Positions 1 through 64,000 of a stretch of 64,000 nt of DNA are shown one piece after another. The translations under genes and the position numbers were made by a program. Source of the stretch: Candidatus Aminicenantes bacterium (lineage in GTDB: Bacteria; Acidobacteriota; Aminicenantia; UBA2199); NCBI GenBank assembly GCA_011049425.1, contig DSBM01000141.1, positions 62,969 through 126,968 of the forward strand. The letters run 5' to 3'. A model generated the notes under the pieces. The model saw only the letters and a program-made list of their open reading frames with translations. It was not told the DNA's origin and did not search any database. Within the stretch, counting starts at the first letter, position 1. Each line of letters begins with the position of its first letter.

Positions 1-797
1 CCATCGGCATGTTGCTGGGAATCCTTGTGGGGCTGGGGCTTTATGCATTAACCGAATCGATCAGCCTTTTCTTTTCCGCCAAGGTGTTTTTCCAGATGGT
101 TTTCCTGTTCGGATTTCCTATTACAGGACTTTTTATCGGCCTGCAGAAGCCCAACATGTTCTCACCACTGAACATCAAGGAATTCCTACGCGGCAGCAGT
201 GCTTTCACGGATTCCTTTCTGCTGGATACCAGCGCCATAATCGACGGACGCATCGTTCCCATTGCCGCATCCGGTTTTATCAGCGGTGAATTGATCATCA
301 CCCAATTCGTGCTGGCTGAACTGCAGTCCATTGCAGATTCATCCGATCCCAGCAAGAAGATTCGCGGCAAACGCGGCCTGGATGTAATCGACCAGCTGCG
401 CAAGACTCCCGAGATCTCGGTCACCATCCTCAACAAGTCTGTATCCGGCGTCAAGGAAGTCGACCAGAAACTGGTTCTGCTGGCGCGGGAAAGCAATTTC
501 AAGGTGATTACCAATGACGTCAACCTGAGCAAGATCGCCAAACTGCAGGATGTCAGCATCCTCAATATCAACGAGTTGGCATTCAGCCTCAAGCCCATTG
601 TTTATCCGGGGGAACATTTGACGGTCAATATACTCAAGGAAGGCAAGGAAAAACGCCAGGGCATCGCCTATCTCGAGGACGGAACCATGGTGGTTGTGGA
701 TGACGCCAAATCGGATATCGGAAAAACCTTGCGCATTGAGGTGACTTCCGTGCTTCAGTCCACCACGGGCAAAATGATTTTCGGCAAAAAATCCTGA
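1..797 (+). CDS. YacL-like membrane protein with PIN and C-terminal TRAM domains (5' partial, continues beyond window start)
   Basis: ORF 9..797 is open to position 1. N-terminal hydrophobic segments, a PIN-like core (LLDTSAIIDGRIV...) and a TRAM-like C-terminus (GEHLTVNILKEGKEKRQGIAYLEDGTMVVV). ATGA overlap with ispF, as in yacL-ispDF neighbourhoods. Confidence 0.6.
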   Translation, partial: IGMLLGILVGLGLYALTESISLFFSAKVFFQMVFLFGFPITGLFIGLQKPNMFSPLNIKEFLRGSSAFTDSFLLDTSAIIDGRIVPIAASGFISGELIITQFVLAELQSIADSSDPSKKIRGKRGLDVIDQLRKTPEISVTILNKSVSGVKEVDQKLVLLARESNFKVITNDVNLSKIAKLQDVSILNINELAFSLKPIVYPGEHLTVNILKEGKEKRQGIAYLEDGTMVVVDDAKSDIGKTLRIEVTSVLQSTTGKMIFGKKS

Positions 798-1288
798 TGC
801 TCAAGATCCGCGCGGGCGCAGGGTACGACATCCATCGCCTCGAAAGGGGAGGGAAGTTAATGATCGGCGGAATCCAAGTCAGCAATGACTTGCATTTCGT
901 GGCCCATTCGGACGGTGATGTGCTGCTGCACGCTTTGATAGACGCCCTGTTGGGCGCCTCGGGGCAACCGGACATCGGCGAATTATTCCCGGACACCGAT
1001 CCCCGCTATCGCAATATCTCAAGCTCCACTCTGCTGGAAAATGTCCTTTTACGTTTACATGAAAACGGTTTTACAATCATTAACATCGATTGCACCGTCG
1101 TGGCCCAAAAACCTCTTCTGCAACCTTTCAAGCCGGCTATGCGTGAAAACCTGGCGCGAATGCTGAAAATCCCCGCCGATGCGATCGGGGTGAAAGCCAA
1201 GACCCGTGAAGGCCTGGGCGCGGTGGGTCGCGGCGAGGCCATTGAATGTTACTGTATCTGCATGATCCGCGCACGCGCTGAATCATGA
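797..1288 (+). CDS. ispF: 2-C-methyl-D-erythritol 2,4-cyclodiphosphate synthase
   Basis: 163 aa with conserved IspF motifs (GYDIHRL, HSDGDVLLHAL, GIKAKTREGLG). Confidence 0.9.
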   Translation: MLKIRAGAGYDIHRLERGGKLMIGGIQVSNDLHFVAHSDGDVLLHALIDALLGASGQPDIGELFPDTDPRYRNISSSTLLENVLLRLHENGFTIINIDCTVVAQKPLLQPFKPAMRENLARMLKIPADAIGVKAKTREGLGAVGRGEAIECYCICMIRARAES

Positions 1289-2604
1289 AACGCATCCCCA
1301 TCATCACCATTATCGGTGTTCCCAATACAGGGAAATCGACCCTGTTCAATCGCTTGACCGGCCGCCGCAAAGCCCTGGTTCATCCGGAACCCGGTATGAC
1401 GCGGGACGTGTTTCGCATGCCGATGTTCTTGGATGAACGGCCGGTTTTCCTTCAGGATTCCGGCGGGTTTTTCCCCGATAAGTCCGATATATCTAAAGAA
1501 ATAAACATCCGGGTGTTGCGCGAAGCGGAACGCTCCGATGTGGTTGTTTTTTTGTGCGATGGCAAGCGGGATATCCTCGGATATGAAAAGGATTTTTACC
1601 TTTCCGTGCGCAGCCGTGCACAATCACTTATTCTGGTCGTAAACAAAGTGGATGACCCGGAACGCCATGTCGTTCCCCAATCGTATTATGAATTAAAGAC
1701 CGATGTGCTGGCGATCTCCGCTGAACACGATCTGGGAATCAATCAGCTCCGTTTTCTTCTTGGCGAAAAAATAGGTGAATCCGTCACCAAGCCCACAACA
1801 GAACCGGGCAACGCCTCGCGCATCAGTATAGTGGGCAAACCCAATGTGGGCAAATCTTCGCTGATCAACAGCATCCTTAGGGATGACTTGTTGATTGTAA
1901 GCCCGATTCCCGGAACCACACGCGATTCAATTGACCTGGCCCTCAGCCGCAACAATCGAGACATGATCCTGGTAGATAATGCCGGGATTCGCAAAATGCA
2001 AAAAATTCACGAAGACACGGAGAGTATCGCCGTACTCCGTGCGCAGAAAGATATCCATAGCGCGGATATCATTATCCTGGTTATCGATGCTTCGCGCAAA
2101 ATCAGTCAAAATGATTTGTTTATCGCCGACCAGGTGTTGAAATCAGCCAAACCGGTCATCCTGGCCGCCAATAAGTGGGACCTGGTATCGGCCTCACAGG
2201 CCCCGCATTTACTCGAACAATCGATTCGTCAACGCCTGCACGCATTTTATTTCGCTCCTTTTCATCTGGTATCCGCCTTAAATGGGAAAAATGTTTTCCG
2301 CTTGCTGGACAATGCGGAACGAATTCACATGGTACTTCAAGAGGGGGTTCGCACACCGGTCCTGAACCGCGCCATTAACTCAGCCTACGCGGAAAAACGC
2401 CTGGTGACAAAAAGCGGAAAGGCATTCAAATCGAAATACGCGACCATAGAATCCAGACGGCCATTCTTTATTCGCCTGCAGTCTCGTTATTCCGAGCACC
2501 TGAAACCTTCGGATGAAACCTTTCTCAAAAAGCGTATTACAGAAAAGCTTGATTTATGGGGCATTCCCATCTTTGTCAAAGTCACGGCATCCGCGCGGAA
2601 CTGA
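1285..2604 (+). CDS. der: Ribosome-biogenesis GTPase Der/EngA (tandem GTPase domains + KH-like C-terminus)
   Basis: Two G domains (GVPNTGKSTLFN; GKPNVGKSSLIN, DNAGIRK) and a C-terminal KH-like domain. 4-nt overlap with ispF. Confidence 0.9.
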   Translation: MKRIPIITIIGVPNTGKSTLFNRLTGRRKALVHPEPGMTRDVFRMPMFLDERPVFLQDSGGFFPDKSDISKEINIRVLREAERSDVVVFLCDGKRDILGYEKDFYLSVRSRAQSLILVVNKVDDPERHVVPQSYYELKTDVLAISAEHDLGINQLRFLLGEKIGESVTKPTTEPGNASRISIVGKPNVGKSSLINSILRDDLLIVSPIPGTTRDSIDLALSRNNRDMILVDNAGIRKMQKIHEDTESIAVLRAQKDIHSADIIILVIDASRKISQNDLFIADQVLKSAKPVILAANKWDLVSASQAPHLLEQSIRQRLHAFYFAPFHLVSALNGKNVFRLLDNAERIHMVLQEGVRTPVLNRAINSAYAEKRLVTKSGKAFKSKYATIESRRPFFIRLQSRYSEHLKPSDETFLKKRITEKLDLWGIPIFVKVTASARN

Positions 2605-2678
2605 GCATTGTCGACGCGTCGACATCTCTGTTGCAAAGGCATGTTCGACCGCATGCGCCGCCCAGCTTTATGTTTTCC

Positions 2679-2707
2679 TTGACATCGATTTCACCATAAA
2701 GTAGGAT
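2679..2707 (+). promoter_or_regulatory. Candidate sigma70 promoter for parAB (TTGACA-17 bp-TAGGAT)
   Basis: TTGACA at 2679-2684, a 17-bp spacer, TAGGAT at 2702-2707, about 12-70 nt upstream of the possible parA starts. Confidence 0.3.
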
Positions 2708-2718
2708 GCATTCAAGCG

Positions 2719-3531
2719 TTGGGAAACCATAGGAAACAAACCCTAAAACGCCATGACGGGAATCAGGAGAACAGCGTGATCATTACCATTGCCAACCAGA
2801 AAGGCGGGGTGGGGAAGACCACCACTGCAGTAAACCTCGCGGCTGCATTTGCCTTGGCCGGAAGACGCGCCCTACTCATTGATATGGACCCGCAGGCCAA
2901 CTCCACAGTGTCTTTTCTGGACTCGCGTGACATCGAGCTGAGCGTATTTCATTACCTGGAAGACATCGATACCGCGTTTGAGGATGTGGTTCAATCCACG
3001 TCAATTGAAAACCTTGATCTGCTTCCCGCTTCCATCTCCCTGGCCAAACTTGAATCCAAAATGATCGGCGAAATTGATGGCCATTTCCGCCTGAAAGATC
3101 GCCTGGATGCCGTGTTTCCTCGATATGACTATGTCTTGATCGATACGCCGCCAACCCTCGGATTGATCACCATCAACAGTTTAGTGGCGGCTACCCACTT
3201 ACTCATCCCCATTCAGGCATCCTATTTTGCTTTAGAAGGCACGGATGATCTGTTGGATACTTTTGAAAAAGTCCAAGCGCGCAGCAATCCGGAATTAGCC
3301 ATTCTGGGTGTCCTCATCACCCTGTATGATCGACGCATCGTAATCGCACGTGACAGCGCGGCACACATCCGGGGGATCTTTAAGGATCGCATGTTCAAAA
3401 CCGTGATTTCACGCAATGTGAGGTTGGAAGAGAGCCCGGCATTTAAAGAATCCATATTCACCCACGCTCCGAATTCTCGCGGGGCAGGGGAGTACAAAAA
3501 CCTGGCAAGGGAGATTATGAAACATGGCTAA
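2719..3531 (+). CDS. parA: Chromosome-partitioning ATPase ParA/Soj
   Basis: Deviant Walker A (NQKGGVGKTTTAVNLAAA) and ParA-family core. The true start may be the GTG at about 2776 (VIITIANQKGG). Confidence 0.85.
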   Translation: MGNHRKQTLKRHDGNQENSVIITIANQKGGVGKTTTAVNLAAAFALAGRRALLIDMDPQANSTVSFLDSRDIELSVFHYLEDIDTAFEDVVQSTSIENLDLLPASISLAKLESKMIGEIDGHFRLKDRLDAVFPRYDYVLIDTPPTLGLITINSLVAATHLLIPIQASYFALEGTDDLLDTFEKVQARSNPELAILGVLITLYDRRIVIARDSAAHIRGIFKDRMFKTVISRNVRLEESPAFKESIFTHAPNSRGAGEYKNLAREIMKHG

Positions 3532-4387
3532 AAAGATCGGCTTGCCTGAATCCATCAAGTTGAAACATGATCATCACCTGGTAGACGAGCTTTCAAGTCG
3601 CAGCCGCACCTGCGTGATCCGCTATATTTCGCTGGAACGGATCGTGGCCGGCGCGCAGCAGCCGCGCAGTGATTTTGGTGACATCGAAGCGCTGGCGGCT
3701 TCGATCCGCGAAAAAGGCGTTATTGAACCCATAATTTTGCGTTCAAGGGATGGTCGATTCGAAATCATTGCCGGAGAGAGACGCTACCGCGCGGCCAGAT
3801 TGGCCGGTTTAACTGAAATTCCCGGAATTGAATACGACATTCAGGACAATGAAGCTTTGGAACTGTCCATTGTGGAAAATGCCCAGAGAAAAGACTTGAA
3901 CCCGTTTGAATTGGCATTTTCTCTAAAGTCCCTGAACGAGATATATGGATACACCCACGAAGAAATCGCCAAAAAAGTCGGCAACTCAAGGGTATCCATC
4001 ACGGAAATGATACGCCTCAGTGACATGCCGCCCCAGGTAGTCAGCCGTTGCCAGGAAATGGGTATCGAGTCTAAGTCATTCCTGCTTGAACTGGTAAAGC
4101 TGGAAAATATCGAGCAGATGATGCATGTACTGGATCAATATGCAAAATCGCCGTTTTCCAGGGATGCCGTCAAGGAAATCCGCCGGCGCAAAACGCCGGA
4201 GGGCAAAGAAAAGGGCCGGCCCGCTGCCGCAAAAGCGCAGAGTTTCAAGTTTGTGGCGCCCGACAAATCCCTGAAAATCGATTTCCGTTTTCGCGAAGGT
4301 GAGATCAACCGCGAGCGCCTTATTGACGTATTGCAGACACTGCTTGAGGATCTGCAGAGCGGGCGGATCAAGGGCATCAATACCTGA
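3524..4387 (+). CDS. parB: Chromosome-partitioning protein ParB/Spo0J
   Basis: ParB box (IIAGERRYRAARLAGLTEIP) and HTH. 8-nt overlap with parA. Confidence 0.85.
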   Translation: MAKKIGLPESIKLKHDHHLVDELSSRSRTCVIRYISLERIVAGAQQPRSDFGDIEALAASIREKGVIEPIILRSRDGRFEIIAGERRYRAARLAGLTEIPGIEYDIQDNEALELSIVENAQRKDLNPFELAFSLKSLNEIYGYTHEEIAKKVGNSRVSITEMIRLSDMPPQVVSRCQEMGIESKSFLLELVKLENIEQMMHVLDQYAKSPFSRDAVKEIRRRKTPEGKEKGRPAAAKAQSFKFVAPDKSLKIDFRFREGEINRERLIDVLQTLLEDLQSGRIKGINT

Positions 4388-4630
4388 TTTAATTGAAAAT
4401 TCGGTTTTTGGTTAAGGAATGTGTTGTTAAGTTTACATAATATATCTTATCCGACGTTACATCCGCTATGCATCTATCGCGCCGATATGGCAGTATTTTC
4501 ATCTTTGTGGATAACTCTTGTGTATGTCTTGTGAAGGCTTTCTGGCAGTTCGCGTCTGTTTTCCCGCGATATCGTTCATCCGCCATTGCAACTGTCCGGG
4601 ACCCGCTGGAATTAGTTGCTTTTCTTCCCT

Positions 4631-4651
4631 GGCCAGGCGCCTGGTTTTGTG
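4631..4651 (+). terminator. Candidate intrinsic terminator (perfect palindrome CCAGGCGCCTGG + TTTTGTG) about 250 nt downstream of parB
   Basis: GC-rich 12-bp palindrome at 4633-4644 followed directly by a T-run on the + strand. Confidence 0.4.
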
Positions 4652-5113
4652 CTGGCGATATGCAGCCGCGACCCAATTGGGGATTTCCCGTTTCGGCCTG
4701 AATTGAATCTTTTGGTTCTGTTACGTTGGTGATTGGAGTGAAGCTTCAGAACACCCAGAGGGCATAAATACCCGTAGGACATAAAGCATAAGCGAACGCA
4801 AGCGTAGGTTCCTGGGACCCATTTTTAAATTAGAATAACGTCCGCCCACACAGAATGGAAGAAAACCAATCTTTTCAACTATAGATCCCTTGCGTTTCCG
4901 TGTCGGTAATCCCGAATTGACGGTAAACGGGAATTTTTACTGCGCCGTTACCGGCAGAACTGTCTCAGCAGAAATAGTGTTTTGTTTTTCGGAAAACCTA
5001 TATAAGGGATATTCAGCTAGAAATATGCCTTATTTGGCTGATTGTACAGTTGCTGCGCTGGACTTACTGAGGCGGTTTTTGGTTGGGCGCGAACATTTTA
5101 AATTTTGCTTGCG

Positions 5114-5989
5114 CTATGTGTTTCGGCCCAATGACTCGCTCAAATTCTTTAGTCCCTGGTCCATTTTTTCCTGGAAAATCCGCCAGGTGGATGCCTGGTT
5201 GCACTTGCCGCTGCGGATGTTGACATCGAATACGGAAAAATCCATGACCAGGTTGTTGCGGGCCACCTCAAAACGCTGGTACATTCCGGTCAGGAAGCGT
5301 TCAATAATGGGTTTGCGCTTCATGCCGATCACCGAATTGAGAGATCCGGTCATGCCCACATCGGTTTGATACCCGGTGCCGTTGCTGAGAATGCGCACGT
5401 CACTGGTTTGCACGTGGGTATGGGTGCCCACCATGACACTCACCCGCCCATCCAGAAAAAAGCCCATGGCTTGTTTTTCCGCCGTGGCTTCGGCGTGAAA
5501 ATCCACGAAAACGCATTTCTCGGGGTCTTCTTTCAAGAGGCGATCCACAATCAGAAAGGGATTGTCGACCACGGGTTCCATGAAAACCCGCCCCTGCAGG
5601 TTGATTACGCGCAGTTTGGCTCCATTTGCCAGATTCGCCTTATAGCAGCCATTTCCGGGAACACTTGGTGGATAGTTCATCGGCCTCAGGATGCGGGGAT
5701 TTTCGCGCAGCAATTCAACGGCTTCACGCTTGTCCCATACGTGGTTTCCCGAAGTGATCAGGTCCACGCCGGCCTGGAACAACTCTACGGCTGTTTTGGG
5801 AATGATACCTAAGCCTCCGGCACTGTTTTCGCCGTTGGCAATCACAAAATCAGGGCGAATGCGATAACGCACTTTGGGCAGCACATCAGCCAGGAATCTC
5901 CTGGCCCCGCGTCCCACCACATCCCCGATAAACACCACGCGCAGGTCTGGGGATTCGCTACTTGTATTTTTCCTATTTGGCATATTCAA
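5114..5989 (-). CDS. ymdB: YmdB-family metallophosphoesterase (2',3'-cyclic-nucleotide phosphodiesterase, TIGR00282-like)
   Basis: VVFIGDVVGRGAR...GNHVWD...HAEATAEK...GTHTHVQTSD calcineurin-like motifs. Lies downstream of rny, as in Bacillus. Confidence 0.85.
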   Translation of the reverse strand: MNMPNRKNTSSESPDLRVVFIGDVVGRGARRFLADVLPKVRYRIRPDFVIANGENSAGGLGIIPKTAVELFQAGVDLITSGNHVWDKREAVELLRENPRILRPMNYPPSVPGNGCYKANLANGAKLRVINLQGRVFMEPVVDNPFLIVDRLLKEDPEKCVFVDFHAEATAEKQAMGFFLDGRVSVMVGTHTHVQTSDVRILSNGTGYQTDVGMTGSLNSVIGMKRKPIIERFLTGMYQRFEVARNNLVMDFSVFDVNIRSGKCNQASTWRIFQEKMDQGLKNLSESLGRNT

Positions 5990-7535
5990 CTGCTCGGACT
6001 TCTCGTATCACCGTGACCTTGATCTGGCCGGGGTATTCCAATTCCTCCTGGATGCGTTTGGCAATATCTTTGGACACGAAAAACACCTTGTTATCGTTCA
6101 TTTCATTGGAATCCACGATAACCCGGACTTCCCGGCCGGCCCGCAGCGCGTAGGCTTTTTCCACACCCTCAAAACCGGCGCACACTTCCTCCAGTTTTTC
6201 CAGGCGCTTGATATAGGTTTCAAAGATCTCTCTCCTGGCGCCTGGCCGGGCTGCGGACATGGTATCCGCCGCCTGGATCAACACACCCTCAACCGCGGTA
6301 AAATCCACGTCCATGTGGTGAGAAGCAATGGCCTCCTGCACCTGTTTGGACTCGCCGAACTTGCGGGCCAGGTCGACCGACAACTGGGTATGGGTGCCTT
6401 CAGTTTCGCGGTCAATGGATTTGCCCACATCGTGCAGCAGTCCGGCGCGGCGGGCGACGTTTACATTCGCCCCCAGTTCCCGTGCCATAAACGCCGCGAT
6501 CAGGGCCACCTCTTGGGAATGCTGCAGGGCATTCTGGCCATATGAAGTACGGAACTTCAGTTTCCCCAGGTAGTAGTACAACTCCGGGTTTATGTCCTTG
6601 ATTCCCAATTCCACGACGGTCTGCTCGCCGACTTCGCGGAGAAAGTCATCGAATCCCGTTTCGATCTTTTCCACGATCTCTTCCACGCGCGCGGGATGAA
6701 TCCTGCCGTCCTGGATCAGTGTTTCCAAAGCCCGCTTGGCAATTTCGCGACGAATGGGGTCGAAAGAAGAAACGATAATCGCTTCCGGGGTATCATCTAC
6801 AATGAAGTCAACACCGGTCGCGTTTTCCAGGGCGCGGATATTGCGCCCTTCCCTACCGATAATCCGCCCTTTCATCTCGTCATTGGGAAGATCGATTACC
6901 GCTACGGACGAAGAAACCACGTGCTCGGAAGCCAGCCGCTGGATGGCCGTGCCGATAATGTCCTTGGCCATGACCTGGCTTTTTTCTTTTAAATCCTCTT
7001 CAATGGCCCGCAATCGCTGAGCGGATTCCATGCGGGCTTCGCTTTCGTATTGGCTGACGATCAACTCTTTGGCTTCCTGAACGGTCAAGCCGGAAATAGT
7101 TTCCAACTTTTTGCGCTGTTCTTCAAGCGTGTTTTCCAATTCGCGGCGCGCCAGGTCCAGTTGTTGCCCACGCTCCCCCAGTTGGACTTCAACTTTTTTC
7201 AGGTCTTTTTCCTTGTTTTCCAGGTTGATGTAGCGATGGTCCAGATTCTCTTCCTTCTGTACCAGGCGACGCTCCGTTTCATTGATTTTGTTTATTTTCT
7301 GGCTCTGTTTGCGATTGTATTCGTTTTTCCAGTTGATAAACTCTTCTTTCAGTTCAAGATTGGTTTTCGTGCGCTGGGCGGCCAACTCCTGGTCAGCCTG
7401 ACGTTTCCATTCCTGTTGCTGCTGCTCAAGCCTCCGGTATTGTCCGGAAAACAGCTTCTTGCGCAACAGGAAAACCACTACAGCGGTCAAAGCGATTCCG
7501 CCCAGGAACGGAACCATATATGTAAGTATCGACAT
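5973..7535 (-). CDS. rny: Ribonuclease Y (N-terminal TM, coiled coil, KH and HD domains)
   Basis: N-terminal TM helix, long coiled coil, KH (GREGRNIRALENATGVDFIVDD) and HD domain (HSQEVALIAAF...LLHDVGK). Confidence 0.9.
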   Translation of the reverse strand: MSILTYMVPFLGGIALTAVVVFLLRKKLFSGQYRRLEQQQQEWKRQADQELAAQRTKTNLELKEEFINWKNEYNRKQSQKINKINETERRLVQKEENLDHRYINLENKEKDLKKVEVQLGERGQQLDLARRELENTLEEQRKKLETISGLTVQEAKELIVSQYESEARMESAQRLRAIEEDLKEKSQVMAKDIIGTAIQRLASEHVVSSSVAVIDLPNDEMKGRIIGREGRNIRALENATGVDFIVDDTPEAIIVSSFDPIRREIAKRALETLIQDGRIHPARVEEIVEKIETGFDDFLREVGEQTVVELGIKDINPELYYYLGKLKFRTSYGQNALQHSQEVALIAAFMARELGANVNVARRAGLLHDVGKSIDRETEGTHTQLSVDLARKFGESKQVQEAIASHHMDVDFTAVEGVLIQAADTMSAARPGARREIFETYIKRLEKLEEVCAGFEGVEKAYALRAGREVRVIVDSNEMNDNKVFFVSKDIAKRIQEELEYPGQIKVTVIREVRAVEYAK

Positions 7536-7558
7536 GTCTCCTCCTTAAACAGGACATG

Positions 7559-7897
7559 CTACTTCGACAGCGGATTTTGCAGGGAATTTGATTTTTCATG
7601 GGCGCGTCCGCAATCGGCATCCATATTATCCAATGTCGCAATCACCTTGTCGATCCTGCGCAAAACAGCACGAAGATCATCGTTTTCACGGCGCAGGGAA
7701 AACAACTCGGCCGCAATGTTGATCGAGGTCAACAATCCCAACCGGAACGAATCCATATCGATGGACCGGCCCCGGACGGCGCGTATCTTATCTTCCACGT
7801 AAGCAATGATTTCCATAAAGGTGCGGGGGTGGATTTCTGTAGGTAAATCAAAACGGAAATTCCGCCCCAAAATCTTTACATCAATCGTTCTTACCAT
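7559..7897 (-). CDS. zapA: Cell division protein ZapA
   Basis: About 110 aa. ZapA-like N-terminus (MVRTIDVKILGRNFRF) and a C-terminal coiled coil. Start chosen at the ATG at 7897; the ORF extends to 7918. Confidence 0.7.
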   Translation of the reverse strand: MVRTIDVKILGRNFRFDLPTEIHPRTFMEIIAYVEDKIRAVRGRSIDMDSFRLGLLTSINIAAELFSLRRENDDLRAVLRRIDKVIATLDNMDADCGRAHEKSNSLQNPLSK

Positions 7898-8102
7898 TAT
7901 CGTCTTCCAGAGAATCAACCAATGCCAACAGGCTGTTGACTTTGCGTCTGATCTCCTCCCTTTCCTTGTTGATCTGGGTTTTGGCCTGCTCGATCTCAGC
8001 CAGCGAATTTTGCAAGCGCCGGTTGTCTTCGCGCAGGCGTTTTATTTCTTCCACCAATGCCATTACCCGCTTTTCCAGGCGGGAAAAATCATTCTCCGGC
8101 AT
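7881..8102 (-). CDS. Small coiled-coil protein, ZapB-like (cell division)
   Basis: 73 aa, entirely heptad coiled coil, immediately upstream of and overlapping zapA. Confidence 0.45.
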   Translation of the reverse strand: MPENDFSRLEKRVMALVEEIKRLREDNRRLQNSLAEIEQAKTQINKEREEIRRKVNSLLALVDSLEDDNGKND

Positions 8103-8116
8103 GGTTTCCCTCCTCC

Positions 8117-10186
8117 TTACGTTCTGAGTTCCAACTTAAGGGTTTTTACCAGCTTGTCTACCAGTTCGGTGTGAATGTGGTTTACCCTTTCTCCGGTTAA
8201 TGTCTGAAAAGCGTGGCGGTAATAGAAACTCAGGGCCATACTGACCCGCTCCCGCCCTGAATCCGCCTGATCCCGATAGCAATCAAACAGTTGATAAGAC
8301 TCCAGTTCGTTTGGTCGATGCATGGCAATGGCTTTTTCCAGGTCCGCAAACGCGACTTCACTGGGAATATAAACCGACAGGTCACGCTTTACCATGGGGA
8401 AACGGTTCCATTGAACAAAGCGTTGAACCGCGTGTGCCGGCATCAGTGAATCCAGCCTGATCTCCATGGCGGGCAGGATTTTTTCCAAGCCTGCGCATCG
8501 CATGATTTTTTGCTTCAGGCAACCCATCCATCCCGCCGGTTTATTGCGGATTCGGATTTCAAAAGAGCAACCCGGGTGCAGCCAGGGCAGATTGCTCTGC
8601 TTTAGAGAAAATTCCGTTCCCAGCCCCGACAGAAGTGCTTGCATTTCCCCGCGAAACACGAAAAAATCAACCTCTTCGGCCTTGGGATTGCGCCAGGACA
8701 GCGGTTCGTGTTCACCCCATGCCGTAGCGGCCAGGGCTTCCTCTTCGCGATAGTCGCTGTCGGAGTAGCGGAAAAAGCGTTTTCCCGTCTCAAACAACTT
8801 AACGCCCGGCGCGCCCTGATTGGCGTTTAGAACCGTGGCGCGCAACAGGCCGGGTATAAGCGAATTGCGCAAAACAGCGTAATCCATTCCCAGCGGATTT
8901 CGCAGGGCGATAGAGTCCGCGGCAGTGGATTGCGTTTGTGCCATCATCAGGTTGTCTTCCAGGCTCTGAAAAGAGTAATTCAATGCTTGGAAATAGCCGT
9001 TGGCAATCAGGTGATGAGCCGCTTTCAGCCGCAGGTTCCGCTGTCTATTCAGAGTGAAATCCTGGTTAACGGTTCGCGGCACGGCCGCTGGTATGCGGTT
9101 GTACCCGTAAATGCGTATGATCTCTTCCACAAGATCCTGTTTGCGGGTGATATCGACGCGAAAGGCCGGCACGGTTACGGCCCAGGAATCATTGCTGCTC
9201 AAGTCCACCCGGAAACCCAGGCGTTCAAGAATGGCGGCCGCCTCAGTCCGGGGAATTTCTATGCCTGCATAGCAGCTGGGAAAATCAACCGGCATGCGGA
9301 CAACGGTTTCCTGGAAGCGGCCGGGGTATTCATCGCGATATCCACTGGTAACCACCGGCTTTTCGGACCATGTTTGCATATATCCCAATGCCATGCCAAG
9401 GGCATGGGGCGTTGCCGTGATGTCGGTTCCACGCTCAAAACGGTATGACGCGTCGGTTTGCAAGCCCAGTCTTCGGGCCGTACGGCGAATGCGCACGGGG
9501 TCGAACCACGCGCTCTCCATGAATACGCTTTGGGTGCGGGCCGTGATTCCGGATTCAATCCCGCCCATGATTCCGGCCAGGGCGACCGGTCGAAGGGCAT
9601 CCGCGATTACGATATCCTCCGGGTCCAATTGCACTTCCCGCTCATCCAGAAGTCGCAATCGTTCACCGGGTCGTGCCCGCCGAACCCGGATTTGTTTTCC
9701 TTCCAGACAATCCAGGTCAAACATGTGCAAGGGATGCCCCATGGCCGCGATCACCAGGTTCGATGCGTCTACAACCTGGTTGATGGGACGCATCCCCAGG
9801 GATTCCAGCAAGGTGGCGATTTTTGCGGGAGAAGGCGAAGACGCGATATCGTGAACCACACATCCCGTGTACCTGCGGCAATCCGTTGCGGATTCGATTT
9901 GCACTTCGACGGAGTCGCCACCCTCCCCCACCGTTTGCTGCGGATGTGGATATTCCGGAAGATCCAGCTGCAGATGCGGCATGCGCGCATGAATTTCACG
10001 CGCAATGCCCAGGTGGGAAAGCCAATCCGGCCGGTTGGGAGTGATCTCTACGTCAAAAGTTGTGGAATGGCTGCCGGAGTGGATTTCAGCCACTTCGATT
10101 CCGAGGGAAGCCAGCAACTCCTTGATTTCCGTCACTGGCATGTCTACATCGATGAACTGTTGCAGGAATCGCAGGTTTACGCGCAT
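8117..10186 (-). CDS. pheT: Phenylalanine--tRNA ligase beta subunit (short form lacking the N-terminal OB/tRNA-binding domain)
   Basis: 689 aa with B3/4, B5 and a class II-like core. The N-terminus aligns to the PheT start, but the roughly 100-aa Myf/OB insert is absent. Confidence 0.9.
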   Translation of the reverse strand: MRVNLRFLQQFIDVDMPVTEIKELLASLGIEVAEIHSGSHSTTFDVEITPNRPDWLSHLGIAREIHARMPHLQLDLPEYPHPQQTVGEGGDSVEVQIESATDCRRYTGCVVHDIASSPSPAKIATLLESLGMRPINQVVDASNLVIAAMGHPLHMFDLDCLEGKQIRVRRARPGERLRLLDEREVQLDPEDIVIADALRPVALAGIMGGIESGITARTQSVFMESAWFDPVRIRRTARRLGLQTDASYRFERGTDITATPHALGMALGYMQTWSEKPVVTSGYRDEYPGRFQETVVRMPVDFPSCYAGIEIPRTEAAAILERLGFRVDLSSNDSWAVTVPAFRVDITRKQDLVEEIIRIYGYNRIPAAVPRTVNQDFTLNRQRNLRLKAAHHLIANGYFQALNYSFQSLEDNLMMAQTQSTAADSIALRNPLGMDYAVLRNSLIPGLLRATVLNANQGAPGVKLFETGKRFFRYSDSDYREEEALAATAWGEHEPLSWRNPKAEEVDFFVFRGEMQALLSGLGTEFSLKQSNLPWLHPGCSFEIRIRNKPAGWMGCLKQKIMRCAGLEKILPAMEIRLDSLMPAHAVQRFVQWNRFPMVKRDLSVYIPSEVAFADLEKAIAMHRPNELESYQLFDCYRDQADSGRERVSMALSFYYRHAFQTLTGERVNHIHTELVDKLVKTLKLELRT

Positions 10187-10191
10187 GGGAA

Positions 10192-11223
10192 TTATCCGAA
10201 TTGGCGCAAAAAGCGCAGATCGTTTTCAAAAAACATGCGCAGATCCGGAACACCATGTCGCAACATGGCGATGCGGTCCACGCCCATGCCAAAAGCAAAA
10301 CCGGAAAACACCTCCGGGTCGATACCACAGTTTTCCAAAACCTTGGGATGCACCATACCGCTGCCGAGGATTTCCAACCAACCGGTTCCCTTGCAGATGC
10401 GGCATTCGGGATCCCGGCCGAAACACAAGAAACAACTGATATCGATTTCCGCCGAGGGCTCGGTGAACGGGAAATAGCCCGGACGGAACCGGGTGACAAT
10501 CTCGGAGCCGAAAAAAGCCCGGATAAAGGTTTCAAGAATACCGCGAAGATGGGAAAAATTGACGCCACAATCTACCAGCAAGCCCTCAATCTGGTGGAAA
10601 ACCGGCGTATGTGTGGCATCCGGTTCATCTTTGCGAAACACTTTACCGGGAAAAATCGCCTTGAAGGGGGGACGTTTTGACTTCATATAACGGATCTGTA
10701 CCGGAGATGTATGGGTGCGCAAAACCGTATCTTCCCGCCCCTGGATAAAAAAAGTGTCCTGTTCATCCCGGGCGGGGTGGTGAGCGGGGATGTTCAATGC
10801 GGTGAAATTGTTGTATTCACTCTCCATCTCCGGTCCCTCCGCCACTTCATACCCCATCTGGATAAAGATATCCTCCAACTCGGTGCGGGTGCGCTCGATC
10901 AGGTGAGGCGCGCCGATGGGACGGTAAACAGGCGGTAAAGTCCAATCAACGGTTTTTTCTCGGCCGGTTTTCAAGCGGGCGGAAACCTGATCCAGGTTTT
11001 GCGTCACCGTTTGCTTGAAATGGTTGATGAGACGACCGGCTTCGGCTTTCTTTTGCGGCGGTACATCGCGCAACCGCTGCATCAGGAGCGTACAAATCCC
11101 CCTGCGGCGGCTGAAGTACTTTTCCTTCAACTCGCGATGCTGCTGCTGAGATTGAACCTGCTCGACCTCCGCTTTGAAAACCTGGATCAGTTCATCAATC
11201 TCATGACTGAGTTCCCGGCTCAT
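10192..11223 (-). CDS. pheS: Phenylalanine--tRNA ligase alpha subunit
   Basis: Class II aaRS motifs (FRPGYFPFTEPSAEIDI; GSGMVHPKVLENCGIDP). Confidence 0.9.
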   Translation of the reverse strand: MSRELSHEIDELIQVFKAEVEQVQSQQQHRELKEKYFSRRRGICTLLMQRLRDVPPQKKAEAGRLINHFKQTVTQNLDQVSARLKTGREKTVDWTLPPVYRPIGAPHLIERTRTELEDIFIQMGYEVAEGPEMESEYNNFTALNIPAHHPARDEQDTFFIQGREDTVLRTHTSPVQIRYMKSKRPPFKAIFPGKVFRKDEPDATHTPVFHQIEGLLVDCGVNFSHLRGILETFIRAFFGSEIVTRFRPGYFPFTEPSAEIDISCFLCFGRDPECRICKGTGWLEILGSGMVHPKVLENCGIDPEVFSGFAFGMGVDRIAMLRHGVPDLRMFFENDLRFLRQFG

Positions 11224-11573
11224 AGGTACGTTTTGACTTTCTCAACGATACCTGTGAATGTGTCGGGTTCAGTAGCTGCAAGATTGGAGAGCACCTTGCG
11301 GTTCAGGCGGATCTGCGCTTTGTCTAAACCATGGATAAATGTAGCGTAATTCAGATCGTGTTGGCGCACGGCGGCATTGATGCGCACGTTCCACAGGCGC
11401 CGGAAGTCGCGCTTGCGGTTGCGCCGATCCCGATAGGCATATTGCAGCGAGCGTTCGACAGCCTCGCGTGCTGTGCGATAATTATGGCTCTTGGCTCCAA
11501 AAAAGCCACTGGCCAGTTTCAAAATTTTCTTGCGGCGATTCAGTTTTTTATTTCCGCGTGTTACTCTGGGCAT
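11220..11573 (-). CDS. rplT: 50S ribosomal protein L20
   Basis: MPRVTRGNKKLNRRKKILKLASGFFGAK... a typical L20. Confidence 0.95.
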   Translation of the reverse strand: MPRVTRGNKKLNRRKKILKLASGFFGAKSHNYRTAREAVERSLQYAYRDRRNRKRDFRRLWNVRINAAVRQHDLNYATFIHGLDKAQIRLNRKVLSNLAATEPDTFTGIVEKVKTYL

Positions 11574-11634
11574 CTCATCCTCCGTCTAAGGCTTTTTTCA
11601 TTTGCCCCATTGCGATTCTTCAGCAGAGAAATCG

Positions 11635-11832
11635 TCAGCCATAGGGCAAAAGGTTCTTCATCTGCTTGGCTTCTTCCTTGACAACAATGGTGGATTTCCG
11701 CAGATTGCGTTTGCGTTTTGCGCTTTTTTTGGTCAGGATATGTGAAGCAAACGCGCGGTTGCGGCGGATCTTACCACTGCCGGTGAACCGGAAACGTTTC
11801 CGGGCGCCTCTATGGGTTTTTAGTTTCGGCAT
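11635..11832 (-). CDS. rpmI: 50S ribosomal protein L35
   Basis: [24 protein letters not shown]..., 65 aa. Confidence 0.9.
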
Positions 11833-12385
11833 CTTTTCCTCCTTTCTTCTTGCCGATCAGTATATGGTTGGAAAACCGTTCTCTCTTGGGCATGGATTCA
11901 ATCTCGGCAAAGTCCTTGAGGATCTCAAGAATCTTTTCCGTCATGATATGCAGCATTTCCGGTTTGCGTTTCTGGCGGCCACGCAACCACACCGTAATCT
12001 TGACTTTATTGCCTTCATCCAGGAATTGCCGGATCTTTTTTAACTTGACTTCGACATCATGCTCCCCGATTACAGGTGTGAACTTGATCTCTTTAACCTG
12101 GATTTTTTTCTGCAGTTTCTGGGCTTCATGTGCTTTTTTTTGAATGCTGTACAGGTATTTGCCATAGTCGAGAAGGCGACATACCGGGGGATTCGCATTC
12201 GGGGAAATCTCAACCAGGTCCATGCCCTTTTCTTCGGCGATTGCCAATGCTTCACGCATCGGGACAATCCCCAATTGATTCTTTTCTTCATCAATAAGCC
12301 GTACTTCCTGGGCACGAATTTCCCGGTTGATACGGTGAGGCCGGATCTTCTGAACAGGTCTTCTAGTGCTGTACCTTCTTCGCAA
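11810..12385 (-). CDS. infC: Translation initiation factor IF-3
   Basis: IF-3 N- and C-domains ([23 protein letters not shown]...; [19 protein letters not shown]). The real start may be non-canonical, as is usual for infC. Confidence 0.85.
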
Positions 12386-14216
12386 ACGTTTTCTCCTCGA
12401 TGGCGTTTAAAATTGATTGAACCAGTTTTTCGAGCGCCATCTTACCCTGGTCTCCGCTGCGGTGGATGCGCAGGGAGACGTCCTGGTTCTTTTCCTCTTC
12501 ATCACCCAGAATAAGGATGTAGGGAATCTTTTCCATTTCAGCGTCACGAATCTTGCGGCCCATACCTTCACTGCGACTCTCCAGACGGGCGCGGATCCCT
12601 TTCTTTTGCAGTTCGTTCTGCACCTGCCTGGCGTACGCGGTATTGCGATCGTTGATGGGAATCACGGCAGCCTGAACCGGAGCCAGCCATACCGGGAAAT
12701 AGCCTGCGTAATTCTCGATCAGGATGCCGAAGAAGCGCTCCAGAGAGCCCAGCAGGGCTCTATGAATCATGATGGGCCTTTCTACCTGCCCGGTTTCACT
12801 TGTGTAACGCAAATCAAACCGGCGAGGCATATTGAAATCCACCTGGATGGTGGAACATTGCCATGAACGTTTTAGTACATCCTTGATTTTAATGTCGATC
12901 TTGGGTCCGTAGAACACGCCCTCACCCGGATCAACGGTGAATGCGACTCCGGATTCACTCAGGGCCCTTTCCAGTGCGTGCGTGGCCAGGTCCCACTCCT
13001 CGGGATCGCCGACAAAGTTTTCCGGGCGGGTGGAAAGAAAAACATCCAGGTCGGTAAAACCGAATGTTCCCAATATGTTCAGGCTGAAACGGATCAGATC
13101 CTTTAATTCGTCAAGGATCTGTTCCCGGGTACAGAAAATGTGGGCGTCATCCTGGGTAAAACCGCGCACACGCAGCAATCCGTGTAATACGCCACTGCGC
13201 TCATATCGATATACCGTTCCCAGTTCCGCCCAACGCAGGGGCAATTCGCGCCAACTCCGCGTGCGGGATTTAAACACCACCAGGTGAAACGGGCAGTTCA
13301 TGGGTTTAAGCTGGTATTCGGTGTTGTCGAACTCGATCGGGGTAAACATGTTTTTACTGTAAAACCCCCTGTGTCCACTGGTTTCCCACAATTCACCGCG
13401 CGCGATATGCGGCGTATACAGGAGTTCATAGCCGGAACGAATATGTTCTTCCCTCCAGTACTTTTCAACCTCATAGCGAATCATGCCGCCGCGGGGATGC
13501 CAAAGCACAAGACCGGCGCCGATCTCATTTTGAATCGAAAACAAATCCAGGTCCCGGCCCAACTTACGGTGATCCCTGGCTTTGGCCTCTTTAAGGAAAC
13601 ACAGATGATCGTCCAGTTGCTCTCTCGTGGGGAATACCACGCCATAGACCCGCTGCATTGAATGGCTGGATTCATCTCCCATCCAGTGTGACGCCGCTAC
13701 GGACATGAGTTTGAAATGCTTCAGGAATCCCGTAGACGGCAGGTGCGGCCCGCGGCACAGGTCAATGAATTCTCCCTGGCGGTATACGGTTACGCTGTCC
13801 CCATCAACCTTTTCATGAATCAGTTCCACTTTCAGCAACTGCCCCATTTGCGAAAAGAGCTCCAGGGCAGCCTTCTTGGATAGTATTTCACGCTTGATGG
13901 AGAGGTTCTGTTTAACCAGGTGAGCCATGCGGCGGGATATTTTTTCCAGATCCCCCGGGGTAAACGGCTCTTTAACTAAAAAATCGTAATAAAACCCGCT
14001 GTCAACCGCGGGTCCGATGCCGTATTGGGCATCGGGGAATAATTCGAACACGGCATGGGCCAGCAGATGCGCGCAAGAGTGCCGGAACACATCCAGGGCA
14101 TCCGCATGCTTCGGATATACAAATTCATATCGATCCGCCTCGACGGTTGCAGCTCCAAGATCGGTCAACTCGCCGTTCAGGCGCATCAAAACAGGCTTGC
14201 CGTTTTTGTTACTCAT
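12363..14216 (-). CDS. thrS: Threonine--tRNA ligase
   Basis: TGS/second-additional domain (RHSCAHLLAHA), class II core (CRGPHLP, FTQDDAHIF) and anticodon-binding domain. Confidence 0.9.
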   Translation of the reverse strand: MSNKNGKPVLMRLNGELTDLGAATVEADRYEFVYPKHADALDVFRHSCAHLLAHAVFELFPDAQYGIGPAVDSGFYYDFLVKEPFTPGDLEKISRRMAHLVKQNLSIKREILSKKAALELFSQMGQLLKVELIHEKVDGDSVTVYRQGEFIDLCRGPHLPSTGFLKHFKLMSVAASHWMGDESSHSMQRVYGVVFPTREQLDDHLCFLKEAKARDHRKLGRDLDLFSIQNEIGAGLVLWHPRGGMIRYEVEKYWREEHIRSGYELLYTPHIARGELWETSGHRGFYSKNMFTPIEFDNTEYQLKPMNCPFHLVVFKSRTRSWRELPLRWAELGTVYRYERSGVLHGLLRVRGFTQDDAHIFCTREQILDELKDLIRFSLNILGTFGFTDLDVFLSTRPENFVGDPEEWDLATHALERALSESGVAFTVDPGEGVFYGPKIDIKIKDVLKRSWQCSTIQVDFNMPRRFDLRYTSETGQVERPIMIHRALLGSLERFFGILIENYAGYFPVWLAPVQAAVIPINDRNTAYARQVQNELQKKGIRARLESRSEGMGRKIRDAEMEKIPYILILGDEEEKNQDVSLRIHRSGDQGKMALEKLVQSILNAIEEKTFAKKVQH

Positions 14217-14235
14217 GGTTGGTCCGGGAGGGGGA

Positions 14236-14314
14236 TGGTAGGCGCGGGCGGGCTCGAACCGCCGACCTCTACCGTGTCAAGGTAGCACTCTAACCAGAAC
14301 TGAGCTACGCGCCT
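14236..14314 (-). tRNA. tRNA-Val (anticodon GAC), CCA encoded
   Basis: The reverse complement folds as a cloverleaf: acceptor AGGCGCG/CGCGCCT, anticodon stem CTACC/GGTAG with loop TTGACAC, T-arm GGCGG-TTCGAGC-CCGCC, 3' ACCA. Confidence 0.85.
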
Positions 14315-14336
14315 GAACCACAAATTCCACAGCTGG

Positions 14337-14618
14337 TTAATCCAACTGGATTTTCAGCTTTTTGCCGGGAATGAACTTAGCGACCCGCCGCGCCGGGATT
14401 TCAATAGTCTCCCCGGTTCGTGGATTCCGGCCCTTCTTGCGTTTTTTCATCGTGGATTTAAATGTACCGAATCCCACGATGGTCAATTTCCCGTTTTCCC
14501 GCTTCATCTGGTCGATTACGATTTCCACCAAATTGTCTATAATGGTTAAGGCATCGTTTTTGGTGAATTCGGTATTATTGACCATAGCGGCCGCCAATTC
14601 ATTCTTGTTCATAAACAA
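14337..14618 (-). CDS. hup: HU/IHF-family nucleoid DNA-binding protein
   Basis: 93 aa, MNKNELAAAM...GFGTFK...RNPRTGE..IP.R..F.PGK signature. Confidence 0.85.
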   Translation of the reverse strand: MFMNKNELAAAMVNNTEFTKNDALTIIDNLVEIVIDQMKRENGKLTIVGFGTFKSTMKKRKKGRNPRTGETIEIPARRVAKFIPGKKLKIQLD

Positions 14619-14740
14619 TCCTCCTCTTGACGCTCGTAAATGTACATGATATCCCCTGCAAAGTCAATACTGACGGGCAAAAAAGCCACGTGACCGCGCC
14701 GCCTCACGGGTTGCTGCAGACACACGGATCCGTAGGTGTC

Positions 14741-15265
14741 TCAGATGCGCAGAAGGCTCCCCTTGGCCATGATATCTCGTTGGACCCTTGAGAGTTGAGG
14801 GAGGGAAAAGCATTCCTGGGTGTCCTCTACTGTCACCTTCCCGGTATCCAGGTTCACGTGAATGGGTTTTAAATGCGTCCAACCGCCGTTTTTCACCAAT
14901 TCCCCGGCTTGTGGTAATTCAATGATGGGCATGCCGGAATTGATGGCGTTGCGTTTGTAAATGGCCCCGAATGACTCAGCGATAATCAGTCGTATGCCCA
15001 GGGCGCGAAAACAATCCACTGCATGCTGGCGCGACGATCCCGATCCGAAGTTCGCGCCGGCCACCACGACATCACCTTTCTGAACCAGTTCCGGGAAACG
15101 GGTCCAACCCTCCAGGTTACCCAGGGCATAACGACCCATCTCGTCCACTTCCGTGATATGCAGATGCTGGTTGTGAAAAATCTGATCCGTGTCGATATCC
15201 GGAATCAACCTTCCCTGCGCAGAGGTCAACAGGATCAGCCGGCCGGCAAATTGACGTTCAGACAT
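14741..15265 (-). CDS. leuD: Aconitase-family dehydratase small subunit (LeuD-like, short archaeal/LeuD2 type)
   Basis: 174 aa, GANFGSGSSRQHAV...LGIRLIIAESFGAIYKRNAINSG swivel-domain motifs. Confidence 0.75.
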   Translation of the reverse strand: MSERQFAGRLILLTSAQGRLIPDIDTDQIFHNQHLHITEVDEMGRYALGNLEGWTRFPELVQKGDVVVAGANFGSGSSRQHAVDCFRALGIRLIIAESFGAIYKRNAINSGMPIIELPQAGELVKNGGWTHLKPIHVNLDTGKVTVEDTQECFSLPQLSRVQRDIMAKGSLLRI

Positions 15266-15268
15266 GCG

Positions 15269-16522
15269 CTAGCCCTCCTTTGCGGTCAATCTTCCTTTCA
15301 TCACCGACCAAGCCACAACTTCGGGAGAAGTCAGGTAGTTGAATCCGTCACCCTGTTTACCCGGGAAATTGCGGTTGCCGGTGGACAGCATGACCTCATT
15401 GCGCCCGGTCATACCGATATGACCCTGGGCGCAGCCGCCGCATCCCGGATTGGATATGATCGCGCCGGCATCAAACAGGTCATTCAACATGCCCCGGTCC
15501 ATGGCCGCTTTGTAAACCCGTTGCGTGCTCGGCACAATCGCCAGTCGCGTTCCCGGGGCGATTTTGCGCCCTTTCAGAATTTTCCAGGCGGCCTCGATAT
15601 CGCTGAGCCGCCCATTGGTGCAGGATCCGATAAACCCAAAATCCACTTTGACGTCGCTCAGCTCCGAAACCTTGCAAACATTGTGTGGAACCGGCGGTGC
15701 CGCCACCATGGCTTCAATATCAGAGACATCGACAACAATCTCTTCATCATATGTCGCGTCGGGGTCGGCACGAACTTCACCGGGACAATCCCCCATCCCG
15801 TTCATGGCCGGAATCTGATCCATGGTGTGGTTGTTAAAGGGAATAAAGCCCACGATTCCACCCATTTCCGTGATCATGCTTAACAAGGTGATGCGACCAG
15901 GCAGATCCAGTTTCTCTACAGCCTCGCCCACGAATTCAACCGCGCAACCCAACACGCGGTCGGTTTTCAGTTCGCCCAATATCCACAGCGCCAGGTCTTT
16001 ACCGTTGATTGGTACTCGGGGCTTTCCCTGTATGCGAACCAATCTGGTGCGGGGGACTTCAAACCAGGTGCGCCCCCTGCGGAACCCAAAGGCGATATCC
16101 ACATCCCCCATCCCCTGGCCGAAACAGTTCACGGCTCCGAGAATGTTCATGTGGCTGTCCGTACCCACCACAATTGTACCCGGCAGGGCGATTCCCTCTT
16201 CCATCATGGTATGGGTACCGATGCCGCGCTCCACGTCAAAAACGCGGATTCCCTGCTCCCGGGCGAATTCCCTGCAGATCTGCTGGTTATTCGCATACTG
16301 GATGGTTTTGGGCGGAACCGTCAAGTCAAAAGTAAACAACACCCGCTCCCGGTCCACCACCGGGGCATCTCCATAGTGACTTCGGTAGTTTTTGACCACA
16401 TTCGGCCCGGCAAAATCCCGGGCGGAAATCACGTCCAGGTCGATCCAGACAATCTTTCCCGGCGCTACCTCTTCCTGGGTATGCCGAGCAAAAATCTTTT
16501 CAATAACCGTTTTTCCGCTCAT
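15269..16522 (-). CDS. leuC: Aconitase-family dehydratase large subunit (LeuC-like, 3-isopropylmalate/homoaconitate dehydratase type)
   Basis: 417 aa, GTDSHMNILGA...GSCTNGRLSD...NPGCGGCAQGH Fe-S ligand motifs. 4-nt overlaps with mglA upstream and leuD downstream. Confidence 0.75.
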   Translation of the reverse strand: MSGKTVIEKIFARHTQEEVAPGKIVWIDLDVISARDFAGPNVVKNYRSHYGDAPVVDRERVLFTFDLTVPPKTIQYANNQQICREFAREQGIRVFDVERGIGTHTMMEEGIALPGTIVVGTDSHMNILGAVNCFGQGMGDVDIAFGFRRGRTWFEVPRTRLVRIQGKPRVPINGKDLALWILGELKTDRVLGCAVEFVGEAVEKLDLPGRITLLSMITEMGGIVGFIPFNNHTMDQIPAMNGMGDCPGEVRADPDATYDEEIVVDVSDIEAMVAAPPVPHNVCKVSELSDVKVDFGFIGSCTNGRLSDIEAAWKILKGRKIAPGTRLAIVPSTQRVYKAAMDRGMLNDLFDAGAIISNPGCGGCAQGHIGMTGRNEVMLSTGNRNFPGKQGDGFNYLTSPEVVAWSVMKGRLTAKEG

Positions 16523-17109
16523 TGCAGTTTCCTTTTCACATCGATCATAACCAACCTGGAGATCTGTTTCAGGGTATCGATCACCCCATCTCCCTTTGTG
16601 GCGACGGCTTCCGTTACGGGTTCCCCTTTTTTGCGCAACACCGGAATCAACTCATCGGCTGGAGTGATATTGGGCAAGTCCCGTTTATTCAGTTGCAATA
16701 CATAAGGCATCTGGTCGAAATTCAATTTGTATTCACGCAGGTTTTCCATCATGTCCTCAAGGCTCTCGATGTTGGCTTCAAAACGCTCGCGCTGTGAATC
16801 AGCCACAAACACCAGTCCGTCCACACCCTTGAGAATCAGCTTTCGGGAGCTGCTGTAATAGATTTGTCCCGGCACGGTATACAGATGGAATTTGACCTTG
16901 TAGCCTTTGATTTGACCAAGATCCAGGGGAAAAAAATCAAAAAACAGGGTTCGCTCGGTTTCAGTGGCCAAGCTGACCAGCTTGCCTTTGTTATCACTCT
17001 TGATTTTCTCGTATATGTATTTGATGTTGGTGGTTTTTCCACTGAGCCCCGGCCCGTAGTAGACGATCTTAAAGTTGATCTCGCGAGTGGAATAGTTTAA
17101 AAATGACAA
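16519..17109 (-). CDS. mglA: Ras-like small GTPase MglA (motility/polarity regulator)
   Basis: Very close to Myxococcus MglA (MSFLNYSTREINFKIVYYGPGLSGKTTN...LYTVPGQ...VFVADSQ). Confidence 0.85.
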   Translation of the reverse strand: MSFLNYSTREINFKIVYYGPGLSGKTTNIKYIYEKIKSDNKGKLVSLATETERTLFFDFFPLDLGQIKGYKVKFHLYTVPGQIYYSSSRKLILKGVDGLVFVADSQRERFEANIESLEDMMENLREYKLNFDQMPYVLQLNKRDLPNITPADELIPVLRKKGEPVTEAVATKGDGVIDTLKQISRLVMIDVKRKLQ

Positions 17110-17111
17110 TA

Positions 17112-17600
17112 TCAGTCTCCAAATATCTCGTCAATGTCTGCGTCCGTAACCCCTTCAAAGGGAGAAATATCATCTTTGAAAACGTTTGACTTCAATTTTT
17201 GATTAATGGTTTGAAATACTCCGGCCAGCTCCGACGTGGCGTTTTTCACCCGGAAACGTACCAGGCCCAGGTTGGATTCCCTGCGAAAGATGTTGATCAA
17301 CATGGTGCGTTCATTGATCAGTGACACGTAGAGGCTCTTGGTATCGGATTCAGTCAACACACTGGTGAATTTGTCGATCTGCAGCATCTGGGCGATACTG
17401 TTGACGGCCGATATGCTACCGGCGATCAACGAAGAGATGGAATTCAAATAGGAGTCATCCAGATCGCCGGTGGAGGCGATGCAGTGGCCCTCGGAATCGG
17501 TAATAAAAACGATCTCTGACCCCGAATTTTCTTTGAGCTCATCAAGGATCTTTTTGATCAACACATATTCTTCGTTGTATATGACAAAGTTTTCCTGCAT
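17112..17600 (-). CDS. mglB: Roadblock/LC7-domain protein MglB (GAP for MglA)
   Basis: 162 aa Roadblock/LC7 fold protein immediately upstream of mglA with a 3-nt spacing. Confidence 0.75.
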   Translation of the reverse strand: MQENFVIYNEEYVLIKKILDELKENSGSEIVFITDSEGHCIASTGDLDDSYLNSISSLIAGSISAVNSIAQMLQIDKFTSVLTESDTKSLYVSLINERTMLINIFRRESNLGLVRFRVKNATSELAGVFQTINQKLKSNVFKDDISPFEGVTDADIDEIFGD

Positions 17601-17643
17601 GGTCTAACCATTATGAAACGCCTCAAATCGCTTGTCAACCATA

Positions 17644-18264
17644 TCATTCAACATCCCTGCGTCCCTCCATGGAACGGGCGATGGTCAACGCATCCACGTA
17701 GTCCATGTCCGCGCCCACGGGCAAACCCAGGGCGATGCGGGTAATGCGCAACCCATTGGACTTGAGTTGTTCACTCAGGTAGTGTGCGGTTGCATTGCCT
17801 TCAGTGGTTGGACTGGTAGCCAGAATGACCTCGCGAACGCCACCGGAAGCGACACGTTGTACCAGTTCCGGGATCTTTAACTCATCCGGACCCACACCCT
17901 GCACCGGTGACAGATTCCCATGCAATACATGGTACAACCCATGGTAGAGATGGGTTTTTTCAATTGAAAGGATGTTGAACGGTTCTTCCACTACGCAGAT
18001 CAAACCCCTGTCCCGGCGATGATCACGACAGATTTCACAGGTTTCTTCCGTGGTCAAGGTGCGGCATTGGGAACAGAAACGCACACTTTTGCGCGCCTCG
18101 AGAATGACGCGCGCCAATTCCTGGGATTTCTCGGGGTCCGATTTCAAAAGATAAAAACCGATGCGCTGGGCGGATTTACGCCCGATTCCCGGCAACCGGC
18201 TCAACACGGTAAGCAACCGTTCCAATGGCGGGGAAAAACCGTTCATGTATTGCTCCCCAAGCAC
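17644..18264 (-). CDS. recR: Recombination protein RecR
   Basis: HhH (LPGIGRKSAQRI), C4 zinc finger (CSQCRTLTTEETCEIC) and Toprim. Confidence 0.9.
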   Translation of the reverse strand: MLGEQYMNGFSPPLERLLTVLSRLPGIGRKSAQRIGFYLLKSDPEKSQELARVILEARKSVRFCSQCRTLTTEETCEICRDHRRDRGLICVVEEPFNILSIEKTHLYHGLYHVLHGNLSPVQGVGPDELKIPELVQRVASGGVREVILATSPTTEGNATAHYLSEQLKSNGLRITRIALGLPVGADMDYVDALTIARSMEGRRDVE

Positions 18265-18579
18265 CTAAAAGGGCAGACCACCGGGGATACCCGGGATGCC
18301 CATGCCGCCCATTTGATTCTCAATCTCACTGTCCACCTTGGCCTGAGCATCGTTAACGGCCGCAATAATGAGGTCCTGAAGCATTTCCACATCTTCGGGA
18401 TCCACCACTTCCGGAGCGATGCGCAAGGATGTAATGGCTTTGTGACCGTTCATGTGCACCTGCACCATTCCACCACCCGCATTCCCCTCAACATCAAGAG
18501 CGTTCTTTTTCTCCTGTACTTCCTGAGCCATGCTCTGAGCCATCTGTATCATCTGGTTGATGTTCGGAATCTTGGCCAT
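18265..18579 (-). CDS. ybaB: Nucleoid-associated protein YbaB/EbfC
   Basis: 104 aa YbaB family ([37 protein letters not shown]). Confidence 0.85.
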
Positions 18580-20170
18580 CTCCTCCTCCTTGAATCTTGT
18601 CGACGCTGATCATCTGCGCCCGGATCTGTTCCGCCAGGTCCTTGATATTGCGATCACTGCGCATCTCTTTCTCGACTTCCGCGCGGGTGTCGCGGCCCAC
18701 GTCCACCAGAATGGGGAGGCGGCGGCGGTAGCGTTTGGCCAACGAGCGTTCGAGTACTTCGAGGTTGTCGTCAAGTACGGATTTCACATGGCCGTTGCCG
18801 CCGTCCACCACAACGCGGACGCGGTTGCCATCACACTCTACACTCGCCGCACGAATATGGGACGCCAGCCGGGGATTGTTTCTTTCCAGGTCTTCAATCC
18901 ACCAGACGCGTATGGTCTCTGCGCTGATATCAGGTACGTCCGCCTGGGGCTCTGCTTTTTTATCCCCTGAGAAACCGTTTCCGGCTTTTGCGGGCGGCAG
19001 ATCGGAAATAACTGAGTGGACAGGAGTTTCCCCTATCGATGCCTGCGTGTTCATTGCCCGAATGGCTTCTTCAATGGCAACAAGATCCGGGAAGTAAGAA
19101 AGCTTTAAAAACAGGTATTCCAGAATGATGCGCGGATTTTCCGTGTGCCGCACGGTCATTTCCATTTCCTTGGCGGCTTGAAAATAGCGCAAAAGTTCTT
19201 CTTCTTTAACAGCCGCGAGGATTTCACGAATCCGTGTCAGGTTCTCCGGATTGAGATTGTGCAAACTGCCCGGGTCCTCCATGCTGTGGACCACGATCAG
19301 GTCCCGCAGAAACTTCAGGTATTCCCCGTAGAAAAAGCGCAAATCGGCGCCACGCTCCACCAGCTCCTGCACGGACAGGATAATGTCCTTGCGACGGCGT
19401 TGCAACACGGCTTCGGTCAAGCGGATAAACAGTTCTTCTTCGATCACCCCCAGGATATCGACCACATCCTCGTCGCGCACATCTCCGTTGGACAAGGCTA
19501 TGGCCTGGTCCAGAACCTTTTTGGCATCACGCAGGCTGCCTTCGGATGAACGCGCAATCAGAAAAACGGCGTAATCGGATACTTTCACGCTCTCGCGTTT
19601 GCAGATTTCCCGCAACAGGCGCGCGATGACTTCAAAGGGAATGCGGCGAAACTCCAAATGCTGGCAGCGGGAAACAATGGTGGCGGGGATCTTGTGAAAA
19701 TCCGTGGTTGCCATGATAAAGTAGGTATGCTCCGGAGGTTCTTCAACGGTTTTCAATAACGCATTCCAGGCGGAATTCGACAACATGTGCACTTCATCGA
19801 TCACCACGACGCGATACCGGTTCTGCATCGGCTTGTACTTTACGGTTTCACGCAATCGACGTACCTCTTCCACGCCGTTGTTGGATGCACCGTCGATTTC
19901 AATATAATCCGACGACTGGTCCGCCGTGATTTCCCTGCAGAAGCGGCACTCATTGCAGGGCTCCCGGGAGGGTCCATTTTCACAATTCAACGCCTTGGCC
20001 AGAATACGGGCGGCGGACGTCTTGCCCACGCCTTTCATGCCGGAAAAGATCAGTGCCGGATAGAGTTTATCCATTTCCACGGCATTTTGAAGTGTTTTGA
20101 CCACGTGGGGCTGTCCGATCAGATCGCTGAAACGTTGGGGGCGGTATTTTCGTGCCAGTGCCAGGTACAT
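18494..20170 (-). CDS. dnaX: DNA polymerase III subunit gamma/tau
   Basis: AAA+ clamp-loader motifs ([16 protein letters not shown], zinc module [17 protein letters not shown]). The acidic/Gly-rich C-terminal tail overlaps the ybaB start. Confidence 0.85.
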
Positions 20171-20243
20171 TGTCGTTTACGGTATCTTCATGATCACGTT
20201 GGCGTCACTGCGCGGCGATCTATGTCCAAATCCATGCCCAATC

Positions 20244-20340
20244 AAAAAAGAGATCCAGGAGATCCCGGTCACTTGCCGGATTCCCCTTAGTGCTGCTCCC
20301 TCTCGGGCCTGACACGGTTCAAGGCACGGCACCGCCAGGC
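20244..20340 (-). ncRNA. ffs: Signal recognition particle RNA (small 4.5S-type, ffs/scr) with intrinsic terminator
   Basis: Minus-strand reading: AGATCCAGGAGCC...GTGTCAGGCCCGAGAGGGAGCAGCAC...GGGATCTCCTGGATCT + CTTTTTTG. The domain-IV motif matches E. coli GGUCAGGUCCGGAAGGAAGCAGC, and the ends pair into a long helix. Sits upstream of dnaX, as scr does in Bacillus. Confidence 0.7.
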
Positions 20341-20371
20341 TCCTGGATCTCAAGAATGACATAGAGCGCAA

Positions 20372-20458
<87 letters not shown>

Positions 20459-20590
20459 GCAAAGAGGCATTGTAACCGGAAAACCCGTCAATTGCAATAG
20501 TCGGGAATACCTCGTTTACGGCTTTCAGCCGGCTTCATTTTCAAGCAAATGGTCCGTTCCCGGTGCTTCTGATTGTCTCTTCGGCTTTGA

Positions 20591-21403
20591 ATGGGTATAA
20601 TCACGTTGAAAGCCAACATGAAAAACCCGTTTCGATATATGGATGCCTACACCAGCCCGCAAACCGTTGCTCCCCGCTTTCCCAGTCTTTGTTTTTATCC
20701 CTGGTACATGCGGCTGATCTTTCGTTACCGCCGTGACGTGCGCCGCGGCGCCGCCGGTACGGGTTACTTTCCCGCACGTTCACTGGATGTGATTCGCCGC
20801 ATTGAACACTGCGGCGGCCGTTTCGTTGTGACCGGGCTGAATTACCTGCGTGAACGCTCCGGCCCCGCCGTGTTTGTTTCCAACCACATGAGTACACTGG
20901 AAACCATGGTCCTGCCCGGATTCATTCACTTGTTCATGCCGGTCACCTTCGTGGTTAAGGAATCACTGGTTAAAGGCCCTTTTTTCGGCCCCATCATGCG
21001 CTCGCGAGACCCCGTGGTAGTGACGCGACGCAATGCCCGCGCCGACCTGATCTCAGTGTTGCGTGACGGCAAACAGAAATTGAAAAACGGCATTTCCATC
21101 GTTCTTTTTCCGCAGGGAACACGTTCGCGGGCTTTTGATTCCCGGCAATTCAACACATTGGGAGTCAAACTGGCACGCAGTGCCGGAGTCCCCCTGATTC
21201 CCCTGGCATTAAAGACCGATTTTTGGGGCAACGGCTTGCTGATACGACCGCTGGGCAAACTGCATCCGCAGCGCACCATCTTTATGGCCTTCGCGTCCCC
21301 ATTGGACTCGACTTTGGAATCCGCGCGAATGCACGAACAGACCCTGTTCCATATCCGCAGCCACCTGCGCGATTGGGGATTGCCCCCCACCCGCATTCGC
21401 TAA
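20591..21403 (+). CDS. Lysophospholipid (1-acyl-sn-glycerol-3-phosphate) acyltransferase family protein
   Basis: LPLAT motifs (FVSNHMSTLE; FPQGTRS). The start may be the internal ATG near 20618. Confidence 0.75.
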   Translation: MGIITLKANMKNPFRYMDAYTSPQTVAPRFPSLCFYPWYMRLIFRYRRDVRRGAAGTGYFPARSLDVIRRIEHCGGRFVVTGLNYLRERSGPAVFVSNHMSTLETMVLPGFIHLFMPVTFVVKESLVKGPFFGPIMRSRDPVVVTRRNARADLISVLRDGKQKLKNGISIVLFPQGTRSRAFDSRQFNTLGVKLARSAGVPLIPLALKTDFWGNGLLIRPLGKLHPQRTIFMAFASPLDSTLESARMHEQTLFHIRSHLRDWGLPPTRIR

Positions 21404-22284
21404 AGCCCGTTCCCGCTTCGCGGATGGTTGATGTCGCAGAGAAAGGCATTCAGGATGCCCTCCCGGCCGGCGCCAACCGCGGGAAACTCCCGATGCATTT
21501 CCTCGGGTGCATCCCATGTCACCGCCGCGCTGCCCATGCTCCGCAACATGTCCAAATCATTGTAATCATTGCCCAGAGCGGCAGTGGCTTTGCGTGTAAT
21601 CCCCAATCGCCGACACAACTCTTCTATGCCGGATGCTTTGGATACGCCCCGGGGCATGAGTTCGATCCACATGGAGCGGTTGTCCAACGGCGAGGTGGCA
21701 CGGATCACATGACAACGGGAGCCCAGAATGCAACGCAGCCGGTTCAGGCGGTTTCGCAGCGGCGGCATGATCACAATGAACTGCGATACGCCCACCCCCA
21801 ATCCGTTCAGACTCTGCGGACGCATGCAGGCGAAGCCCCGATAGCGACGCAAGCGCAGTGAAAAATCGCTTTTTTCATTCATAAATCTGCGGTACCAGAA
21901 CCAGTGGTTGTGGGGCACACGGCGATGAATCATGTGATTCCAGCGCCGCCGATCCAGAACCTGCATGATTTCTTTTGTACGCCCCAACGCCATACCGGCC
22001 TGGTAAATCAGCCGCTGTTGCGGCCAATCCATGATTCCCGCTCCGGATGAAAACACAATGTGATCCACGGGGAAATCAGTGGGTACCACTTTGCGCAAAG
22101 AGTGGAGATTTCGCCCGGTGGCAATGACGCGTTTGATCCCCATGCGCCCCAATTCATTCAAGACTTGAATGTCCCGGTCATGGAACCGCTGATCGCGGGG
22201 CAACAACGTACCATCCAGATCGGTAATCAGCATGGACAATTTTGGCCGAATGGGAAGATTCGCGTTATCCGTAATGTTTATCAA
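21400..22284 (-). CDS. HAD-superfamily hydrolase, Cof-like (subfamily IIB)
   Basis: DLDGTLL motif I, ...ATGR..., C-terminal GNDYNDLDML motif. Convergent 4-nt overlap with the acyltransferase. Confidence 0.75.
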   Translation of the reverse strand: MINITDNANLPIRPKLSMLITDLDGTLLPRDQRFHDRDIQVLNELGRMGIKRVIATGRNLHSLRKVVPTDFPVDHIVFSSGAGIMDWPQQRLIYQAGMALGRTKEIMQVLDRRRWNHMIHRRVPHNHWFWYRRFMNEKSDFSLRLRRYRGFACMRPQSLNGLGVGVSQFIVIMPPLRNRLNRLRCILGSRCHVIRATSPLDNRSMWIELMPRGVSKASGIEELCRRLGITRKATAALGNDYNDLDMLRSMGSAAVTWDAPEEMHREFPAVGAGREGILNAFLCDINHPRSGNGL

Positions 22285-22440
22285 GAAGTCATCCTGTGTA
22301 AAACCTTTAGATCGCGATACGAATTAGATTGTATCAATGTTGACGTGAGGGCTCAATGATGATGAGTTGGAAAGTTGGAGGGTTGGAGAAGAAATACGAG
22401 TGAAAAGTTGAAAGTCGAAAGAAAAAACTTTAAAAACTTT

Positions 22441-24528
22441 TCAATGCAGGTCGCGGCGGTCACGTGCCCTTTTCTCTTCCAGGATCTTTTCCTCTATGGT
22501 GCGCGGCAAGGGATTGTAGTTCAGAAACTCCATGGAATAGTTGGCCCGCCCACTTGACAAAGTCCGCAGTACGGAGGCATACCCGAACATCTCCATCAAG
22601 GGAACCCTGCCCGACAATTTCTGTGAACCCTTGCGGTAACGGCGCATGTTGTCGATGCGTCCGCGACGACGGTTGATGTCACCAATGATATCGCCCATGA
22701 ATTCATCCGGGGTGTTTATTTCGATTTTCATCATCGGCTCCAACAATTGGGCGCCGGCCTTTTTTACCGCCTGCTTCAATGCCTGCTGGGTACATGCGCG
22801 AAACGCCATCTCGCTGGAGTCCACAGCGTGGTACGACCCGTCTGTGAGAACAAAACGCACATTCACCATGGGATATCCGGCCAGCAGTCCTTTGGCCATT
22901 GTATCCACAAAAGCGCGTTCCACCGCCGGAATGTATTCCCGGGGGATATTGCCGCCCTTGACATGGTCCACGAATTCCAGTCCGCCCTCTTCTTTGGGCT
23001 CAAGCCGGAATTCCACGTGGGCATATTGACCGTGCCCGCCGGTCTGCTTTTTAAACTTGTGTGCGTGGCTGACTTCGCGGGTAATGGTTTCCCGGAAAGC
23101 CACCGCGGGTTCTCCCACTTCCACGTCAACCTTGTGCTCCGTGCGCAGGCGATCCACAACGACCTCCAGGTGCAACTCCCCCATGCCGGAAACCACGCTT
23201 TCCCCGGTTTCATCATCAAAGCGCACGCGGAACGAAGGGTCTTCCATGGACATCTTGTTCAGGGCCACGGCCATGCGATCGCGGTCCTTCTGAGTAACCG
23301 GCTCGATTTTCATATCCAGCACGGTGTCGGGCGTATGAATGGCCTCCAACAGGATGGGATGGTCCTCACTGCACAAGGTGTTGCCCGTCATGGTGGACTT
23401 CATGCCGATCAGGGCGCCGATCGATCCTGCGCCCAGGACCTCGACATCTTCACGCTTGCTGGCGTGAATGCGCATGATACGCCCCACTCTTTCCCGCTTG
23501 GCCGTGGTTGAGTTGTAGACGTAGGATCCCGCTTTCAATTCACCCGAATAGACACGGATAAAGGTCTGTTGACCCACGAAGTTGTCGTTGATGATTTTAA
23601 ACGCCAGGGCCGAGAAAGGCCGGTTGGATGCGGGCTTGCGACTTAACGTCTTGACCGGGTCCACCGGATCATGACCCAGGATGATGCCCCGGTCAATGGG
23701 AGAGGGCAGGTAGTCCACCAAAGCATCCAGTAAAAGCTGGATTCCCTTGTTTTTAAAAGCGGATCCGCAGAAAACCGGAGTAATCAACAGGTTCAGCACC
23801 GCGTGCCGAGCGGCGGCACGAATATCTTCCGCTGCGATTTCCTCCTCGTTGAGAAATTTTTCCATGAGCGCATCGCTGAAATCGGCCAGGGTTTCCACCA
23901 ACCGTTCTCTCATCTTGAACGCGGTTTCCCGATATGTCTCAGGTATCGGCACCTCGTGGCGTTCAAGACCGGAGTATTCATGCGCCGTGAGGCTTACCAG
24001 ATCGATGATGCCGTAAAAATCGAGCTCACTGCCCATGGGGAGCTGGAAAGCAATGGCGTTGGCATCCAGCATTTCGTTCATCATGTCGATGGTTTGCAGC
24101 AGGTCAGCACCCTGCCGGTCCATCTTGTTGACAAAGGCGATGCGGGGCACCTTGTAGCGATCCGCCTGGTGCCATACCGTCTCGCTCTGGGGTTCCACTC
24201 CGCCCACGCCGCAGAACACCATGATAATGCCATCCAGCACGCGCAGGGACCGTTCCACTTCCAGGGTAAAATCGATGTGCCCCGGCGTATCGATGATGTT
24301 GATGGTGTGGTCGTTCCAGAAAGTCGTGATGGCCGCGGATGAAATCGTGATTCCACGTTCCTGTTCCTGCTTCATGAAATCCATCACCGCCTGCCCGTCA
24401 TGGACCTCCCCCATCTTGCGCGTGCGCCCCGTAAAAAAGAGCATGCGCTCCGTGGTGGTGGTCTTGCCGGCGTCGATATGGGCGACAATACCGATATTGC
24501 GGATCTTCTGTATCCTGGGTGTGTCCAT
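22441..24528 (-). CDS. fusA: Elongation factor G family GTPase (standalone copy outside an rpsL-rpsG-fusA-tuf operon; EF-G2-like)
   Basis: 695 aa. G domain ([24 protein letters not shown]) plus EF-G domains II-V. Confidence 0.85.
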
Positions 24529-24693
24529 TTATGTTTTTCTCCTGGTCCAGCCCTGTTGCTTGAAACTCGATTCAGCCGCCACGGGAAAACGATTCAAAAG
24601 ATCAATTCTCCGAATGGGGGGAAGAGGGGGAAACCGTGTTCCAACCGCTGAATTATACCAGATTCAAGCAGAAGAGTAAACCGGAAGAAGGGA

Positions 24694-25140
24694 TTATTCC
24701 CCGCGTTGCCCAACACGCGGCAATCCCCGGCGAATAATCAGCAAGGCGGGGATCAGGAGCAGCAGGTCGCGAACAATCAGCTCGATCATTCCGCCAGTGT
24801 GCGTGCCAGCCGTGGTGGTAAAACAGCCGCAATCAATGCTCAAGCCGCGAAGCAGGTTAATTCCCAGCGCGGCGACAAAAACCAGCAAGAGGCCGCCCAA
24901 CAGCAACGCGGCGCCTTGAGCAAACACACCGGCAATCAGGAATATCCCCGCCAAGAGTTCCAGCCAAGGCAGCCAGACAGCCAGGGGGTGGATCATCCAG
25001 GCGGGAATCAGCTGGTAATTGTATAGAATGTCGGCGAAAGCGGCGGGATGTGCGATCTTGTCCAGGCTGGCGTAGATAAAAACACCTCCCAGAAGCAGGC
25101 GGCATACCATCAGGGTCCATTTCCATGTTCGGGTTGTCAC
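24694..25140 (-). CDS. MauE/DoxX-family integral membrane protein
   Basis: 148 aa, four TM helices, CGCF motif typical of MauE/DoxX. 4-nt overlap with the upstream rhodanese gene. Confidence 0.6.
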   Translation of the reverse strand: MTTRTWKWTLMVCRLLLGGVFIYASLDKIAHPAAFADILYNYQLIPAWMIHPLAVWLPWLELLAGIFLIAGVFAQGAALLLGGLLLVFVAALGINLLRGLSIDCGCFTTTAGTHTGGMIELIVRDLLLLIPALLIIRRGLPRVGQRGE

Positions 25141-25637
25141 TTCATGCCTCCCGGGAGTTCAATCCTGTTTCCAGCGGCGCGCCAGCCCTCGATCCCGCCA
25201 TCATAGACCATTACGTCGTGTATCCCCCTGTCTTGCAGCCAGGAAGCCAGAAAAGCCGAATCCAGGCACTCCGGGTCGATGCAATACGTCACTACGGTGA
25301 GACCGGCATTCAGTTCATCCTGAAACTCATCGTAAGCGGACTCTTTGCGGCTGAGCGGCAGGTTCCGCGCTCCGGGGATGTGTCCAATCCGGTAAGCCGA
25401 TTCTTCCCTGGCATCCACCAGCAGCACCATGTCCGCTTCCATCAACGCTTTCAGGGTATCCAGGTCGATCCTTGAGATATCGCGCAAAACGGCTTGCTCA
25501 ACCTCAGGCTGCGGCTGATAGGCGGTGGCCAAGGGCAAGCCCTGATTGCGCAGGGCGTTGACCACCAGGGCGACCACCAGGCCGGCAACAAGGATCAAGA
25601 GCGTTTCGAGCAGAGTGCGACTGACAAAACGTTTCAT
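25137..25637 (-). CDS. Rhodanese-domain protein with N-terminal signal/anchor
   Basis: Rhodanese fold with active-site loop (VVTYCIDPECLDS...) and an N-terminal hydrophobic helix. Confidence 0.75.
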   Translation of the reverse strand: MKRFVSRTLLETLLILVAGLVVALVVNALRNQGLPLATAYQPQPEVEQAVLRDISRIDLDTLKALMEADMVLLVDAREESAYRIGHIPGARNLPLSRKESAYDEFQDELNAGLTVVTYCIDPECLDSAFLASWLQDRGIHDVMVYDGGIEGWRAAGNRIELPGGMK

Positions 25638-25740
25638 ATCAGACCATATTCTACGGTACCATCCGGATCATGTCAAACGGTACATCCAGCCCGGCCGATC
25701 GAGGTATGGGAGAACCCATACCTCGACCGCGCTTGTTTAC

Positions 25741-28700
25741 TCAGCTTTTCAGGACGTTGATTTCTTTTTTGGGCACGCGGGAGAAGTAGGTGTAGAGGAT
25801 GGGAACCACGAACAGGGTGAGCAGGGTCGATGCCAGCAGCCCGCCGATCAGGGCGATGGCCATGGGCGAACGCATGGCTGAGCCTTCGCTTGTGGACAGG
25901 GCCATGGGCAGCATGCCCAGGATGGTCGACAGGGCGGTAATGAGAATGGGGCGCAACCGCACCACCGCTCCCTCGATGACGGATTCCAACGTATCTGCGC
26001 CTTCGCGGATCAATTGATTGATGTAGTCTACCATCACGATGCCGTTGTTGACCACGATGCCGGCCAGCATTACAAAGCCCATGATGGAAGGCAGGTTGAC
26101 GTTTTTTCCGGTAAGGGCCAACAGCACGGCGGTTCCGATAAACGCCAGCGGAATGGTAAACATGATGATAAAGGGGTACTTGAAGTTCTCGAACTGGGAC
26201 GCCATGACCGCATACACCAGCACCACGGCCAGCAACAGGGCCAGCAGCATGGTGGAAAACGCTTCTTTCATATCCTTGAACTGGCCGCCCATCTCTGAAA
26301 AATAGCCTTCCGGCAGGTTGCCGATAATGGGACCGGCCGCTGCCATGATGTCGCCTACCACCCGGGTCAGATCCCGGTCAACGTAGTTGGCGGTAACACT
26401 GACTTTGCGTACCTGGTTCTCGCGGTTGATGCGCACAGGGCCGGTAGAACGTACGAAATCGGCCACTTGGCCCAGGTAGACTTTGCCGCCCGCGGGGGTC
26501 ATGATGGGCAAACCGCGCAAGTTGTCTACTGTGGCCCGGTCGTGTTTACGAATGCGTACGCGGATATCGCGTTCCTCGCCTTTCAGGTGCATGCGACTGG
26601 CCACGGTGCCAATGGTCATGGCGCGTACCTGGCTGGAAACATCGAAAGGCGTCAGGCCCAGGCGTGACAGTTCTTCTTTTCTGAGCAACAAGCGCATCTC
26701 GGGTTTGCGTTCCTCCATACTGGTCTGCACGTCGCGAATCCCTTCGACATTTTTAATGGCATCGGCCACACGATGGGTCAGGGAATCCAGAACATCCAGA
26801 TCACGCCCGAAAAAGGCAAACTCAATGGGGCTGGTTGAAGTGCCCATCATGGCGGAGCCCATGTTGATCGATTGCACGCGGCCTTTTTCCAGGTCCGGGA
26901 AATGACGCCGCCACTCCTCCAGGATCTGTTGGTCCGAAATATCCCGTTCACTGCTGGTCTTCAGGAAAGCAAATAAGATCGCTTCGTGTGAACCTGCAGC
27001 GCTCATTTCCGAGGCGCCGCCGCTCTCACTGTCATCCGCCCCGACCTGGACCATGGTGGAGATCACATTCGAATCCTTGATGGCCTGTGATTCCACGTAC
27101 CGGATCACGCGATCGGTCTCGGCAAGGTTCGTGCCGACGGGCATACTGACTTTGAGCAGAATCATATTCTGATCACTCTGGGGCATGAACTCACCGCCGA
27201 GATTTGCCGCTAGAACAATAGACAACGCGAGCAGAATCACGGTGGAAACAACCACAATGCGCCGGCGGCCCAGGGCCCAGCGCAACCGGACGCGGTACCA
27301 TTCCCTGGCCTTGGCAAAGTGTTTGCGGCCCAGGTCAACGGTTTTGCTGCCGGTGCCATGGCCGGTTTTAAACAGCCATGAAGCCAACAACGGGATAATG
27401 GTCAGGGCCACAAAGAGTGATGCCAGCAGAGAAAAAGACACCGCCACGGCCAGTTCCCGCGACATTTCCCCCGACATGCCTTGCGAAAGCGCCATGGGGA
27501 AAAACACGGCGATGGTGGTCAGGGTGGAGGCGATGATGGCAGTGCCCACTTCCGAGGTGCCGATGCGGGCCGAATCAAAGGGAGACTTCCCGGCTTCAAG
27601 GTGACGGAAGATGTTTTCAATCACCACCACGGCGTTGTCCACCAGCATGCCCACCCCCACAGCCAGGCCGCCCAGTGTGATCAGATTCAGGGTGAACCCG
27701 GACAGGTACAGGGCGATAAAGGTAACGATTACGGAAAGGGGAATGGCGATGCCGATGGCGATGGTGGGCCGCAGATTGCGCAGGAAAAGAAAGATCAGCA
27801 ACATGGCCAGGATGCCGCCCACAACAACCGTATTGGCACTCTTGCTGACCATGCGCTCGATGATATCGGAAAAATCCATGCCGATGGAAAATTTCAGGTC
27901 CGGATCCAGCGTGGGCTTGATCTCTTCAAGGGCCTGCTTGACACGCCTGGCCACAAGCACGGTGTTGGCGCCGGAGCTTTTTGTAACAATGGCGTGAACG
28001 CCTTTGGTGCCCTGCACGCGTGCCAGGTTGCGGATCTCCTTGTGGGTCTCTTTTACCGTAGCGATATCTCGCAGGAATACCGGTTCACCGCGGCGTCCGG
28101 CACCCACCATCACCCCGCCGATCTCTTCAACCCTTTTGAACTCACCCAGGGTGCGGATGAGATATTCACCGTGACGTTCATCGATATAGCCGGATGGCAG
28201 GTTGATATTGGACGCCTGGATGGCAGCCACTACCTGGGTGATGGACAACCTGCGGGATTCGAGCTTACCCTTTTCCACGTTGACCAGTACTTCCATCTCT
28301 TCCGGAGAAAACACCACTACCGAAGCCACTCCGTCCAGCCTTTCCAGGCGCGTGGCAACCTCCTCATCGATGTAATCCTTCAGGTCAATCAGGTCGCGTT
28401 TGCCTCCGGTAATGCCATACATCAGGATGGGCATATCGGCGAAATTAAACTTCACCACCATGGGTTGACCGGCATCCGTGGGCAGGTATCGCTGAAACTG
28501 GCCGATGCGGTCACGGATATCCTGGGCGGCAAAATCCAGGTTTGTTCCCGATTCAAACTCCACCATGATGGTGGAAATCCCTTCCTGCGATATCGAGTTC
28601 AATTGCTTGACGTTGCTGACCGTGGCGATCCATTGTTCCATCGGACGGGTGACGCTTTCCTCGATATCTTCCGAAGATACCCCGGAATAAGAAGTCACCA

Positions 28701-28839
28701 CCGAAACGTAGGGGCTGTCGATATCCGGCAGCATATCGAGACCCAGTCCGGAAAAAGCCATATAGCCGAAAATCAGGATCACCGCCACCACCATGGTTAC
28801 CGTGACCCTGTGGCGCAATGAGAATTCAACGATCTTCAT
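25741..28839 (-). CDS. RND multidrug efflux permease (HAE1/AcrB family)
   Basis: 1032 aa, 12 TM helices, two large periplasmic loops, AcrB-like throughout. Confidence 0.9.
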   Translation of the reverse strand: MKIVEFSLRHRVTVTMVVAVILIFGYMAFSGLGLDMLPDIDSPYVSVVTSYSGVSSEDIEESVTRPMEQWIATVSNVKQLNSISQEGISTIMVEFESGTNLDFAAQDIRDRIGQFQRYLPTDAGQPMVVKFNFADMPILMYGITGGKRDLIDLKDYIDEEVATRLERLDGVASVVVFSPEEMEVLVNVEKGKLESRRLSITQVVAAIQASNINLPSGYIDERHGEYLIRTLGEFKRVEEIGGVMVGAGRRGEPVFLRDIATVKETHKEIRNLARVQGTKGVHAIVTKSSGANTVLVARRVKQALEEIKPTLDPDLKFSIGMDFSDIIERMVSKSANTVVVGGILAMLLIFLFLRNLRPTIAIGIAIPLSVIVTFIALYLSGFTLNLITLGGLAVGVGMLVDNAVVVIENIFRHLEAGKSPFDSARIGTSEVGTAIIASTLTTIAVFFPMALSQGMSGEMSRELAVAVSFSLLASLFVALTIIPLLASWLFKTGHGTGSKTVDLGRKHFAKAREWYRVRLRWALGRRRIVVVSTVILLALSIVLAANLGGEFMPQSDQNMILLKVSMPVGTNLAETDRVIRYVESQAIKDSNVISTMVQVGADDSESGGASEMSAAGSHEAILFAFLKTSSERDISDQQILEEWRRHFPDLEKGRVQSINMGSAMMGTSTSPIEFAFFGRDLDVLDSLTHRVADAIKNVEGIRDVQTSMEERKPEMRLLLRKEELSRLGLTPFDVSSQVRAMTIGTVASRMHLKGEERDIRVRIRKHDRATVDNLRGLPIMTPAGGKVYLGQVADFVRSTGPVRINRENQVRKVSVTANYVDRDLTRVVGDIMAAAGPIIGNLPEGYFSEMGGQFKDMKEAFSTMLLALLLAVVLVYAVMASQFENFKYPFIIMFTIPLAFIGTAVLLALTGKNVNLPSIMGFVMLAGIVVNNGIVMVDYINQLIREGADTLESVIEGAVVRLRPILITALSTILGMLPMALSTSEGSAMRSPMAIALIGGLLASTLLTLFVVPILYTYFSRVPKKEINVLKS

Positions 28840-29918
28840 GGCTTTTCTCCGGAAATACGGATCGGCGCTCCGTCAGTTAAATCGTAGTTACCGTCCACAA
28901 CCACCTGGGCGCCGGGCTCCAAGCCTCCGAGTACCTCGAAATAGGTCTCGTTACGTAGCCCGACCTGGATGCGGGTGAGGCGGGCAAAGCCGTTGTCGTA
29001 CACAACCACCCGGTCTTCGCCGATCAGCGCCGACAGGGGTAACATGAAAACGTTTTCGATTTTTTCCACTTCAATGGCGACGGCGGCGAATACCCCCGCC
29101 TTGATCGCCATGTCCGGATTTTCGACACGCACCTCTACCTGAAAGGTCTTGGAAGCCGTGTCCGCGGCCAGGGTTTTGGTGTAAATCGTTCCGGTAAACA
29201 TGCGGTCTGCCAGCGTACTCACTTTCACTGAACAGGGCATGCCCACAGAGATCTTCTCGATATCTTCGGCCACAACGTCGATTTTCACTTTGACACGGCT
29301 CAGATCCATGAGGGTCAATACACCGAAACCCCCTCCCATCTGAGGATTGATCATGTCGCCCTCATCCAGGTGACGGGCGGTGATGATGCCGTCAAAAGGC
29401 GCGCTCATACGGGCCGATTTCAGGTGGTGCCGCACCAGGTTCAAATTTGCCTCTGCGCTCTGTTTCTGGGTCAATGCGGATTCCAGGGCCAGTTCAGCTT
29501 TTTCCAACTGCATGCTGGAAACGGCGTTGCGTTCATGCAGTTTGCGCATGCGCTCGGCATTGACGCGGGCATCTTTCAATGCCGCACCAGCTATGGCCGC
29601 GGCGGCGACTGCCTGCTTCCGCTGCAGTTCCAGGCTGGTCGTATCCAGCTCCGCCAAAAGTTGGCCGCGCCGAACCGTATCGCCCTGTTTGACCAGGATG
29701 CGTTCCACCCGTCCGGACACATCGGGAATAATGCCGGCCTGCTTCCAGGGCATCACCGTTCCCGTATAGTTCAGGACCCGGGTGAACACACCTTTCTGCA
29801 CCGGAGCCACCGCCACGTTGATGGCCAGTTTCTCCGGTCCCGTCTGCTCCTGCTTATCCGGACCGCAGGCCGCGGCCAACAGCGCCGCGGCCACAACCAC
29901 TATCATGCGTTTTTTCAT
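28836..29918 (-). CDS. RND efflux periplasmic adaptor (membrane fusion protein, lipoprotein)
   Basis: Lipobox LAAAC, alpha-hairpin and biotinyl/lipoyl-like barrel domains. 4-nt overlap with the RND gene. Confidence 0.85.
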   Translation of the reverse strand: MKKRMIVVVAAALLAAACGPDKQEQTGPEKLAINVAVAPVQKGVFTRVLNYTGTVMPWKQAGIIPDVSGRVERILVKQGDTVRRGQLLAELDTTSLELQRKQAVAAAAIAGAALKDARVNAERMRKLHERNAVSSMQLEKAELALESALTQKQSAEANLNLVRHHLKSARMSAPFDGIITARHLDEGDMINPQMGGGFGVLTLMDLSRVKVKIDVVAEDIEKISVGMPCSVKVSTLADRMFTGTIYTKTLAADTASKTFQVEVRVENPDMAIKAGVFAAVAIEVEKIENVFMLPLSALIGEDRVVVYDNGFARLTRIQVGLRNETYFEVLGGLEPGAQVVVDGNYDLTDGAPIRISGEKP

Positions 29919-31246
29919 TGCTCTCCTCCCTTGAGACTGACTCCCGTCAGTTTTTCCAGTTCAGTGGCCGCAACCGTGTAATTGTACATTGCCTGCAAGC
30001 GGGCGACTTTCGCCTGGGTCAGGCTGTTGTATGACGCATTCAGTTCCAGGATCGTAATCATCCCCTCTTCATAATTCAACTCAGCAATACGCACACCCTC
30101 CTGTGCGGTTTCCACACTTTTTTCCGCGCTGAGGATATTCTGGTATTCCTGCTCCAGGGTCAAGCACAGGTTCTGGATCTGAATGCGGGTGGCTTCATCC
30201 AGTTCTTCTGCCTGCATGCGCAGGGTCTTGTTCAGCACCCGCAATTCCCCCACTTGACCACTTCTTTTCAAGCCCGTGAAAATCGGCAGGCTGATTGAAA
30301 GGTTGATGGTGTAATAATCATTCCAGTTTCCCTCGACAAAGCGGAAGGCATTGGAACGGTAGTTGTACTGAGCCACAATGGAGAGGTCTGGCAAATAGGC
30401 GGCATAGGCAATCTTCAGCAGATTGGCCGCCTTGCGGCGCTCCAATTCCAGTTGACGGATTTCCGAGCGGTTTTGCAAAGCCGCCCGGATCAACTCCGCC
30501 TGGTCCACGTTGATCTGTTGAAAACTCAATTTTCCCGTTGCCCGTACTTCGGTTCCCGGTGCAAGGCCCACGACATGCCTCAGATTTTCCCGCGTAAGGC
30601 GGATCAATTTGCGCACATTGAGCAGGTCCGGCTCCGTGGCGCGGAGATTGAGTTGCGCGCGCAACAGGTCATATCTTGAGGCCATTCCCAGCTCATTTCT
30701 GACCGAAACGTTTTTCAAGTTCCGTTGCGCCAATTTTCGTGCTTCCCGGTGGGCTTTTTCCAACTCGTTCAGCACCAGCAGGTTGTGAAACGTCTTGGTG
30801 ACATTCACCACCAGTTCATCCCGCCCGGCCTTTACTTTCTCCTGGGACATTTCCACATCCAGGCGCGCGTTCCGGAATGTATGCCAGATCTTGCCTCCGG
30901 TAAATACGGGTTGCACGATCTGAAAGGTGAACTCGTAATCCATGGTAAAGTCCAGAGTAACCTCGGTGGGCTCCCCACCGGGAACCATGGAGGGCATTTC
31001 CAGTACCATCAGTTTTTCGTCCAGGTTCTTTGCCCCGGACAAGTTCACTTTCGGAAGAAAACCCAGGTTCTGGCGCAAACGGAATTTGGCCATGCGCACT
31101 TCCTGACGCTGAATCTCAAACCCGGTATTGTTCTCCAGGGCCATTTTGAGAGCCTGGTCCAATGTCAATTCCCTGGTTCCGTCGCCGGCGGCGACCGGAC
31201 CGGCGAGAATTCCCACTAAGATCAAGAGCCACAACCATCGTTTCAT
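29915..31246 (-). CDS. TolC-family outer membrane efflux protein
   Basis: Signal peptide (MKRWLWLLILVGILAGPVAAG) and duplicated OEP repeats. Start set at the ATG at 31246, which has an AGGAGG RBS (ORF extends to 31273). Confidence 0.8.
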   Translation of the reverse strand: MKRWLWLLILVGILAGPVAAGDGTRELTLDQALKMALENNTGFEIQRQEVRMAKFRLRQNLGFLPKVNLSGAKNLDEKLMVLEMPSMVPGGEPTEVTLDFTMDYEFTFQIVQPVFTGGKIWHTFRNARLDVEMSQEKVKAGRDELVVNVTKTFHNLLVLNELEKAHREARKLAQRNLKNVSVRNELGMASRYDLLRAQLNLRATEPDLLNVRKLIRLTRENLRHVVGLAPGTEVRATGKLSFQQINVDQAELIRAALQNRSEIRQLELERRKAANLLKIAYAAYLPDLSIVAQYNYRSNAFRFVEGNWNDYYTINLSISLPIFTGLKRSGQVGELRVLNKTLRMQAEELDEATRIQIQNLCLTLEQEYQNILSAEKSVETAQEGVRIAELNYEEGMITILELNASYNSLTQAKVARLQAMYNYTVAATELEKLTGVSLKGGEQ

Positions 31247-31298
31247 TAGTACCTCCTCAATTGCCTGAATCATCCATCACTTTAGCTGTTTCGCGGAA

Positions 31299-31913
31299 TC
31301 ATTGTATTTTATTGAGCAAACCATTGCATAAAACATCAACTGCGGTTTGGACCGCATTCATGTACTCATTCTCACTCCAGGTATGAAACATTTGGTTCAA
31401 GTTGATTTGGGTCATCATGCCGATATAGATCGAGGCCAGAAGCTCCGGTTTGCAGCACCGATTCAGTTCACCGGCCTCCACAGCGAACTGAAAAAAGGCG
31501 ACAAAGGCCAGATAGGTTTCTCCCTGCCAGAAAGGCGGCTTGCTCCCATTATCATTCTTGCCGCACTGGTCAAACAGTTCCACAATCAAACGACGCTCCG
31601 ACAACATGATGCGCACCAGGCCCTGTTGACGAAAAAAATTTTTTGCAACTTCAACCGACATTTTGCGCAGCCTCAGCGGGAAATCTTCCCGGAAATTACC
31701 GATATGGGGTCGAATCAACTCAGCAACCCGGGCGTGTAGGTCTTCGAGAACAGCCATGAATATGCCCTGTTTTCCCGAAAAATAGTTGTACAATGTGGGC
31801 TTGGAAACCCCCGCCGCGGCCGCGATATCATCCACGGTGGCGTTGGCGAACCCTTTTTCCTGGAACACATCCCGGGCCCGGGACAATATAAACGCACGCA
31901 CTGCTTCCTTCAT
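31299..31913 (-). CDS. TetR/AcrR-family transcriptional regulator of the efflux operon
   Basis: N-terminal HTH (TVDDIAAAAGVSKPTLYNYFSGKQ). Confidence 0.85.
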   Translation of the reverse strand: MKEAVRAFILSRARDVFQEKGFANATVDDIAAAAGVSKPTLYNYFSGKQGIFMAVLEDLHARVAELIRPHIGNFREDFPLRLRKMSVEVAKNFFRQQGLVRIMLSERRLIVELFDQCGKNDNGSKPPFWQGETYLAFVAFFQFAVEAGELNRCCKPELLASIYIGMMTQINLNQMFHTWSENEYMNAVQTAVDVLCNGLLNKIQ

Positions 31914-32197
31914 ATAGTTTTACTCACGGTAAAAATATTTAACTAACGGTAAATTCTATATAATGGCTCAGTCGTTGTCAATACCTGTATATGCCTGTAT
32001 GCTTTTTTACGAAGTTTTCGCCGTGTAGGTTCCGACAAAACCGCGTCTTTCTTTAAAAAAGGACAAAAAACCTTTCGCGGGAATTCCAAGTATAATCCTT
32101 TGTAAACAGAACCCGAAAACCCGGCCCGGTAAATCGGCTCCGGAGTGTGACCAATCCGCAGCCGCCGGGGCTGGTTTTCGGCTTCGAAGGAGATTAC

Positions 32198-33877
32198 ATG
32201 AAACGAGGCGTTTTGATCCTGATACTCGTGCTGGTCCTGATATTTGCCGCAATCGCCCTTATTGGGGGATATATCTATATGCAGTTCACCCGTGAACCGG
32301 AGATCCCGGAAAATGCCCTGTTGGTTCTACCCCTTTCCGGTCGCGTCTGCGACCTGGAAACATCCCCTGTCGCGCACAAAACCACGATAAAAGATGTCTT
32401 TTTTCACCTGCAACGTGCCAAGACGGATAAGCGCATTCAAGGGCTTTTGCTGAAAATCTCCTGGATCCATGCCGGCCCAGCCGCTGTTGAAGAACTGGGG
32501 TTCCTGATCCGTGATTTTCGTGAATCGGGCAAGCCCGTGCACGCATTTATTGAGGATGGGGGGCTGAATGAATACGTGCTGGCTTCCCATGCCCAGTCCA
32601 TCACGGCCATGCCCGGGTCCGACCTTTTCCTTAAACACTTCGCCTCTGAAGCCCTGTTCCTTCGGGGCACTCTGGACAAGTTGGGCATTGAAGCGGAATT
32701 CTATCACATCGGTGAACACAAAACCGGCGCCAGCATCTACACCCGCGACGGCATGAGCCCGGAACACAAGGAATCGCTCACTACTTTGCTTCAGGATATC
32801 ACCGATCATGTCATCCGGACCATTGCGCATAACCGCGAAATGGAGGCAGGAAAAGTCAGGTCGCTGATCGATGATTTGTCTATGTCGAACCAAACCTATC
32901 AAAAAGAAGGGTTGCTCGATTCCATTGGTTATGCGGATGATATTTTTTTCAAGGACGGTTCCAGCCTGAAACGGCTGGCTTTCTCTAAATACGTGCAAAC
33001 TTCACGGCCCAACCCTTTCCCCGGCCCCCCCCGCATCGCCCTTTTGTTTGCCGGAGGTGAAATCCATGCGGGTGGCAGCGGCGGCCCCTCCATGTTTGGT
33101 GACTCGGTACTGGGATCTGATGACCTAAGCGCCCAGATCCGCTCCCTTCGACGCCGAGATGATATCAAAGCGGTCGTGCTGCGCATCGACAGTCCGGGAG
33201 GCTCAGCTACGGCTTCCGAATCAATCCGCCGCGAATTGGAGTTACTGGACAAGCAGAAACCCCTGGTGATCAGCATGGGCCCCTTGGCCGCATCCGGAGG
33301 CTACTGGCTGTCCACGCCCGCGAGGCTCATTGTATGCCTGAACACGACACTGACCGGATCCATCGGGGTGTTGGGAGGAAAGTTCATCAATCGAGGGTTC
33401 TACGACAAAATCGGCTTGAGAAAAGAACTGGTGGAAAGCGGTGATTTCGCGGGTATGTTCTCAGATATCCGCCCCTTTACCCCTGCGGAGCGCCGGCGCT
33501 TTCAATCACTGCTGCAACGCACCTATGATCGTTTTGTCAATCTGGTATCCGAGAGTCGCAACTTAACCAGGGAACGAACCGAAGCGGCTGCCGCCGGCCG
33601 TGTGTGGTCTGGTTCCCGGGCCCTTGAGCTCGGCCTGGTGGATCAATGCGGCGGCTTGCTGGACGCCCTTGCCGCAGCCCGCAGCCTGGCCGGCTTTAGC
33701 GATAAAGATCCCGCCGGACTGCTGATTCTTCCCCGGCGCAAGTCCCTCCTGGACGTGTTGATCGGAATGACCGCCGGGGTCAGTGCGATGGAAAACCCGA
33801 AGCTGGAAGCCCTGCTGCAAAAGTTCAAGCGCAGTTTTCCCGCGGCCATCATGCCTTTCCGCGTGCAATTTCAATAG
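32198..33877 (+). CDS. sppA: Signal peptide peptidase SppA, 67K type (protease IV)
   Basis: N-terminal TM plus two ClpP/crotonase-like domains. Start at the ATG at 32198, with an AGGAG RBS. Confidence 0.85.
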   Translation: MKRGVLILILVLVLIFAAIALIGGYIYMQFTREPEIPENALLVLPLSGRVCDLETSPVAHKTTIKDVFFHLQRAKTDKRIQGLLLKISWIHAGPAAVEELGFLIRDFRESGKPVHAFIEDGGLNEYVLASHAQSITAMPGSDLFLKHFASEALFLRGTLDKLGIEAEFYHIGEHKTGASIYTRDGMSPEHKESLTTLLQDITDHVIRTIAHNREMEAGKVRSLIDDLSMSNQTYQKEGLLDSIGYADDIFFKDGSSLKRLAFSKYVQTSRPNPFPGPPRIALLFAGGEIHAGGSGGPSMFGDSVLGSDDLSAQIRSLRRRDDIKAVVLRIDSPGGSATASESIRRELELLDKQKPLVISMGPLAASGGYWLSTPARLIVCLNTTLTGSIGVLGGKFINRGFYDKIGLRKELVESGDFAGMFSDIRPFTPAERRRFQSLLQRTYDRFVNLVSESRNLTRERTEAAAAGRVWSGSRALELGLVDQCGGLLDALAAARSLAGFSDKDPAGLLILPRRKSLLDVLIGMTAGVSAMENPKLEALLQKFKRSFPAAIMPFRVQFQ

Positions 33878-33883
33878 GTTTCA

Positions 33884-34531
33884 ATGACGCCGCCTCCCCC
33901 TTTGCACCAGAACCGGGTATGGCCGCTTTCGCGACTGAACTCATCCAACTGGCGCCGCCGCTTGCAGCGCTTGCTGGAAGGGGGCGGGTTGGTGGTCTAT
34001 CCCACCGACACCTTGTACGGCATGGGAGGAGATTTTCGCAATCTTGACCTGCATCGCCGCATCGGCTGCATTAAGGCGCGCGCCCATAAATCCTATTCCG
34101 TTGCGGTTTGGGACATGCACGCACTCACAGAACTGTCTTCCGCTCTGCCTTCATGGCTTGGCCGAAATGCCGGACGTGTTTTCCCCGGACCCTATACCAT
34201 GATCCTGCCGGCCAACCCCGGCCTCAATCGGAATCTGCTTCACGGTGCCGACACCATCGGTCTTCGCATCCCCGCCCATCCGTTTCCCCGAAAAGCGCTG
34301 GCGGAAATCCGCATCCCCCTGATCTCCACATCCGTCAATCGATCCGGCTCCCCGCCGCTTTCGGACCCCGCAGAGATCCTGGGTCAGTTTCCCGAGATCG
34401 ACCTGTTGATCGATGCCGGGCGCCTGCCCCCATCGCGCGGTTCCTCTATCCTGGATCTAACGGTATCTCCCCCGCGGATTCTGCGCCGCGGAGAAGGCCT
34501 GGAACTGCTGCGGGATCTTGGAATCACTTAA
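33884..34531 (+). CDS. tsaC: L-threonylcarbamoyladenylate synthase (TsaC/YrdC family)
   Basis: YrdC fold motifs (YPTDTLYGMG; IGLRIPAHP; STSVNRSG). Confidence 0.8.
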   Translation: MTPPPPLHQNRVWPLSRLNSSNWRRRLQRLLEGGGLVVYPTDTLYGMGGDFRNLDLHRRIGCIKARAHKSYSVAVWDMHALTELSSALPSWLGRNAGRVFPGPYTMILPANPGLNRNLLHGADTIGLRIPAHPFPRKALAEIRIPLISTSVNRSGSPPLSDPAEILGQFPEIDLLIDAGRLPPSRGSSILDLTVSPPRILRRGEGLELLRDLGIT

Positions 34532-34538
34532 GCGCTTT

Positions 34539-35387
34539 TCATGCCTTTCGCTTTCTTTCCGGCCTTCGCGGCAACAGTATCAAAAAGAATCCCATGACTG
34601 CCATCACCAGGCAAAGCACCTGGCCCATGGTAAGCGACCCCAGCACAAAACCGAGGTGGGCGTCTGGTTCGCGCAGGAACTCAATCAGAAAACGAAAAAC
34701 AGCGTAACCAACCAGATAAACTCCCAATAGTCGCCCCGGGCGGTTCACGCGACGGCGCAACCACCAGATCAGTAAAAACAACAGAATGCCTTCGAAAAAG
34801 GCTTCATACAATTGCGACGGATGGCGCAACGCCGATCCCGGCGCTTCGGGAAAAGACATACCCCAGGGCATTTGCGTTACGCGACCGTAAAGCTCTCCGT
34901 TCAGGAAATTGCCCAGGCGGCCGAATGTGTAGCCCAGGGGAACACTGCTGGCCAGCAGGTCACCAAAAGAGAGCAGGCTTTTTCCCCGCTTGCGGCAAAA
35001 CCAGAATGTAACCAGGGCCACGGCCAGGGCGCCGCCATGAAAAGACATGCCCCGGAAACCGGTGAAATGGATTCCCTGTTCGGTGGAAAAGGGCAGGATA
35101 ATGGCCAGGGGGTGGGCCAGGAAGTAATTCAGGTCATAAAATAAAACATATCCCAGGCGGCCCCCGATTAAAACCGCCAGAATCGCCCAGAACATGTAGT
35201 CGTTTACCTCGGGCATCGATACACCAACCTCTCCCCGCCTTACCCGGTATCGCATCACCAGCCAGGAAACAGCAAACGCCGCCAGATACATCAAACCGTA
35301 ATAACGGACCTCGAAACTCCCGATGCTGACCAGCACCGGGTCGATTTGATGCGGAATCTGTTGCCACCACTGCCAGAATGCCGTCAT
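34539..35387 (-). CDS. lgt: Prolipoprotein diacylglyceryl transferase
   Basis: Lgt signature (GRLGNFLNGELYGR) and the multi-TM profile. Confidence 0.9.
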   Translation of the reverse strand: MTAFWQWWQQIPHQIDPVLVSIGSFEVRYYGLMYLAAFAVSWLVMRYRVRRGEVGVSMPEVNDYMFWAILAVLIGGRLGYVLFYDLNYFLAHPLAIILPFSTEQGIHFTGFRGMSFHGGALAVALVTFWFCRKRGKSLLSFGDLLASSVPLGYTFGRLGNFLNGELYGRVTQMPWGMSFPEAPGSALRHPSQLYEAFFEGILLFLLIWWLRRRVNRPGRLLGVYLVGYAVFRFLIEFLREPDAHLGFVLGSLTMGQVLCLVMAVMGFFLILLPRRPERKRKA

Positions 35388-35791
35388 TTTTCCACCTCTT
35401 TGCCTGAACCGTCATGATTGCGCTTTCGGGATTCTTTCTCGGGTATGACCACGATTACTTTTTCATCCTTTTTCATCAGCCAGAGTTTTTCACGCGCCAC
35501 GGCTTCAAGCGAGCGTGGATCGCGGCGCAGTTGCTCGATTTCGCTCTGTAGTTCGTTTCGTCGCTTCTCCAGTACAACAATGCGTTTTTCCAGTTCCTCG
35601 ATACGTTTTTGCGCCTGAACAATCTCTATAATACCGCTGTCACCAAAAAAGAAAGTCAGGATCAAGATAAACAGCAACAGGGTCAGGAGCAACAGGAAGG
35701 CCTTGGAACGAATAAAAGCGCCTTTTTCAGCCAAGAATCCCCCGACCCCGCCTTCCATCAGTGCCGAAACGGATCCCGGACATGGATTCAA
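35384..35791 (-). CDS. Septum formation initiator family protein (FtsB/DivIC-like)
   Basis: Single TM followed by a coiled coil (QKRIEELEKRIVVLEKRRNELQSEIEQL). The real start is probably an internal Met. Confidence 0.6.
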   Translation of the reverse strand: MNPCPGSVSALMEGGVGGFLAEKGAFIRSKAFLLLLTLLLFILILTFFFGDSGIIEIVQAQKRIEELEKRIVVLEKRRNELQSEIEQLRRDPRSLEAVAREKLWLMKKDEKVIVVIPEKESRKRNHDGSGKEVEK

Positions 35792-35829
35792 TGTAGCACA
35801 TGCTATCCGGAGTTACAACCGCCCTATGC

Positions 35830-37173
35830 TTAAAACGGCAGCAAAGAATCCCATCCGTTGGGCAACGCCTTGGCTATATCATTCAGGATCACGAAAACCA
35901 TTAAGGCGATCAAAAGGATGAATCCGCCCGTGATCAATCCTTCTTTCAGGCGCATGCTGAAATCCCGGCGCAAAATCGCTTCCAGGGAAAAGATCATTAA
36001 ATGGCCTCCGTCCAGGGCGGGAATGGGAAACAGATTGATGATTCCCAGTTGCAATGAAATGAAGGCCACCAGCATGAAAAAACTGGACAACCCCGATGAC
36101 AGCGCGCGGCTGGAAAAACGCGCAATCTCAATGGGGCCGGAAAGGTTTTTGGGGGAAAGGCGGCCGACAATCATTTTGCGGAACGCGTCAAATGTCAGGG
36201 TAGTCAGCCGCACCAACTCTTTGGCTGAGCGTGCCGTGGCCGCCAATGGCCCGAAATATCGCTTGACCGATGGCGCAAACGGTTTCATGGCAATGCCGAT
36301 GCGATATCGTTCCTCATCCCTGGCTTTCTCAGGCGTCACCTTTATCTTTAATTGTTCCTGACCCCGCTGGATATCTAAGTGGAGCGGTGAATCGCCCGCC
36401 TGTTGAATGAGTTGCGGCAATTCAAAGTAGTTGACGGACTGGTTATCCACCGCCAGAATGCGGTCTTCGGCACGGATGCCGGCCCGTTGCGCCGGGCTTC
36501 CCGGTTCCACGTTTTCAATCAGGGTTCGAAACTCAGGATGCAGACCAGCGTAGCCCAGGGAATACTCCGTAAAAGAAGAAATCCGCATCCGGGTCTCAAC
36601 GACTTGTTGGTCACGCAGGTACTTTACGGCAACGGTTTGATCCGGGTTGGCGCCAATGGCGTATTCCAGATCCTGCCAGTTTTTGATTTCACGCCCATCC
36701 ATCGCCAGAATGCGGTCTCCGGCTTTCAGTCCGGCATCTGCAGCCGGGGATGACGATTGCACGTAGTCGATAACCGGCGGGTCCTGGTGGTATCGCTCCA
36801 CGTTGACTCCAGCCATAAAAATCACCGCCAGAATCACAAACGCAAGCAGGATGTTCATGGCCGGTCCCATTAACAGGATGAAAATCCGTTGACCCCGGTT
36901 CTTGGCATAAAATTCATCTGCTTTTAAATCCGCGGGATCGTAACTCTCTTCACCCGCCATTTTGACATACCCGCCCAGGGGAATGGCGCTGAGGCGGAAT
37001 TCCGTACCCCCCTTGCCCATCCTGCGTCCCAGCAAGCGTTTGCCGAAACCGAACGAAAAGGTTTCCACGCGCACCCCCATGAGGCGGGCGGCGGTGAAAT
37101 GACCGAACTCGTGGACCAACACGATAATGCCGAACATCAGTAAAAACGCAAACACTTGGTATAGAATGCTCAT
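35830..37173 (-). CDS. rseP: RIP site-2 metalloprotease RseP
   Basis: HEFGH zinc motif, tandem PDZ domains, LDGG motif. Confidence 0.85.
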   Translation of the reverse strand: MSILYQVFAFLLMFGIIVLVHEFGHFTAARLMGVRVETFSFGFGKRLLGRRMGKGGTEFRLSAIPLGGYVKMAGEESYDPADLKADEFYAKNRGQRIFILLMGPAMNILLAFVILAVIFMAGVNVERYHQDPPVIDYVQSSSPAADAGLKAGDRILAMDGREIKNWQDLEYAIGANPDQTVAVKYLRDQQVVETRMRISSFTEYSLGYAGLHPEFRTLIENVEPGSPAQRAGIRAEDRILAVDNQSVNYFELPQLIQQAGDSPLHLDIQRGQEQLKIKVTPEKARDEERYRIGIAMKPFAPSVKRYFGPLAATARSAKELVRLTTLTFDAFRKMIVGRLSPKNLSGPIEIARFSSRALSSGLSSFFMLVAFISLQLGIINLFPIPALDGGHLMIFSLEAILRRDFSMRLKEGLITGGFILLIALMVFVILNDIAKALPNGWDSLLPF

Positions 37174-37176
37174 GAA

Positions 37177-38337
37177 TCAGCTCCGAAATTTTCGCTGCAA
37201 CCATTCCCGGCATTGTGCGCGCGTCGCATCAATGGCTGCGGTCACGTCCTGTAAGGTACGAATGGGGTGGAAACATGACCGGGAAAGGACCTCTTCAACC
37301 ATACTGAATATTTCCACAAAGGAAATCCGTCTTTCGATAAACGCTTCCACCGCTTCTTCATTTGCCGCGTTTAGAACCGCACCCGCACTTTTTCCCGTCC
37401 TGAGCACGGAACGCGCCAGTGACAATGAGGGGACGTCCATGGAATCTTCCGCAAAGAATTCCAGATTGCCCAGCCGTTCCATGCGCAGGGACTCAACGTC
37501 CAGGAAACTTCTTTGCGGATAATTCAAAGCGTAGTGAATGGGGATTCCCATATCGGCAATGCCCAACTGGGCCAGGATCGAGCCGTCATAGAATTCCACC
37601 ATGGAGTGGACCACGCTTTGAGGATGGATCAACACTCCGATCCGATCCTCCCCGATTTGAAACAGGAAAGCGGCCTCGATCAATTCCAGGGCCTTGTTCA
37701 TCAACGTAGCTGAATCAATGGTTATCTTGCGCCCCATGGTCCAGGTGGGATGGTTCAAGGCCATCTCAAGCGAGACGTTCACCAACTCCGCGCGGGAGCG
37801 ACGAAAAAAAGGCCCGCCTGAGGCAGTCAGCAGGATTCGCGATACGGATTCACGCGTTTGTCCTTGAAGACATTGAAATACGGCGGAGTGTTCACTGTCA
37901 ACGGGAATCAATTCTCCATCATAGCGGTTTAAAGCCTCTTGAACCAGGGCTCCGGCCGCAACCAGGGTTTCCTTGTTGGCCAGGCAAAGGCGAACGCCCT
38001 TTTGCAAAGCCGCCAGGTTGGCGGCCAGCGATACAGTGCCGCTGATTGCCGATATCACCACCTCCGGGTCCGCTGCATGAATCAGCTGCTCCAGGCCCGA
38101 TGCGCCGGAAAAAAATTGCATGTCGGAAAAATGTCTGTGCAGGCGGTCCGCGTCTTCCCGGTTGGCCACGGATACAATACGGGGCTGGAACTTTAAGATC
38201 TGCTGCTCCAGAAGTTGGATGTTTTCCCCGGCGGCCAGTCCCGTCACCCTGAAGTGAGAGTTGCTTTCAGCCGAGAGGATCTCCAGGGCCCTGCGGCCAA
38301 TGGATCCGGTGGATCCCAATAACACAACGTTTTTCAC
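37177..38337 (-). CDS. dxr: 1-deoxy-D-xylulose 5-phosphate reductoisomerase
   Basis: LLGSTGSIGRRALE NADPH-binding N-terminus and the Dxr core. Confidence 0.9.
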   Translation of the reverse strand: MKNVVLLGSTGSIGRRALEILSAESNSHFRVTGLAAGENIQLLEQQILKFQPRIVSVANREDADRLHRHFSDMQFFSGASGLEQLIHAADPEVVISAISGTVSLAANLAALQKGVRLCLANKETLVAAGALVQEALNRYDGELIPVDSEHSAVFQCLQGQTRESVSRILLTASGGPFFRRSRAELVNVSLEMALNHPTWTMGRKITIDSATLMNKALELIEAAFLFQIGEDRIGVLIHPQSVVHSMVEFYDGSILAQLGIADMGIPIHYALNYPQRSFLDVESLRMERLGNLEFFAEDSMDVPSLSLARSVLRTGKSAGAVLNAANEEAVEAFIERRISFVEIFSMVEEVLSRSCFHPIRTLQDVTAAIDATRAQCREWLQRKFRS

Positions 38338-38346
38338 GGCCGGCCC

Positions 38347-39159
38347 CTATGCCCACACAAAACGCGCCAGCGCGTACAGGGCCGGGGCACAAAAGATATA
38401 GCTGTCCACCCGATCCAGTACACCCCCATGACCGGGAAGGATGGATCCGGAGTCCTTGCGTCCCGCCGCGCGTTTAAAAAGTGATTCCACGGGGTCGGAC
38501 AACTGGGAAAGCAATCCCAGAATGGCCGCGCTCCATATCGCGGTGGACTGGGCAACCGGCAAGGGAAAAATGGCCAGAACGGGAATTGCCGCGGCGGCGG
38601 CGAATAAAACGGCGGCGATCAGTCCCTGCAGGGATTTTTTTGGTGATGCCACGGGATAGATGGGAATCCTTTTGCCGTACCGGGCCCAAAGGCTGCCCAC
38701 GAAATAGGCAAAGGAGTCGCCGACCGCGATAACGGCCAACAGAAAGAAAAGGTAGTTGGGACCGAGTTGTTTTAACCGCAAGAGATAATACAGCGGGATA
38801 AAAAGATAAAACACCACCCCGGTATGGATCGCAAAATCGCGAACAAACGAGGCCAACTGCTCTGTGCGGCGGATGCGCACTAAAAAATAGGCTCCGAAAA
38901 GAAACACCAGTAGACAAATGGTATCGGCAAGTTCAGGTGTTTTAAACGTAAAGCTGGACGCCACCAGCAGGGCAGCCGTACCCGTGACGGCGAAATGGTG
39001 CATGACGGGCCGGCATAAGCGCACCCACTCCAATGCGGCCGCTCCGATCAACAGGAAAAGCACAATGGAAAATGCCAACTCGGAGGAAAAGCGGATCCAG
39101 ACATAGGCCAACAGAATCAAGACCAGTGCGGTCAGGTTGCGCGCGGCAAATTCCTTCAT
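38347..39159 (-). CDS. cdsA: Phosphatidate cytidylyltransferase
   Basis: C-terminal CdsA signature (PGHGGVLDRVDS). Start set at the ATG at 39159 with a GGAGG RBS, overlapping the uppS stop (ATATGA). Confidence 0.85.
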   Translation of the reverse strand: MKEFAARNLTALVLILLAYVWIRFSSELAFSIVLFLLIGAAALEWVRLCRPVMHHFAVTGTAALLVASSFTFKTPELADTICLLVFLFGAYFLVRIRRTEQLASFVRDFAIHTGVVFYLFIPLYYLLRLKQLGPNYLFFLLAVIAVGDSFAYFVGSLWARYGKRIPIYPVASPKKSLQGLIAAVLFAAAAAIPVLAIFPLPVAQSTAIWSAAILGLLSQLSDPVESLFKRAAGRKDSGSILPGHGGVLDRVDSYIFCAPALYALARFVWA

Positions 39160-39914
39160 ATGCCTCCAAAACGGCGTTGCCGTGATTGAAATTCCGTTAA
39201 TGAACGCAATAAGGGGCCCATTAGGAAGTCGGGCCACAATTCGCGCGCAAAAATCAATTCCGCGTACGCTGACTGGTAAACCAGAAAATTGGACAACCGC
39301 TGTTCACCTGATGTGCGAATCACGAGGTCCGGATCGGGGTCATTCTGGGTGTAAAGATACTGTCTCAAAGTCTCATCACTGACGCTCTCGGCATTCACTC
39401 CCGCTTTTATCATGGAGCGTACAGCTTGGAGTATTTCCTGGCGGCCGCCGTAATTGATGGCCAGGTTGACAGTCATGTCAGTGAAATCACGTGACATTTC
39501 TTCTGTTTCTTTTATTTTGCGACCCAACCTGGCCGGCAGGCGTGTCGGTTCTCCGATCATGCGCATGCGGATACGATGCCGCTTCAACAGTTCGGCTTTC
39601 TGTTCAAGGTTCTCGTACAACATGTTCATCAGGGCGTTGATCTCGCGTGGGGGGCGCTTCCAGTTTTCACTTGAGAAAGTGTAAAGCGTCAGTATGGGGA
39701 TGGACATGCGTGCGCATGCCTCTACGATCAGCCGCGCGGTCGCGGCACCCTTGCGGTGGCCCTCCAGCCTGCTCAAACCCCGGCTTTGGGCCCAGCGGCC
39801 GTTGCCGTCCATAATAATGGCCACATGTTTGGGCATGCGTTTGGGATCCAGCCCCTGCAGCAACTTTTCCTCTTGTGATCGGGGTTGAACGAGATCCGCC
39901 ATATCAACCAGCAT
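39156..39914 (-). CDS. uppS: Isoprenyl transferase (undecaprenyl-diphosphate synthase)
   Basis: HVAIIMDGNGRWA and the cis-IPPS core. Start approximate; the ORF extends to 39965. Confidence 0.85.
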   Translation of the reverse strand: MLVDMADLVQPRSQEEKLLQGLDPKRMPKHVAIIMDGNGRWAQSRGLSRLEGHRKGAATARLIVEACARMSIPILTLYTFSSENWKRPPREINALMNMLYENLEQKAELLKRHRIRMRMIGEPTRLPARLGRKIKETEEMSRDFTDMTVNLAINYGGRQEILQAVRSMIKAGVNAESVSDETLRQYLYTQNDPDPDLVIRTSGEQRLSNFLVYQSAYAELIFARELWPDFLMGPLLRSLTEFQSRQRRFGGI

Positions 39915-40053
39915 GGGGCTGATTATAGGGGCAAGCCGGGGGGATGTCAATCTGAGACCCGGCAACCACCCGGTCCGCCGGGGCTGTTGACAATAACTCT
40001 CGCCTTCATATAGAATAACCTTCTCTACAGGCGGGATTTGGCCGAGGTTTAAA

Positions 40054-40806
40054 ATGGAAGGTTTTAAACAGTTTGTTTACAGTTACTCTAAAGGCGACAT
40101 CATCTTTACCGAAGGGGATGAGCAGAACCACTTCTACATCATCAACTCGGGCCGGGTTCAGTTGAAACTCAACCGCAACAACCTGATCCTCATTTCCCTG
40201 GGCAAAGGAGACTTTTTCGGTGAAGAAAGCCTGAACGACGGCCAGGAAGCCATGTTTACCGTTGAGGTCATGGAAGATGCTTCCATAATAAGGATCCCCT
40301 ACTCCGCCCTGGTGGAGATGATGAAGAAAAGCCGGGAGATCTCACTGAAAATCGTGAAAAAACTTTCCGAGAAAAACCTTAAGATTCTGGAATACCTGTT
40401 TCAGATGAAAGGACAAGACATCACCAGTGACGAACAACCCGCCTCAGAATCGCTTGAAGAGGACAATCAGGACCTGCTGGATCCGGCCATCCAGGCATAC
40501 CTGGTGATTCAACGTTCCAACCGGGTGGTGCAACTCACGCATAAGACCACCTTTCTCGGGCGCCGCGACTACACCAGCGGCTTTACACCCGATATCGACC
40601 TGACCAAGGAAGATGAGGAAAAATACATCTCCCGCAAACACGCCAAGATCCAGTTCACCAACGATCGGTTCTACATTTCAGAGGAGCCCGGTGCCATTAA
40701 CGGCACGTTTATCAACGGGGAAAAAATGAAGACCGGGGTTAAGTACGAACTCAACAACGAAGATGAACTTACCCTCTGCCACCTGAGTTGTGTGTTTAAG
40801 GCCTGA
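40054..40806 (+). CDS. Cyclic-nucleotide-binding (CAP effector) domain fused to a C-terminal FHA domain
   Basis: N-terminal cNMP-binding beta-barrel (GDIIFTEGDEQNHFYIINSGRV...GKGDFFGEESL), an acidic linker, then FHA (GRRDY..., SRKHAKI, AINGTFINGEKM). Confidence 0.7.
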   Translation: MEGFKQFVYSYSKGDIIFTEGDEQNHFYIINSGRVQLKLNRNNLILISLGKGDFFGEESLNDGQEAMFTVEVMEDASIIRIPYSALVEMMKKSREISLKIVKKLSEKNLKILEYLFQMKGQDITSDEQPASESLEEDNQDLLDPAIQAYLVIQRSNRVVQLTHKTTFLGRRDYTSGFTPDIDLTKEDEEKYISRKHAKIQFTNDRFYISEEPGAINGTFINGEKMKTGVKYELNNEDELTLCHLSCVFKA

Positions 40807-40976
40807 CGGTTCACCGCATTTCATTCTTTCCAACTACCCAACTCTCTTACGCATTTTTCTCGGGCGGTTCACGCCCCTACCCTTGCCCCTCGCCTCTTGC
40901 CCCCAAACCCTTGCGGTCTTCTGTGTGATCACTCACAAAAGGCAATAGATCCCCTTTTCAACTTAACCGGCTTTAT

Positions 40977-41663
40977 TCAAAAAGCTTCCAGATCCTCTCT
41001 AAAGGTAACCTTGATGTTGCGCACATCTCCCTCAACCAGGGCGATCCGGGCCAGGCTGTAATGATGGACCAGCCCGGCATCATCCGTGACCAGGACTCCG
41101 TTGTCTCTGCGGGCCCGCTCGTGCGCCTCACGGATCACATTCAGACGAAAACCTTGAGGTGTCTGGATCCTCTTGTAAATGGAGCGGTTCGGAAAATCCG
41201 CCACTTTTCCTTCCGGGTCCAATTGTACCAATGTGTCGCTGACCGCGATTGCGGGCGCTACCGCATCCGCCCTTTTCAGGGCATCCAGGATGCGATCCAC
41301 AAGAGCGGAGTCGATCCACGGACGCGCCGCATCGTGAATCAGCACGTGGGTCCTTCCCGCCACCACGGCCGCCAAGCCCGCGCGTGATGATCCCTGCCTG
41401 GTGTCTTTGCCCGCTACCACTCGAATACGCTCGCGACTAAATCCATCCATCATAACAAGGGTGCGTGAGAGCCGATCTTCCGGTACAACCAGAATCACAT
41501 CCCGGATGCGGGGATGGGTCAGTAAGCGCTCAACGCTGTGGCGAAGCATCTCTTTCCCGTCTATTTCGCGAAACTGCTTTGGATCGGATCCGCCCAGTCG
41601 GACTCCCCTGCCGCCCGCCAGAACGATTGCGGTTGTATTCATGTCGCTGGTTTCGGTCTGCAT
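40977..41663 (-). CDS. ispD: 2-C-methyl-D-erythritol 4-phosphate cytidylyltransferase
   Basis: AIVLAGGRGVRLG nucleotide-binding motif. Start set at the ATG at 41663, which has a GGAG RBS. Confidence 0.85.
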   Translation of the reverse strand: MQTETSDMNTTAIVLAGGRGVRLGGSDPKQFREIDGKEMLRHSVERLLTHPRIRDVILVVPEDRLSRTLVMMDGFSRERIRVVAGKDTRQGSSRAGLAAVVAGRTHVLIHDAARPWIDSALVDRILDALKRADAVAPAIAVSDTLVQLDPEGKVADFPNRSIYKRIQTPQGFRLNVIREAHERARRDNGVLVTDDAGLVHHYSLARIALVEGDVRNIKVTFREDLEAF

Positions 41664-41785
41664 GTGTTCAACTCCCAATGCGATTATACGCTATGCGCTA
41701 TCCGGCCTCAACCGCGACCGCATCCGTTGTGGATCCGTTGACACCATCGGGACAATCATGCTAAAATGCCCACTTCGGAGGCATT

Positions 41786-41992
41786 ATGAAGAAAGAAATT
41801 CATCCCGAATATATGGAATGTACCGTCACCTGTGCTTGTGGCAATACCTTCAAGACCCGGGCCACGGTCAAAGGGATCGAAGTGGAAATCTGTTCCAGTT
41901 GTCATCCCTTCTATACGGGCAAGCAGAAATACGTGGATACAGAAGGCCGTATCGAGAAGTTCAAGAAAAAGTATGGCTACAAGGAGCAATGA
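41786..41992 (+). CDS. rpmE: 50S ribosomal protein L31 (zinc-binding type)
   Basis: MKKEIHPEY...CxC...[12 protein letters not shown]. Confidence 0.9.
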
Positions 41993-43097
41993 CACCCTTC
42001 TCTCTTGTCTGCACAACCTTTACGAAAAAGCGCAAGCCCTGACGCAGCGCCTGGCGGAAATGGATGTAACCTCCAATTCCGAAAATTTCCGCAACCTCTC
42101 ACGCGAGTTATCCCGGATCAAACCCGTAAGCGATCTGTACCTGGATCTGCGCCGCTATGATAAAGAGCGTTCCGAAGCCCTTGAAATGGCGAAAATCGAG
42201 GATGACCCGGAGATGGCTTTACTGGCACGTAATGAAGTGGACGGACTGGATGAAAAAATCTCGGAACTCACAATCATGGTCCGCCGCTTGCTGGTTCGGG
42301 ACGCGGCCGCGGATCACCGCAATGTCTATCTGGAGATTCGCGCCGGCACCGGGGGTGATGAGGCCTCCCTCTTTGCCGCGGATCTGTTGCGCATGTACCA
42401 CCGTGTGGCGGAACGCCGCCACTGGAAGGCCGATGTCATCTCCACCACCTACTCCTCCATCGGCGGCATCAAGGAAGTGATTCTGCACTTGCGTGGTAAT
42501 GACGTATACGGTCAACTCAAGTTCGAAAGCGGGGTACACCGCGTACAACGGGTTCCGGCAACCGAATCCAGCGGACGCATCCACACATCAACCGCCACCG
42601 TGGCCGTGCTGCCTGAAGTGCGCGATGTGGAAGTCACCCTTAATCCCGCGGATGTCCGCATTGACACGTACCGGGCTTCCGGAAGCGGAGGACAACACGT
42701 CAACAAAACCGAATCCGCCATCCGCGTCACCCATTTTCCCTCGGGAATCGTGGTCACCTGCCAGGACGAGTCTTCCCAGCACAAAAATCGTGACAAGGCC
42801 CTGGCCGTACTCAAATCCCGCCTGTACGAAGAGGAGATGCGCCAACAGGAAGAGGGGATTGCTCTGGATCGTCGCGCACAGGTGGGTTCCGGTGAACGTT
42901 CCGAAAAGATCCGCACCTACAATTTTCCCCAGAACCGTGCCACGGATCACCGCATTTCCGGGCGAAACTTCAACCTGGAAAGCGTCCTGGACGGCAACAT
43001 CAGCGACCTTCTGGCCGCACTGGCCGGCCGCCATGAAGAGCGGGTCCTGCAACAGCGATTCCGCGAACTCTCCGCACCGTGCGCTACGGAGAACTGA
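41973..43097 (+). CDS. prfA: Peptide chain release factor 1
   Basis: RF1 motifs (PAT tripeptide, [18 protein letters not shown]). Start placed at the ATG at 41973, overlapping the rpmE stop. The ORF-track start at 41832 is an in-frame upstream extension across rpmE. Confidence 0.9.
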
Positions 43098-43906
43098 TTG
43101 CCGATGCCCTGTTGAAAGGGAGTCAGGCGGGAATCAAGCCACTCGATGCTGAGCTCCTGCTTTGCGACGCCTTTGCAATTTCCCGCGGCCGCTACTGGAC
43201 AATCCGCCCGGATGAGATCACGGATAAGCAAGGTCAGAAACGCTTTTCCAGGAATCTGCGGCGGCTTTTACGGGGTGAGCCGCTTTACTATATCCTCAAG
43301 AAACGCGAGTTCTTCTCACGCAGTTTCTGCGTGGATCGCCGCGTGCTGGTTCCGCGACCGGAAACGGAAACCCTGGTTGAGCAGGCCCTGGCCCGCATCC
43401 GTCCCAAAGACACTATTCTCGATATCGGCGCCGGTTCCGGTTGTGTTTCAATCACCCTGGCATTGGAAGCGGATGTCCGGGTGACCGCCCTGGAGATTGA
43501 CCGGCGCGCCCGGCGCCTGTTGCAATGTAACCTTGATCGATTCAGGGTTGAAACGCGGGTCCGTGTCTGTGGGGGAAACCTTTTCCCCCGCCACGGCGGA
43601 CCCTGGCGGATGATTGTGGCCAACCCGCCTTACTTGAGTAGTCAGGAATACCACGCCCTGCCAAAACATATCCGTGGGTTTGAACCGCGGAGGGCCCTGG
43701 TTGGCGGTCATGAAGGCACGGAAATCCTGCATCGTATCATACACGGCTCCCATTCCAGAATCCATCCCGGCGGATGGCTGCTGCTGGAAACCGGATACAA
43801 CCAGGCGCGAGGCATCGCGCAGGAGATGAAGGCACGGGGCTTCCACGACATTCAGATCATCCCGGACCTTGCCGGCATTGAACGCGTGGTGATGGGGCGG
43901 CATTGA
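43079..43906 (+). CDS. prmC: Release factor glutamine N5-methyltransferase PrmC/HemK
   Basis: SAM-binding (LDIGAGSGC) and NPPY motif (VANPPYL). Confidence 0.85.
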   Translation: MRYGELIADALLKGSQAGIKPLDAELLLCDAFAISRGRYWTIRPDEITDKQGQKRFSRNLRRLLRGEPLYYILKKREFFSRSFCVDRRVLVPRPETETLVEQALARIRPKDTILDIGAGSGCVSITLALEADVRVTALEIDRRARRLLQCNLDRFRVETRVRVCGGNLFPRHGGPWRMIVANPPYLSSQEYHALPKHIRGFEPRRALVGGHEGTEILHRIIHGSHSRIHPGGWLLLETGYNQARGIAQEMKARGFHDIQIIPDLAGIERVVMGRH

Positions 43907-45231
43907 ACGTTCTTTTTCTGACTCCCTATATCACCGATTTCTCGGCTTATGATCTCTGGCTTCGCCCGCTCGGGCTCATGCAACTGGCGGCTGTGGTTAA
44001 ATCACGTACCAGTTGCCGCGTATTCTGGCTCAATCCCCTGGACCGCTACGCCGGTCTCGAGAATCTTTACGACCCGGATGACGGTCGCGGTCATTTTTAC
44101 CGCTCCCCTATTGCCAAACCGCAATGTTTTCAGTCCATCCCCCGCTTTTTCGCGCGCTACGGCTGGCCGCTGACTGTTTTTGACGCATACCTGGAAACCC
44201 TCCCGCCAATGGACATGATCTGCATGACCACACTCATGACCTATTGGGTGGACGGGGCGAGCTTCACCCTGGACAGGCTGCGCCGGCATTCCCCGGATGC
44301 GGTTACGGTCGTGGGGGGCATCCTGCCTACGCTGATGCCGGCTGCAAGCAAGCGCGAAATCAGGGCCGATTATTATATCTCCGGCCCTGGAGAAAACTTG
44401 CTGCTCAAGCTTATTCAGCGCATCGGCGGGCGCAAATTATTTAAACCCCGACCATCCCGCATCCGCATTGAAGATTTCCTCTCTGCTGCTGATCCCGCCT
44501 ATCCCTTGCTGACTTCACGGGGATGTCCCATGCAGTGCAGTTATTGCGCATCCCGCTTGCTGAATCCTGAATTCAGTGAACGCCCGGTATCCGCGGTCAT
44601 TCGCGAAGTCCGTAGCGCTCGTCGGTCTCGCCGCCATTTCGTTTTTTTTGATGACGCCTTACTGATCAACAAAGAAAGCCGATTTCTGCCACTGGCCCGG
44701 GCCGCGGCGGAGATGAATTTGTGTCTGCATACACCCAACGGCCTGCATGTGCGCGAAATCGATTCCGTTAGCGCCCATGCCCTGCGCAATGCAGGCACCC
44801 GCACCCTGCGCCTGAGCCTGGAAACCACTTCATGCGACATCCACGTCCGGGATTCCAACAAGGCGGACGCAGATACCATGCGCCGGGCCGTTGATCACCT
44901 GCTGGAAGCCGGTTTCTCTGCCGCAGAGATGGAAACCTACGTATTGTGGGGTTTGCCGGGACAATCGCTCGATTCCGTGCACGCCACCCTGGATTTCGTG
45001 GAAAACCTGGGCATCATCCCCCGCCTGGCGGATTACTCGCCTGTTCCGGGGACCCCGGATTGCATCCGCCTGCAAGATTCCGGGCGCCTGGGCAGATCCC
45101 TGGATCCCCGCCATACCAACAAGCTCTTTCACCTGCTGCAAACCAGCGGCTACTCCGGCAGCGATATCCGGGCGGTGCGCACCCGCTGCAGAGGGATCAT
45201 TTCCAGAGTTCGCAATTGCCGTTCCTGTTGA
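43903..45231 (+). CDS. B12-binding-domain radical SAM protein
   Basis: N-terminal cobalamin-binding Rossmann-like region, CxxxCxxC cluster (SRGCPMQCSYCAS). A TTG start overlaps the prmC stop (TTGA). Confidence 0.7.
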   Translation: MNVLFLTPYITDFSAYDLWLRPLGLMQLAAVVKSRTSCRVFWLNPLDRYAGLENLYDPDDGRGHFYRSPIAKPQCFQSIPRFFARYGWPLTVFDAYLETLPPMDMICMTTLMTYWVDGASFTLDRLRRHSPDAVTVVGGILPTLMPAASKREIRADYYISGPGENLLLKLIQRIGGRKLFKPRPSRIRIEDFLSAADPAYPLLTSRGCPMQCSYCASRLLNPEFSERPVSAVIREVRSARRSRRHFVFFDDALLINKESRFLPLARAAAEMNLCLHTPNGLHVREIDSVSAHALRNAGTRTLRLSLETTSCDIHVRDSNKADADTMRRAVDHLLEAGFSAAEMETYVLWGLPGQSLDSVHATLDFVENLGIIPRLADYSPVPGTPDCIRLQDSGRLGRSLDPRHTNKLFHLLQTSGYSGSDIRAVRTRCRGIISRVRNCRSC

Positions 45232-45250
45232 TTTCGGTTATGAATGAGAT

Positions 45251-46738
45251 ATGGTGATCCAGATGCGTTCCAAATCCTTGCACGGTTTGAAAAGAAAACC
45301 ACCCCAAAAACCAACCGGCCCATTGATTGCGTGTTTTTTTGTGATCCTTTCGTTTTGTACTCCCTGTCCGGGTAAGGCTGAAGGCCGTGTTCAAACACTT
45401 TTTCGCATCGGCCCCGAGCATTACGATGTGTCCGTAGAGGTCTTTCCCGACCAGGGTTTCCTGCAGGCCAACGCGGCCATCCGCCTCTTCCTGGAGCAAC
45501 CCGCGTCACCGACCCTCTCGTTCTTTCTGCACCAGACCTTCCGCATCGACGAGCTGGCCCTGAACGGGCGCAACATGCCTTTCTCCATGACCCCCGCCCC
45601 ACCGGAGAAACTGTACCCCGCACGCCAGCGCGTGGACATCCAATTAAACAGAGAAACGGGCACAACGTCACGGATCGACCTCTTCGTGCGCTACAGCGGC
45701 GTGCTGAAAAAACTTCCGCAGTGGGGTTTAGCGAAGCCGGGCAAATTATCAATGGACGACACCATTGGACCTGAACGGGTGGAGTTGGCCGCCTATTCAG
45801 GCTGGCATCCCCAGTGGCCGGGACGCCATTGGTTCAGCCTGAAACTCGAAATTATCGCCCCGGATAACTGGAAAGTCATTGCCTCGGGAGAAAAAACCGG
45901 TACCCGTTTGAAAGAAAACAGAATTCACACCACATGGGAGTCCGCGCGGGACCACGACCTGGTGGTTGTGGCCTCTCCGGATTTCAAGGAAATTCAGGTG
46001 CCCGCGGGCAGTGATTTCGGTATCATTTCAGTCTTGCACACCCGCTTACCTGCTGATTTTGTGAATCGCGAAGCCCGTGAAATGGCGCGGGCACTGGAAT
46101 ACCATACCCAATGGCTCGGCCCTCCCCTGCACGCGGGAACCAGCCTGCGTCATGTCTACTCTCCCCGTGAAAAGGGTCAGGGCGGCTACTCCAGGCCGGG
46201 ATTGATCATCTCTTCAGAGGGACGCATCAGCGCCGCCCTCGAGTCCCGCCCGGCGCTTTCCTTTATACGCGGCAATGCCCACGAATTGGCCCACTTCTGG
46301 TGGAATTCCGGCCGTGGCCAGGCGGACTGGATCAACGAAGCTTTCGCGGAGTATTTCTCACTGCTGGTCCTGGAAGCCGCCGGAAACGCCATGGACTCTG
46401 CCGCCTACTTAAAAAGTTGCGAAGAGCAGGTCCGCAATCTACCGCAGAGTGCCGGTGCACTGTCAAAAGTTCCGGCAGACAATACCGGGCATAACCATGT
46501 GATCCGTTACTGCCAGGGAGCGTTGATGCTGCACCATTTTCGCAGCCTGATGGGCGATGAGGCGTTTTTTGCGGCCTGCCGCCGCTTTTACCTTGAATTC
46601 AGGGAATCAGGCGCAGAAACGCAGGATTTCCGCGACTTCTGGAGCCAACAGAAAGGCATGGACTCAACCACGGTGAATCGCTGGCTGGATACACCCGGAA
46701 GCGGTCTTATGCCTGTTCTGGAAACCGCAGAAAAATAG
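45251..46738 (+). CDS. Secreted HEXXH gluzincin metallopeptidase (M1-like, no GAMEN motif seen)
   Basis: Signal peptide. HELAH...18 aa...NEAFAEY arrangement typical of M1/gluzincins. Confidence 0.5.
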   Translation: MVIQMRSKSLHGLKRKPPQKPTGPLIACFFVILSFCTPCPGKAEGRVQTLFRIGPEHYDVSVEVFPDQGFLQANAAIRLFLEQPASPTLSFFLHQTFRIDELALNGRNMPFSMTPAPPEKLYPARQRVDIQLNRETGTTSRIDLFVRYSGVLKKLPQWGLAKPGKLSMDDTIGPERVELAAYSGWHPQWPGRHWFSLKLEIIAPDNWKVIASGEKTGTRLKENRIHTTWESARDHDLVVVASPDFKEIQVPAGSDFGIISVLHTRLPADFVNREAREMARALEYHTQWLGPPLHAGTSLRHVYSPREKGQGGYSRPGLIISSEGRISAALESRPALSFIRGNAHELAHFWWNSGRGQADWINEAFAEYFSLLVLEAAGNAMDSAAYLKSCEEQVRNLPQSAGALSKVPADNTGHNHVIRYCQGALMLHHFRSLMGDEAFFAACRRFYLEFRESGAETQDFRDFWSQQKGMDSTTVNRWLDTPGSGLMPVLETAEK

Positions 46739-46799
46739 TGGAAAACCAGTCCCTTTATTGTTTAAATTGTGTTATATTCAGGATGACAGGAGGAAATGA

Positions 46800-47399
46800 A
46801 TGGAGCAAATAGTCAAACAAATGGTGCATATGCTGGGGAAAGGGGACAGCCTTTCCAATTTAAGCAAAACCATCGGGGGATCACCGCGGGCGACCCGTTC
46901 CGCCCTGGAGCTTGTATTGCCCTCGATGATCCATGCCATGAACCGCAATACCAACAGCCGTGACGGCGCCGGTTCCCTGCTCAATGCCTTGAAACGGGAT
47001 CATGACGGCAGCATCCTTGAACGCCTTGGAGAAGCCATATCCAGACCGAATGAAAGCGCCGGCATGGGAATCCTGGGGCACCTGTTCGGATCCAAAACCA
47101 GGGCGGTGGAATCCGGCGTCGGCCGCGCCACGGGCCTGGACACAGGGCAGATCACCCGCCTTATGGTCACCGTGGCCCCGATTGTACTGGGATTGCTGGG
47201 CAAACTCCGCAACCAGAAAAACCTGGACAGCGACGCCCTCAGCAAACTGCTGGGAAGAGAGGATGAGCAGGTGCGGCCGCGGACAAAAAAACGCCTCTCT
47301 CCCCTGTTGCAGTTTCTGGATCAGGATGGAGACGGGGATATCAGCGGGGAAGTCATTCAGATCGGCACGGGATTGTTGGGACGACTGTTCAAACGCTAA
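46800..47399 (+). CDS. DUF937-like hypothetical protein
   Basis: 199 aa, Gly/Leu-rich repeats resembling the DUF937 (YidB-like) family. Confidence 0.4.
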   Translation: MEQIVKQMVHMLGKGDSLSNLSKTIGGSPRATRSALELVLPSMIHAMNRNTNSRDGAGSLLNALKRDHDGSILERLGEAISRPNESAGMGILGHLFGSKTRAVESGVGRATGLDTGQITRLMVTVAPIVLGLLGKLRNQKNLDSDALSKLLGREDEQVRPRTKKRLSPLLQFLDQDGDGDISGEVIQIGTGLLGRLFKR

Positions 47400-47428
47400 A
47401 AAACAGATACTTATTCCGGGAGGAAGAC

Positions 47429-47866
47429 ATGGGATTGTTTGATTTTATCAAAGATGCAGGCAAAGCCATCGGTTTGGTTAACGAACCCGGCGCGGGTGAG
47501 CGCCTGGTTAAAGAGATCCGTTCTCTGGATCTGGATGTGGAAGATCTTTCCGTGAATTTTTCCGATGGTTTGGCAAAAATTTCAGGCCGCGTAAAAACCC
47601 AGGAAATGCGCGAGAAGGTCATTCTGGCCGCCGGCAATGTGGCCGGGGTTGAAAAAGTCGACGACAACCTGACAGTCGAACAGGAATCCCCACAGGCGCT
47701 GTTTCACACAGTCGTGCGCGGCGACACGTTATCAGCCATTGCCAAACAGTTTTACGGCAATCCAATGAAGTACATGGTGATTTTTAAAGCCAACCAACCA
47801 CTGCTCAAGGATCCGGATAAAATTTATCCGGGCCAGGTCCTGCGGATTCCCGAAGTCAAAGACTGA
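47429..47866 (+). CDS. kbp: BON + LysM domain protein (potassium-binding protein Kbp/YgaU-like)
   Basis: Strong similarity to E. coli YgaU over the full length (MGLFDFIKDAGK...; C-terminal LysM ...KIYPGQVLRIPE). Confidence 0.8.
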   Translation: MGLFDFIKDAGKAIGLVNEPGAGERLVKEIRSLDLDVEDLSVNFSDGLAKISGRVKTQEMREKVILAAGNVAGVEKVDDNLTVEQESPQALFHTVVRGDTLSAIAKQFYGNPMKYMVIFKANQPLLKDPDKIYPGQVLRIPEVKD

Positions 47867-47872
47867 TTGTGC

Positions 47873-47902
47873 GCCGGGAAAGGACTCGTGTCCTTTCCCG
47901 GC
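47873..47902 (+). terminator. Strong 13-bp-stem hairpin 6 nt after the kbp stop (GCCGGGAAAGGAC-tcgt-GTCCTTTCCCGGC), with no U-tract
   Basis: Perfect stem; the following sequence is TCAACCTTT rather than a T-run, so terminator function is uncertain. Confidence 0.35.
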
Positions 47903-48002
47903 TCAACCTTTCACAACCCGCCTTATCATAACGCCGTTTTCCCTCTTTTTTTCACTGTTTCTTTGAGTCCCGCACGGCATATCGCTTTCCTTCCCGAAAG
48001 CA

Positions 48003-48031
48003 TTGACACGCGCACACATCCCCCGTATAAT
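48003..48031 (+). promoter_or_regulatory. Consensus sigma70 promoter (TTGACA-17 bp-TATAAT) for the DUF134-NifX gene
   Basis: Perfect -35 hexamer at 48003-48008 and -10 at 48026-48031 with a 17-bp spacer, 29 nt upstream of the ATG at 48060. Confidence 0.6.
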
Positions 48032-48059
48032 GTGCATATGCTCAAAATAAAGGCTCTCC

Positions 48060-48701
48060 ATGGGTCGTAGAAAAAAACACCGCGCCTGCAGGCTGCTGCA
48101 ACGGGACCACATTATCGGTCCCACTTCAGCCAAAGAAGTGTGCGGCGTTGCGCTCATGGAAGCCGATGAATTCGAGGCGTTGCGGCTGTGCGACCTCGAC
48201 AACTGCAACCAGACCGCGGCGGCGGCTATTATGAATGTCTCCCGGGCCACGCTTCAGCGTTTGCTGCGAACCGGGCGCCGTAAAATGGTGGCCGCCTTGC
48301 TGAATCATTACACCATTCGCATCAAAGGAGAAACCCACATGAACATCTGTATTCCCACTGTTGACAACAAGGGCCTGAAATCAACGGTAAGCCCCCATTT
48401 CGGTATGGCACCCTATTTTACCCTGGTGAACAGTGAAACCATGGAAACCAGGGGGATTGTGAACGAACGCATCGATCACAACCAGGGCGCATGCAAACCC
48501 CTGGCCGGACTGGAGAATCATTCCGTAGACGTACTCATTGTATCCGGAATGGGACATCGCGCCATCGCGCGTTTGGCCGAATCCGGGACGCAAGCCTTCC
48601 TTTTTACCGGCAATACCGTGGCGGAAGCGCTCAAAGCCTGGCGGGCGGATGAACTTCAGTCTTTAACCCCGGATGCGGCCTGCAGCGGACACGGACGTTG
48701 A
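48060..48701 (+). CDS. DUF134 (UPF0251 DNA-binding) domain fused to a NifX/NifB-like dinitrogenase FeMo-cofactor-binding domain
   Basis: N-terminal DUF134-like HTH (EFEALRLCDLDNCNQTAAAAIMNVSRATLQRLL); C-terminal PF02579-like domain (APYFTLVN...VDVLIVSGMGHRAIARLAESG). Confidence 0.65.
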   Translation: MGRRKKHRACRLLQRDHIIGPTSAKEVCGVALMEADEFEALRLCDLDNCNQTAAAAIMNVSRATLQRLLRTGRRKMVAALLNHYTIRIKGETHMNICIPTVDNKGLKSTVSPHFGMAPYFTLVNSETMETRGIVNERIDHNQGACKPLAGLENHSVDVLIVSGMGHRAIARLAESGTQAFLFTGNTVAEALKAWRADELQSLTPDAACSGHGR

Positions 48702-48707
48702 TTTAAA

Positions 48708-48986
48708 CTAATCCCGTTGCCCGGTTTTGCGGATTACATGATAACCGAACCTGGTTTGCACCACGGGGCTGATGCCGCTGTTTGCAAGTTTTTGTACGGC
48801 ACGCTCAAATTCGACGACCATTTTTCCCGGCCCGAACCATCCCAAATCTCCACCTTTGGATTTGCTGGGGCAGGTGGAATATCGCCGCGCCATGTCGGCA
48901 AAAGGGGCGCCGGCTTGGATTTCGCGACGAATCCTTTCCGCCAGGTTGCGGTCTTTCACCAGAATGTGACTGGCTCTCCACTCCAT
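48708..48986 (-). CDS. ppiC: Parvulin-type peptidyl-prolyl cis-trans isomerase (PpiC-like)
   Basis: 92 aa. ASHILVK...CPSKSKGGDLGWF...GYHVI signature. Confidence 0.85.
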   Translation of the reverse strand: MEWRASHILVKDRNLAERIRREIQAGAPFADMARRYSTCPSKSKGGDLGWFGPGKMVVEFERAVQKLANSGISPVVQTRFGYHVIRKTGQRD

Positions 48987-48995
48987 GGTCGACTC

Positions 48996-49502
48996 CTACG
49001 GTGAAACCGGCGCTTCCCCATTTTCAGCGTGTTGCCGGATCCAGGACTCGAGCAGGGGCTTTTCCGGATCCCGGGGAAACAGCTCCAAGGCGCGACGGGC
49101 CCATGCGGCGGCTTCTCTGTGATTCCCATCCCGGTGAGAGGTGGCGGCCAGGTTTTTAATGGCGACAACAAACCGGGGATTCAACTCCACGGCCCTGCGA
49201 AAAGCCGCGGTTTCCTTTTCGCGCATGGCTGGATCACCGGTTTGATTGTACCGGAAACGATAGGCCATGCCCAGGAGATTGTAGGTCACCGCATTTTCGG
49301 GCTCTTTCTCAACAGCTTGTTGGTAAGCGCTTGCCGCCTGTGCGTATCTTTCGGCCTTGAAGTGTTCAACCCCCTGCTGAATCCAATCCTGAGCTGATTT
49401 TTGAGACTTTGTGCAACTCCATGAAGTGAAAAGGATGGCCGCCATTGCCCAGCAAAAACAACTTAAGCGCCACAGCTTGTCAAAAGCTTTTAACTTCTTC
49501 AT
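48996..49502 (-). CDS. TPR-repeat protein with N-terminal signal/lipoprotein-like sequence
   Basis: TPR helices (AASAYQQAVEKEPENAVTYNLLGMAY...). Confidence 0.55.
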   Translation of the reverse strand: MKKLKAFDKLWRLSCFCWAMAAILFTSWSCTKSQKSAQDWIQQGVEHFKAERYAQAASAYQQAVEKEPENAVTYNLLGMAYRFRYNQTGDPAMREKETAAFRRAVELNPRFVVAIKNLAATSHRDGNHREAAAWARRALELFPRDPEKPLLESWIRQHAENGEAPVSP

Positions 49503-49620
49503 ATCGTTCCTCCACTCAAAAAATCACCCCCGTTGCACCCTGGCGCGCTTTTCGCCAAAACATTTTCGCTCTCCGGGGACCGGGACTCCATCCTGTACGG
49601 CGTTTAACTGATCCCTGCGT

Positions 49621-52236
49621 TCATTTTTTGATATCGTCTTTCCATGCGGATCGCAGCAAAGCGTTAAACAGGAGTTTGTAGGTTCCATGACTCTGCGCAC
49701 GGCTCTGGGGACGGAATCCAAACAGGACAATCCTGCCTTTGCCGTACTCTAAATCCACGAGGGCGGCTTTGCGGGCAAGGTGAGATTCTCCCAGCAGCCA
49801 CCCGCTCTCCAGAATTTCCCTTTCGGGATACCGGGCCACCACTCTCCGCTGCCAGGGTTGACGGGGAATCCAGGTCGAAAAGGCCGGACTGTCTGAAAAC
49901 ATCACTGCCGCTTTTTTTTGCATTCCCAGACCCAGGGGATGCTCGATATCCACTTCGACTCCAAGAATGGACATGGGACAGAAAAACTTGTCGCGCTTCA
50001 GCCCTTTTAAAATATTGCGGACCGGGGGTTCAAACTCCTTTAGAACCAACTCTGAAGAGCGGTTCAGGCAAACCAAGTGACCTCCCTGGCGCACGAATTT
50101 TTTTAAAGCCTCTATGCCCTGTTTTTTGATTCCGCCCTGGTATTCGGGCGGGAGAGGAGAATAATACCGTTTCCAGGGCGAATCAGGGGCCGGCTCGCCT
50201 TTCACAATCAAATCTTTGCTTTCCGACGGCAATACAATGACATCGAAATCAGTATTCAACCCGTTCTTTCCCTTCGGGCTTGAGATCTGCTGGTTGTGCA
50301 GGGTCTGGAAACGAATGCCGGCATCGTCCAGCATGAAGCGGGTCCAACCTTCGTCCATGCTGGCATTCCAGGACTGGTACACGCCGATACGAGGAAAAAC
50401 CAATTGCACCATTCCGGCGCGAAGCTCACCATCGCCAAAGCCGCAAGAAAAGCCCAGTGCCTGCTGCAACTTATCGATTTCCCGACGACTTTTTGGATTC
50501 AGGCGCACCAGGAAATCACCGCATTCAGCCGATTCCGGGCCCTCATTGCCTCCCGGTTCGGTTTTTCGCCATACCGTCACTCCGCCGTCCAGTAAAGCAA
50601 AAACCGCTTGATGAGCTGCATTTTCGCCGCCTTTCAACACAGCCCACACCTTCTCTTCCGGAATATCAACCCGGGGATCCGACACATCGGAAATCATCTT
50701 CATCTCGGCTGCAAATGGACCTTCCACCGGAATGCACTCCACTCCCATCTGCAGAGGCAAAGTCCACCCCGCATTGTCGTATGGGGGAATGGGCGGACCG
50801 CCCGGATACTGGCGCATGTCTGGATAACGCTGGCGCTCCAGCAGAGCCTGGGCATAAGGTTGATAAGGCTGATTCATGTTGATCACCCAGGTTCCCGCCG
50901 GCACCATTCGTTGCCCCGATTGCGAATCCGCAGTGATTTGATGAACTTCGACGCCTCCGAGCTGCAGGATGCGGAGCATGCGCCGTGCGGCTGGAGCATC
51001 GTGCTGAATATTCGGAATCAGGAACGCGGTGACTCCATTTTCTCTTTGGCCGTCGACCGCGTCTTTGCACATGCGGTAGAAATTCATTAAAAACGATTGC
51101 CGATACAAAGCGGCGGCTTCGATCAAACCGAATGACAACGTGAGCTCGTAATCCACGATATCCCGCAAACGCCACCACCCACCCCTCCATGGATGGGGGA
51201 ACTGCATGCTCTTTTGATAATAACTGTCACTGATCTCACCCGGCTCAACGTAAACCGGGGTCGCGATCTTCACGGAAGCCATTTCACTCAGGATGCCGAT
51301 CGCATTGTGAAGCCAGGACGTATCATCGCAAGCACCGATCCACCATCCGGTAAAGCTGCGACCGTGTACCACTCCGGCCCGGTTCTCTTCTTCCAGGCGA
51401 TATGCCATATGGCTGCCGCAAAGGGCGATCCCCCGCCATACCAGCGGATGGACCGGTCCGGTGGGGGGGTCTTTAAAGGGAGGTATGAACAGGCGCGCCC
51501 CCGAAGAGCCCATCTGGTGTTCATCGATATGGATCTGGGGAATCCAGTCGTGGAAAAGAACCTGCATTAGCGCCCGTGTTTCCGGCAGGTTGCCCATGAA
51601 CCAGTCTCGGTTATTGTCATGTCCCGCATAGTGATGATATAGCCAGGGCATGCGTCCGCCGTCGTAAAGGGTTCCCCGATACTTTCTGTACCAGTCCGTT
51701 ACCATCTGAACACCGTCTGGGTTGATGGTGGGAACCAGCAACACGATTACTTTGTCCAATACGTCCTGACCGGGAAAAGGGGTTTTTCCCGTTGTCAGCC
51801 TCCAGGCGAGTTCCATGCTCATCTGTGACGCCCCGATCTCGGTGGCGTGCAGGCTGCAGGTGATCAGCAGGATGGTACGACCGGTTTGAGCCAGTTTCGA
51901 CGCATCCTCCCTGGTTAAGTCCCGGGCATCCCGCAGTTTCCGGACAATTTCACGATAGTGGTCCATGTTTTTCAGGTTGGCCGGCGATGAAACAACGGCC
52001 ATGACCAGTGGACGCCCCTGAACGGTTTTTCCGATTTGGAGCAATTGCAGGCGTTCCGACTCTTTGTCCAGAATGCGAAAGTACTCCAGAATCTGAGCGT
52101 AATCCGCAAGTTTTCCGTCCTGTCCGACCTCATGACCCAAAAAATCGTTTGGTGAAGTTTGGGCATTCAAAGTCGGCACAAACGCTAACAGGCATAACGA
52201 AAACAACAGGCAAGCCGGAAGGTGTTTCATCTGCAT
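49621..52236 (-). CDS. Secreted M14-family zinc carboxypeptidase-like protein (about 870 aa, long C-terminal extension)
   Basis: Signal peptide (MQMKHLPACLLFSLCLLAFVPTLNAQ). HxxE (SLHATE), NPDG and a later His-containing segment as in M14. Start at the ATG at 52236 with a GGGAG RBS. Confidence 0.55.
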   Translation of the reverse strand: MQMKHLPACLLFSLCLLAFVPTLNAQTSPNDFLGHEVGQDGKLADYAQILEYFRILDKESERLQLLQIGKTVQGRPLVMAVVSSPANLKNMDHYREIVRKLRDARDLTREDASKLAQTGRTILLITCSLHATEIGASQMSMELAWRLTTGKTPFPGQDVLDKVIVLLVPTINPDGVQMVTDWYRKYRGTLYDGGRMPWLYHHYAGHDNNRDWFMGNLPETRALMQVLFHDWIPQIHIDEHQMGSSGARLFIPPFKDPPTGPVHPLVWRGIALCGSHMAYRLEEENRAGVVHGRSFTGWWIGACDDTSWLHNAIGILSEMASVKIATPVYVEPGEISDSYYQKSMQFPHPWRGGWWRLRDIVDYELTLSFGLIEAAALYRQSFLMNFYRMCKDAVDGQRENGVTAFLIPNIQHDAPAARRMLRILQLGGVEVHQITADSQSGQRMVPAGTWVINMNQPYQPYAQALLERQRYPDMRQYPGGPPIPPYDNAGWTLPLQMGVECIPVEGPFAAEMKMISDVSDPRVDIPEEKVWAVLKGGENAAHQAVFALLDGGVTVWRKTEPGGNEGPESAECGDFLVRLNPKSRREIDKLQQALGFSCGFGDGELRAGMVQLVFPRIGVYQSWNASMDEGWTRFMLDDAGIRFQTLHNQQISSPKGKNGLNTDFDVIVLPSESKDLIVKGEPAPDSPWKRYYSPLPPEYQGGIKKQGIEALKKFVRQGGHLVCLNRSSELVLKEFEPPVRNILKGLKRDKFFCPMSILGVEVDIEHPLGLGMQKKAAVMFSDSPAFSTWIPRQPWQRRVVARYPEREILESGWLLGESHLARKAALVDLEYGKGRIVLFGFRPQSRAQSHGTYKLLFNALLRSAWKDDIKK

Positions 52237-52420
52237 GAGTTCTCCCAGCGGGAACCAGCTGTGAAAAGTCCCGCAATTCCAAATTGTAAGGGAAAAAGAC
52301 GAGGCTTGGCAATAGCGATTCATGGCGTGCCTTCAACCAGGTGAGAACAAACAGTTGGAATGGAACGTATTTTCCAGGTGGGAAACCACAGATCACAATG
52401 TCTTTCCAGGAGGTGCCGAT

Positions 52421-52741
52421 ATGATTGTTACCACCACTCCCTCCATTGAGGGCAAAAAAATCCGCGCTTACCTTGGCCTGGTTACAGGAGAGGCCATTAT
52501 GGGAGCCAATCTGTTCAAAGACCTGTTCGCGGGAATCCGCGACCTGGTGGGAGGCCGTTCAGCCGCTTACGAACGGGAACTGGGCCGGGCACGCCAGGTG
52601 GCGTTAAAAGAACTCGAGGAGCGCGCCGCCGCCCTGGGAGCGGACTCGATAGTGGGTGTGGATATCGACTACGAAGTGTTGGGCCAGAACAACGGCATGC
52701 TGATGGTGTCGGTCAGCGGAACCGCGGTCAAAACCGCATAA
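52421..52741 (+). CDS. YbjQ/UPF0145-family protein
   Basis: 106 aa, [14 protein letters not shown]...GANLFKD...[14 protein letters not shown] signature. Confidence 0.8.
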
Positions 52742-52749
52742 GACTTTTT

Positions 52750-52892
52750 GGTTCTCTTCCATTTTGTGTGGGTTTTGTGGGTCTGGAGTTTATTATTCTT
52801 CGAAAAAAGAGAAAGACTGCAGTAGAGTACCCTCTCCACAACCCCTCGCCAATCATTAATGCGGGCTTACCCACACTAAATGGAAGAGAACC
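52750..52892. repeat. Inverted repeat with 24-bp arms (1 mismatch) around a 95-bp spacer, flanked by T/A runs on both strands
   Basis: GGTTCTCTTCCATTTTGTGTGGGT (52750-52773) pairs with ACCCACACTAAATGGAAGAGAACC (52869-52892). CTTTTT precedes and CTTTTTT follows. Lies between convergent ybjQ and a small minus-strand ORF. Confidence 0.5.
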
Positions 52893-52898
52893 ACTTTT

Positions 52899-53102
52899 TT
52901 AAACCGCGTTGCCGCTATCAAGGGCCGAGGCCGCCATGTAAATTGATCCGGCCGCCGCCGCGACCACTACGGTCACGGCAACCATCGCTGACAACCATCC
53001 CGAAATAAAGTTTGGCGGCAAAAGTTCCGCCATGATTCGCAATACTCCGGGAATCAAGATGGCTCCGCACCACAGAATTCTTTTTTTTTCACAAGGCTTC
53101 AT
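52899..53102 (-). CDS. Hypothetical small membrane protein (about 67 aa, two hydrophobic segments)
   Basis: ORF with an AGGAGG-like RBS before the ATG at 53102, and a hydrophobic C-terminal half (WLSAMVAVTVVVAAAAGSIYMAASAL). No recognisable family. Confidence 0.2.
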   Translation of the reverse strand: MKPCEKKRILWCGAILIPGVLRIMAELLPPNFISGWLSAMVAVTVVVAAAAGSIYMAASALDSGNAV

Positions 53103-53152
53103 TTCCCCTCCTCTCTGCATCGGGATTAAGCCCGAGGCTTCCCCTCCTCAAT

Positions 53153-54295
53153 ATGCCGGACGCCGGGCGTTTTGTCAATTCACAAAGGTTCCTGCCGTGT
53201 GTGGTGGACGCTGGGTTTCAAATCGGCTACAATCCATTTGAGTCGCAAATGGGTCCCGATAACCAACAACATATCCAATTGCCAAGCCGGCTGGTTCTGG
53301 AAGACTACAGCGAAATCCAGAATCAATTGCGCAAACTGAACCCCGGGCGGCCGGTGTCGCTGGATTTCTCCCGGGTTGAACAGATGGATTCCACCGGTGC
53401 GGCCATAATCAGTCACTTGACGCGTACGCGGCCCGACATTCGCATGCATGGACTCTCCCCCCGTCTGAAACGCATGCTGGATGTGTTTACCGGCAGCGAT
53501 GCTCCCGCTCCCGACTCCGGAGAACCGGCAACCGACCTTCCCCAGCCAAACTGGTACGATTCAGCAAAGCAATTCCTGGTACTCATGGCCGATGAATTTG
53601 CTCATATCTGGCATTACCTTTGGCGGCGACGCGGAGTGTACCCCGGTGAGATCCGCCAGCAACTCTACCATATGGGGTATGGCTCCTATTGGATTGTCAG
53701 CATCATCACTTTCCTGGTGGGCGTCACCATCGCCCTGACCACGGCCAAGCAACTCAATGATTTCGGGGCGAACATATTTCTGGCGGACGTGGTGGGATTC
53801 GGCATGATTCGTGAACTGGTTCCGCTTATGACCGGCATCATTCTGGCCGGAAAAGTAGGCGCGTCCATCACCGCCGAGATCGCCTCCATGAAAGTGCTGG
53901 AGGAAGTGGACGCCCTGCACACCATGGGCCTGAACCCTGAGAAATTCCTCATGGTTCCGCGGCTCGTCGCCATCGGCCTGGCGGTTCCCCTCCTTGTCGC
54001 CGTGGCGAATATCGTGGGAATTTTCGGCGGCATGCTGGTGGGAAAATTCTATTCCGGAATCTCTTTCAAAGCCTTCTACGACGAGATGCTGACCATTGTG
54101 GAACTGGAAGACCTGCTGATCGGTCTGGGCAAAACCATGGTTTTCGGCTGGGTCATCGTGATCAGCAGTGGGTTTAAAGGATTCTCCGTATCCCGCGGCG
54201 CGCTGGGGGTGGGAATCGCAACCACGGAATCGGTCGTGTTGTCCATTTCCCTGATTATCGTGCTGGACAGCATATTCGCACTTTTGCTGTATTGA
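53153..54295 (+). CDS. mlaE: MlaE/Ttg2B-family ABC permease with N-terminal STAS (MlaB-like) domain fusion
   Basis: N-terminal STAS-like segment (LDFSRVEQMDSTGAAII), then the MlaE permease core (five TM helices, conserved ...LVPLMTGIILAGKVGASITAEI...). The real start may be the ATG near 53252. Confidence 0.8.
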   Translation: MPDAGRFVNSQRFLPCVVDAGFQIGYNPFESQMGPDNQQHIQLPSRLVLEDYSEIQNQLRKLNPGRPVSLDFSRVEQMDSTGAAIISHLTRTRPDIRMHGLSPRLKRMLDVFTGSDAPAPDSGEPATDLPQPNWYDSAKQFLVLMADEFAHIWHYLWRRRGVYPGEIRQQLYHMGYGSYWIVSIITFLVGVTIALTTAKQLNDFGANIFLADVVGFGMIRELVPLMTGIILAGKVGASITAEIASMKVLEEVDALHTMGLNPEKFLMVPRLVAIGLAVPLLVAVANIVGIFGGMLVGKFYSGISFKAFYDEMLTIVELEDLLIGLGKTMVFGWVIVISSGFKGFSVSRGALGVGIATTESVVLSISLIIVLDSIFALLLY

Positions 54296-54296
54296 A

Positions 54297-55064
54297 ATGA
54301 GACAGGAAACCATTGTTCAAACCCGCGACCTGACGATTGGCTACCACGGAACCGCGGTGGTTTCACACATCGACCTAACGGTAAAACGCGGCCGCATCGT
54401 TGTCGTGCTGGGAAAAAGCGGTTGCGGCAAATCCACGTTGCTGAAAACCATGATCGGCCTGCTGCCCCCCATAGCCGGTTCAGTTGAATTCGACGGGCGC
54501 CCGGTCGATTTCAGCTCAGAACAGTCCCTGCAGCGGCTTTTTGGCCGCATCGGTGTATTATATCAGAGCGGTGCCCTGCTGAATTCCCTCAACCTGTACG
54601 AAAACATTGCATTGCCCATCACCATGCATCATCCCGCCATCAGCCACGAGATCCGCAAAGAGATGGTAACCAATCGCTTGCACCAGGTGGGTTTGGCCCC
54701 GGAGTTGGCGCGTTATCCCGCCGAACTCAGTGGGGGGATGCGAAAGCGGGCCGCCCTGGCGCGCGCCATGATCCTGGATCCGGAAATCATTTTTTGTGAT
54801 GAACCGTCAGCCGGCCTTGATCCCATTACCGCCGCCGGCCTGGATGAATTGATGCTCAACCTGAAAGAGTTGCTGGGAATCACTTTCGTGGTCGTCACCC
54901 ACGAACTGCGATCGATTGAACGCATCGCTGATGATGTGTTGGTGATGCAGCAAAGCAGAATCCGCTTCAACGGGTCTTTTCAAGAGTTGAAAAATACATC
55001 TGATCCATTTGTACGGGCGTTCTTTCTCTGGGGCAATGCGAATAACAAGGGAATCTCACCATGA
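54297..55064 (+). CDS. mlaF: ABC transporter ATP-binding protein, MlaF-like
   Basis: Walker A (GKSGCGKST), ABC signature (LSGGMRKR), Walker B (ILDPEIIFCDEPSAGLD). Confidence 0.85.
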   Translation: MRQETIVQTRDLTIGYHGTAVVSHIDLTVKRGRIVVVLGKSGCGKSTLLKTMIGLLPPIAGSVEFDGRPVDFSSEQSLQRLFGRIGVLYQSGALLNSLNLYENIALPITMHHPAISHEIRKEMVTNRLHQVGLAPELARYPAELSGGMRKRAALARAMILDPEIIFCDEPSAGLDPITAAGLDELMLNLKELLGITFVVVTHELRSIERIADDVLVMQQSRIRFNGSFQELKNTSDPFVRAFFLWGNANNKGISP

Positions 55065-56008
55065 TCACAAAGGAACAAAAAAACCGCTTGCACATATTTC
55101 TGGTTGTTTCCTCGCTGCTTTTGATTGCGGCCCTGGGCGCATTTATCATTCCCCTGGTTCAACACCGTGGAGATCTGTATTCGATAAACTTTACCGGAAT
55201 TTCCGTAGGCGGACTGGAAAAAAGTTCCACGGTAAAATATCAGGGCGTACGTGTCGGCAACACGGAAGAGATCAACGTCAACCCGGATGACCTCAAATCC
55301 ATCCTGGTTACCGTGCGCATTCAGCGCCAATTCAAAATCAAGTCCGACATGAGAGCCAAACTCATGTTTATCGGCATTACCGGGCTGAAGTACATTGAAC
55401 TCTATGGAGGCAGCAACGAAGCCCCCTGTATCGCCCCCGGGGGCAGCATTCCCACTGAACCGGGCATGGGGGAAAAAGCCGAAGACATCGTGCAAAACAT
55501 TGATGAGGCGGTGAAACGCATCAACGTATTACTCAGTCCCCGCAATCAGCAGAATATCGAGGAATTTGTCGAGCATCTCAACAAAACCGCCACGGTATTG
55601 AGCGAAGTGTTTAACATTCGCCGCGTCAACCTCGAGGAATTGCTGATTCAACTGGACAGCGCTTCCGCAAATCTCGATCGTTCCACAAAGGAATTAAACC
55701 TTTTCATGGCCAACCTCAACCGCGCCCTGCCCGCGGATCGCCTGGATCGAATCGGCCGGGATTTGGAAAAATCACTTAACAGTCTTTCCCAACGCTTCTC
55801 GGCAAATGAATTCGGCCGCTTAATCCGCAATACCGATACCGGAGTTCAACGCATCAGCAACGCCATTGTGGAGTTGAAACACGAAATCGGCATGGCTGTT
55901 GAAATGATCCACGATGCCTTTGCCGACCTCAGATCGTTTACGCGCCGGTTGGACGAAGATCCCAATATCCTGATCCGCAAAAGCAAACGCCGGAGGTCCA
56001 AACCATGA
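55061..56008 (+). CDS. mlaD: MCE-domain substrate-binding protein, MlaD-like
   Basis: N-terminal TM anchor, single MCE domain, C-terminal coiled-coil extension. Confidence 0.8.
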   Translation: MITKEQKNRLHIFLVVSSLLLIAALGAFIIPLVQHRGDLYSINFTGISVGGLEKSSTVKYQGVRVGNTEEINVNPDDLKSILVTVRIQRQFKIKSDMRAKLMFIGITGLKYIELYGGSNEAPCIAPGGSIPTEPGMGEKAEDIVQNIDEAVKRINVLLSPRNQQNIEEFVEHLNKTATVLSEVFNIRRVNLEELLIQLDSASANLDRSTKELNLFMANLNRALPADRLDRIGRDLEKSLNSLSQRFSANEFGRLIRNTDTGVQRISNAIVELKHEIGMAVEMIHDAFADLRSFTRRLDEDPNILIRKSKRRRSKP

Positions 56009-56604
56009 AGCGCATCATTCCCGCTGTAATTGCCGTCGTCATGCTGTGGCTGGGATGTACCACCGCTACTGAAAAACGTTATTATCAACTGCACATCTCT
56101 CCACCGCCGCAGCCAATCAGCGTCACTCCTTTTCCGGGAACCATCTTGGTAAGCGATGCAATGGTTGATCAGATTTACGAAGGCTATCGACTGATATACC
56201 GGCTTTCGCCTTACCAGTTGGATTTCTATAACTACGAGTATTGGATAAAGAAGCCCTCTCAAATGATCCGTGAGGCCCTGATCAATTATCTCAACCAGCG
56301 CAATGTATTCGCCCGGGTGATCCAATCCGCCGCCGAAGCCGAACCGGATTGGGTCTTGCACAGCCGCTTAAACGCCATTGAAGAATGCGATCAGAGAGAT
56401 GTCTGGTTCGCCCGCCTCTCCATGTCCATCCGCATTACCACCCATGACGGTAAGCGTGTCCTGGCAGAACACCGCTTTGATCGCATGGATCGCCTCGCCC
56501 GCCGTGATTCGCGCCTGCTTCCCAGAGTCTTGTCGCGTATTCTTCAAACCGAGATGGATAAGGTGGTTGAAAAACTGCGCCGGTTATCACCTGTCGCCGA
56601 TTAA
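56005..56604 (+). CDS. ABC-type transport auxiliary lipoprotein (PqiC/YmbA-like, PF03886)
   Basis: Lipobox (LWLGC). Occupies the typical fourth position in Mce/Pqi operons. Confidence 0.65.
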   Translation: MKRIIPAVIAVVMLWLGCTTATEKRYYQLHISPPPQPISVTPFPGTILVSDAMVDQIYEGYRLIYRLSPYQLDFYNYEYWIKKPSQMIREALINYLNQRNVFARVIQSAAEAEPDWVLHSRLNAIEECDQRDVWFARLSMSIRITTHDGKRVLAEHRFDRMDRLARRDSRLLPRVLSRILQTEMDKVVEKLRRLSPVAD

Positions 56605-56703
56605 CACTCATACCACTTCTTTGCTTGCGCACGCAACTGCTTCGTAAAGAACCGATGCCCGGAAATTCTTGACAGCGTCGTCTATAGCGTTTAGGGTCTA
56701 ACC

Positions 56704-57153
56704 ATGCCCGAAAAAGGACCGACCCCGGCGCTTTGCGTTCGCGTCAACCGCATTGACAAGTTTAATCCCGTGCCGCCACAGGAACTGGTAAACATCTACC
56801 GCCACGCCGGCTGGCTGGAAAACCATGATGGCCGGAGCGGCGATTGGGTTCCCGGCCTTATCGCCGGCAGCCTGTGCTGCTTTGGTGCTTTTCACGAAAA
56901 GCGCCTGGTCGGTTTCGGACGCGCCATTTCAGACTCCATATCCGACGCCTACATTCAGGATGTGGTGGTGTACGATTCCTTTCGCGGACTCGGCTTGGGC
57001 AGGCGGATTGTGAATGCCATTCTGGAAGACCTTTGCAGCCGCAATATCGGCTGGATCGGGCTGATCTCAGCGCCGGGTACGGCGGAATTTTACCGCGGAC
57101 TGGGATTCAGCAGCCTGAGTGGGCATGTCCCCATGCGTTTTACCGGGAAATAA
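56704..57153 (+). CDS. GNAT-family N-acetyltransferase
   Basis: Acetyl-CoA-binding motif A (VVVYDSFRGLGLGRRIV). Confidence 0.75.
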   Translation: MPEKGPTPALCVRVNRIDKFNPVPPQELVNIYRHAGWLENHDGRSGDWVPGLIAGSLCCFGAFHEKRLVGFGRAISDSISDAYIQDVVVYDSFRGLGLGRRIVNAILEDLCSRNIGWIGLISAPGTAEFYRGLGFSSLSGHVPMRFTGK

Positions 57154-57157
57154 CCCC

Positions 57158-58063
57158 ATGCTGGTGGACGTTGCGAGTTTCTCCGCCTTTCATGTTTCAG
57201 ATAGCTTTCAATTCCATTCACTCCTGGACAAGTTTCCCACCGACAGCTCTCATTATAACTTCGCCGCGCTTTTTTGCTGGCAGGATACATACAACTCTTG
57301 CTGGCAAATCAATGACAACCATCTACTGCTCCTGAACGGCAAAACCCAAACCCTGTTGATGCCGTTGGGCCCTGAGTTGTCTGCAAACGATCTCTTACGT
57401 CTCTCTCAGAGCCTCCGATCCCAGGCATTAACGGGAACCATCGCAATGGTCCCCCCGACATATATCGAACAACACGCAGATCTGGAAAAGCATTTTTGCA
57501 TCCGCCCTGACCGGGACAATGCGGACTACATCTATTCCGCGCACAAACTGGCTGAACTCAGGGGTCGCAAATTGTCCCGCAAACGCAACCAGATTCATCA
57601 GTTTCTTTCCAACCATCCCCACTATGTCTGCCGTGAACTTCAACCGGAGGAATGGCCCCGCTGCCGCCAACTCGCTGCTGAATGGAGCCACAAAAGACAC
57701 GATGTCGCTTTGCACGAGTCTCCTGAATACAATGCTTTGCAAAGAGCCTTTCAAAATTGCCGTGAACTCGGTATCCGCGGCTTCGGTTTGTTTGTTGCTC
57801 AAAAACTGGTCGCTTTCTCGATCTGGTCGCGCCAGAACCGCGACACGGCCACCGTGCATTTTGAAAAGTTTGACCCTGCAGTGAAAGGCGCGGCACAAAT
57901 GATCAACCGCGAAACCGCGCGGCACCTGATATCATGGGCTCGATGGATCAATCGTGAACAAGATCTGGGTATTGCCGGTTTGCGCCGGGCCAAGTTGTCG
58001 TACCTCCCGGACCGGTTGTTGCTGGGGTTCACGGCATATCCCCGTAATCCAGCGTCTCAATGA
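57158..58063 (+). CDS. DUF2156 / LPG-synthase C-terminal-domain-like protein (FemABX-like acyltransferase fold)
   Basis: About 300 aa resembling the MprF C-terminal domain family (PF09924). The ATG lies 4 nt after the GNAT stop. Confidence 0.55.
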   Translation: MLVDVASFSAFHVSDSFQFHSLLDKFPTDSSHYNFAALFCWQDTYNSCWQINDNHLLLLNGKTQTLLMPLGPELSANDLLRLSQSLRSQALTGTIAMVPPTYIEQHADLEKHFCIRPDRDNADYIYSAHKLAELRGRKLSRKRNQIHQFLSNHPHYVCRELQPEEWPRCRQLAAEWSHKRHDVALHESPEYNALQRAFQNCRELGIRGFGLFVAQKLVAFSIWSRQNRDTATVHFEKFDPAVKGAAQMINRETARHLISWARWINREQDLGIAGLRRAKLSYLPDRLLLGFTAYPRNPASQ

Positions 58064-58082
58064 AAGGATCCCGCGCAGTTGC

Positions 58083-58111
58083 TTGACAACCTGTGCGGAT
58101 CATCCCATAAT
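58083..58111 (+). promoter_or_regulatory. Candidate sigma70 promoter (TTGACA-17 bp-CATAAT) for the bactofilin gene
   Basis: -35 at 58083-58088 and -10 at 58106-58111. An 8-bp-stem hairpin (GGTATCGG...CCGATACC, 58119-58151) in the 5' UTR, then an AAGGAG RBS. Confidence 0.45.
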
Positions 58112-58185
58112 GCCTTTCGGTATCGGAACCGACCCGAGGAGAACCGATACCAACCTGGGACCCATTCAAAAAAAAGGAGACAATC

Positions 58186-58644
58186 ATGGCGTTCAACACG
58201 GACAGAAAAGACGACAAGGACAGTTTCAACCCGTTTTCATCCCGTTCACAAAATTCCGAATCCATGATCGGCGAATCTCTAACGGTTGAAGGTGAAATCC
58301 ACTCGGAAGAAGCGCTTGTGATCAGAGGCAAAGTCAAGGGCAACATTCACAGCAAACAGCCGTTGGTTGTGGAAGAGTCCGGTCAAGTCACGGGTGACCT
58401 CAACGGCAAGGTTATCACCATCCGCGGAACCGTTAAAGGCAAAGTGATATCTGCGCAAAAACTGCTTATCAGCGCATCCGGCTCATTTTGTGGAGACATC
58501 TCGGTTGAGAAACTGATCATCGAAGAGGGCGCCCGATTTAAAGGTCACGTCACCATGGACACACCCGCCCCGGCACAATCTCATAAACCCCCTTCCGAAA
58601 AAACTCCCGACAAGGGCACGGACAGCTCAAAGCCCGGCCATTGA
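58186..58644 (+). CDS. Bactofilin-family cytoskeletal protein
   Basis: DUF583 beta-helical repeats (VEGEIHSEEALVIRGKVKGNIHS...VTGDLNGKVITIRGTVKGKVIS...) and a Pro-rich C-terminal tail. Confidence 0.8.
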   Translation: MAFNTDRKDDKDSFNPFSSRSQNSESMIGESLTVEGEIHSEEALVIRGKVKGNIHSKQPLVVEESGQVTGDLNGKVITIRGTVKGKVISAQKLLISASGSFCGDISVEKLIIEEGARFKGHVTMDTPAPAQSHKPPSEKTPDKGTDSSKPGH

Positions 58645-58656
58645 CCGCAATCACTT

Positions 58657-60549
58657 TCAGCGCTTCCGGATAACGCGCACATCTCGCTGATTCAGGATAC
58701 CCGTCATTCTCAATGCGGCAACGCTACCGCTGACCACCATCAGACCCGATATTTTGCCGTATTTGGCAATCCTTGACTCCAGGCGGGTGTCCATAACAAC
58801 CATGCGCTCACCGATCTGTTTTCGGGCCAAGCGCATGCGCGCGGCAACCTTTCTTTGGGATGATTCGCGAAAAACCAGGTCAAACAGGTCCGCATGCGGC
58901 GGCAGGTGGAACCAGCGCCTGTATTTTGATTCCCGCCTCTGGAACGCTTCCTCTGACTGCAGCAACCTCAAGCCGTAATGAAAATGAAAAGTGGAAAAAA
59001 CATCCACGTGACCCCCATTTACGACCCATTCGCGCAAGCGCCCCACTACGACCTGGATCTGCTCGGCGGCATCGTACTCCGTAAAGTGGAAATCCGACTC
59101 GGGACGGAAATAGATAGCGGCCGTGAACGCTTGGCGGAATTCCGGTCGCAATACAGCCCAGGTCCCCATCACCACACGGCACCCATCTTGAGATGCCGCC
59201 GCCTCCATTGCCCGGGAATCGGACTCGGCCGTGATAACCGGGGGTTTTTGGCCCAGGATGCGTTTTTGTACCTGGTCCCGCAAGGATATCAGGTTACCCC
59301 GGGGAACCCGTACCAGTTCTTTTTTGCACCGATAACAGGTGGTTTCCGCTTTCCAGACTCCCCCGCAATTCGGGCAGGTCTTTGCCGTTTCCGGCCCCTT
59401 TCCCGGCAAAATGACTTCCCGGCAATGGGGACACCTGGCGATCATGCGGCAATGGGGACAGAAAAGATAATCTTCTCCCTGCAAGCGGTTCACCATAACC
59501 AGAACCCGGCGCCCTGCATCCAGATGTTCTGAAATTCGTTGCAGCAGGTTTAGTGGAATCCCCGGTGATCCCGGCGGCAAGGGGATTACTTTCGTTTCCA
59601 CCTTTTTTTTACAGCGGCTGTCTTCTACAACCACAAATGAGCGGCGACGGAACACCGCCAGTGGATGGGAATGATCACCCTGAACAAAAGGGATCCGCTC
59701 TATGGCGGCACGCAATCGCGCCAATTCGGGGACGGGCTCTGTTTCCCGCCCGCCAGGCCGGCTCAACCAGGCCGTAGGCTGCTCAACCACGACAATACCC
59801 AAGCGGGGAAATGGCAGCATCAACGCGGCTTGACCACCAACAACGGCAAGTGGCTCTCCGCCGACCGCCCGCGTCCAGGCATGCTCTCTGTCGGCTGCGG
59901 ACAATAGAGAATGGTACGCGACCATGCCCGGTGATTGGGCTATCATTTCTTTGGCAGTGCGGATATCCGAGGTAAGAAACAATGCACTGAAGCCCTTTTC
60001 CAGACATGCGTCCATCATCTCCTGATAATGGGGACTTCGCTGATAATCAAGTATCAAGCGCTCAGAAAATCCCGCTCCGGTTTGTTTCTGTGGGAAAACA
60101 GAACCGGGATCACCCAGGTTGCGGGAAAAAACGCCGAACTCAACCGGCAAAAGCCGCTTGGTCTTTTTCACTCCCTGCAAGTTCAGTGCCGGCAGTGCAG
60201 GTCCGGGTTCGCCATCCACCATCATGCGCAGCTGACGACGGTTACGTCGACGGGGAGATAACGCCGAGTCCAGCAGGATTCCCGGAGGCAGGAGAAAACG
60301 TCGCGCCGCATGCAGAACAAACTCCAGGTAAAGCGGCGGTAAACGAAAGGAATCCCGGACCCATCCAACCACCGGACGGATACGCCCGGTGTAATCCGAA
60401 GAAAATGAAACAACCCATCCCGTTTCCAAGCGATTGCCGATGGGAACGATCACCCGGCTCCCCAATCCGACCTGATCCAACCCGGACTCAGGAATAGAAT
60501 AGGTCAACGGTTCGATCAGGTTCAGGGACAAGGCGATGTGAACTTGCAC
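58657..60549 (-). CDS. priA: Primosomal protein N' (PriA)-like, with degenerate Walker A/B helicase motifs but an intact Cys-rich zinc module
   Basis: 3'-end-binding-like N-terminus. CxxC x4 zinc-binding region (CPHC...CPHC...CPNC...CYRC) and a PriA C-terminal domain. At the positions of E. coli GVTGSGKTEVY and VIDEEHD it has DYQRSPHYQEMM and VVVEQPTAW. Sits in the Bacillus-like gmk-coaBC-priA neighbourhood. Confidence 0.7.
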   Translation of the reverse strand: MQVHIALSLNLIEPLTYSIPESGLDQVGLGSRVIVPIGNRLETGWVVSFSSDYTGRIRPVVGWVRDSFRLPPLYLEFVLHAARRFLLPPGILLDSALSPRRRNRRQLRMMVDGEPGPALPALNLQGVKKTKRLLPVEFGVFSRNLGDPGSVFPQKQTGAGFSERLILDYQRSPHYQEMMDACLEKGFSALFLTSDIRTAKEMIAQSPGMVAYHSLLSAADREHAWTRAVGGEPLAVVGGQAALMLPFPRLGIVVVEQPTAWLSRPGGRETEPVPELARLRAAIERIPFVQGDHSHPLAVFRRRSFVVVEDSRCKKKVETKVIPLPPGSPGIPLNLLQRISEHLDAGRRVLVMVNRLQGEDYLFCPHCRMIARCPHCREVILPGKGPETAKTCPNCGGVWKAETTCYRCKKELVRVPRGNLISLRDQVQKRILGQKPPVITAESDSRAMEAAASQDGCRVVMGTWAVLRPEFRQAFTAAIYFRPESDFHFTEYDAAEQIQVVVGRLREWVVNGGHVDVFSTFHFHYGLRLLQSEEAFQRRESKYRRWFHLPPHADLFDLVFRESSQRKVAARMRLARKQIGERMVVMDTRLESRIAKYGKISGLMVVSGSVAALRMTGILNQRDVRVIRKR

Positions 60550-60552
60550 GGA

Positions 60553-61227
60553 TCAGGGCTTGAGAAGCTTTAACACTTCCTGCATATCAGCCCATACTTC
60601 CCACTTTGCCTTGGAGATGGACTCTTTTCCGCGTTGATGCAGAATGTAGGAGGGATGAAAGGTGGGAACAACGGGAATACCCTTGAACGAAAAGATTCGA
60701 CCCCGCATCCGTGAAATGGCCGCATGGTTCCCCAGCAAACGGTTGGCCGCCACCTTTCCCAAACATACAATCACGCGGGGAGACAACAAGTCAATCTGTT
60801 GATAAAGGTAGGGCAAACAAGCTTCCACTTCACTGTCGTTGGGATCCCGGTTCCCGGGCGGCCGGCATTTCACGATATTTCCGATGAACACGGATTCGCG
60901 GGAATGCCCCATGCGTTGAATCAGCCGGTCTAGCAGTTGGCCGGCTTTGCCCACAAAGGGCCGTCCTTCGCGATCTTCCTGTTCGCCGGGGCCCTCACCG
61001 ACAAACAGGATCAAAGGCTTTGGCGCCCCCTCACCGGGAACACTTTGGCGCCGCGTCTGGTGCAGGGAACAACGGGTACAGGAATGGATCCGTTGATGCA
61101 GAGACTCCAAAGAAACCGATTCTTTGCCCACAAGGGCGATGGCGGGCAAATTCAGGCTGTCCACCCCGAGTTCGCGAAAAAAGTGCAACCATTCCGCCAA
61201 TCCCGTTCTATTCATTTGCCGCCTCAC
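60553..61227 (-). CDS. udg: Uracil-DNA glycosylase, family 4 (Fe-S type)
   Basis: Family-4 motifs (GEGPGEQED; FVGKAGQLL) and N-terminal Cys residues (CTRCSLHQTRRQ). Confidence 0.85.
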   Translation of the reverse strand: MRRQMNRTGLAEWLHFFRELGVDSLNLPAIALVGKESVSLESLHQRIHSCTRCSLHQTRRQSVPGEGAPKPLILFVGEGPGEQEDREGRPFVGKAGQLLDRLIQRMGHSRESVFIGNIVKCRPPGNRDPNDSEVEACLPYLYQQIDLLSPRVIVCLGKVAANRLLGNHAAISRMRGRIFSFKGIPVVPTFHPSYILHQRGKESISKAKWEVWADMQEVLKLLKP

Positions 61228-61877
61228 TGTTTTTCCCGTAGTATTGACAAATGGACGACCTGAGCGGCAATCACCCGGGCCAATTCCGCTTTGGATCGGC
61301 TCGGTAAGGGGATGACTTGATCCGGGGTCATTAAAGTGACCCGGTTTGGAACCGCTCCAAAGGCGGGGTTTTGCTCAGAAATCTCATTGATTACTAATAT
61401 ATCAAGGTTCTTGGCAAAGAGTTTGCGCTTGCCGTTTTCCAGGGCATTCTCCGTCTCAGCGGCGAATCCCACCAGGACCTGTCGCGGCGTGCGGCGATTT
61501 CCCGCCTCTTTCAGAATGTCCGGATTGCGCTCCAGTTCCAGCAACAGTGGAGATCCGGCTTTCTTGATCTTGTGCGGGCTGCTGCGGGCTGGACGGAAAT
61601 CAGCAACGGCCGCAACCATTATGATGGCATCAACGCTGGAAAAGCAGGCAAAGACGGCTTCATGCATTTCCTGGGCGGTTTCCACTTTAATTAACTTTAC
61701 CCCGGACGGGTAGCGACAAACCGGCCCGGATATGAAAACAACTTCGCTTGCATATTTTTCAGCAAAAACTTTGGCGAGGTACAGTCCGGTTAAACCGGAT
61801 GAACGATTGCCCAGGAAACGGATGGGATCCAACGGCTCCCGGGTTGGGCCTGAGGTGATGAGCACACGTTTACACAC
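61224..61877 (-). CDS. coaB: Phosphopantothenate--cysteine ligase (CoaB) as a separate ORF
   Basis: ITSGPTREPLDPIRFLGNRSSG motif. A GTG start overlaps the coaC stop. Confidence 0.8.
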   Translation of the reverse strand: MCKRVLITSGPTREPLDPIRFLGNRSSGLTGLYLAKVFAEKYASEVVFISGPVCRYPSGVKLIKVETAQEMHEAVFACFSSVDAIIMVAAVADFRPARSSPHKIKKAGSPLLLELERNPDILKEAGNRRTPRQVLVGFAAETENALENGKRKLFAKNLDILVINEISEQNPAFGAVPNRVTLMTPDQVIPLPSRSKAELARVIAAQVVHLSILREKQ

Positions 61878-62403
61878 GCATCACTCCCAGACAGTGTTCC
61901 ACAATGTGTTGCGGTTCGGGCAGGCGACCGGCGCCTTTGCCGCCACAGGCCAATTCTCCCGAATCGGGAGGGATCACTTCCACACCCCGTTCTTTCAGTA
62001 TGGTTAGGTTGTGTTTTACCGCCGGGTGAGCGTACATGCCCTCGTTCATGGCGGGAGCAATCACAACCCGCCCGGGAAAAGCCAGGTAAGTGGCGCTCAG
62101 CAAATCATTCGCCATGCCGGCGGCCATGCGCGCGATGGTGGCCGCACTGGCTGGGGCAATCAGCAAAAGGTCGTGTTTTCGTCCCAGGTTGATATGCTCT
62201 AGCGGGTCATCGGCATCCTCAAACCATTGCGTGTGCACGCGTCCAGGCACAAAGGTATCAAACGTCAACGGCTTGACAAAGCGACAGGCATTCCGGGTCA
62301 ATACAACGCTGACATCATGGCCCAGCCGTTGGAAAGCGCGCAAAATGTCAACGGCCTTGTACGCGGAAATGGAACCGGTCACTGCAAGTAAAACGTTCAT
62401 CAC
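61870..62403 (-). CDS. coaC: Phosphopantothenoylcysteine decarboxylase (CoaC flavoprotein) as a separate ORF
   Basis: Flavoprotein motifs (LLAVTGSISAYKA; PAMNEGMY). Confidence 0.8.
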   Translation of the reverse strand: MMNVLLAVTGSISAYKAVDILRAFQRLGHDVSVVLTRNACRFVKPLTFDTFVPGRVHTQWFEDADDPLEHINLGRKHDLLLIAPASAATIARMAAGMANDLLSATYLAFPGRVVIAPAMNEGMYAHPAVKHNLTILKERGVEVIPPDSGELACGGKGAGRLPEPQHIVEHCLGVMRV

Positions 62404-63035
62404 TGCCCTCCAAGAATGCGTTTTACCCGTGATAGTTGTCTTTGCGCTCGTAACTCCATGGCGTTTACAATATGCACCAGCGCATCCAGCGCGTTGTCCA
62501 GGACATCGTTGATTACAATGAAATCGAAACAGTGGTGCAATGACATCTCATGCCGGGCGGTTTCCAATCGCTGTTCCATTGTGTGGGTCCATTGTGACTC
62601 CCTGTGCATCAGGCGCCGTCGCAATTCCTGCATGGAGGGCGGCATGATAAACACGGATATGCTGGCGGGCATCATTTTGCGAACCGCTTCCGCGCCCTGT
62701 ATATCCACATCCAGAATCATGGTGCGGTCACTTTTTTCAACCGCTCTCAACTCAGACCAACTGGTGCCGTAACGTTCACCATGCACGGCAGCCCATTCCA
62801 CAAACGCTTTGGCTTTAATCATGGCCGTAAACTCTGCATAATTTACGAAATGATAGTCTACACCGGGAGTTTCCCCGGGTCTGCGCTTGCGCGTGGTATG
62901 GGAGACGGAGAAATACAACCCAGGGACGGCCATCATCAGGCGACGGATCAAAGTTGTTTTCCCGGATCCGGAAGGCCCGGAAACAACCAGCAGGTGTTGG
63001 CCGTCTGATTGGGATTTTGCGTCAAGAGCCATCAA
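62400..63035 (-). CDS. gmk: Guanylate kinase
   Basis: P-loop (VVSGPSGSGKTTL) and the GK core. Confidence 0.9.
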   Translation of the reverse strand: MMALDAKSQSDGQHLLVVSGPSGSGKTTLIRRLMMAVPGLYFSVSHTTRKRRPGETPGVDYHFVNYAEFTAMIKAKAFVEWAAVHGERYGTSWSELRAVEKSDRTMILDVDIQGAEAVRKMMPASISVFIMPPSMQELRRRLMHRESQWTHTMEQRLETARHEMSLHHCFDFIVINDVLDNALDALVHIVNAMELRAQRQLSRVKRILGGQ

Positions 63036-63330
63036 TGTCTTCCCCTGCTTCAGGTCGTAAAGGCCTGGTTGTCGGCTCTTCTCCCCCGCCCTCCTGCATG
63101 CGGGCGACCAGTGAAGCCACCGAAATCGCCGATAAAAAGACCGGGCCGGAACGGCTGATCACCAATGCCCGCATCTTTTTCCCCATGGTGGCGTCAATCA
63201 ACCTGCCTTCATCTCGTTTTTCACGGACAAAACGCTTTATCGGTGAGGATCCGGGTTGAATGATGGCCAAAACCTGACTACGGGTCACACTGTTTCCAAA
63301 ACCAATGTGCAGCAGAATCCTATTCGACAT
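63022..63330 (-). CDS. remA: DUF370 / RemA-like protein (YlzA family)
   Basis: HIGFGN...IIQPGSSPIKR...RLIDATMGKKMRALVI matches B. subtilis RemA. Conserved position upstream of gmk. Confidence 0.75.
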   Translation of the reverse strand: MSNRILLHIGFGNSVTRSQVLAIIQPGSSPIKRFVREKRDEGRLIDATMGKKMRALVISRSGPVFLSAISVASLVARMQEGGGEEPTTRPLRPEAGEDIDGS

Positions 63331-64000
63331 TCTGTACCTGCTGACGGATTTTTTCGATCTCCCGGCGCACCATCAGGATCATGTGATGAATGTCCAGCGA
63401 AGCGGTTTTGGATGCAATGGTGTGGGTTTCTCGCAGCATTTCCTGTGAAAGAAAATCCGCTTCGCGCCCCTTTACCCATGGTTCCGGATTCTTTACCAGG
63501 GCCTGCAGTCTTTGGGTATGGGTTTCCAGGCGCTGGATCTCTTCACGGATGCAGCTCTTTTCCGCCGAAAGGGCGGCTTCCTGGGCAATGCGCCTCTCAT
63601 CCAACTCGTACTCCTTAACAAATCTGCGGATCTTTTCCTGAAGGTTGCTGAACACCAGGTTTTCAGCCTGGTCCGCTTCCGCTTCAATTTCTTCCAGGTA
63701 TTGCCGCACTCGCTGCAAAGAGTCGAGAATACTTGCCTGGATGAATTCGCCTTCTTCCGCGCGACTAACCACGAAATCATCGCAAACCTGACTGATGGAA
63801 GTGCGGATCAGGTCCAGGCTGGCGGGAGAGATTTTCTCAAACTCGTAATCCAGGTGGAAAATCATGGGGATTTTCATTAACGAATCCAGGGAAAGGTTGA
63901 TGGGGAATTTGTGCCTGCGATTAAAGGGGGCCATCTTCTCCAGGATCTCATCCAACAGGAATTCATTAAACTGAATATTCCACTTTAAGGGATCGCGTTC
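63320..64000 (-). CDS. yicC: YicC-family protein (UPF0701; N-terminus lies beyond window end)
   Basis: C-terminal DUF1732 region (FLSQEMLRETHTIASKTASLDIHHMILMVRREIEKIRQQVQNVE). The ORF stays open to position 64000. Confidence 0.7.
   Translation of the reverse strand, partial: ERDPLKWNIQFNEFLLDEILEKMAPFNRRHKFPINLSLDSLMKIPMIFHLDYEFEKISPASLDLIRTSISQVCDDFVVSRAEEGEFIQASILDSLQRVRQYLEEIEAEADQAENLVFSNLQEKIRRFVKEYELDERRIAQEAALSAEKSCIREEIQRLETHTQRLQALVKNPEPWVKGREADFLSQEMLRETHTIASKTASLDIHHMILMVRREIEKIRQQVQNVE

What the first reader, a model, noticed from the sequence alone, without database searches (positions are those of the whole stretch)
40054..40806. Single-polypeptide cNMP-binding domain fused to an FHA phosphothreonine-recognition domain
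The N-terminal 120 aa form a CAP-family cyclic-nucleotide-binding barrel. The C-terminal 100 aa carry the FHA signature (GR...SRKH...NG). An acidic linker joins the two. There is no output (HTH or enzymatic) domain, so the protein could bridge cyclic-nucleotide signalling and Ser/Thr-kinase signalling. It sits as a lone gene between uppS and ispD, convergent with ispD.
Basis: partly seen in the sequence, partly recalled or inferred. Interest (0 to 1): 0.5.

Follow-up and report, generated by a model that had tools for sequence, protein, structure and literature searches.

The report
CRP-like sensor fused to phosphothreonine reader
This gene really does encode a small signalling protein joining a cyclic-nucleotide-type sensor domain to a phosphothreonine-reading FHA domain, but in this bacterial lineage (Aminicenantes) the sensor has lost the arginine that normally grips cAMP/cGMP, so it probably senses something else or nothing.

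Summary
ORF 40054-40806 (+) encodes 250 aa with a Pfam cNMP_binding domain (E=5e-19) and an FHA domain (E=2.7e-11), joined by a disordered acidic linker. There is no HTH or enzymatic domain. The gene has its own promoter-like site between uppS and ispD.

The FHA GR/SRxH/NG residues are invariant in 121/121 close homologues. The phosphate-binding-cassette arginine (CRP R82) is Ala66 in 120/121 and Gly in 1. About 90% of more distant full-length CNB-FHA proteins keep FGE...PR[ST]A, including sister Acidobacteriota sequences with a cassette of identical length.

The protein belongs to a large, uncharacterised family with thousands of metagenomic clusters. In this lineage it is more conserved than uppS, dxr or RF1, and dN/dS is 0.038. 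A conserved near-consensus promoter travels with the gene. No operon partner is conserved. Hanks kinases occur in related genomes, but none lies in this window.

Best reading: a CRP-like, probably dimeric chassis in which an FHA domain replaces the HTH, acting as a phospho-dependent adaptor. Its sensor pocket has been retuned away from cyclic nucleotides. It is a new variant of a known kind, of moderate interest.

The parts
39987..40016 (+). sigma-70-like promoter (TTGACA-18-TAGAAT, 11/12) for the CNB-FHA gene
   Evidence: The same TTGACAAA...TAnAAT element lies 35-80 nt upstream of the gene in at least 47 of 65 related loci, whatever the neighbouring genes are. This is a consensus match and the function is not shown.
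40044..40047 (+). GAGG ribosome-binding site, 6 nt before the ATG
   Evidence: Read directly from the sequence.
40054..40806 (+). CDS of the 250-aa CNB-FHA protein (stop included)
   Evidence: It is identical to a protein that NCBI names 'cyclic nucleotide-binding domain-containing protein [Candidatus Aminicenantes]'.
40075..40299 (+). CNB beta-barrel (residues 8-82)
   Evidence: Pfam PF00027, AF2 strands, and a Foldseek best match to cAMP-bound CRP/Vfr with about 125 aligned columns at rmsd 2-3.5 A.
40207..40269 (+). Degenerate phosphate-binding cassette (residues 52-72, GDFFGEESLNDGQEAMFTVEV). Gly56-Glu57 are kept and Ala66 (codon 40249-40251) replaces the canonical Arg.
40300..40410 (+). 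Hinge and long C-helix (residues 83-119), the counterpart of the CRP dimerisation helix
   Evidence: AF2 helices at 83-92 and 94-119. Foldseek alignments to CRP extend through this helix. Dimerisation is inferred, not shown.
40411..40473 (+). Acidic, variable, disordered linker (residues 120-140)
   Evidence: pLDDT below 50 for residues 120-138. It is the least conserved region, with mean column conservation 0.40.
40474..40800 (+). FHA domain (residues 141-249; Pfam core 168-241) with invariant G169 R170 S193 R194 H196 N216 G217 and a family-specific lengthened beta3-beta4 / beta4-beta5 loop region (RDYTSGFTPDIDLTKEDEEKY)

Best explanation
The gene encodes a stand-alone signalling adaptor built on a CRP-like chassis. 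It has a cyclic-nucleotide-binding-fold barrel and a long C-helix, which is probably the dimer interface as in CRP. A flexible acidic tether follows, and an FHA domain sits where CRP carries its DNA-binding domain. The FHA domain keeps every residue needed to read phosphothreonine. The output is therefore docking onto one or more proteins phosphorylated by the lineage's Hanks-type kinases, and a dimer would make that docking bivalent. In the wider family the barrel has a canonical cAMP/cGMP site. In the Aminicenantes clade that includes this window, the phosphate-clamping Arg has been replaced by Ala. An invariant extra Glu (E58) sits in the cassette, and the ribose-contacting Gly-Glu and the rest of the cassette remain almost invariant. 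I therefore think the sensor is still functional but has been retuned away from cyclic nucleotides, towards an uncharged or otherwise different ligand or an internal contact. What is shown: the architecture, the residue states, the conservation, the lack of a conserved operon partner and the own promoter-like site. What is inferred: dimerisation, phosphothreonine binding, loss of cNMP binding and retention of some ligand.
For: Both domains score above Pfam's curated cut-offs. The N-terminal half superposes on cAMP-CRP, Vfr and MtbCRP, including the C-helix. No HTH is present. FHA residues G169, R170, S193, R194, H196, N216 and G217 are invariant in 121/121 close members and at least 90% conserved in distant relatives. 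A66 aligns to the PBC Arg in two independent alignments and is Ala in 120/121. Sister Acidobacteriota proteins of the same cassette length keep 'IPRTAS', as do 90 of 101 distant full-length representatives. The PBC is nevertheless the most conserved part of the CNB half in the clade (0.84 against 0.67 for the rest of the barrel), which argues for a retained function at that site. Literature supports the role of the Arg: CBDs lacking it do not respond to cAMP, and the encapsulin CBD with Arg replaced by Trp does not bind cAMP (PMC11550324). Trypanosomatid PKAR, with the Arg replaced and an added Glu, binds nucleosides instead of cAMP (PMC10959531). The protein is more conserved than uppS, cdsA, dxr, rseP, ispD, prfA and prmC in every syntenic genome, and dN/dS is 0.038. 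Pkinase-domain proteins are confirmed in related genomes, and one lies directly downstream of the orthologue in L008.
Against: There is no binding data of any kind. No partner, kinase, phosphatase or cyclase is linked to the gene in this window, and none is conserved across orthologues. AF2 gives no confident inter-domain geometry (pTM 0.45), so the coupling between sensor and FHA is conjecture. The lengthened beta3-beta4 loop makes the placement of R170 at the pThr site an assumption; a pairwise alignment to GarA placed GarA's GR opposite G176-F177 instead. A cNMP site lacking the Arg might still bind weakly. High conservation of the PBC could reflect a structural or protein-contact role rather than a ligand.
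Confidence: 0.5

Rival explanations
1. The protein is a genuine cAMP/cGMP receptor, and cyclic-nucleotide binding controls FHA docking onto phosphoproteins, directly bridging the two signalling systems.
For: The cNMP_binding HMM hit is strong. The FGE motif with the ribose-contacting Gly-Glu is kept. The best structural matches are cAMP-bound CRP proteins. The bulk of the wider CNB-FHA family has a fully canonical PBC, so this is probably the ancestral function.
Against: The PBC Arg is Ala in 120/121 clade members, and no conserved basic residue is present elsewhere in the cassette. An invariant extra Glu (E58) adds negative charge. Published Arg-less CBDs do not respond to cAMP (PMC11550324, PMC10959531). 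No class III cyclase motif was found in about 1.06 Mb of related DNA, but that was only a single-motif regex scan whose one hit proved to be PanB, so it is very weak evidence.
Confidence: 0.17
2. The CNB domain is now a ligand-free structural module that serves only for dimerisation or scaffolding. The protein is then a constitutive bivalent FHA adaptor, regulated solely by the phosphorylation state of its targets.
For: The key ligand-binding Arg is lost. Neighbouring lineages have lost the FGE motif altogether (P0124, P0134, P0136), which suggests relaxed ligand constraint around this clade. The FHA half is the most conserved region (0.85). The N-terminal helix of the CNB fold is minimal.
Against: Within the clade the PBC is nearly invariant (F54, F55, G56, E57 at 121/121; E58, S59, Q64, A66 at 97% or more). 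It is more conserved than the rest of the barrel, which is unexpected for a dead pocket. The replacement residues are fixed rather than drifting.
Confidence: 0.23
3. The protein is a GarA/OdhI-type regulator. The FHA domain binds and inhibits metabolic enzymes directly, and is switched off when a Thr in the protein's own linker is phosphorylated and folds back onto the FHA domain. The CNB domain adds a second input.
For: The closest solved FHA sequences are GarA and OdhI (E=7e-5 to 3e-3; NCBIfam OdhI E=1.4e-7). The protein is small and stand-alone like GarA. A TS[DE] motif sits 10 residues before the FHA domain in 54/110 homologues against 4.3 expected by shuffling, and the window protein carries 'ITSDE' in its linker. 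One orthologue lies directly upstream of glnA.
Against: The NCBIfam OdhI score is 31.5 against a cut-off of 200. There is no N-terminal ETTS-type extension. The linker motif is not universal and its enrichment is confounded by shared ancestry. No linkage to 2-oxoglutarate or glutamate enzymes is conserved.
Confidence: 0.1

Closest known systems
CRP/FNR-family regulators (E. coli CRP, P. aeruginosa Vfr, M. tuberculosis CRP)
   Same: The CNB beta-barrel and long C-helix are shared, and these proteins are the best structural matches (Foldseek E about 3e-8, 125-128 aligned columns). The Gly-Glu of the PBC is kept.
   Different: There is no helix-turn-helix; an FHA domain on a disordered acidic tether replaces it. 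The PBC Arg (R82) is Ala and the N-terminal helix is truncated.
Canonical CNB-FHA two-domain proteins of other Acidobacteriota and uncultured bacteria (e.g. L064-L066, P0125; generic names only)
   Same: Same length (about 250-270 aa), same domain order and the same lengthened FHA loops 'GR.D..TG..PDIDLT..D...VSRRH'. Identity is 34-37%.
   Different: They keep the canonical 'FFGEMA.LE..PR[ST]A' cassette, whereas the window's clade has 'FFGEESLN..Q.A.YT'. The library searches found no paper describing a CNB-FHA two-domain protein, so none appears to be experimentally characterised.
GarA (Rv1827) / OdhI stand-alone FHA regulators of actinobacteria
   Same: Small FHA proteins without an enzymatic domain. 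They are the closest solved FHA sequences, and SRRH and NGT align.
   Different: They have no CNB domain. GarA/OdhI carry an N-terminal ETTS phospho-acceptor tail that is absent here. The NCBIfam equivalog score is far below its cut-off.
Trypanosomatid PKA regulatory subunit CNB domains (nucleoside-binding 'ribose-binding cassette')
   Same: A CNB fold in which the PBC Arg is replaced, the Gly-Glu ribose contact is kept and an extra cassette Glu is present (PMC10959531).
   Different: In TbPKAR the added Glu is at the PKA A202 position. Here the added Glu (E58) is one residue earlier and the A202 position is Ser59. The proteins have no common origin and the capping residues were not compared. 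This is an analogy only.
Family 2B encapsulin CBD insertion (S. griseus EshA/Enc)
   Same: A bacterial CNB-fold domain that scores with cNMP_binding models but lacks the PBC Arg, and was shown experimentally not to bind cAMP (PMC11550324). NCBIfam encap_f2b gives a weak hit, E=7.8e-7.
   Different: The context is an encapsulin shell and the Arg is replaced by Trp, not Ala. There is no FHA domain.

Membership tests
Pfam cNMP_binding (PF00027) fold family | HMM score above the gathering threshold; eight-stranded barrel followed by B/C helices | tested here: met
   68.5 bits against 27.5. AF2 shows a barrel at 8-82 plus helices at 83-119. Foldseek matches CRP.
Functional cAMP/cGMP receptors (PKA-R, CRP, Epac, CNG type) | PBC Gly-Glu that binds the ribose 2'-OH | tested here: met
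   G56-E57 are invariant in 121/121 and align to CRP G71-E72.
Functional cAMP/cGMP receptors (PKA-R, CRP, Epac, CNG type) | PBC Arg (CRP R82 / PKA R209) followed by [ST]-A, which clamps the cyclic phosphate | tested here: not met
   Ala66 aligns to this position. It is Ala in 120/121 and Gly in 1/121. The following residues are A/V/I/M then Y/F, not [ST]-A.
Functional cAMP/cGMP receptors (PKA-R, CRP, Epac, CNG type) | Measured binding of cAMP or cGMP | not testable with these tools
   This requires ITC, DSF or equilibrium dialysis on purified protein.
CRP/FNR transcription factors | C-terminal helix-turn-helix DNA-binding domain | tested here: not met
   No HTH_Crp_2, Crp or any other HTH family at E<=0.1. 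NCBIfam CRP scores 35.9 against a cut-off of 266.
FHA domain (PF00498) | HMM score above the gathering threshold | tested here: met
   44.2 bits against 20.7.
FHA domain (PF00498) | Conserved pThr-contact residues: Gly-Arg (beta3/4 loop), Ser-x-x-His (beta4/5 loop), Asn-Gly (beta6/7 loop) | tested here: met
   G169, R170, S193, R194, H196, N216 and G217 are invariant in 121/121 and at least 90% conserved in distant relatives. Caveat: the beta3-beta4 loop is lengthened, so the placement of R170 at the site is assumed.
FHA domain (PF00498) | Binding of phosphothreonine peptides | not testable with these tools
   This requires a phosphopeptide library or pull-down.
GarA/OdhI (NCBIfam NF041660) | Equivalog score above the cut-off; N-terminal ETTS phospho-acceptor segment | tested here: not met
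   31.5 bits against 200. The N-terminus is a CNB domain, and the linker TS[DE] motif is only partly conserved.
T6SS TagH/Fha (TIGR03354) | Score above the cut-off; T6SS gene neighbourhood | tested here: not met
   39.7 bits against 120.25. No T6SS genes appear in the window gene tables.
Nucleoside-binding CNB (trypanosomatid PKAR type) | Arg replaced and a Glu at the PKA A202 position that contacts ribose 3'/5'-OH | tested here: inconclusive
   The Arg is replaced. The A202-equivalent position is Ser59, and the invariant extra Glu is at the adjacent position 58 (PMC10959531). No coordinates were available to check side-chain orientation.

The most novel reading that the evidence does not exclude
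The Aminicenantes CNB-FHA protein is a core, class-wide regulator whose CNB pocket has been re-specified for a non-cyclic-nucleotide ligand, for example a nucleoside or another uncharged metabolite, in parallel with trypanosomatid PKA. Ligand binding would gate bivalent FHA docking onto Thr-phosphorylated targets. If so, it would be a bacterial metabolite-to-phosphoprotein adaptor and a natural, datable example of a ligand switch within one orthologous CNB family, from Arg-bearing sister clades to the Ala-bearing clade.
Probability: 0.25. Interest if true: 0.6.

Novelty: new variant of a known kind. Interest (0 to 1): 0.4.

Why it matters
CNB and FHA domains are each well understood, and their fusion is already catalogued under generic names. 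However, my library searches found no paper describing a CNB-FHA two-domain protein, so no member appears to have been studied. The family is large, and in Aminicenantes it is more conserved than release factor 1, which suggests a central role in an abundant, uncultured lineage. The clean Arg-to-Ala switch, within a cassette that otherwise keeps its length and stays nearly invariant, offers a tractable natural experiment. It could show how CNB domains change ligand specificity, and how small-molecule sensing can be coupled to Ser/Thr phospho-signalling without any DNA-binding or enzymatic output. It also cautions against reading 'cNMP_binding' HMM hits as evidence of cAMP/cGMP signalling.

Tried and rejected
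1. Operon or neighbour inference. I clustered neighbours across 62 loci and ran Pfam on the recurrent ones. They are only housekeeping genes in lineage-specific arrangements: uppS/ispD, FAD-oxidase, birA/valS, RNR, GH20/glnA. The neighbours of Arg-bearing relatives were equally uninformative.
2. Regex scan of window ORFs for Hanks kinase, PP2C, class III cyclase, GGDEF/EAL and HD-GYP motifs. The only lead, 'HDVGK' at 5973-7535, is RNase Y.
3. The same scan over 1.06 Mb of loci. The kinase hits were confirmed. The PP2C-like 'ADG[LV]GG' hits tested in L024 and L042 had no Pfam support. The 'cyclase' hit in L010 is PanB.
4. Gene tables for window positions from about 8.5 kb to the 3' end show no kinase, phosphatase, cyclase or phosphodiesterase.
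5. Foldseek against AFDB50, intended to find named organisms with this architecture, could not be run because the library is unavailable.
6. Literature searches for a characterised CNB-FHA protein found nothing relevant. A search for Aminicenantes signalling genomics was not informative.
7. The linker TS[DE] phospho-acceptor idea rests on a motif in only about half of the family, missing at that position in the window protein. I kept it only as a minor rival.
8. The dN/dS value against L006 is invalid because of an unaligned indel, and I discarded it.
9. A possible correspondence between the conserved 'LSEK' of the C-helix and CRP 'TSEK' (T127/S128 base contacts) was considered. hhalign did not extend into the C-helix, so I make no claim.

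Full report

Yes. The ORF listing gives an ATG-initiated ORF at 40054..40806 on the + strand, 250 aa. A GAGG sits 6 nt before the ATG. Pfam places cNMP_binding at residues 10-92 (E=5.1e-19, 68.5 bits against a 27.5 cut-off). It places FHA at residues 168-241 (E=2.7e-11, 44.2 bits against a 20.7 cut-off). No HTH or enzymatic family appears even at E<=0.1.

An AlphaFold2 model built on a 27-sequence alignment has mean pLDDT 78.8. It shows these elements:
- a beta-barrel at residues 8-82
- helices at 83-92 and 94-119
- a beta-sandwich at 149-249

An identical protein is on record as 'cyclic nucleotide-binding domain-containing protein [Candidatus Aminicenantes bacterium]'. There are 277 homologues of about 250 aa carrying both domains. 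dN/dS against the 94%-identical orthologue in L005 is 0.038. This is a genuine gene under strong purifying selection.

**2. The FHA half looks fully functional.**

Across the query plus 120 homologues, G169, R170, S193, R194, H196, N216, G217 and T218 are invariant. In about 90 distant cluster representatives the same positions are at least 90% conserved. The closest solved sequences are GarA/Rv1827 and OdhI.

The segment between GR and SRxH is lengthened, reading 'RDYTSGFTPDIDLTKEDEEKY' here. This pattern, 'GR.D..TG..PDIDLT..D...VSR.H', is shared by the whole CNB-FHA family.

One caveat applies. Because of the longer loop, a pairwise alignment put GarA's GR opposite G176-F177. I take G169-R170 as the true GR because it follows strand beta3 in the model and is invariant family-wide. 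Only a structure would settle this.

**3. The sensor half is CRP-like but lacks the key arginine.**

Foldseek against the PDB returns cAMP-bound E. coli CRP, Vfr and MtbCRP as best matches. About 125 columns align at rmsd 2-3.5 A, and the alignment includes the long C-helix that forms the CRP dimer interface.

Two independent alignments place Ala66 opposite the phosphate-binding-cassette arginine:
- HMMER to Plasmodium PKG aligns 'FGEESLNDGQEAMFT' with 'FGEAALIHNTQRSAT'.
- hhalign to E. coli CRP aligns 'GDFFGEESL-NDGQEAMFTVEV' with '[22 protein letters not shown]'.

Position 66 is Ala in 120 and Gly in 1 of 121 sequences. No other conserved basic residue occurs in the cassette. E58 is an added, near-invariant acidic residue.

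The loss is lineage-specific. Proteins at 34-37% identity from other Acidobacteriota (L064-L066) carry 'FFGEMAVLEGIPRTAS' with the same cassette length. Of 101 full-length representatives from the all-against-all HMM search, 90 keep both the Glu and the Arg. The nearest outgroups are also degenerate: P0121 has Thr, while P0124, P0134 and P0136 have lost FGE.

Only four CNB positions are fixed in the clade and different in canonical relatives: Q24, F27, E58 and A66. The cassette is nevertheless the most conserved part of the CNB half (0.84 against 0.67 for the rest of the barrel).

Published work shows that this Arg neutralises and hydrogen-bonds the cyclic phosphate:
- Replacing it, together with an added cassette Glu, converts trypanosomatid PKA-R into a nucleoside sensor that ignores cAMP (PMC10959531).

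**4. Genomic setting.**

The uppS/ispD location is incidental. In other genomes the orthologue sits beside an FAD-oxidase (21 loci), birA/valS (16 loci), RNR, or GH20/glnA. In the commonest recurrent arrangements the immediate upstream and downstream genes are on the opposite strand. Exceptions exist, for example glnA on the same strand downstream in L003.

A near-consensus promoter-like site (TTGACA-18-TAGAAT) lies at 39987-40016. An equivalent 'TTGACAAA...TAnAAT' element accompanies the gene in at least 47 of 65 loci, whatever the neighbours are. The gene therefore looks like an autonomous, probably monocistronic unit with its own promoter.

In all genomes that share synteny, the protein is more conserved than uppS, cdsA, dxr, rseP, ispD, prfA and prmC. 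For example, in L020 it is 61% identical against 39-56% for the others.

The genome scan found 64 loci. By record title, 31 are Aminicenantes and 10 are Acidobacteria(ota). Fifteen carry the label 'uncultured Clostridia', which I take to be a submitter placeholder. The remaining few carry other labels. Those labels are the submitters' own.

No kinase, PP2C, cyclase or phosphodiesterase is present in the window by motif scan. None appears in the gene tables for positions from about 8.5 kb to the 3' end. Pkinase-domain proteins are confirmed in related genomes. One lies 210 bp downstream, on the same strand, of the orthologue in L008.

**5. Mechanism.**

My best reading has confidence of about 0.5. 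The protein is a CRP-type chassis in which the DNA-binding output has been replaced by a tethered phosphothreonine reader. The FHA domains of a probable dimer dock onto Thr-phosphorylated partners.

Ancestrally this docking was controlled by cAMP/cGMP binding in the barrel. In the Aminicenantes clade the pocket has been retuned away from cyclic nucleotides, yet it is still under strong constraint.

The architecture, residue states, conservation and lack of a conserved operon partner are shown. Dimerisation, pThr binding, loss of cNMP binding and a replacement ligand are inferred.

The rivals are:
- a still-functional cNMP receptor (0.17)
- a ligand-free dimerisation scaffold (0.23)
- a GarA/OdhI-like direct enzyme regulator with a linker phospho-switch (0.10)

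The last rival rests on a TS[DE] motif present in only about half the family.

**6. Comparison with known families and novelty.**

The protein is a member of the cNMP_binding and FHA fold families. It fails the defining Arg test for functional cNMP receptors and the HTH test for CRP/FNR regulators. It also fails the equivalog cut-offs for CRP, OdhI and TagH.

The two-domain architecture itself is not rare. It has thousands of metagenomic clusters, including 2,743 at E<=1e-10 with the L065 protein, all with generic names. My library searches found no paper describing such a protein.

I rate it a new variant of a known kind. Interest is moderate, at 0.4. There is no striking new mechanism, but the sensor-pocket switch is clean and testable, in a protein that is exceptionally conserved across an uncultured lineage. 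It is also a useful warning about reading cNMP signalling from domain hits.

Noticed in passing
window 16519-17600 (-): Adjacent Roadblock/LC7 (MglB-like) and small Ras-like GTPase (Gtr1_RagA/Arf hits, MglA-like) genes, seen in the gene table of L069.
   Followed up: no
window 39922-40016: Back-to-back divergent near-consensus sigma-70-like promoters. One is at 39950-39922 (-), 12/12, for uppS. The other is at 39987-40016 (+), 11/12, for the CNB-FHA gene. The + one is conserved with the gene across genomes, including an 'ATATCTT' spacer motif in many loci.
   Followed up: partly
L008 987-3745 (+): In this MAG (title 'Acidobacteria bacterium WY2.bin142'), a Hanks-type Ser/Thr kinase ORF (1940-3745, Pkinase E=8e-59) follows the CNB-FHA orthologue by 210 bp on the same strand. 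It is the only direct kinase adjacency seen.
   Followed up: partly
window 40420-40434 (residues 123-127) and linkers of homologues: A TS[DE] motif sits 10 residues before the FHA domain in 54 of 110 homologues, against 4.3 expected by shuffling; shared ancestry inflates this figure. The window protein lacks it at that position but has 'ITSDE' earlier in the linker. It may be a phospho-acceptor.
   Followed up: partly
L061 9938-10687: This family member lacks about 21 residues of the barrel immediately after the cassette ('...SEQNA' then 'DMLKQ...'). It may be a decaying copy or an assembly artefact.
   Followed up: no
L073 8001-10132 and L074 1690-3821: An Arg-bearing CNB-FHA relative (P0283) is followed two genes downstream by a second cNMP_binding protein (252 aa) on the same strand.
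   Followed up: no
window 39156-39965 (-) and 41832-43097 (+): The mechanical ORFs over-extend uppS (TTG at 39965) and prfA (GTG at 41832, overlapping rpmE). The called genes start at 39863 and 41973. rpmE, prfA, prmC and a B12-binding radical-SAM gene form a tight same-strand run at 41786-45231.
   Followed up: partly
window 5973-7535 (-): An 'HDVGK' motif suggested an HD-GYP phosphodiesterase, but Pfam shows RNase Y (RNase_Y_N + KH + HD).
   Followed up: yes

Follow-up and report, generated by a model that had tools for sequence, protein, structure and literature searches.

A class-B-type radical SAM enzyme translationally coupled to prmC in Aminicenantes, with a tentative link to translation termination

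The protein encoded directly behind prmC in the stretch of Candidatus Aminicenantes DNA analysed here (64,000 nucleotides, called the window below) is, by its domains and motifs, a class-B-type radical SAM enzyme (rSAM) with a B12-binding-type Rossmann domain, the binding of cobalamin itself being predicted. It is a member of a class-B family that is undescribed, has no curated model and comprises about 850 clusters at 50% identity. Its coupling to rpmE-prfA-prmC hints at a modification linked to translation termination, but does not prove it; from this genomic context in one lineage, we tentatively propose that the enzyme may be a cobalamin-dependent radical modifier of a translation-termination component, with RF1 as the first candidate, a reading that we regard as possible rather than probable. 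Class-B radical SAM enzymes perform chemically difficult methylations and count thousands of sequences, mostly without a known substrate. Were a release factor or some other component of the termination machinery modified, it would be the first case of radical, cobalamin-dependent chemistry on this machinery; with an unrelated substrate, the locus would be a clean case of a conserved, translationally coupled operon partner misleading guilt-by-association.

According to the ORF list of the window, rpmE, prfA, prmC and the 442-aa rSAM gene, with its B12-binding domain, are consecutive overlapping cistrons. The features of the locus are as follows:

41738..41767, + strand: promoter-like site TTGACA-18-TAAAAT with TG extension, just 5' of rpmE (consensus scan only)
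41786..41992, + strand: rpmE, ribosomal protein L31, 68 aa, first cistron (PF01197)
41973..43097, + strand: prfA, RF1, 374 aa, with GGQ and PAT motifs; 20-nt overlap with rpmE
43079..43906, + strand: prmC, release factor N5-glutamine methyltransferase, 275 aa, with NPPY; 19-nt overlap with prfA
43903..43906, + strand: TTGA start/stop overlap of prmC and rSAM, translational coupling
43903..45231, + strand: radical SAM enzyme of class-B type, 442 aa, fourth in the conserved block of cistrons and, in most relatives, the last
44524..44547, + strand: CPMQCSYC codons, [4Fe-4S]/SAM cluster motif, Cys208/212/215
45251..46738, + strand: M1-like gluzincin, secreted or membrane-anchored, with HELAH at nt 46280-46294
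46800-47399, + strand: DUF937 protein, co-directional, downstream of the peptidase
47429-47866, + strand: BON/LysM protein, co-directional, downstream of the DUF937 gene

The operon likely starts at the promoter-like site upstream of rpmE, and an Rfam search of the window returned neither a cobalamin riboswitch nor any other RNA element near the operon. The window prmC is genuine (TIGR03534, 230.5 bits for a cut-off of 199.1; the PrmC N-terminal domain, PF17827, is matched as well), and N182-P183-P184-Y185 of its product is invariant in the alignment. The rSAM start codon is the TTG found in ...CAT TGA AAC..., the TTGA being common to the rSAM start and the prmC stop; this start is backed by homology, as all relatives open with M-x-[VIL]-L-[FL]-x-[NT]-P-Y-I at the equal position. 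The gene identities and ORF coordinates of the original prediction, as well as its placing of the rSAM TTG inside the prmC stop, were confirmed by these data. Closing the rpmE-prfA-prmC operon in one Aminicenantes lineage, and coupled to it in translation, the rSAM would be produced along with RF1 and the release factor methyltransferase. Isoprenoid/phospholipid genes (ispD, uppS, cdsA and dxr) lie upstream in the window.

Two Pfam domains are recognized in the rSAM, namely B12-binding (PF02310, 35.1 bits, cut-off 32.1) and Radical_SAM (PF04055, 53.7 bits, cut-off 29.5), and no further Pfam domain, SPASM, RRE, TRAM, PUA and THUMP included, was detected. The N-terminal Rossmann-like domain of B12-binding type spans about aa 1-175 and carries a family-specific insertion at about aa 44-104; it is followed by the radical SAM core, at about aa 200-370, and by a helical region at the C terminus. 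A single CxxxCxxC (CPMQCSYC), invariant in 32 relatives, is found at aa 208-215, and the alignment of these relatives contains no invariant cysteine outside positions 208, 212 and 215 and no auxiliary cluster. The protein thus has the motif and the PF04055 core of the radical SAM superfamily, together with the class B domain order, in which the Rossmann-type B12-binding domain is N-terminal to the core; the class-B architecture originally read from a cobalamin-binding domain and one CxxxCxxC cluster proved correct. The modelled core superposes on numerous radical SAM structures, while PDB searches by sequence and by fold gave generic class-B and MTTase neighbours only.

Assigning the rSAM to a known family was not successful. 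For the window protein and three members of other clades, NCBIfam/Pfam gave no equivalog, with all matches 3- to 40-fold under the cut-offs. The top NCBIfam match of the window rSAM is TIGR04072 ("lipid biosynthesis B12-binding/radical SAM protein", ladderane lipids), with 62.1 bits over aa 123-369 for a cut-off of 360, and the two proteins differ in genomic context and N-terminal motifs. HpnJ and HpnR match weakly (17 bits for HpnR); methyltransferase models, such as PhpK (44 bits), Sden_1168 (53 bits) and the TsrM type (18 bits), are all far under their cut-offs. Membership in MiaB/RimO/MtaB was rejected (TIGR00089, 23.4 bits for a cut-off of 251): both the conserved N-terminal Cys triad and the TRAM domain of the RimO/MiaB methylthiotransferases are missing. 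The HMM classification therefore answers the worry, raised with the original prediction, that the rSAM could be a known housekeeping enzyme. MgmA/QCMT, the methyl-coenzyme M reductase glutamine C-methyltransferase (PDB 9CCB), was rejected too, as TIGR04014 (cut-off 360) gave no match at E<=0.01, and a Desulfobacterales family member reached only 26.8 bits; the likeness is generic, MgmA being archaeal, MCR-linked and without release-factor context, whereas the window rSAM is bacterial and sits behind prmC. The top structural neighbour is the radical SAM diol dehydratase AprD4 (PDB 6FD2). The AprD4 model NF033070 gives 23.7 bits against a cut-off of 500. AprD4 acts on an aminoglycoside, needs no cobalamin and does not methylate; since it has the domain and yet does without the cofactor, a class-B-type fold is no guarantee of B12 use.

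The position behind prmC is conserved. With 39% rSAM identity as the lower limit, 22 genome loci were compared, and in every one of them, as in one metagenome locus, prmC is followed by the rSAM gene; the 4-nt NTGA overlap is repeated in 13 of the 22 genome loci despite differing flanking genes. No rSAM gene was present at any of 52 unrelated prmC loci; the linkage is restricted to one lineage, the Aminicenantes. Three close relatives (L162-L164), whose RF1 is 81-83% identical, have the same genes on either side and lack the rSAM completely, which makes it an accessory gene and means that RF1 and PrmC function without it. L020-type and L162-type loci offer a natural presence/absence pair for comparison. 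The RF1 comparison itself yielded no position separating rSAM-plus from rSAM-minus lineages. Conservation of the linkage, for which the original prediction had called, was verified and keeps a tie to translation termination a live possibility; the proposal of an RNA or protein modification tied to termination stands in part, as the linkage is conserved but confined to one lineage, with near relatives devoid of the gene. Our literature search found no paper tying prmC/hemK or baeRF-1 to a B12 rSAM, or treating Aminicenantes rSAM enzymes.

Like characterised class-B enzymes, the rSAM would reductively cleave SAM to a 5'-deoxyadenosyl radical, and this radical would take a hydrogen off an unactivated substrate carbon; the resulting substrate radical would most likely be quenched by methyl transfer from methylcobalamin. 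Our committed guess is that the substrate would be a macromolecule serving translation (termination), and here RF1, whose gene lies two genes upstream, comes first. The operon would then bring together a release factor and two modifying enzymes that depend on SAM: PrmC, the N5-methyltransferase, and the rSAM, as the source of a radical C-modification that would be accessory and non-essential.

The family extends well beyond this operon, over several anaerobic phyla (Aminicenantes, Desulfobacterota, KSB1, Marinimicrobia, Deferribacteres and Calditrichota). Fifty-seven rSAM positions, including the family-specific insertion, are kept in all clades, and active-site-type residues are common to all of them; only eight positions are specific to the prmC-linked clade. 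These numbers count against the RF1 reading, as they argue for a single type of substrate in the prmC-linked clade, in Desulfobacterota and in further phyla, where no release-factor gene is found nearby. Isoelectric points did not discriminate between clades. Domain fusions were discarded as a substrate clue, the long ORFs (529-749 aa) being upstream read-through artefacts; the sole real fusion found, with a C-terminal MerR HTH (P0502), is uninformative on the substrate.

In an Aminicenantes sister clade, the rSAM usually adjoins an eRF1-like gene (baeRF-1), although in one MAG the latter remains with an RND operon and the rSAM is on a separate contig. The roughly 23 prmC-linked and 25 baeRF-linked loci have no assembly in common, which suggests that the two clades may be mutually exclusive. 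The broader proposal would be that the family installs a hitherto unknown radical modification (C-methyl or similar) on class-I release factors, with RF1 (or RF2) as the target of the prmC-linked clade, and the neighbouring baeRF-1 as the target or partner of the sister clade; besides the N5-methylglutamine made by PrmC, the termination factors of these bacteria would then bear another modification, one that depends on cobalamin. We consider this quite unlikely as a whole. A "GGQ glutamine" target common to both clades was dropped, since the catalytic loop, as aligned, lacks Gln in 17 of 19 eRF1-like proteins (mostly EGGWEGYESKR); GFGSQ is found in L031 and L033 only, where the gene is 5.8 kb away. 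Outside the Aminicenantes, family members have unrelated genomic contexts: no release-factor or ribosomal family is found among the 25 most frequent of 147 neighbour families around 35 such members.

These other contexts feed another explanation, namely that the rSAM performs BchE-like chemistry on a tetrapyrrole or corrinoid and sits behind prmC only for constitutive expression. Indeed, among about 35 non-Aminicenantes loci, 10, all in Desulfobacterales, have a co-directional AhbA/B-like gene of the siroheme-decarboxylase family (AsnC_trans_reg2 and NirDL-like HTH) immediately 5' of the rSAM gene, with gaps of only 6-10 nt in some of them, and BchE is the top NCBIfam match of such a Desulfobacterales member. 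The active-site-type residues shared by all clades, and the dispensability of the rSAM in near relatives, would also fit this explanation. However, the BchE score (87.9 bits) is far under its cut-off of 481, no tetrapyrrole gene lies near the prmC-linked or the baeRF-linked clade, and the AhbA/B-like protein may be a regulator or a corrinoid handler serving the enzyme's own cofactor; moreover, the 4-nt coupling to prmC across shuffled flanks is left unexplained. We hold this explanation to be unlikely.

A lipid substrate is less likely still. The rSAM would in that case methylate membrane lipids with the help of cobalamin, or modify them by other radical chemistry, as enzymes common in anaerobic sediment bacteria do; this would suit the spread of the family across anaerobic phyla, the ispD, uppS, cdsA and dxr genes upstream in the window, and TIGR04072 as best NCBIfam match, with HpnJ and HpnR behind it. 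These matches are weak, TIGR04072 reaching 62 bits where 360 are needed; the upstream lipid genes are not kept with the block at other loci, and no lipid gene is recurrent beside any clade. We find it equally improbable that the enzyme is a methylase of rRNA or tRNA, acting close to the decoding or the peptidyl-transferase centre, which would account for the placement in a translation operon without making RF1 the substrate: the RNA-related domains TRAM, PUA and THUMP are not detected, the gene is absent in near relatives, and, to our knowledge, no class-B rSAM acts on RNA.

The original prediction had also considered a RiPP-like pair, in which a small peptide would be tailored by the rSAM and processed by the secreted M1-like peptidase encoded downstream. 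The peptidase is as described there, a signal-bearing M1-like protein without a GAMEN-like motif; its ORF (start at 45251) begins 19 nt past the rSAM stop, the public gene call beginning at 45263. In the protein, a hydrophobic segment lies near the N terminus (aa 21-40) and HELAH at aa 344, followed by WINEAFAEY; PF01433 is matched with 37.2 bits over profile positions 72-210 of 218 only. In canonical M1 aminopeptidases, HEXXH-(X18)-E is accompanied by GAMEN, whereas the spacer between HELAH and WINE is 14 residues here, and the aminopeptidase N model gives 35.5 bits for a cut-off of 591. On sequence grounds, the protein is an M1-like gluzincin and not a canonical aminopeptidase N.

That the two genes are neighbours in both the window and L002, with 19 nt between them, speaks for such a pair, as do an M17 aminopeptidase downstream of family members in five Desulfobacterales loci and the proteusin clusters (polytheonamide/aeronamide), where a PrmC-fold N-methyltransferase (PoyE/AerE) and B12 rSAM C-methyltransferases (PoyB/PoyC/AerC) act on the same polypeptide substrate (PMC9060474). 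The likeness is that a PrmC-fold amide N-methyltransferase and a cobalamin-type rSAM are encoded together; unlike in those clusters, the window prmC is a housekeeping gene, a true release factor methyltransferase gene overlapping prfA, and neither a precursor nor an epimerase or leader protease is encoded with it. With the window rSAM, in which neither SPASM nor RRE is detected, the model for RiPP C-methyltransferases (TIGR03975) gives 19 bits only. The peptidase follows the rSAM in just one of 22 related loci (L002, 77% identical) and is gone by L003 (69%), and, at 12 or more of 21 loci, the next gene after the rSAM is transcribed towards it. No conserved small ORF was found within 1.5 kb 3' of the rSAM in 21 orthologue loci, where only shadow ORFs common to near-identical loci were seen, in agreement with the original statement that no precursor gene is visible. 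With the peptidase in a single relative and no conserved small ORF, the RiPP/protease idea fails: we rejected membership in a RiPP maturation system and consider the pair close to refuted. The peptidase is an unrelated, lineage-specific passenger outside the conserved unit; the DUF937 and BON/LysM genes, present only in the closest relatives L002 and L003, lie outside this unit as well.

The rSAM gene of the window encodes a class-B-type radical SAM enzyme and is co-transcribed and translationally coupled with prmC; one lineage conserves it as the last cistron, and near relatives can dispense with it. It belongs to a co-directional chain of overlapping genes (rpmE, prfA, prmC, rSAM), followed by M1-like peptidase, DUF937 and BON/LysM genes. 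The features concerned are:

41738-41767, + strand, strong promoter-like site TTGACA-18-TAAAAT directly before rpmE (consensus scan)
41786-41992, + strand, rpmE
41973-43097, + strand, prfA, with GGQ and PAT motifs
43079-43906, + strand, prmC, matching TIGR03534, with NPPY motif
43903-45231, + strand, rSAM gene (442 aa), with PF02310 and PF04055
45251-46738, + strand, M1-like peptidase, HELAH...WINEAFAEY, no GAMEN

The GGQ and PAT motifs identify the prfA product as RF1; the prmC product (230.5 bits against TIGR03534, cut-off 199.1) is the genuine release-factor methyltransferase, and a terminator scan across the gene series found no convincing interrupting terminator. The rSAM gene starts with TTG, within a TTGA common to its start and the prmC stop, and this start agrees with the N-terminus of all homologues in the alignment (M-x-[VIL]-L-[FL]-x-[NT]-P-Y-I). 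The original prediction had described this start, an N-terminal B12-binding domain with a single CxxxCxxC, and a signal-bearing M1-like gluzincin lacking GAMEN behind the rSAM gene; the gene coordinates, the TTGA, the domains and the peptidase motifs, together with a hydrophobic N-terminal segment in the peptidase, confirm it in every detail. The co-directional series starting at rpmE ends at a DUF134 + Nitro_FeMo-Co (NifX/NifB-C-like) fusion gene (48003-48701, +), itself preceded by a perfect sigma-70 consensus, TTGACA-17-TATAAT.

The enzyme combines a B12-binding-type domain (PF02310, 35.1 bits vs a cut-off of 32.1) with a radical SAM core (PF04055, 53.7 bits), and the three cysteines of its only CxxxCxxC (aa 208-215) are the only invariant ones in the homologue alignment; it is a class-B-type enzyme that lacks an auxiliary cluster. 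The HMM classification proposed with the original prediction reached no curated NCBIfam family, MiaB/RimO included: the best match was TIGR04072 (62 bits vs a cut-off of 360), followed, all far under threshold, by P-methyltransferases, BchE, HpnJ, AprD4 and MiaB/RimO, and rSAMs from other clades behaved likewise. Unlike methylthiotransferases, the enzyme has neither an N-terminal Cys triad nor a TRAM domain. A profile search against 1.84 billion representatives returned 853 proteins at E<=1e-30 vs 20,300 at 1e-10, which marks out a compact family within the generic class-B cloud; the Rossmann domain of its members has a typical insertion at about aa 44-104 (LDRF...DGRGKF.RE...KP...PR.YARYG). 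One member, P0502 (611 aa), carries a C-terminal MerR-type HTH (PF13411, aa 540-596) and the B12-binding-type domain within one protein.

Scanning a single genome for each species gave at least 80 loci. Among the matches listed, rpmE-prfA-prmC-rSAM was found in every one of the 22 loci with an rSAM of 39% or higher identity to that of the window, and all loci below 39% were without prfA and prmC nearby; the proposed prmC-rSAM linkage is thus conserved, within one lineage. These rSAMs form one clade (NJ tree without support values). The 4-nt NTGA overlap recurs in 13 of the 22 loci, and in most of the others the two genes are 1-9 nt apart or overlap by 20 nt; in L019 the spacer measures 93 nt and contains a tandem AATGATG repeat (L019:7914-8000, aatgatgaatgatgaatgatgaatgatga), and L008 has a 1.5-kb cassette between prmC and rSAM (L008:2603-4125). 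This cassette, seen in one linked locus only, holds a 73-aa ORF and a GH18 (chitinase-like) ORF flanked by copies of a GGTACCGTCCC-containing sequence, and looks like a small inserted element. The gene after rSAM is convergent in at least 12/21 loci, so that rSAM is the last cistron. Genes 5' of rpmE and 3' of rSAM vary, and RF1 is just 54-59% identical to that of the window in most linked loci; the block has therefore outlasted a divergence that reshuffled the surrounding synteny. Submitters' taxon labels conflict (Aminicenantes, Acidobacteria, Omnitrophota, Chrysiogenales, “Clostridia”), but L31 identities of 76-96% and common flanks indicate a single lineage. The window itself lies on an Aminicenantes metagenome contig (ENA ERZ1742330 NODE_2), and a “Candidatus Aminicenantes” MAG is the genome nearest to it. 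As a control, a generic PrmC motif was used to pick 80 prmC loci from metagenomes. The rSAM is present in L082 alone, which has the closest PrmC of the set (48% identical), and is missing after prmC in all 52 others that have 1 kb or more of downstream sequence.

Near relatives without the gene (L162-L164) were reached via RF1 proteins of the 367-aa length class. Compared with the rSAM-bearing L020, they share gene order on both sides and are 81-83% identical in RF1, 82-85% in PEPCK and 75-84% in the AMP-binding enzyme; a convergent hexapeptide-transferase gene lies 10-215 nt after prmC, with no trace of an rSAM in between (L162:7104-8041, L163:7104-8158 and L164:1649-2703 vs L020:3068-5266). 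The rSAM is an accessory gene, cleanly present or absent between near relatives, and since these loci carry prfA and prmC, RF1 and PrmC evidently function without it. No RF1 residue separated rSAM-plus from rSAM-minus lineages. PrmC itself (308 aa in L162) is just 60-63% identical to that of L020, below the three other proteins.

A second Aminicenantes rSAM clade, about 35-38% identical, lies 190-950 bp from, and divergent to, the gene of a bacterial eRF1-like factor (381 aa, baeRF_family10 and eRF1_3 domains). The pairing holds in 18/21 loci with enough upstream sequence, with a GWxTD-domain gene downstream and a TetR-OEP-MFP-RND efflux operon on the other side (L021, L024, L025, L027, L028, L030, L035-L037, L039-L041, L047, L048, L054, L066, L165; example L041:6291-9323). 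Among the matches listed, no assembly appears in both the prmC-linked and the baeRF-linked set, so that, within the limits set by incomplete MAGs, a genome may carry one clade or the other as its single copy and not both as paralogues. Chance is an unlikely explanation for two placements adjoining release-factor-type genes, but the second of these links is soft: in MAG CAZRGM01 the eRF1-like gene remains with the efflux operon and the rSAM is on a separate contig, the aligned catalytic loop lacks glutamine in 17/19 eRF1-like proteins, and the lineage is that of the first placement. The pairing is absent from the 2019 release-factor survey of Burroughs and Aravind, where baeRF-1 is linked to a hibernation factor and to no rSAM (PMC6514570). 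The window has a TetR-OEP-MFP-RND operon of the same content and order (22441-31273, minus, plus the upstream TetR gene), followed by rhodanese, a MauE/DoxX membrane protein and an EF-G paralogue (22441-24528) in place of the eRF1-like gene, which tblastn found nowhere in the window.

Outside Aminicenantes, none of the genes that recur beside the family members encodes a release factor; they comprise an AhbA/B-like siroheme-decarboxylase-family gene (10 loci), genes for an IF-2B/MtnA-like isomerase and for an M17 aminopeptidase, and one for a 1470-aa HdrA-like oxidoreductase accompanied by recR and ybaB. Some could have support roles, such as supplying reductant, salvaging the by-product 5'-deoxyadenosine or handling corrinoids. 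In Desulfobacterales, the isomerase and the AhbA/B-like protein precede the family member, sometimes 6-10 nt upstream, and an M17 leucyl aminopeptidase often follows; in Desulfomonile/Syntrophaceae-type loci, the family member lies between recR-ybaB and the multidomain oxidoreductase (both types: L046, L056, L057, L064, L068, L070, L072, L079-L081; example L046:2899-9326).

As expected for this enzyme class, SAM would be cleaved at the [4Fe-4S] cluster and the 5'-deoxyadenosyl radical would take a hydrogen from the substrate, most likely followed by methyl transfer from methylcobalamin. The fold does not by itself establish that cobalamin is used, since AprD4 has the same fold and works without cobalamin. 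Our first, tentative candidate for the substrate is a component of the translation-termination apparatus, RF1 foremost, because the prmC coupling persists through shuffled flanks, the sister clade has a second release-factor-type neighbourhood, protein-directed class-B enzymes have a precedent (MgmA) and proteusin clusters encode a PrmC-fold N-methyltransferase together with a B12 rSAM C-methyltransferase (PMC9060474). Against it, this genomic context is known from one lineage, near relatives have cleanly lost the gene, and family-wide conservation (57 positions in all clades, just 8 specific to the prmC-linked clade) suggests a substrate common to phyla with no termination gene nearby; the originally proposed tie to translation termination is partly supported, by a linkage that is conserved in one lineage but missing from near relatives with the same synteny. 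A hitch-hiking cofactor or tetrapyrrole enzyme is less probable, a lipid modifier or an RNA methylase, equally, is improbable, and the remaining probability goes to other substrates. A RiPP-like tailoring/protease pair, also proposed, is very improbable and was rejected: the M1-like gene follows rSAM only in the window and L002 (rSAM 77% identical), L003 (69%) having DUF937 directly after rSAM, no SPASM or RRE domain was detected in the window rSAM, and, as for the precursor gene already reported missing, no conserved small ORF was found downstream in relatives.

Nothing in the literature searched described a B12 rSAM linked to prmC or baeRF-1, and rSAM enzymes of Aminicenantes came up in one incidental mention only. 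Within a known enzyme class, the rSAM is thus a new and uncharacterised member, and its operon arrangement, though unreported, is confined to one lineage. Elsewhere in the window, a gene for a cyclic-nucleotide-binding protein with a C-terminal FHA domain (40054-40806, +), between uppS and ispD, is kept in L002, L003 and L019; on the minus strand, Rfam places a bacterial small SRP RNA (20250-20348) adjoining a tRNA (20372-20458), next to dnaX-ybaB-recR, and a second tRNA at 14239-14314.

Follow-up and report, generated by a model that had tools for sequence, protein, structure and literature searches.

A 143-bp inverted repeat between convergent genes of an Aminicenantes genome is very probably an ISL3-type MITE

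Between a ybjQ-family gene and a 67-aa ORF that converge upon each other, the window (the whole 64-kb stretch of DNA analysed here) contains an inverted repeat at 52750-52892, with 24-nt arms that pair at 23 of 24 positions on either side of a 95-nt interior (Table 1). The first-pass annotation had described both the repeat, as 24-nt arms with one mismatch around some 95 bp, and its convergent intergenic location; a repeat search and shuffled sequences bear out the former, and the positions of the two genes the latter. The repeat search itself returned arms of 25 nt (52749-52773 and 52869-52893; 96% complementary, 95 nt spacing), and the true ends of the element are those of the 24-nt arms. 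One hundred dinucleotide shuffles of the window gave no chance match to the 24-nt arm. The G+C content of the 143-bp element is 45%, versus 54% for the window; the ORFs that overlap it are chance ones of only 44-56 aa, and no transposase gene lies inside it. With its surroundings, the filled site reads ...CCGCATAA GACTTTTT (143-bp element) ACTTTTTT AAACCGCG... RNA folding, which the annotation had proposed for both strands, predicts a strong hairpin on each: -60.2 kcal/mol (z = -6.4) on the plus strand and -60.6 kcal/mol (z = -6.1) on the minus strand.

Table 1. Features of the 143-bp element, its two neighbours and the second family copy, in window coordinates
Feature	Position	Strand	Remarks
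ybjQ-family gene, stop codon 8 nt before the element	52421-52741	+	Pfam YbjQ_1 1.6e-38
Left target-site duplication copy	52742-52749		GACTTTTT; ACTTTTT common to the right copy
Left terminal inverted repeat	52750-52773	+	GGTTCTCTTCCATTTTGTGTGGGT; 0 mismatches versus the family consensus
Interior, non-coding, 95 nt, 44% G+C	52774-52868		two parts match the ends of 329-345-bp MITEs
Right terminal inverted repeat	52869-52892	-	1 mismatch versus the left arm, at variable position 16
Right target-site duplication copy	52893-52900		ACTTTTTT; final two bases within the small-ORF stop codon
67-aa small membrane ORF, stop codon overlapping the right duplication	52899-53102	-	conserved in syntenic relatives
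Second family copy (copy A), 154 bp	4714-4867	-	perfect 8-bp duplication AATCTTTT at 4706-4713 / 4868-4875

The small ORF is hydrophobic, carries GAGGAGG 4 nt upstream of its ATG and matches no Pfam family, just as it had first been described (a hydrophobic ORF with a ribosome-binding site and no recognisable family). A word-indexed protein search with it returned only itself (hypothetical protein ENN40_10115, Candidatus Aminicenantes bacterium), and the orphan status that this search suggested was wrong: tblastn on syntenic loci and an index-free search gave relatives, the latter, over 1.84 billion representative proteins, yielding two clear ones (E <= 1e-10) and one weak partial match. Conservation in relatives, on which the annotation had made the small ORF depend, is found in the syntenic loci L146, L126 and L124/L125, where the ORF occupies the same position (L146 2501-2704, 67%; L126 2628-2834, 49%; L124 2644-2835 and L125, 41%) and keeps the motifs PG(V/L)LR and YMAA. 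The small ORF is probably a real membrane protein gene of a narrow lineage, and it is unrelated to the MITE. Beyond it, the window encodes an MlaE permease (53153/53249-54295, plus strand) with an N-terminal STAS domain (Pfam STAS_2 1.5e-09, MlaE 8.9e-69). This STAS-MlaE fusion is kept in the relatives retrieved; in E. coli, MlaB, the STAS partner, is a protein of its own.

The annotation had left three options for the repeat (a bidirectional terminator, an sRNA or a small MITE-like element) and had proposed a look for other copies of the arms. When GGTTYTCTTCCATTNNGTGTGGG was searched against one genome per species, in 8-kb tiles, the 24-nt end was present in at least 120 tiles, and the window itself holds 2 family copies in its 64 kb; these findings confirm the MITE reading. 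Among the matches listed, the majority of tiles come from Candidatus Aminicenantes MAGs, and several tiles per MAG are common (for example, 10 in JADHWO01 and 7 in JAPKZH01). The remaining tiles are labelled, as given, Auribacterota, Tritonobacter, 'PVC group', 'Eubacteriales', 'Clostridia', Thermotogaceae, Desulfatiglandaceae or Syntrophotalea. A near-invariant 24-nt end is seen in MAGs labelled Aminicenantes, Auribacterota, PVC group, Eubacteriales/Clostridia, Thermotogaceae and Desulfobacterota; labels from several phyla point either to extensive horizontal transfer or to MAGs whose labels or binning are unreliable.

With mismatches allowed, 77 inverted arm pairs (among the matches listed) enclose 71-563 bp, and two long elements measure 1203 and 1330 bp. 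Over about 150 arms, positions 1-23 are conserved at 85-100%, except for position 16 at 68% (among the matches listed), which is the site of the one mismatch between the arms of the window element; the 24-nt family signature is GGTTCTCTTCCATTNNGTGTGGG. Members of the family strongly favour intergenic sites: 11 of 76 fall inside an ORF of at least 150 codons, versus 73% of random placements (among the matches listed). Integron attC sites and CRISPR repeats were also considered and were dropped, the copies being inverted, spaced at 71-563 bp and bordered by duplicated flanks. The genome of the window is represented in two further contigs, one of which (L121, assembled elsewhere) is identical across the region. 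The other, a Logan contig from an independent assembly (L122), ends 27 nt into the left arm (L122 3322-3354), as expected for a repeat, and this implies further copies in the window's genome. At a locus in another MAG (L014), just downstream of an HlyD-like gene, two 164-bp copies (3040-3203 and 4937-5100) lie on the two sides of a gene for a TolC-like outer-membrane protein. We rejected a reading of their 2-kb arm spacing as one autonomous or composite element, because these are two separate 164-bp MITEs that flank the TolC-like gene.

To measure the duplication at the borders of the family, we took GG...CC as the element boundaries in 75 elements (among the matches listed). The two flanks agree at a rate of about 0.8 per position over exactly 8 positions, and of 0.05-0.11 immediately beyond them. 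In 33 of the 75 elements, all 8 bp are the same on both sides, in 47 at least 7 of the 8 agree, and the duplicated target sequences are 79% A+T (all among the matches listed). ISL3 elements, in the ISfinder description of the family, make an 8-bp A+T-rich duplication and have inverted ends beginning with GG. The sharp 8-bp signal also agrees with the 8-nt direct repeats reported for an ISL3-type Microcystis MITE (PMC11448079). At 52750-52892, the duplication copies GACTTTTT and ACTTTTTT match at 5 of 8 positions in register and have ACTTTTT in common after a 1-nt shift. The simplest explanation for this imperfect register would be a slip in the T-run, with a change at the edge as the alternative; one or the other must be assumed.

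The T-runs at 52745-52749 and 52895-52900 are both T on the plus strand and so form a direct repeat, not an A-run/T-run arrangement; they are the duplicated target. Because the T-runs are direct and not inverted, a U-tract follows the hairpin on the plus strand only. The annotation had seen T-runs that face incoming transcription on both sides, which holds for the plus strand; on the minus strand, there is an A-run in that place.

The same ends as those of the MITEs also delimit a complete insertion sequence (IS). This 1330-bp (1.33-kb) element lies at L109 6344-7673, in the complete 3.18-Mb Aminicenantes chromosome OY969762.1, and is bordered on either side by ATAAATAT. Its 420-aa ORF encodes a full ISL3 transposase, with the Pfam domains DDE_Tnp_ISL3 (5e-72), Zn_ribbon_ISL3 and HTH_Tnp_ISL3 (8.8e-17 and 5.2e-12) and a score of 348 bits against NCBIfam transpos_ISL3 (NF033550; cutoff 180). 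The combination of DDE, zinc-ribbon and HTH domains, an 8-bp A+T-rich duplication and GG ends is that of the ISL3 family; the L109 element, with the ends that it shares, is the autonomous partner of the MITEs. Transposase fragments adjoin arms in seven more loci (L066, L001, L073, L020, L056, L084 and L021). No ISL3 transposase gene lies within the 64-kb window, and a current transposase source for the element is putative. Outside the arms, the MITE interiors have no homology to the L109 IS, the one complete IS examined.

Comparison with relatives bears on whether the element was inserted at this site. The closest, L146, was found by the index-free protein search with the small ORF (P0002, 67% identity); it has the same gene order and about 82% DNA identity, aligning at 81.5% to window positions 50300-52749 and at 81.9% to 52895-55500, and the two alignments abut with a 4-nt overlap. 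It reads ...CCGCATAG AACTTTTT TTA CGCC..., with one ACTTTTTT and no arm anywhere, and 8 nt separate the stop codons of its ybjQ and small ORF, with no element between them. Because the element is absent, the target is present in a single copy and the gene order is the same, L146 represents an empty site. We take the window and L146 to be the filled and the empty version of one site, a comparison that rests on a relative about 82% identical. More distant syntenic relatives (M14 peptidase, ybjQ, small ORF, mlaE), retrieved via MlaE, have no arm anywhere; their two stop codons are separated by 17 nt in L126 and by 22 nt in L124. The exact empty-site pattern ACCGCATAAGACTTTTT(N)AAACCGCGTTGCC had 0 matches in the metagenome collection, and thus gave no same-species empty site; the junction predicted for an empty site in the same population is CATAAGACTTTTTTAAACC.

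The second family copy in the window, the partly decayed copy A, was recovered as a third arm match, at 4844-4867, when 3 mismatches were allowed. Its orientation is opposite to that of its 329-bp relatives, about 21 nt have been lost inside one arm, and it lies in the 727 bp that separate parB from a convergent ymdB-like gene. The genes on one side of this spacer are parA and parB (2719-4387), followed on the opposite strand by those for a ymdB-like phosphoesterase and RNase Y (5114-7535). The duplicated target of copy A, AATCTTTT, resembles that of the first copy, ACTTTTTT. Clustering by interior places both window copies in one subfamily with the 329-345-bp MITEs of other MAGs (L018, L040, L051, L080, L033). 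Of these longer MITEs, the element at 52750-52892, copy B, retains about 88 nt at the left end and about 54 nt at the right, and copy A retains a different internal segment, at 89% identity. Because both align to separate parts of the 329-345-bp MITEs, copies A and B are different deletion derivatives of one subfamily, despite interiors that at first seemed unrelated. Copy A folds no better than shuffles (z = -0.16), and the hairpin is therefore not a property of the family.

We conclude, with a probability of about 0.93, that 52750-52892 is a 143-bp non-coding, non-autonomous ISL3-type MITE inserted between convergent genes. The element is shorter than 600 bp and without a transposase gene, it has terminal inverted repeats that are common to an autonomous IS, it belongs to an intergenic, multi-copy family with a duplication of fixed length (8 bp in the family; 8/8 in copy A), and its site is filled in the window and empty at the orthologous locus. 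The third of the options first offered, a small MITE-like element, was the correct one, on the strength of the family copies, the 8-bp duplications, the shared ends and the empty site.

These features are consistent with a simple route of insertion. An ISL3-family DDE transposase would recognise the 24-bp ends as terminal inverted repeats; supplied by a full-length relative elsewhere, it would bind both of them, a mobilisation in trans that we infer from known ISL3/DDE behaviour. The element entered the A+T-rich 8-bp target ACTTTTTT, which filled the 7-8-nt gap between the stop codons of ybjQ and the small ORF. A staggered 8-bp cut, likewise expected from known DDE/ISL3 behaviour, followed by repair would have duplicated this target and produced the two T-runs.

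An element of this type is of an ordinary kind, from a family that seems previously undescribed, and its host phylum is poorly studied. Its main value lies in annotation: it accounts for the odd 143-bp hairpin and for the second repeat of the window, and the family explains assembly breaks at such sites in uncultured Aminicenantes genomes, with no bearing on any open biological question. With the 24-nt signature and the 8-bp duplication rule, this abundant ISL3/MITE family can be masked or followed in MAGs.

One alternative concerns only how the 143-bp form arose: the insertion could have been of a longer element, either a full IS or a 329-bp MITE, whose interior was afterwards lost at this site. 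We regard this as unlikely, though not far-fetched. The alignment of copy B to both ends of the 329-345-bp MITEs, with the middle missing, argues for such a loss, as does the continuum of family lengths (71-563 bp among the matches listed), but the near-perfect arms (23/24) suggest a young and intact element. No identical 143-bp copy was found elsewhere that would decide between loss in place and transposition as a 143-bp unit; the MITE family is the same in either case.

A second proposal, which builds on the MITE origin without displacing it, holds that the hairpin and its CUUUUUU tail have been co-opted as a terminator or 3'-end stabiliser for ybjQ and as an insulator. The 24-25-bp stem on the plus strand (-60 kcal/mol, z = -6.4) runs directly into C and six U, and before insertion the stop codons stood 7-8 nt apart with no hairpin. 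There are also documented cases of MITE hairpins that affect the fate of mRNA, namely Correia elements with RNase III and the terminator-like SPRITE (PMC10969869). However, a 95-nt loop is far from that of a canonical intrinsic terminator, and a terminator/promoter scan calls no terminator at the element; the U-tract is merely the duplicated target; a T-rich tail occurs in only 22 of 74 family members (among the matches listed); and the relatives manage without any such structure. We therefore find the proposal doubtful. As a by-product and not a family property, the predicted 24-bp stem and CUUUUUU at the end of a ybjQ transcript could stop or stabilise this mRNA, and the long duplex could be a substrate for RNase III, by analogy with the Correia-element substrates. 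It is quite improbable that the MITE has been kept as the sole terminator or insulator between ybjQ and the small ORF, within a family recently and widely transferred that supplies Aminicenantes with 3'-end structures.

We give almost no credence to the idea that the repeat arose at this site as a bidirectional intrinsic terminator serving both convergent genes, one of the functions that the annotation had suggested. The convergent location, the very stable hairpin on both strands and the T-runs on both sides do invite it, but the T-runs are the direct target-site duplication, such that the minus-strand transcript has an A-run after the hairpin; T-rich tails, and hence U-tracts, on both strands occur in 0 of 74 family members (among the matches listed), and the scan calls nothing here. 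Against the short G+C-rich stem, 3-8-nt loop and U-tract of an intrinsic terminator, the element has a loop of 95 nt and a U-tract on the plus strand only. The same arms occur with duplicated flanks in many other places and genomes, a multi-copy distribution that already contradicts an origin in place, and the orthologous site is empty in a relative.

A small RNA gene or structured cis-regulatory RNA, for which the strong predicted structure and the intergenic location would speak, is scarcely credible: there is no Rfam match above noise, the interior varies among copies with the arms alone conserved, copy A folds like its shuffles, the element is missing from the orthologous loci, and no promoter-like site is called within it. 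The Rfam scan that the annotation had proposed gave, for the region at a permissive E-value, best scores of 23.2 bits (Phe_leader, threshold 55) and 18 (MIR2646, threshold 245), which are noise; at gathering thresholds, six loci with longer family members or IS had 0 matches. Such hairpins should not be read as terminators or sRNAs.

The MITE at 52750-52892 has counterparts among known systems. The ISL3-type MITE of Microcystis aeruginosa PCC 7806 (187 nt) is likewise non-coding and shorter than 500 bp, with 8-nt direct repeats and a stem-loop RNA prediction; its inverted ends, GGCTCTTCG, begin with GG(C/T)TCT, as do those of the co-resident ISL3 transposase elements (PMC11448079). It differs in host (Cyanobacteria versus Aminicenantes) and in its conserved end, reported as 9 nt (PMC11448079) versus the 24-nt arm here, and we see no sequence similarity past the first few bases. 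The L109 element resembles the Acidithiobacillus insertion sequences ISAtc1, ISAtc2 and ISTfe1, the nearest named elements in the plasmid collection, in its ISL3 domains, length of about 1.3 kb, GG ends and 8-bp A+T-rich duplication, but its transposase is only about 44% identical to theirs, and the window element, unlike them, has no transposase gene. The Correia elements of Neisseria duplicate TA, and we know of no parent transposase identified for them; in contrast, the family described here has an 8-bp duplication and an identified ISL3 parent. Correia elements are nevertheless similar in being short, multi-copy and intergenic, with inverted ends of about 26 bp (PMC10969869), and within neighbouring mRNAs these ends fold into long RNA hairpins that are cut by RNase III (review PMC10969869). 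MITEs of the ERIC, RUP and Chunjie types differ from the present family in sequence, parent IS family and host, and share with it an intergenic preference, size variants that arise by internal deletion, A+T-rich targets and direct repeats that decay with age (PMC10969869).

Follow-up and report, generated by a model that had tools for sequence, protein, structure and literature searches.

The window, by which we mean the whole 64-kb stretch of DNA analysed, contains a 630-aa open reading frame with a GTG start on the minus strand (positions 58657-60549), which a first-pass annotation had taken to encode a PriA homolog lacking the ATPase/helicase Walker motifs. It lies together with the following genes:

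58657..60549, minus strand: gene for the predicted PriA pseudohelicase, 630 aa; GTG start at 60549, stop codon at 58657-58659
60553..61227, minus strand: udg, family-4 uracil-DNA glycosylase gene (Pfam UDG, E 1e-38), 3 nt upstream of the pseudohelicase gene
61224-61877, minus strand: coaB (Pfam DFP/Flavoprotein), with coaC a split coaBC
61870-62403, minus strand: coaC (Pfam DFP/Flavoprotein), with coaB a split coaBC
62400-63035, minus strand: gmk, in the upstream part of the conserved block
63022-63330, minus strand: remA-like gene, in the upstream part of the conserved block
63320-63955, minus strand: yicC-like gene, probably longer, in the upstream part of the conserved block

The udg and pseudohelicase genes are probably co-transcribed and translationally coupled. 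The encoded protein has a net charge of +29 and is 100% identical to 'hypothetical protein ENN40_10155 [Candidatus Aminicenantes bacterium]' of NCBI, which derives from a metagenome-assembled genome (MAG); by this database match, two contigs from independent sources carry the identical protein. The gmk-coaBC-priA neighbourhood invoked in the first-pass annotation is present, with the nuance that coaBC is split into coaC and coaB and that a family-4 udg is inserted between coaB and the priA homolog. A single-protein query of genome contigs yielded one close relative (locus L001), and the order yicC-remA-gmk-coaC-coaB-udg-priA is kept across the related loci L001-L006, the split of coaBC being found also in L002-L006. 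The Anaerotruncus locus L009, with a canonical priA, reads yicC-remA-gmk-rpoZ-...-coaBC-priA-def-fmt, and the contexts of three other canonical PriA loci (L007, L008 and L012) contained no gmk, coaBC or udg. The Aminicenantes gene occupies the ancestral priA position.

By sequence and structural model, the product is a very divergent PriA. The PriA N-terminal region is kept, as had been claimed, with Pfam PriA_3primeBD (PF17764) matching residues 5-97 (E 8.7e-12; 45.2 bits versus a cutoff of 22.7). PriA was the sole family matched in NCBIfam and PDB comparisons: the structures of E. coli and K. pneumoniae PriA align to residues 3-553 with E~2e-17, and TIGR00595 gives an E value of 1.9e-23, its 82.9 bits falling below the equivalog cutoff of 230.35. 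When the AF2 model (pLDDT 76.9) was compared with known structures using Foldseek, the best nine matches were PriA structures (E 3e-30 to 2e-23), with Mfd, RecQ and RecG, which are generic SF2 helicases, ranking next. The model and the Foldseek alignment cover the full length of the protein, and both RecA-like SF2 lobes are present as a fold. A Pfam search of the product gave no DEAD, ResIII or Helicase_C match; PriA_C (PF18074) and Zn_ribbon_PriA (PF18319) were likewise without a match, so that these two domains are assigned by alignment and model only. The PriA architecture is retained, with a 3' DNA-binding domain (3'BD), two RecA-like lobes as a frame, a cysteine-rich region (CRR) inserted in lobe 2 and a probable C-terminal domain (CTD):

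60250..60549, minus strand: 3'BD, residues 1-100 (PF17764; pLDDT 82-92)
60070..60249, minus strand: short basic linker, residues 101-160, replacing the winged-helix domain (alignment gap, secondary structure, charge)
59650..60069, minus strand: former RecA-like helicase lobe 1, residues 161-300; fold retained, motifs I, Ia, II and III lost
60010..60063, minus strand: former Walker A site, ERLILD-YQRS-PHYQEMMD (alignments and AF2 model)
59758..59802, minus strand: former Walker B/DExH site, LGIVVVEQPTAWLSR (alignment)
59476..59496, minus strand: motif IV remnant MVNRLQG
59314..59463, minus strand: CRR, residues 363-412; four CxxC pairs, two predicted Zn sites
58960..59313, minus strand: C-terminal part of former RecA-like lobe 2, residues 413-530; motifs V and VI replaced
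58897..58995, minus strand: strongest clade signature, S-x-FHFHY...RExKYRxWFxLPP, residues 519-551 (alignment; low pLDDT)
58660..58959, minus strand: CTD, residues 531-630, net charge +13 (alignment, AF2 model, Foldseek)

Conserved positions include Y17, G30, R32, V33, P36, G44 and W45 in the 3'BD, and F536, E540, R544, P550 and P551 in the CTD, the latter five being invariant with canonical PriAs. The four-CxxC module is there as described previously (C364/367, C373/376, C392/395, C405/408); its cysteines align with those of canonical PriA and all eight are at least 85% conserved across 40 clade representatives. The winged-helix domain is missing or reduced, as judged from an alignment gap relative to canonical PriAs, and the linker found in its place has a net charge of +7 and opens with an SPRRRNRRQ stretch. 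E. coli PriA H455, a CRR residue with an important part in the CRR-UP state (PMC13594977), has no conserved equivalent, a difference that speaks against a restart role.

The motor has fared differently from the scaffold. Motif-by-motif alignment against 77 canonical PriAs, in which GxGKT, PEIxLT, DEEH, SAT, GTQMxxKG and QxxGRxGR were scored for motifs I, Ia, II, III, V and VI, respectively, indicates that each of these motifs is lost. HMMER and MAFFT agree in placing LILD----YQRSPHYQ opposite the canonical LLxGVTGSGKTEVY. The canonical P-loop is gone, as the first-pass annotation had it, not by mere substitution, however, but by physical deletion, visible as a 4-residue gap; in the AF2 model, strand 163-167 is joined to helix 172-184 by only 4 residues, which likewise implies that the P-loop is deleted. 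The Walker B reading, VVVEQPTAW, was borne out, the alignment placing GIVVVEQPTAW opposite the DEEH motif (canonical GLIV[VI]DEEHxxSY); across the clade, the first acidic residue of motif II stays D/E and the second is changed to Q, R or K. Motif V reads GTWAVLRPEF versus the canonical GTQMIAKGHDF, and motif VI VVGRLREWV versus QVAGRAGRG. Motif IV is only partly kept, with N[RK][KR] in most clade members; N354-R355 of the product align with N426-R427 of E. coli PriA, the ssDNA-binding residues of the PriA pore (PMC13594977). The evidence that had been named as decisive against motor loss, an intact GxxxxGK[ST] or DExH elsewhere in the protein, was searched for: neither these nor GK[ST] or GRxGR occur anywhere in the 630-aa product, and none of the 40 proteins representing the clade (23-77% identity) has a Walker A (GxxxxGK[ST]). 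At the level of sequence, loss of the ATPase/helicase motor is thus strongly supported, and the product, lacking a P-loop as well as motifs Ia, II, III, V and VI, is predicted to be unable to bind or hydrolyse ATP.

The losses are not confined to one sequence. The recommended check of orthologues showed that full-length relatives down to 23% identity, which form ~40 clusters at 50% identity, have the losses in common. In comparison with a 75%-identical orthologue, dN/dS is 0.198 overall (dS 0.76) and 0.12-0.26 in every domain, the corresponding range for twelve neighbouring genes being 0.09-0.19. The gene is therefore maintained by purifying selection and is not decaying, and its dN/dS, at the top of the range of its neighbours, suggests somewhat relaxed constraint.

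PriAs with partially eroded motors were found outside the clade. Motif states were read by column extraction from a 180-sequence alignment, which replaced a coarser regex classification that also flagged proteins scoring up to 510 bits on TIGR00595. In this alignment, an intermediate class of PriA is real, Walker A and motif VI being lost and motif II often kept. Approximately 47 of the 150 best profile matches outside the clade are also devoid of Walker A and motif VI, suggesting, at the level of sequence, that uncultured Acidobacteriota commonly encode a Walker-A-less PriA; given this number and the precedent of Deinococcus radiodurans (PMC4504706), the description of a motor-less PriA as rare was an overstatement. 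Furthermore, the coaBC-udg-priA arrangement is shared by proteins of different states: in locus L013 it carries a canonical PriA, whereas in L010 and L011, both labelled Acidobacteriota, it carries Walker-A-less intermediates. The occurrence of canonical, Walker-A-less and fully degenerate PriA at one and the same locus suggests stepwise decay. In the non-helicase domains, the identity of the intermediates to the Aminicenantes clade (0.227) is not clearly separated from that of canonical PriAs (0.212), and hence the series rests on synteny and taxon labels, neither on distance nor on a tree.

Collectively, we consider a positional priA orthologue turned pseudohelicase, which acts in ATP-independent fork recognition and primosome assembly, to be the best reading of the gene, with a probability of about 0.75; this role is the most likely one by analogy with studied PriAs. 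DNA binding, recruitment of DnaB and participation in restart are inferred from the same analogy, for which the PriA-DnaB interaction in D. radiodurans and the ability of E. coli priA300 to support the PriA/PriB pathway provide the basis. The conserved 3'BD, motif IV, CRR and CTD, together with the net charge of +29, would fit binding to DNA and DnaB, as indirect support. It is reasonable to suppose, as the first-pass annotation did, that restart in this organism would depend on PriA only as a DnaB-loading platform. Under this scenario, an abandoned fork would be recognised by the 3'BD through the 3' end of its nascent leading strand and held by the lobes together with the CTD and the basic linker, while the CRR and the retained basic motif IV would trap the single-stranded lagging-strand template in the PriA pore. 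The trapped complex could then recruit DnaB, either directly or via a loader or SSB, with no unwinding by PriA. Restart would accordingly be possible only at forks where ssDNA of the lagging strand is exposed beforehand, unless another helicase clears that strand. To our knowledge, PriB and DnaT are not expected in the Aminicenantes lineage. As a point against a restart role, ATPase-dead PriA of E. coli needs PriB (PMC5778457, PMC13594977).

A different function altogether, outside restart, is unlikely. The protein might, for instance, serve as a DNA-binding partner that couples the family-4 UDG to forks or ssDNA, as the conserved adjacency of udg, only 3 nt upstream, could be taken to imply. 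However, udg also adjoins the fully canonical priA of L013, and the adjacency is thus older than motor loss, for which it offers no explanation. Similarly, the whole protein, its non-helicase domains included, is only ~21-23% identical to other PriAs, and the strongly conserved clade-specific motif at residues 519-551 has no known role, both of which would fit a new function; yet the retained 3'BD, motif IV, CRR and CTD are precisely the parts of PriA that serve fork recognition and primosome assembly.

Quite unlikely, too, is a redundant and drifting paralogue, surviving as a relic or in a side role next to a canonical priA elsewhere in the genome. The ancestral priA position of the gene speaks against it, as does the coaBC-udg-priA locus, which carries a canonical PriA in some lineages and an intermediate or degenerate one in others. 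Purifying selection comparable to that on neighbouring housekeeping genes and full-length retention down to 23% identity point in the same direction, and no canonical PriA labelled Aminicenantes was among the matches. What room this explanation has comes from the scope of the search for a second priA, which covered the 64-kb window only. A second PriA or another SF2 helicase nearby was considered and rejected, none being encoded within the window.

Residual ATPase or translocase activity via a non-canonical nucleotide site is very improbable. The D/E at the first acidic position of motif II across the clade, the basic motif IV and the selection on both RecA-like lobes would be compatible with it. 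Nonetheless, the 40 clade proteins contain no P-loop-like element, the 4-residue loop between strand 1 and helix 1 in the AF2 model is too short to wrap a phosphate, and the arginine-finger motif VI has disappeared along with motifs III and V; in E. coli PriA, the lone K230R change suffices to abolish activity (PMC4504706, PMC5778457). Finally, the possibility that sequencing, assembly or a frameshift produced an artefact, or that the gene is a recent pseudogene, found no support and has a negligible probability, being effectively refuted by the uninterrupted 630-aa frame, the identical protein on two contigs from independent sources, a dN/dS of 0.2 and the same losses in orthologues from dozens of metagenome assemblies (~40 clusters).

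Assuming that the pseudohelicase reading is correct, no concept is overturned, since ATPase-dead PriA is already known to be restart-capable in E. coli and to occur naturally in Deinococcus. Rather, the clade brings a second lineage of motor-less PriA, independent of the first and far more eroded, in which the pattern of what is kept and lost amounts to a natural deletion experiment separating scaffold (3'BD, motif IV, CRR, CTD) from motor. It also offers candidates for studying how DnaB may be loaded anew when PriA does not unwind DNA and neither PriB nor DnaT takes part. Annotation errs in both directions, Walker-A-less PriAs often being named 'replication restart helicase' and the most eroded ones 'hypothetical protein'. 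A broader proposal, which we advance tentatively and at somewhat less than even odds, is that restart in the class-level lineage Aminicenantia has a motor-less PriA as its sole initiator, with a graded series from canonical through Walker-A-less to motif-less forms at coaBC-udg-priA in related Acidobacteriota. If so, PriA helicase activity would have been dispensable in nature for a very long time and in more than one phylum, and the minimal set for fork recognition and primosome assembly would comprise the 3'BD, the basic pair of motif IV, the two-zinc CRR, the FHFHY...RExKYRxWFxLPP element and the CTD. Surveys would moreover score such genomes as PriA-less because the protein is annotated as 'hypothetical'.

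Canonical PriA of E. coli and K. pneumoniae (PDB 4NL4, 6DGD, 6DCR, 8FAK) has the same domain order and fold as the Aminicenantes protein and shares with it the 3'BD, the four-CxxC CRR in lobe 2, the basic residue of motif IV, CTD elements and the coaBC-adjacent position, but the two are only ~19-20% identical and all motifs for ATP binding and hydrolysis are absent from the latter. The intermediate PriAs from Acidobacteriota MAGs (MFW6160026.1 = P0085, MEW6455313.1 = P0090, and P0091), of which we found no description in the literature, have also lost Walker A and motif VI, have kept the 3'BD, CRR and CTD and share the locus (DUF465-ABC-yicC-gmk-coaBC-udg-priA). Unlike the Aminicenantes protein, they often keep PEI (Ia), DEEQ/H (II) and GTQ (V); they pass TIGR00595, are ~716 or ~630 aa long and are automatically named 'replication restart helicase PriA'. 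The actinobacterial 'primosome assembly protein PriA' (NF011453/PRK14873) is the sole NCBIfam model aligning from the N-terminus (residues 13-416), although the match is weak (55 bits versus a cutoff of 812) and comes from a different phylum. As far as we know, UniProt/HAMAP entries of mycobacterial and streptomycete PriAs carry a flag that helicase domains are not detectable. Our literature search for further PriAs that are helicase-dead by nature, in Actinobacteria or elsewhere, found nothing beyond the 2015 Deinococcus study (PMC4504706).

Two precedents, the Deinococcus pseudohelicase and E. coli K230R, make motor-less PriA an already known kind of protein. The E. coli K230R variant (priA300) is motor-dead, as the Aminicenantes protein is predicted to be, and still assembles primosomes and supports restart in vivo via the PriA/PriB pathway (PMC5778457, PMC13594977). 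It was, however, engineered by exchanging one residue of a PriA that is canonical in all other respects, and it depends on PriB and DnaT, whereas the state seen here is natural and long established. Closer is PriA of D. radiodurans, which has no ATPase or helicase activity and binds ssDNA, forks and DnaB (Lopper, Boone & Morrow 2015, PMC4504706); PriA motifs are degenerate in the whole Deinococcus-Thermus phylum, where a recognisable Walker A is kept with K changed to R (PMC4504706). Both are natural orthologues with Walker A and B off consensus and with the 3'BD, CRR and C-terminal parts kept, and similar behaviour is to be expected, shown for D. radiodurans and predicted for the protein described here. 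In the independent Aminicenantes/Acidobacteriota lineage, decay has gone much further than in Deinococcus: the protein has lost its P-loop by deletion, together with motifs Ia, III, V and VI, lacks all or part of its winged-helix domain, falls far under the TIGR00595 cutoff and is annotated as 'hypothetical'. Deinococcus alone has a PriA pseudohelicase established by experiment, and the Aminicenantes protein appears to be a more extreme form of it in an uncultured lineage.

The candidate gene and the neighbouring features considered here are the following.

58657-60549, reverse strand: priA-like gene, an uninterrupted ORF of 630 aa with a GTG start
60553-61227, reverse strand: family-4 uracil-DNA glycosylase (udg), extended at its N-terminus by about 60 aa, directly upstream of the priA-like gene
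61224-62403, reverse strand: split coaBC, comprising coaC (177 aa) and coaB (217 aa) with an 8-nt overlap
58186-58644, forward strand: bactofilin gene, converging on the 3′ end of the priA-like gene

The GTG start lies 3 nt downstream of the stop of the preceding gene. The encoded protein (the query) matches NCBI 'hypothetical protein ENN40_10155 [Candidatus Aminicenantes bacterium]' at 100% identity and is present on two contigs, the longest of 207 kb. It passes the Pfam threshold for PriA_3primeBD, the 3′ DNA-binding domain (3′BD; E = 8.7e-12, 45 bits versus 22.7), and the Pfam search returned no DEAD, ResIII, Helicase_C, Zn_ribbon_PriA or PriA_C match. Against TIGR00595 it scores only 83 bits (E = 1.9e-23) and fails the cutoff of 230. 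The sole significant matches in a PDB sequence search were the PriA proteins of E. coli and K. pneumoniae (E ~2e-17, residues 3-553). Judged by these comparisons, the query is a very divergent PriA.

The first-pass annotation had described a PriA homolog with apparent loss of the ATPase/helicase Walker motifs. In the PDB PriA alignments both sites read as it gave them, with LILDYQRSPHYQEMM opposite LLAGVTGSGKTEVYLSVL and, at Walker B, 'GIVVVEQ--PTAW' opposite GVIVIDEEHDSSY. An intact GxxxxGK[ST] or DExH elsewhere in the query, named in that annotation as refuting the loss, did not turn up: a pattern scan of the whole protein detected no GxxxxGK[ST], GK[ST], DExH, SAT or GRxGR. Motifs were mapped in two alignments of the query, first against canonical PriAs and later against the whole collection of 180 full-length proteins.

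Helicase motifs in canonical PriAs and in the query.
Motif I: canonical GVTGSGKTE; query D----YQRS, a four-residue deletion
Motif Ia: canonical VPEI(A/S)LT; query TSDIRTA
Motif II: canonical (V/I)DEE(H/Q); query VEQPTAW
Motif III: canonical GSATPS; query QGDHSHP
Motif V: canonical GTQM(I/V)AKG(H/L)DF; query GTWAVLRPEF
Motif VI: canonical QVAGRAGRG; query VVGRLREWV

The fold was modelled with AlphaFold2 from an 11-sequence alignment of the clade formed by the query and its fully degenerate relatives (pLDDT 76.9, pTM 0.62). In Foldseek searches against PDB, the nine best matches were all PriA entries (6DCR, 8FAK, 6DGD, 4NL4, 4NL8; E 3e-30 to 2e-23, TM about 0.5-0.58), followed by generic SF2 helicases (Mfd, RecQ, RecG) at E of 1e-8 or weaker; given this ranking, both RecA-like lobes are predicted to persist as a frame. 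A P-loop requires eight residues, and in the model strand 163-167 is joined to helix 172-184 by four.

The query retains the 3′BD, the motif IV basic residues, the cysteine-rich region (CRR) and the C-terminal domain (CTD). Of the helicase elements, motif IV alone survives in part: its N354-R355 pair is aligned with N426-R427 of E. coli, and N[RK][KR] occurs at this place in most members of the clade. In E. coli PriA, the lagging-strand ssDNA within the CRR-closed pore is bound by R427 and R428 (PMC13594977). The 3′BD core is conserved in the clade, as are, at ≥85%, the four CxxC pairs (C364/367, C373/376, C392/395, C405/408), and CTD residues F536, E540, R544, P550 and P551 are invariant even relative to canonical PriAs. 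A basic stretch of about 55 residues replaces the winged-helix (WH) domain; net charge is +29 for the protein, +13 for the CTD and +7 for the linker. The 629-aa clade member P0009 is without the four middle CRR cysteines (C373, C376, C392, C395) and therefore probably binds one zinc rather than two; all eight are retained in the other clade members. The most conserved clade-specific element, S-x-FHFHY...RExKYRxWFxLPP (residues 519-551; 58897-58995, reverse strand), has the lowest confidence in the model (pLDDT 36-42) and may act as a hinge or provide a surface for binding a partner.

Compared with the 75%-identical orthologue from another Aminicenantes MAG (JAFGNX010000116.1), the gene has a dN/dS of 0.198 overall (dS 0.76) and of 0.12-0.26 in each domain, both former lobes included; 12 neighbouring genes of the same genome pair gave 0.09-0.19. 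A clade profile searched against 1.84 billion representatives recovered about 35-40 full-length clusters (50% identity) at 360-1050 bits, followed by a sharp drop to ≤235 bits. These clusters, 23-77% identical to the query (median 30%), all miss motifs I, II and VI, and the pattern scan found Walker A in none of 40 clade representatives. A pseudogene or artefact is excluded by the presence on two contigs, the orthologue clusters and the dN/dS. All named members are labelled Candidatus Aminicenantes or Acidobacteriota. IMG names a few 'primosomal protein N'', and every NCBI copy (P0001, P0212, P0050, P0229, P0230) is annotated 'hypothetical protein', so that gene-presence surveys would score these Aminicenantes genomes as priA-less.

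The next-best profile matches make up an intermediate class, about 716 or about 630 aa long, in which motif VI is lost together with Walker A (for example, 'G-SQ-EKR'); its members often retain PEI, DEEQ/H and GTQ, and they pass TIGR00595. Walker A and motif VI are missing from about 47 of the 150 best matches outside the clade. These Walker-A-less proteins (within P0078-P0182, plus P0012, P0028 and P0030) carry the automatic names 'replication restart helicase PriA' or 'primosomal protein N''; two NCBI-named examples, MFW6160026.1 and MEW6455313.1 respectively, come from Acidobacteriota MAGs. Among uncultured bacteria, putatively helicase-dead PriAs look common and have gone unrecognised; taxonomy was resolved for the two proteins labelled Acidobacteriota.

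The order yicC-remA-gmk-coaC-coaB-udg-priA is common to the window, L002-L005 (56% identity) and L006 (30%). Since it matches the canonical locus of the firmicute Anaerotruncus (L009; yicC-remA-gmk-rpoZ-...-coaBC-priA-def-fmt), the degenerate gene occupies the ancestral priA position. Intermediate PriAs lie in a matching block (DUF465-ABC exporter-yicC-gmk-coaBC-udg-priA; L010, L011), and canonical P0017 directly follows coaBC-udg in L013, whose UDG is 43% identical to that of the window. The same locus therefore holds a canonical, Walker-A-less or fully degenerate PriA depending on lineage, and the udg-priA adjacency, shared by all three, predates motor loss. Synteny and taxon labels together suggest stepwise erosion following motor loss; sequence distances over the non-helicase domains left the order of the three states unresolved. 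The udg-priA spacing is a 3-nt spacer in the window and a 4-nt overlap in L010. The coaC/coaB split is kept throughout the degenerate clade (window, L002-L006), coaBC being one fused gene in L009, L010, L011 and L013. The bactofilin and priA stop codons are 12 nt apart, without room for separate terminators, a convergence kept in L002-L005 and absent from intermediate loci. Positions 1-57000 are ordinary core chromosome (der, rny, pheS/pheT, thrS, an aconitase-family gene, fusA, dnaX at 18494-20170, an AcrB-type efflux operon, S49 peptidase, rseP, dxr, a release factor, an Mla-like ABC system and an LPG_synthase_C-domain gene), with no sign of a mobile or defence context.

A protein of PriA ancestry and fold, devoid of all nucleotide-binding elements and maintained under selection, could still promote restart. 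D. radiodurans PriA has neither ATPase nor helicase activity; its Kd is about 215 nM for ssDNA and about 109 nM for forks, and it also binds DnaB (PMC4504706). The engineered ATPase-dead E. coli PriA K230R sustains restart by the PriA/PriB pathway (PMC5778457, PMC13594977), and the step licensing primosome assembly is CRR trapping of about 9 nt of ssDNA (PMC13594977). By analogy, the query would recognise abandoned forks through its 3′BD, use the CRR and motif IV to trap lagging-strand ssDNA, and recruit DnaB directly or via a loader or SSB, without unwinding. Its action should then be confined to forks on which lagging-strand ssDNA is already exposed, or depend on a different helicase to clear the nascent lagging strand. 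A less likely alternative is that the gene is a relic copy and that the genome has another, canonical priA; a search of the 64-kb window found none there, and both the series of PriA states at one locus and the level of selection speak against a relic. A new function tied to the co-operonic UDG is weakened by the same adjacency next to canonical PriA in L013. The query is very unlikely to use a non-canonical ATP site, given the motif loss in the alignment, the lack of Walker A in the pattern scan and the four-residue loop in the model.

UniProt reportedly flags actinobacterial PriAs as being without detectable helicase domains. Work published in 2015 established the natural PriA pseudohelicase in Deinococcus-Thermus (PMC4504706), the group named as the exception in the main review (PMC5778457). 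The evidence for numerous Walker-A-less PriAs in uncultured bacteria, misnamed in both directions, is new. Compared with the Deinococcus-Thermus pseudohelicases, the Aminicenantes/Acidobacteriota proteins are alike in kind; new are the lineage and, as read from sequence, how far erosion has gone: the P-loop is deleted, six motifs and the WH domain have been lost, and the score falls below curated PriA thresholds such as that of TIGR00595.
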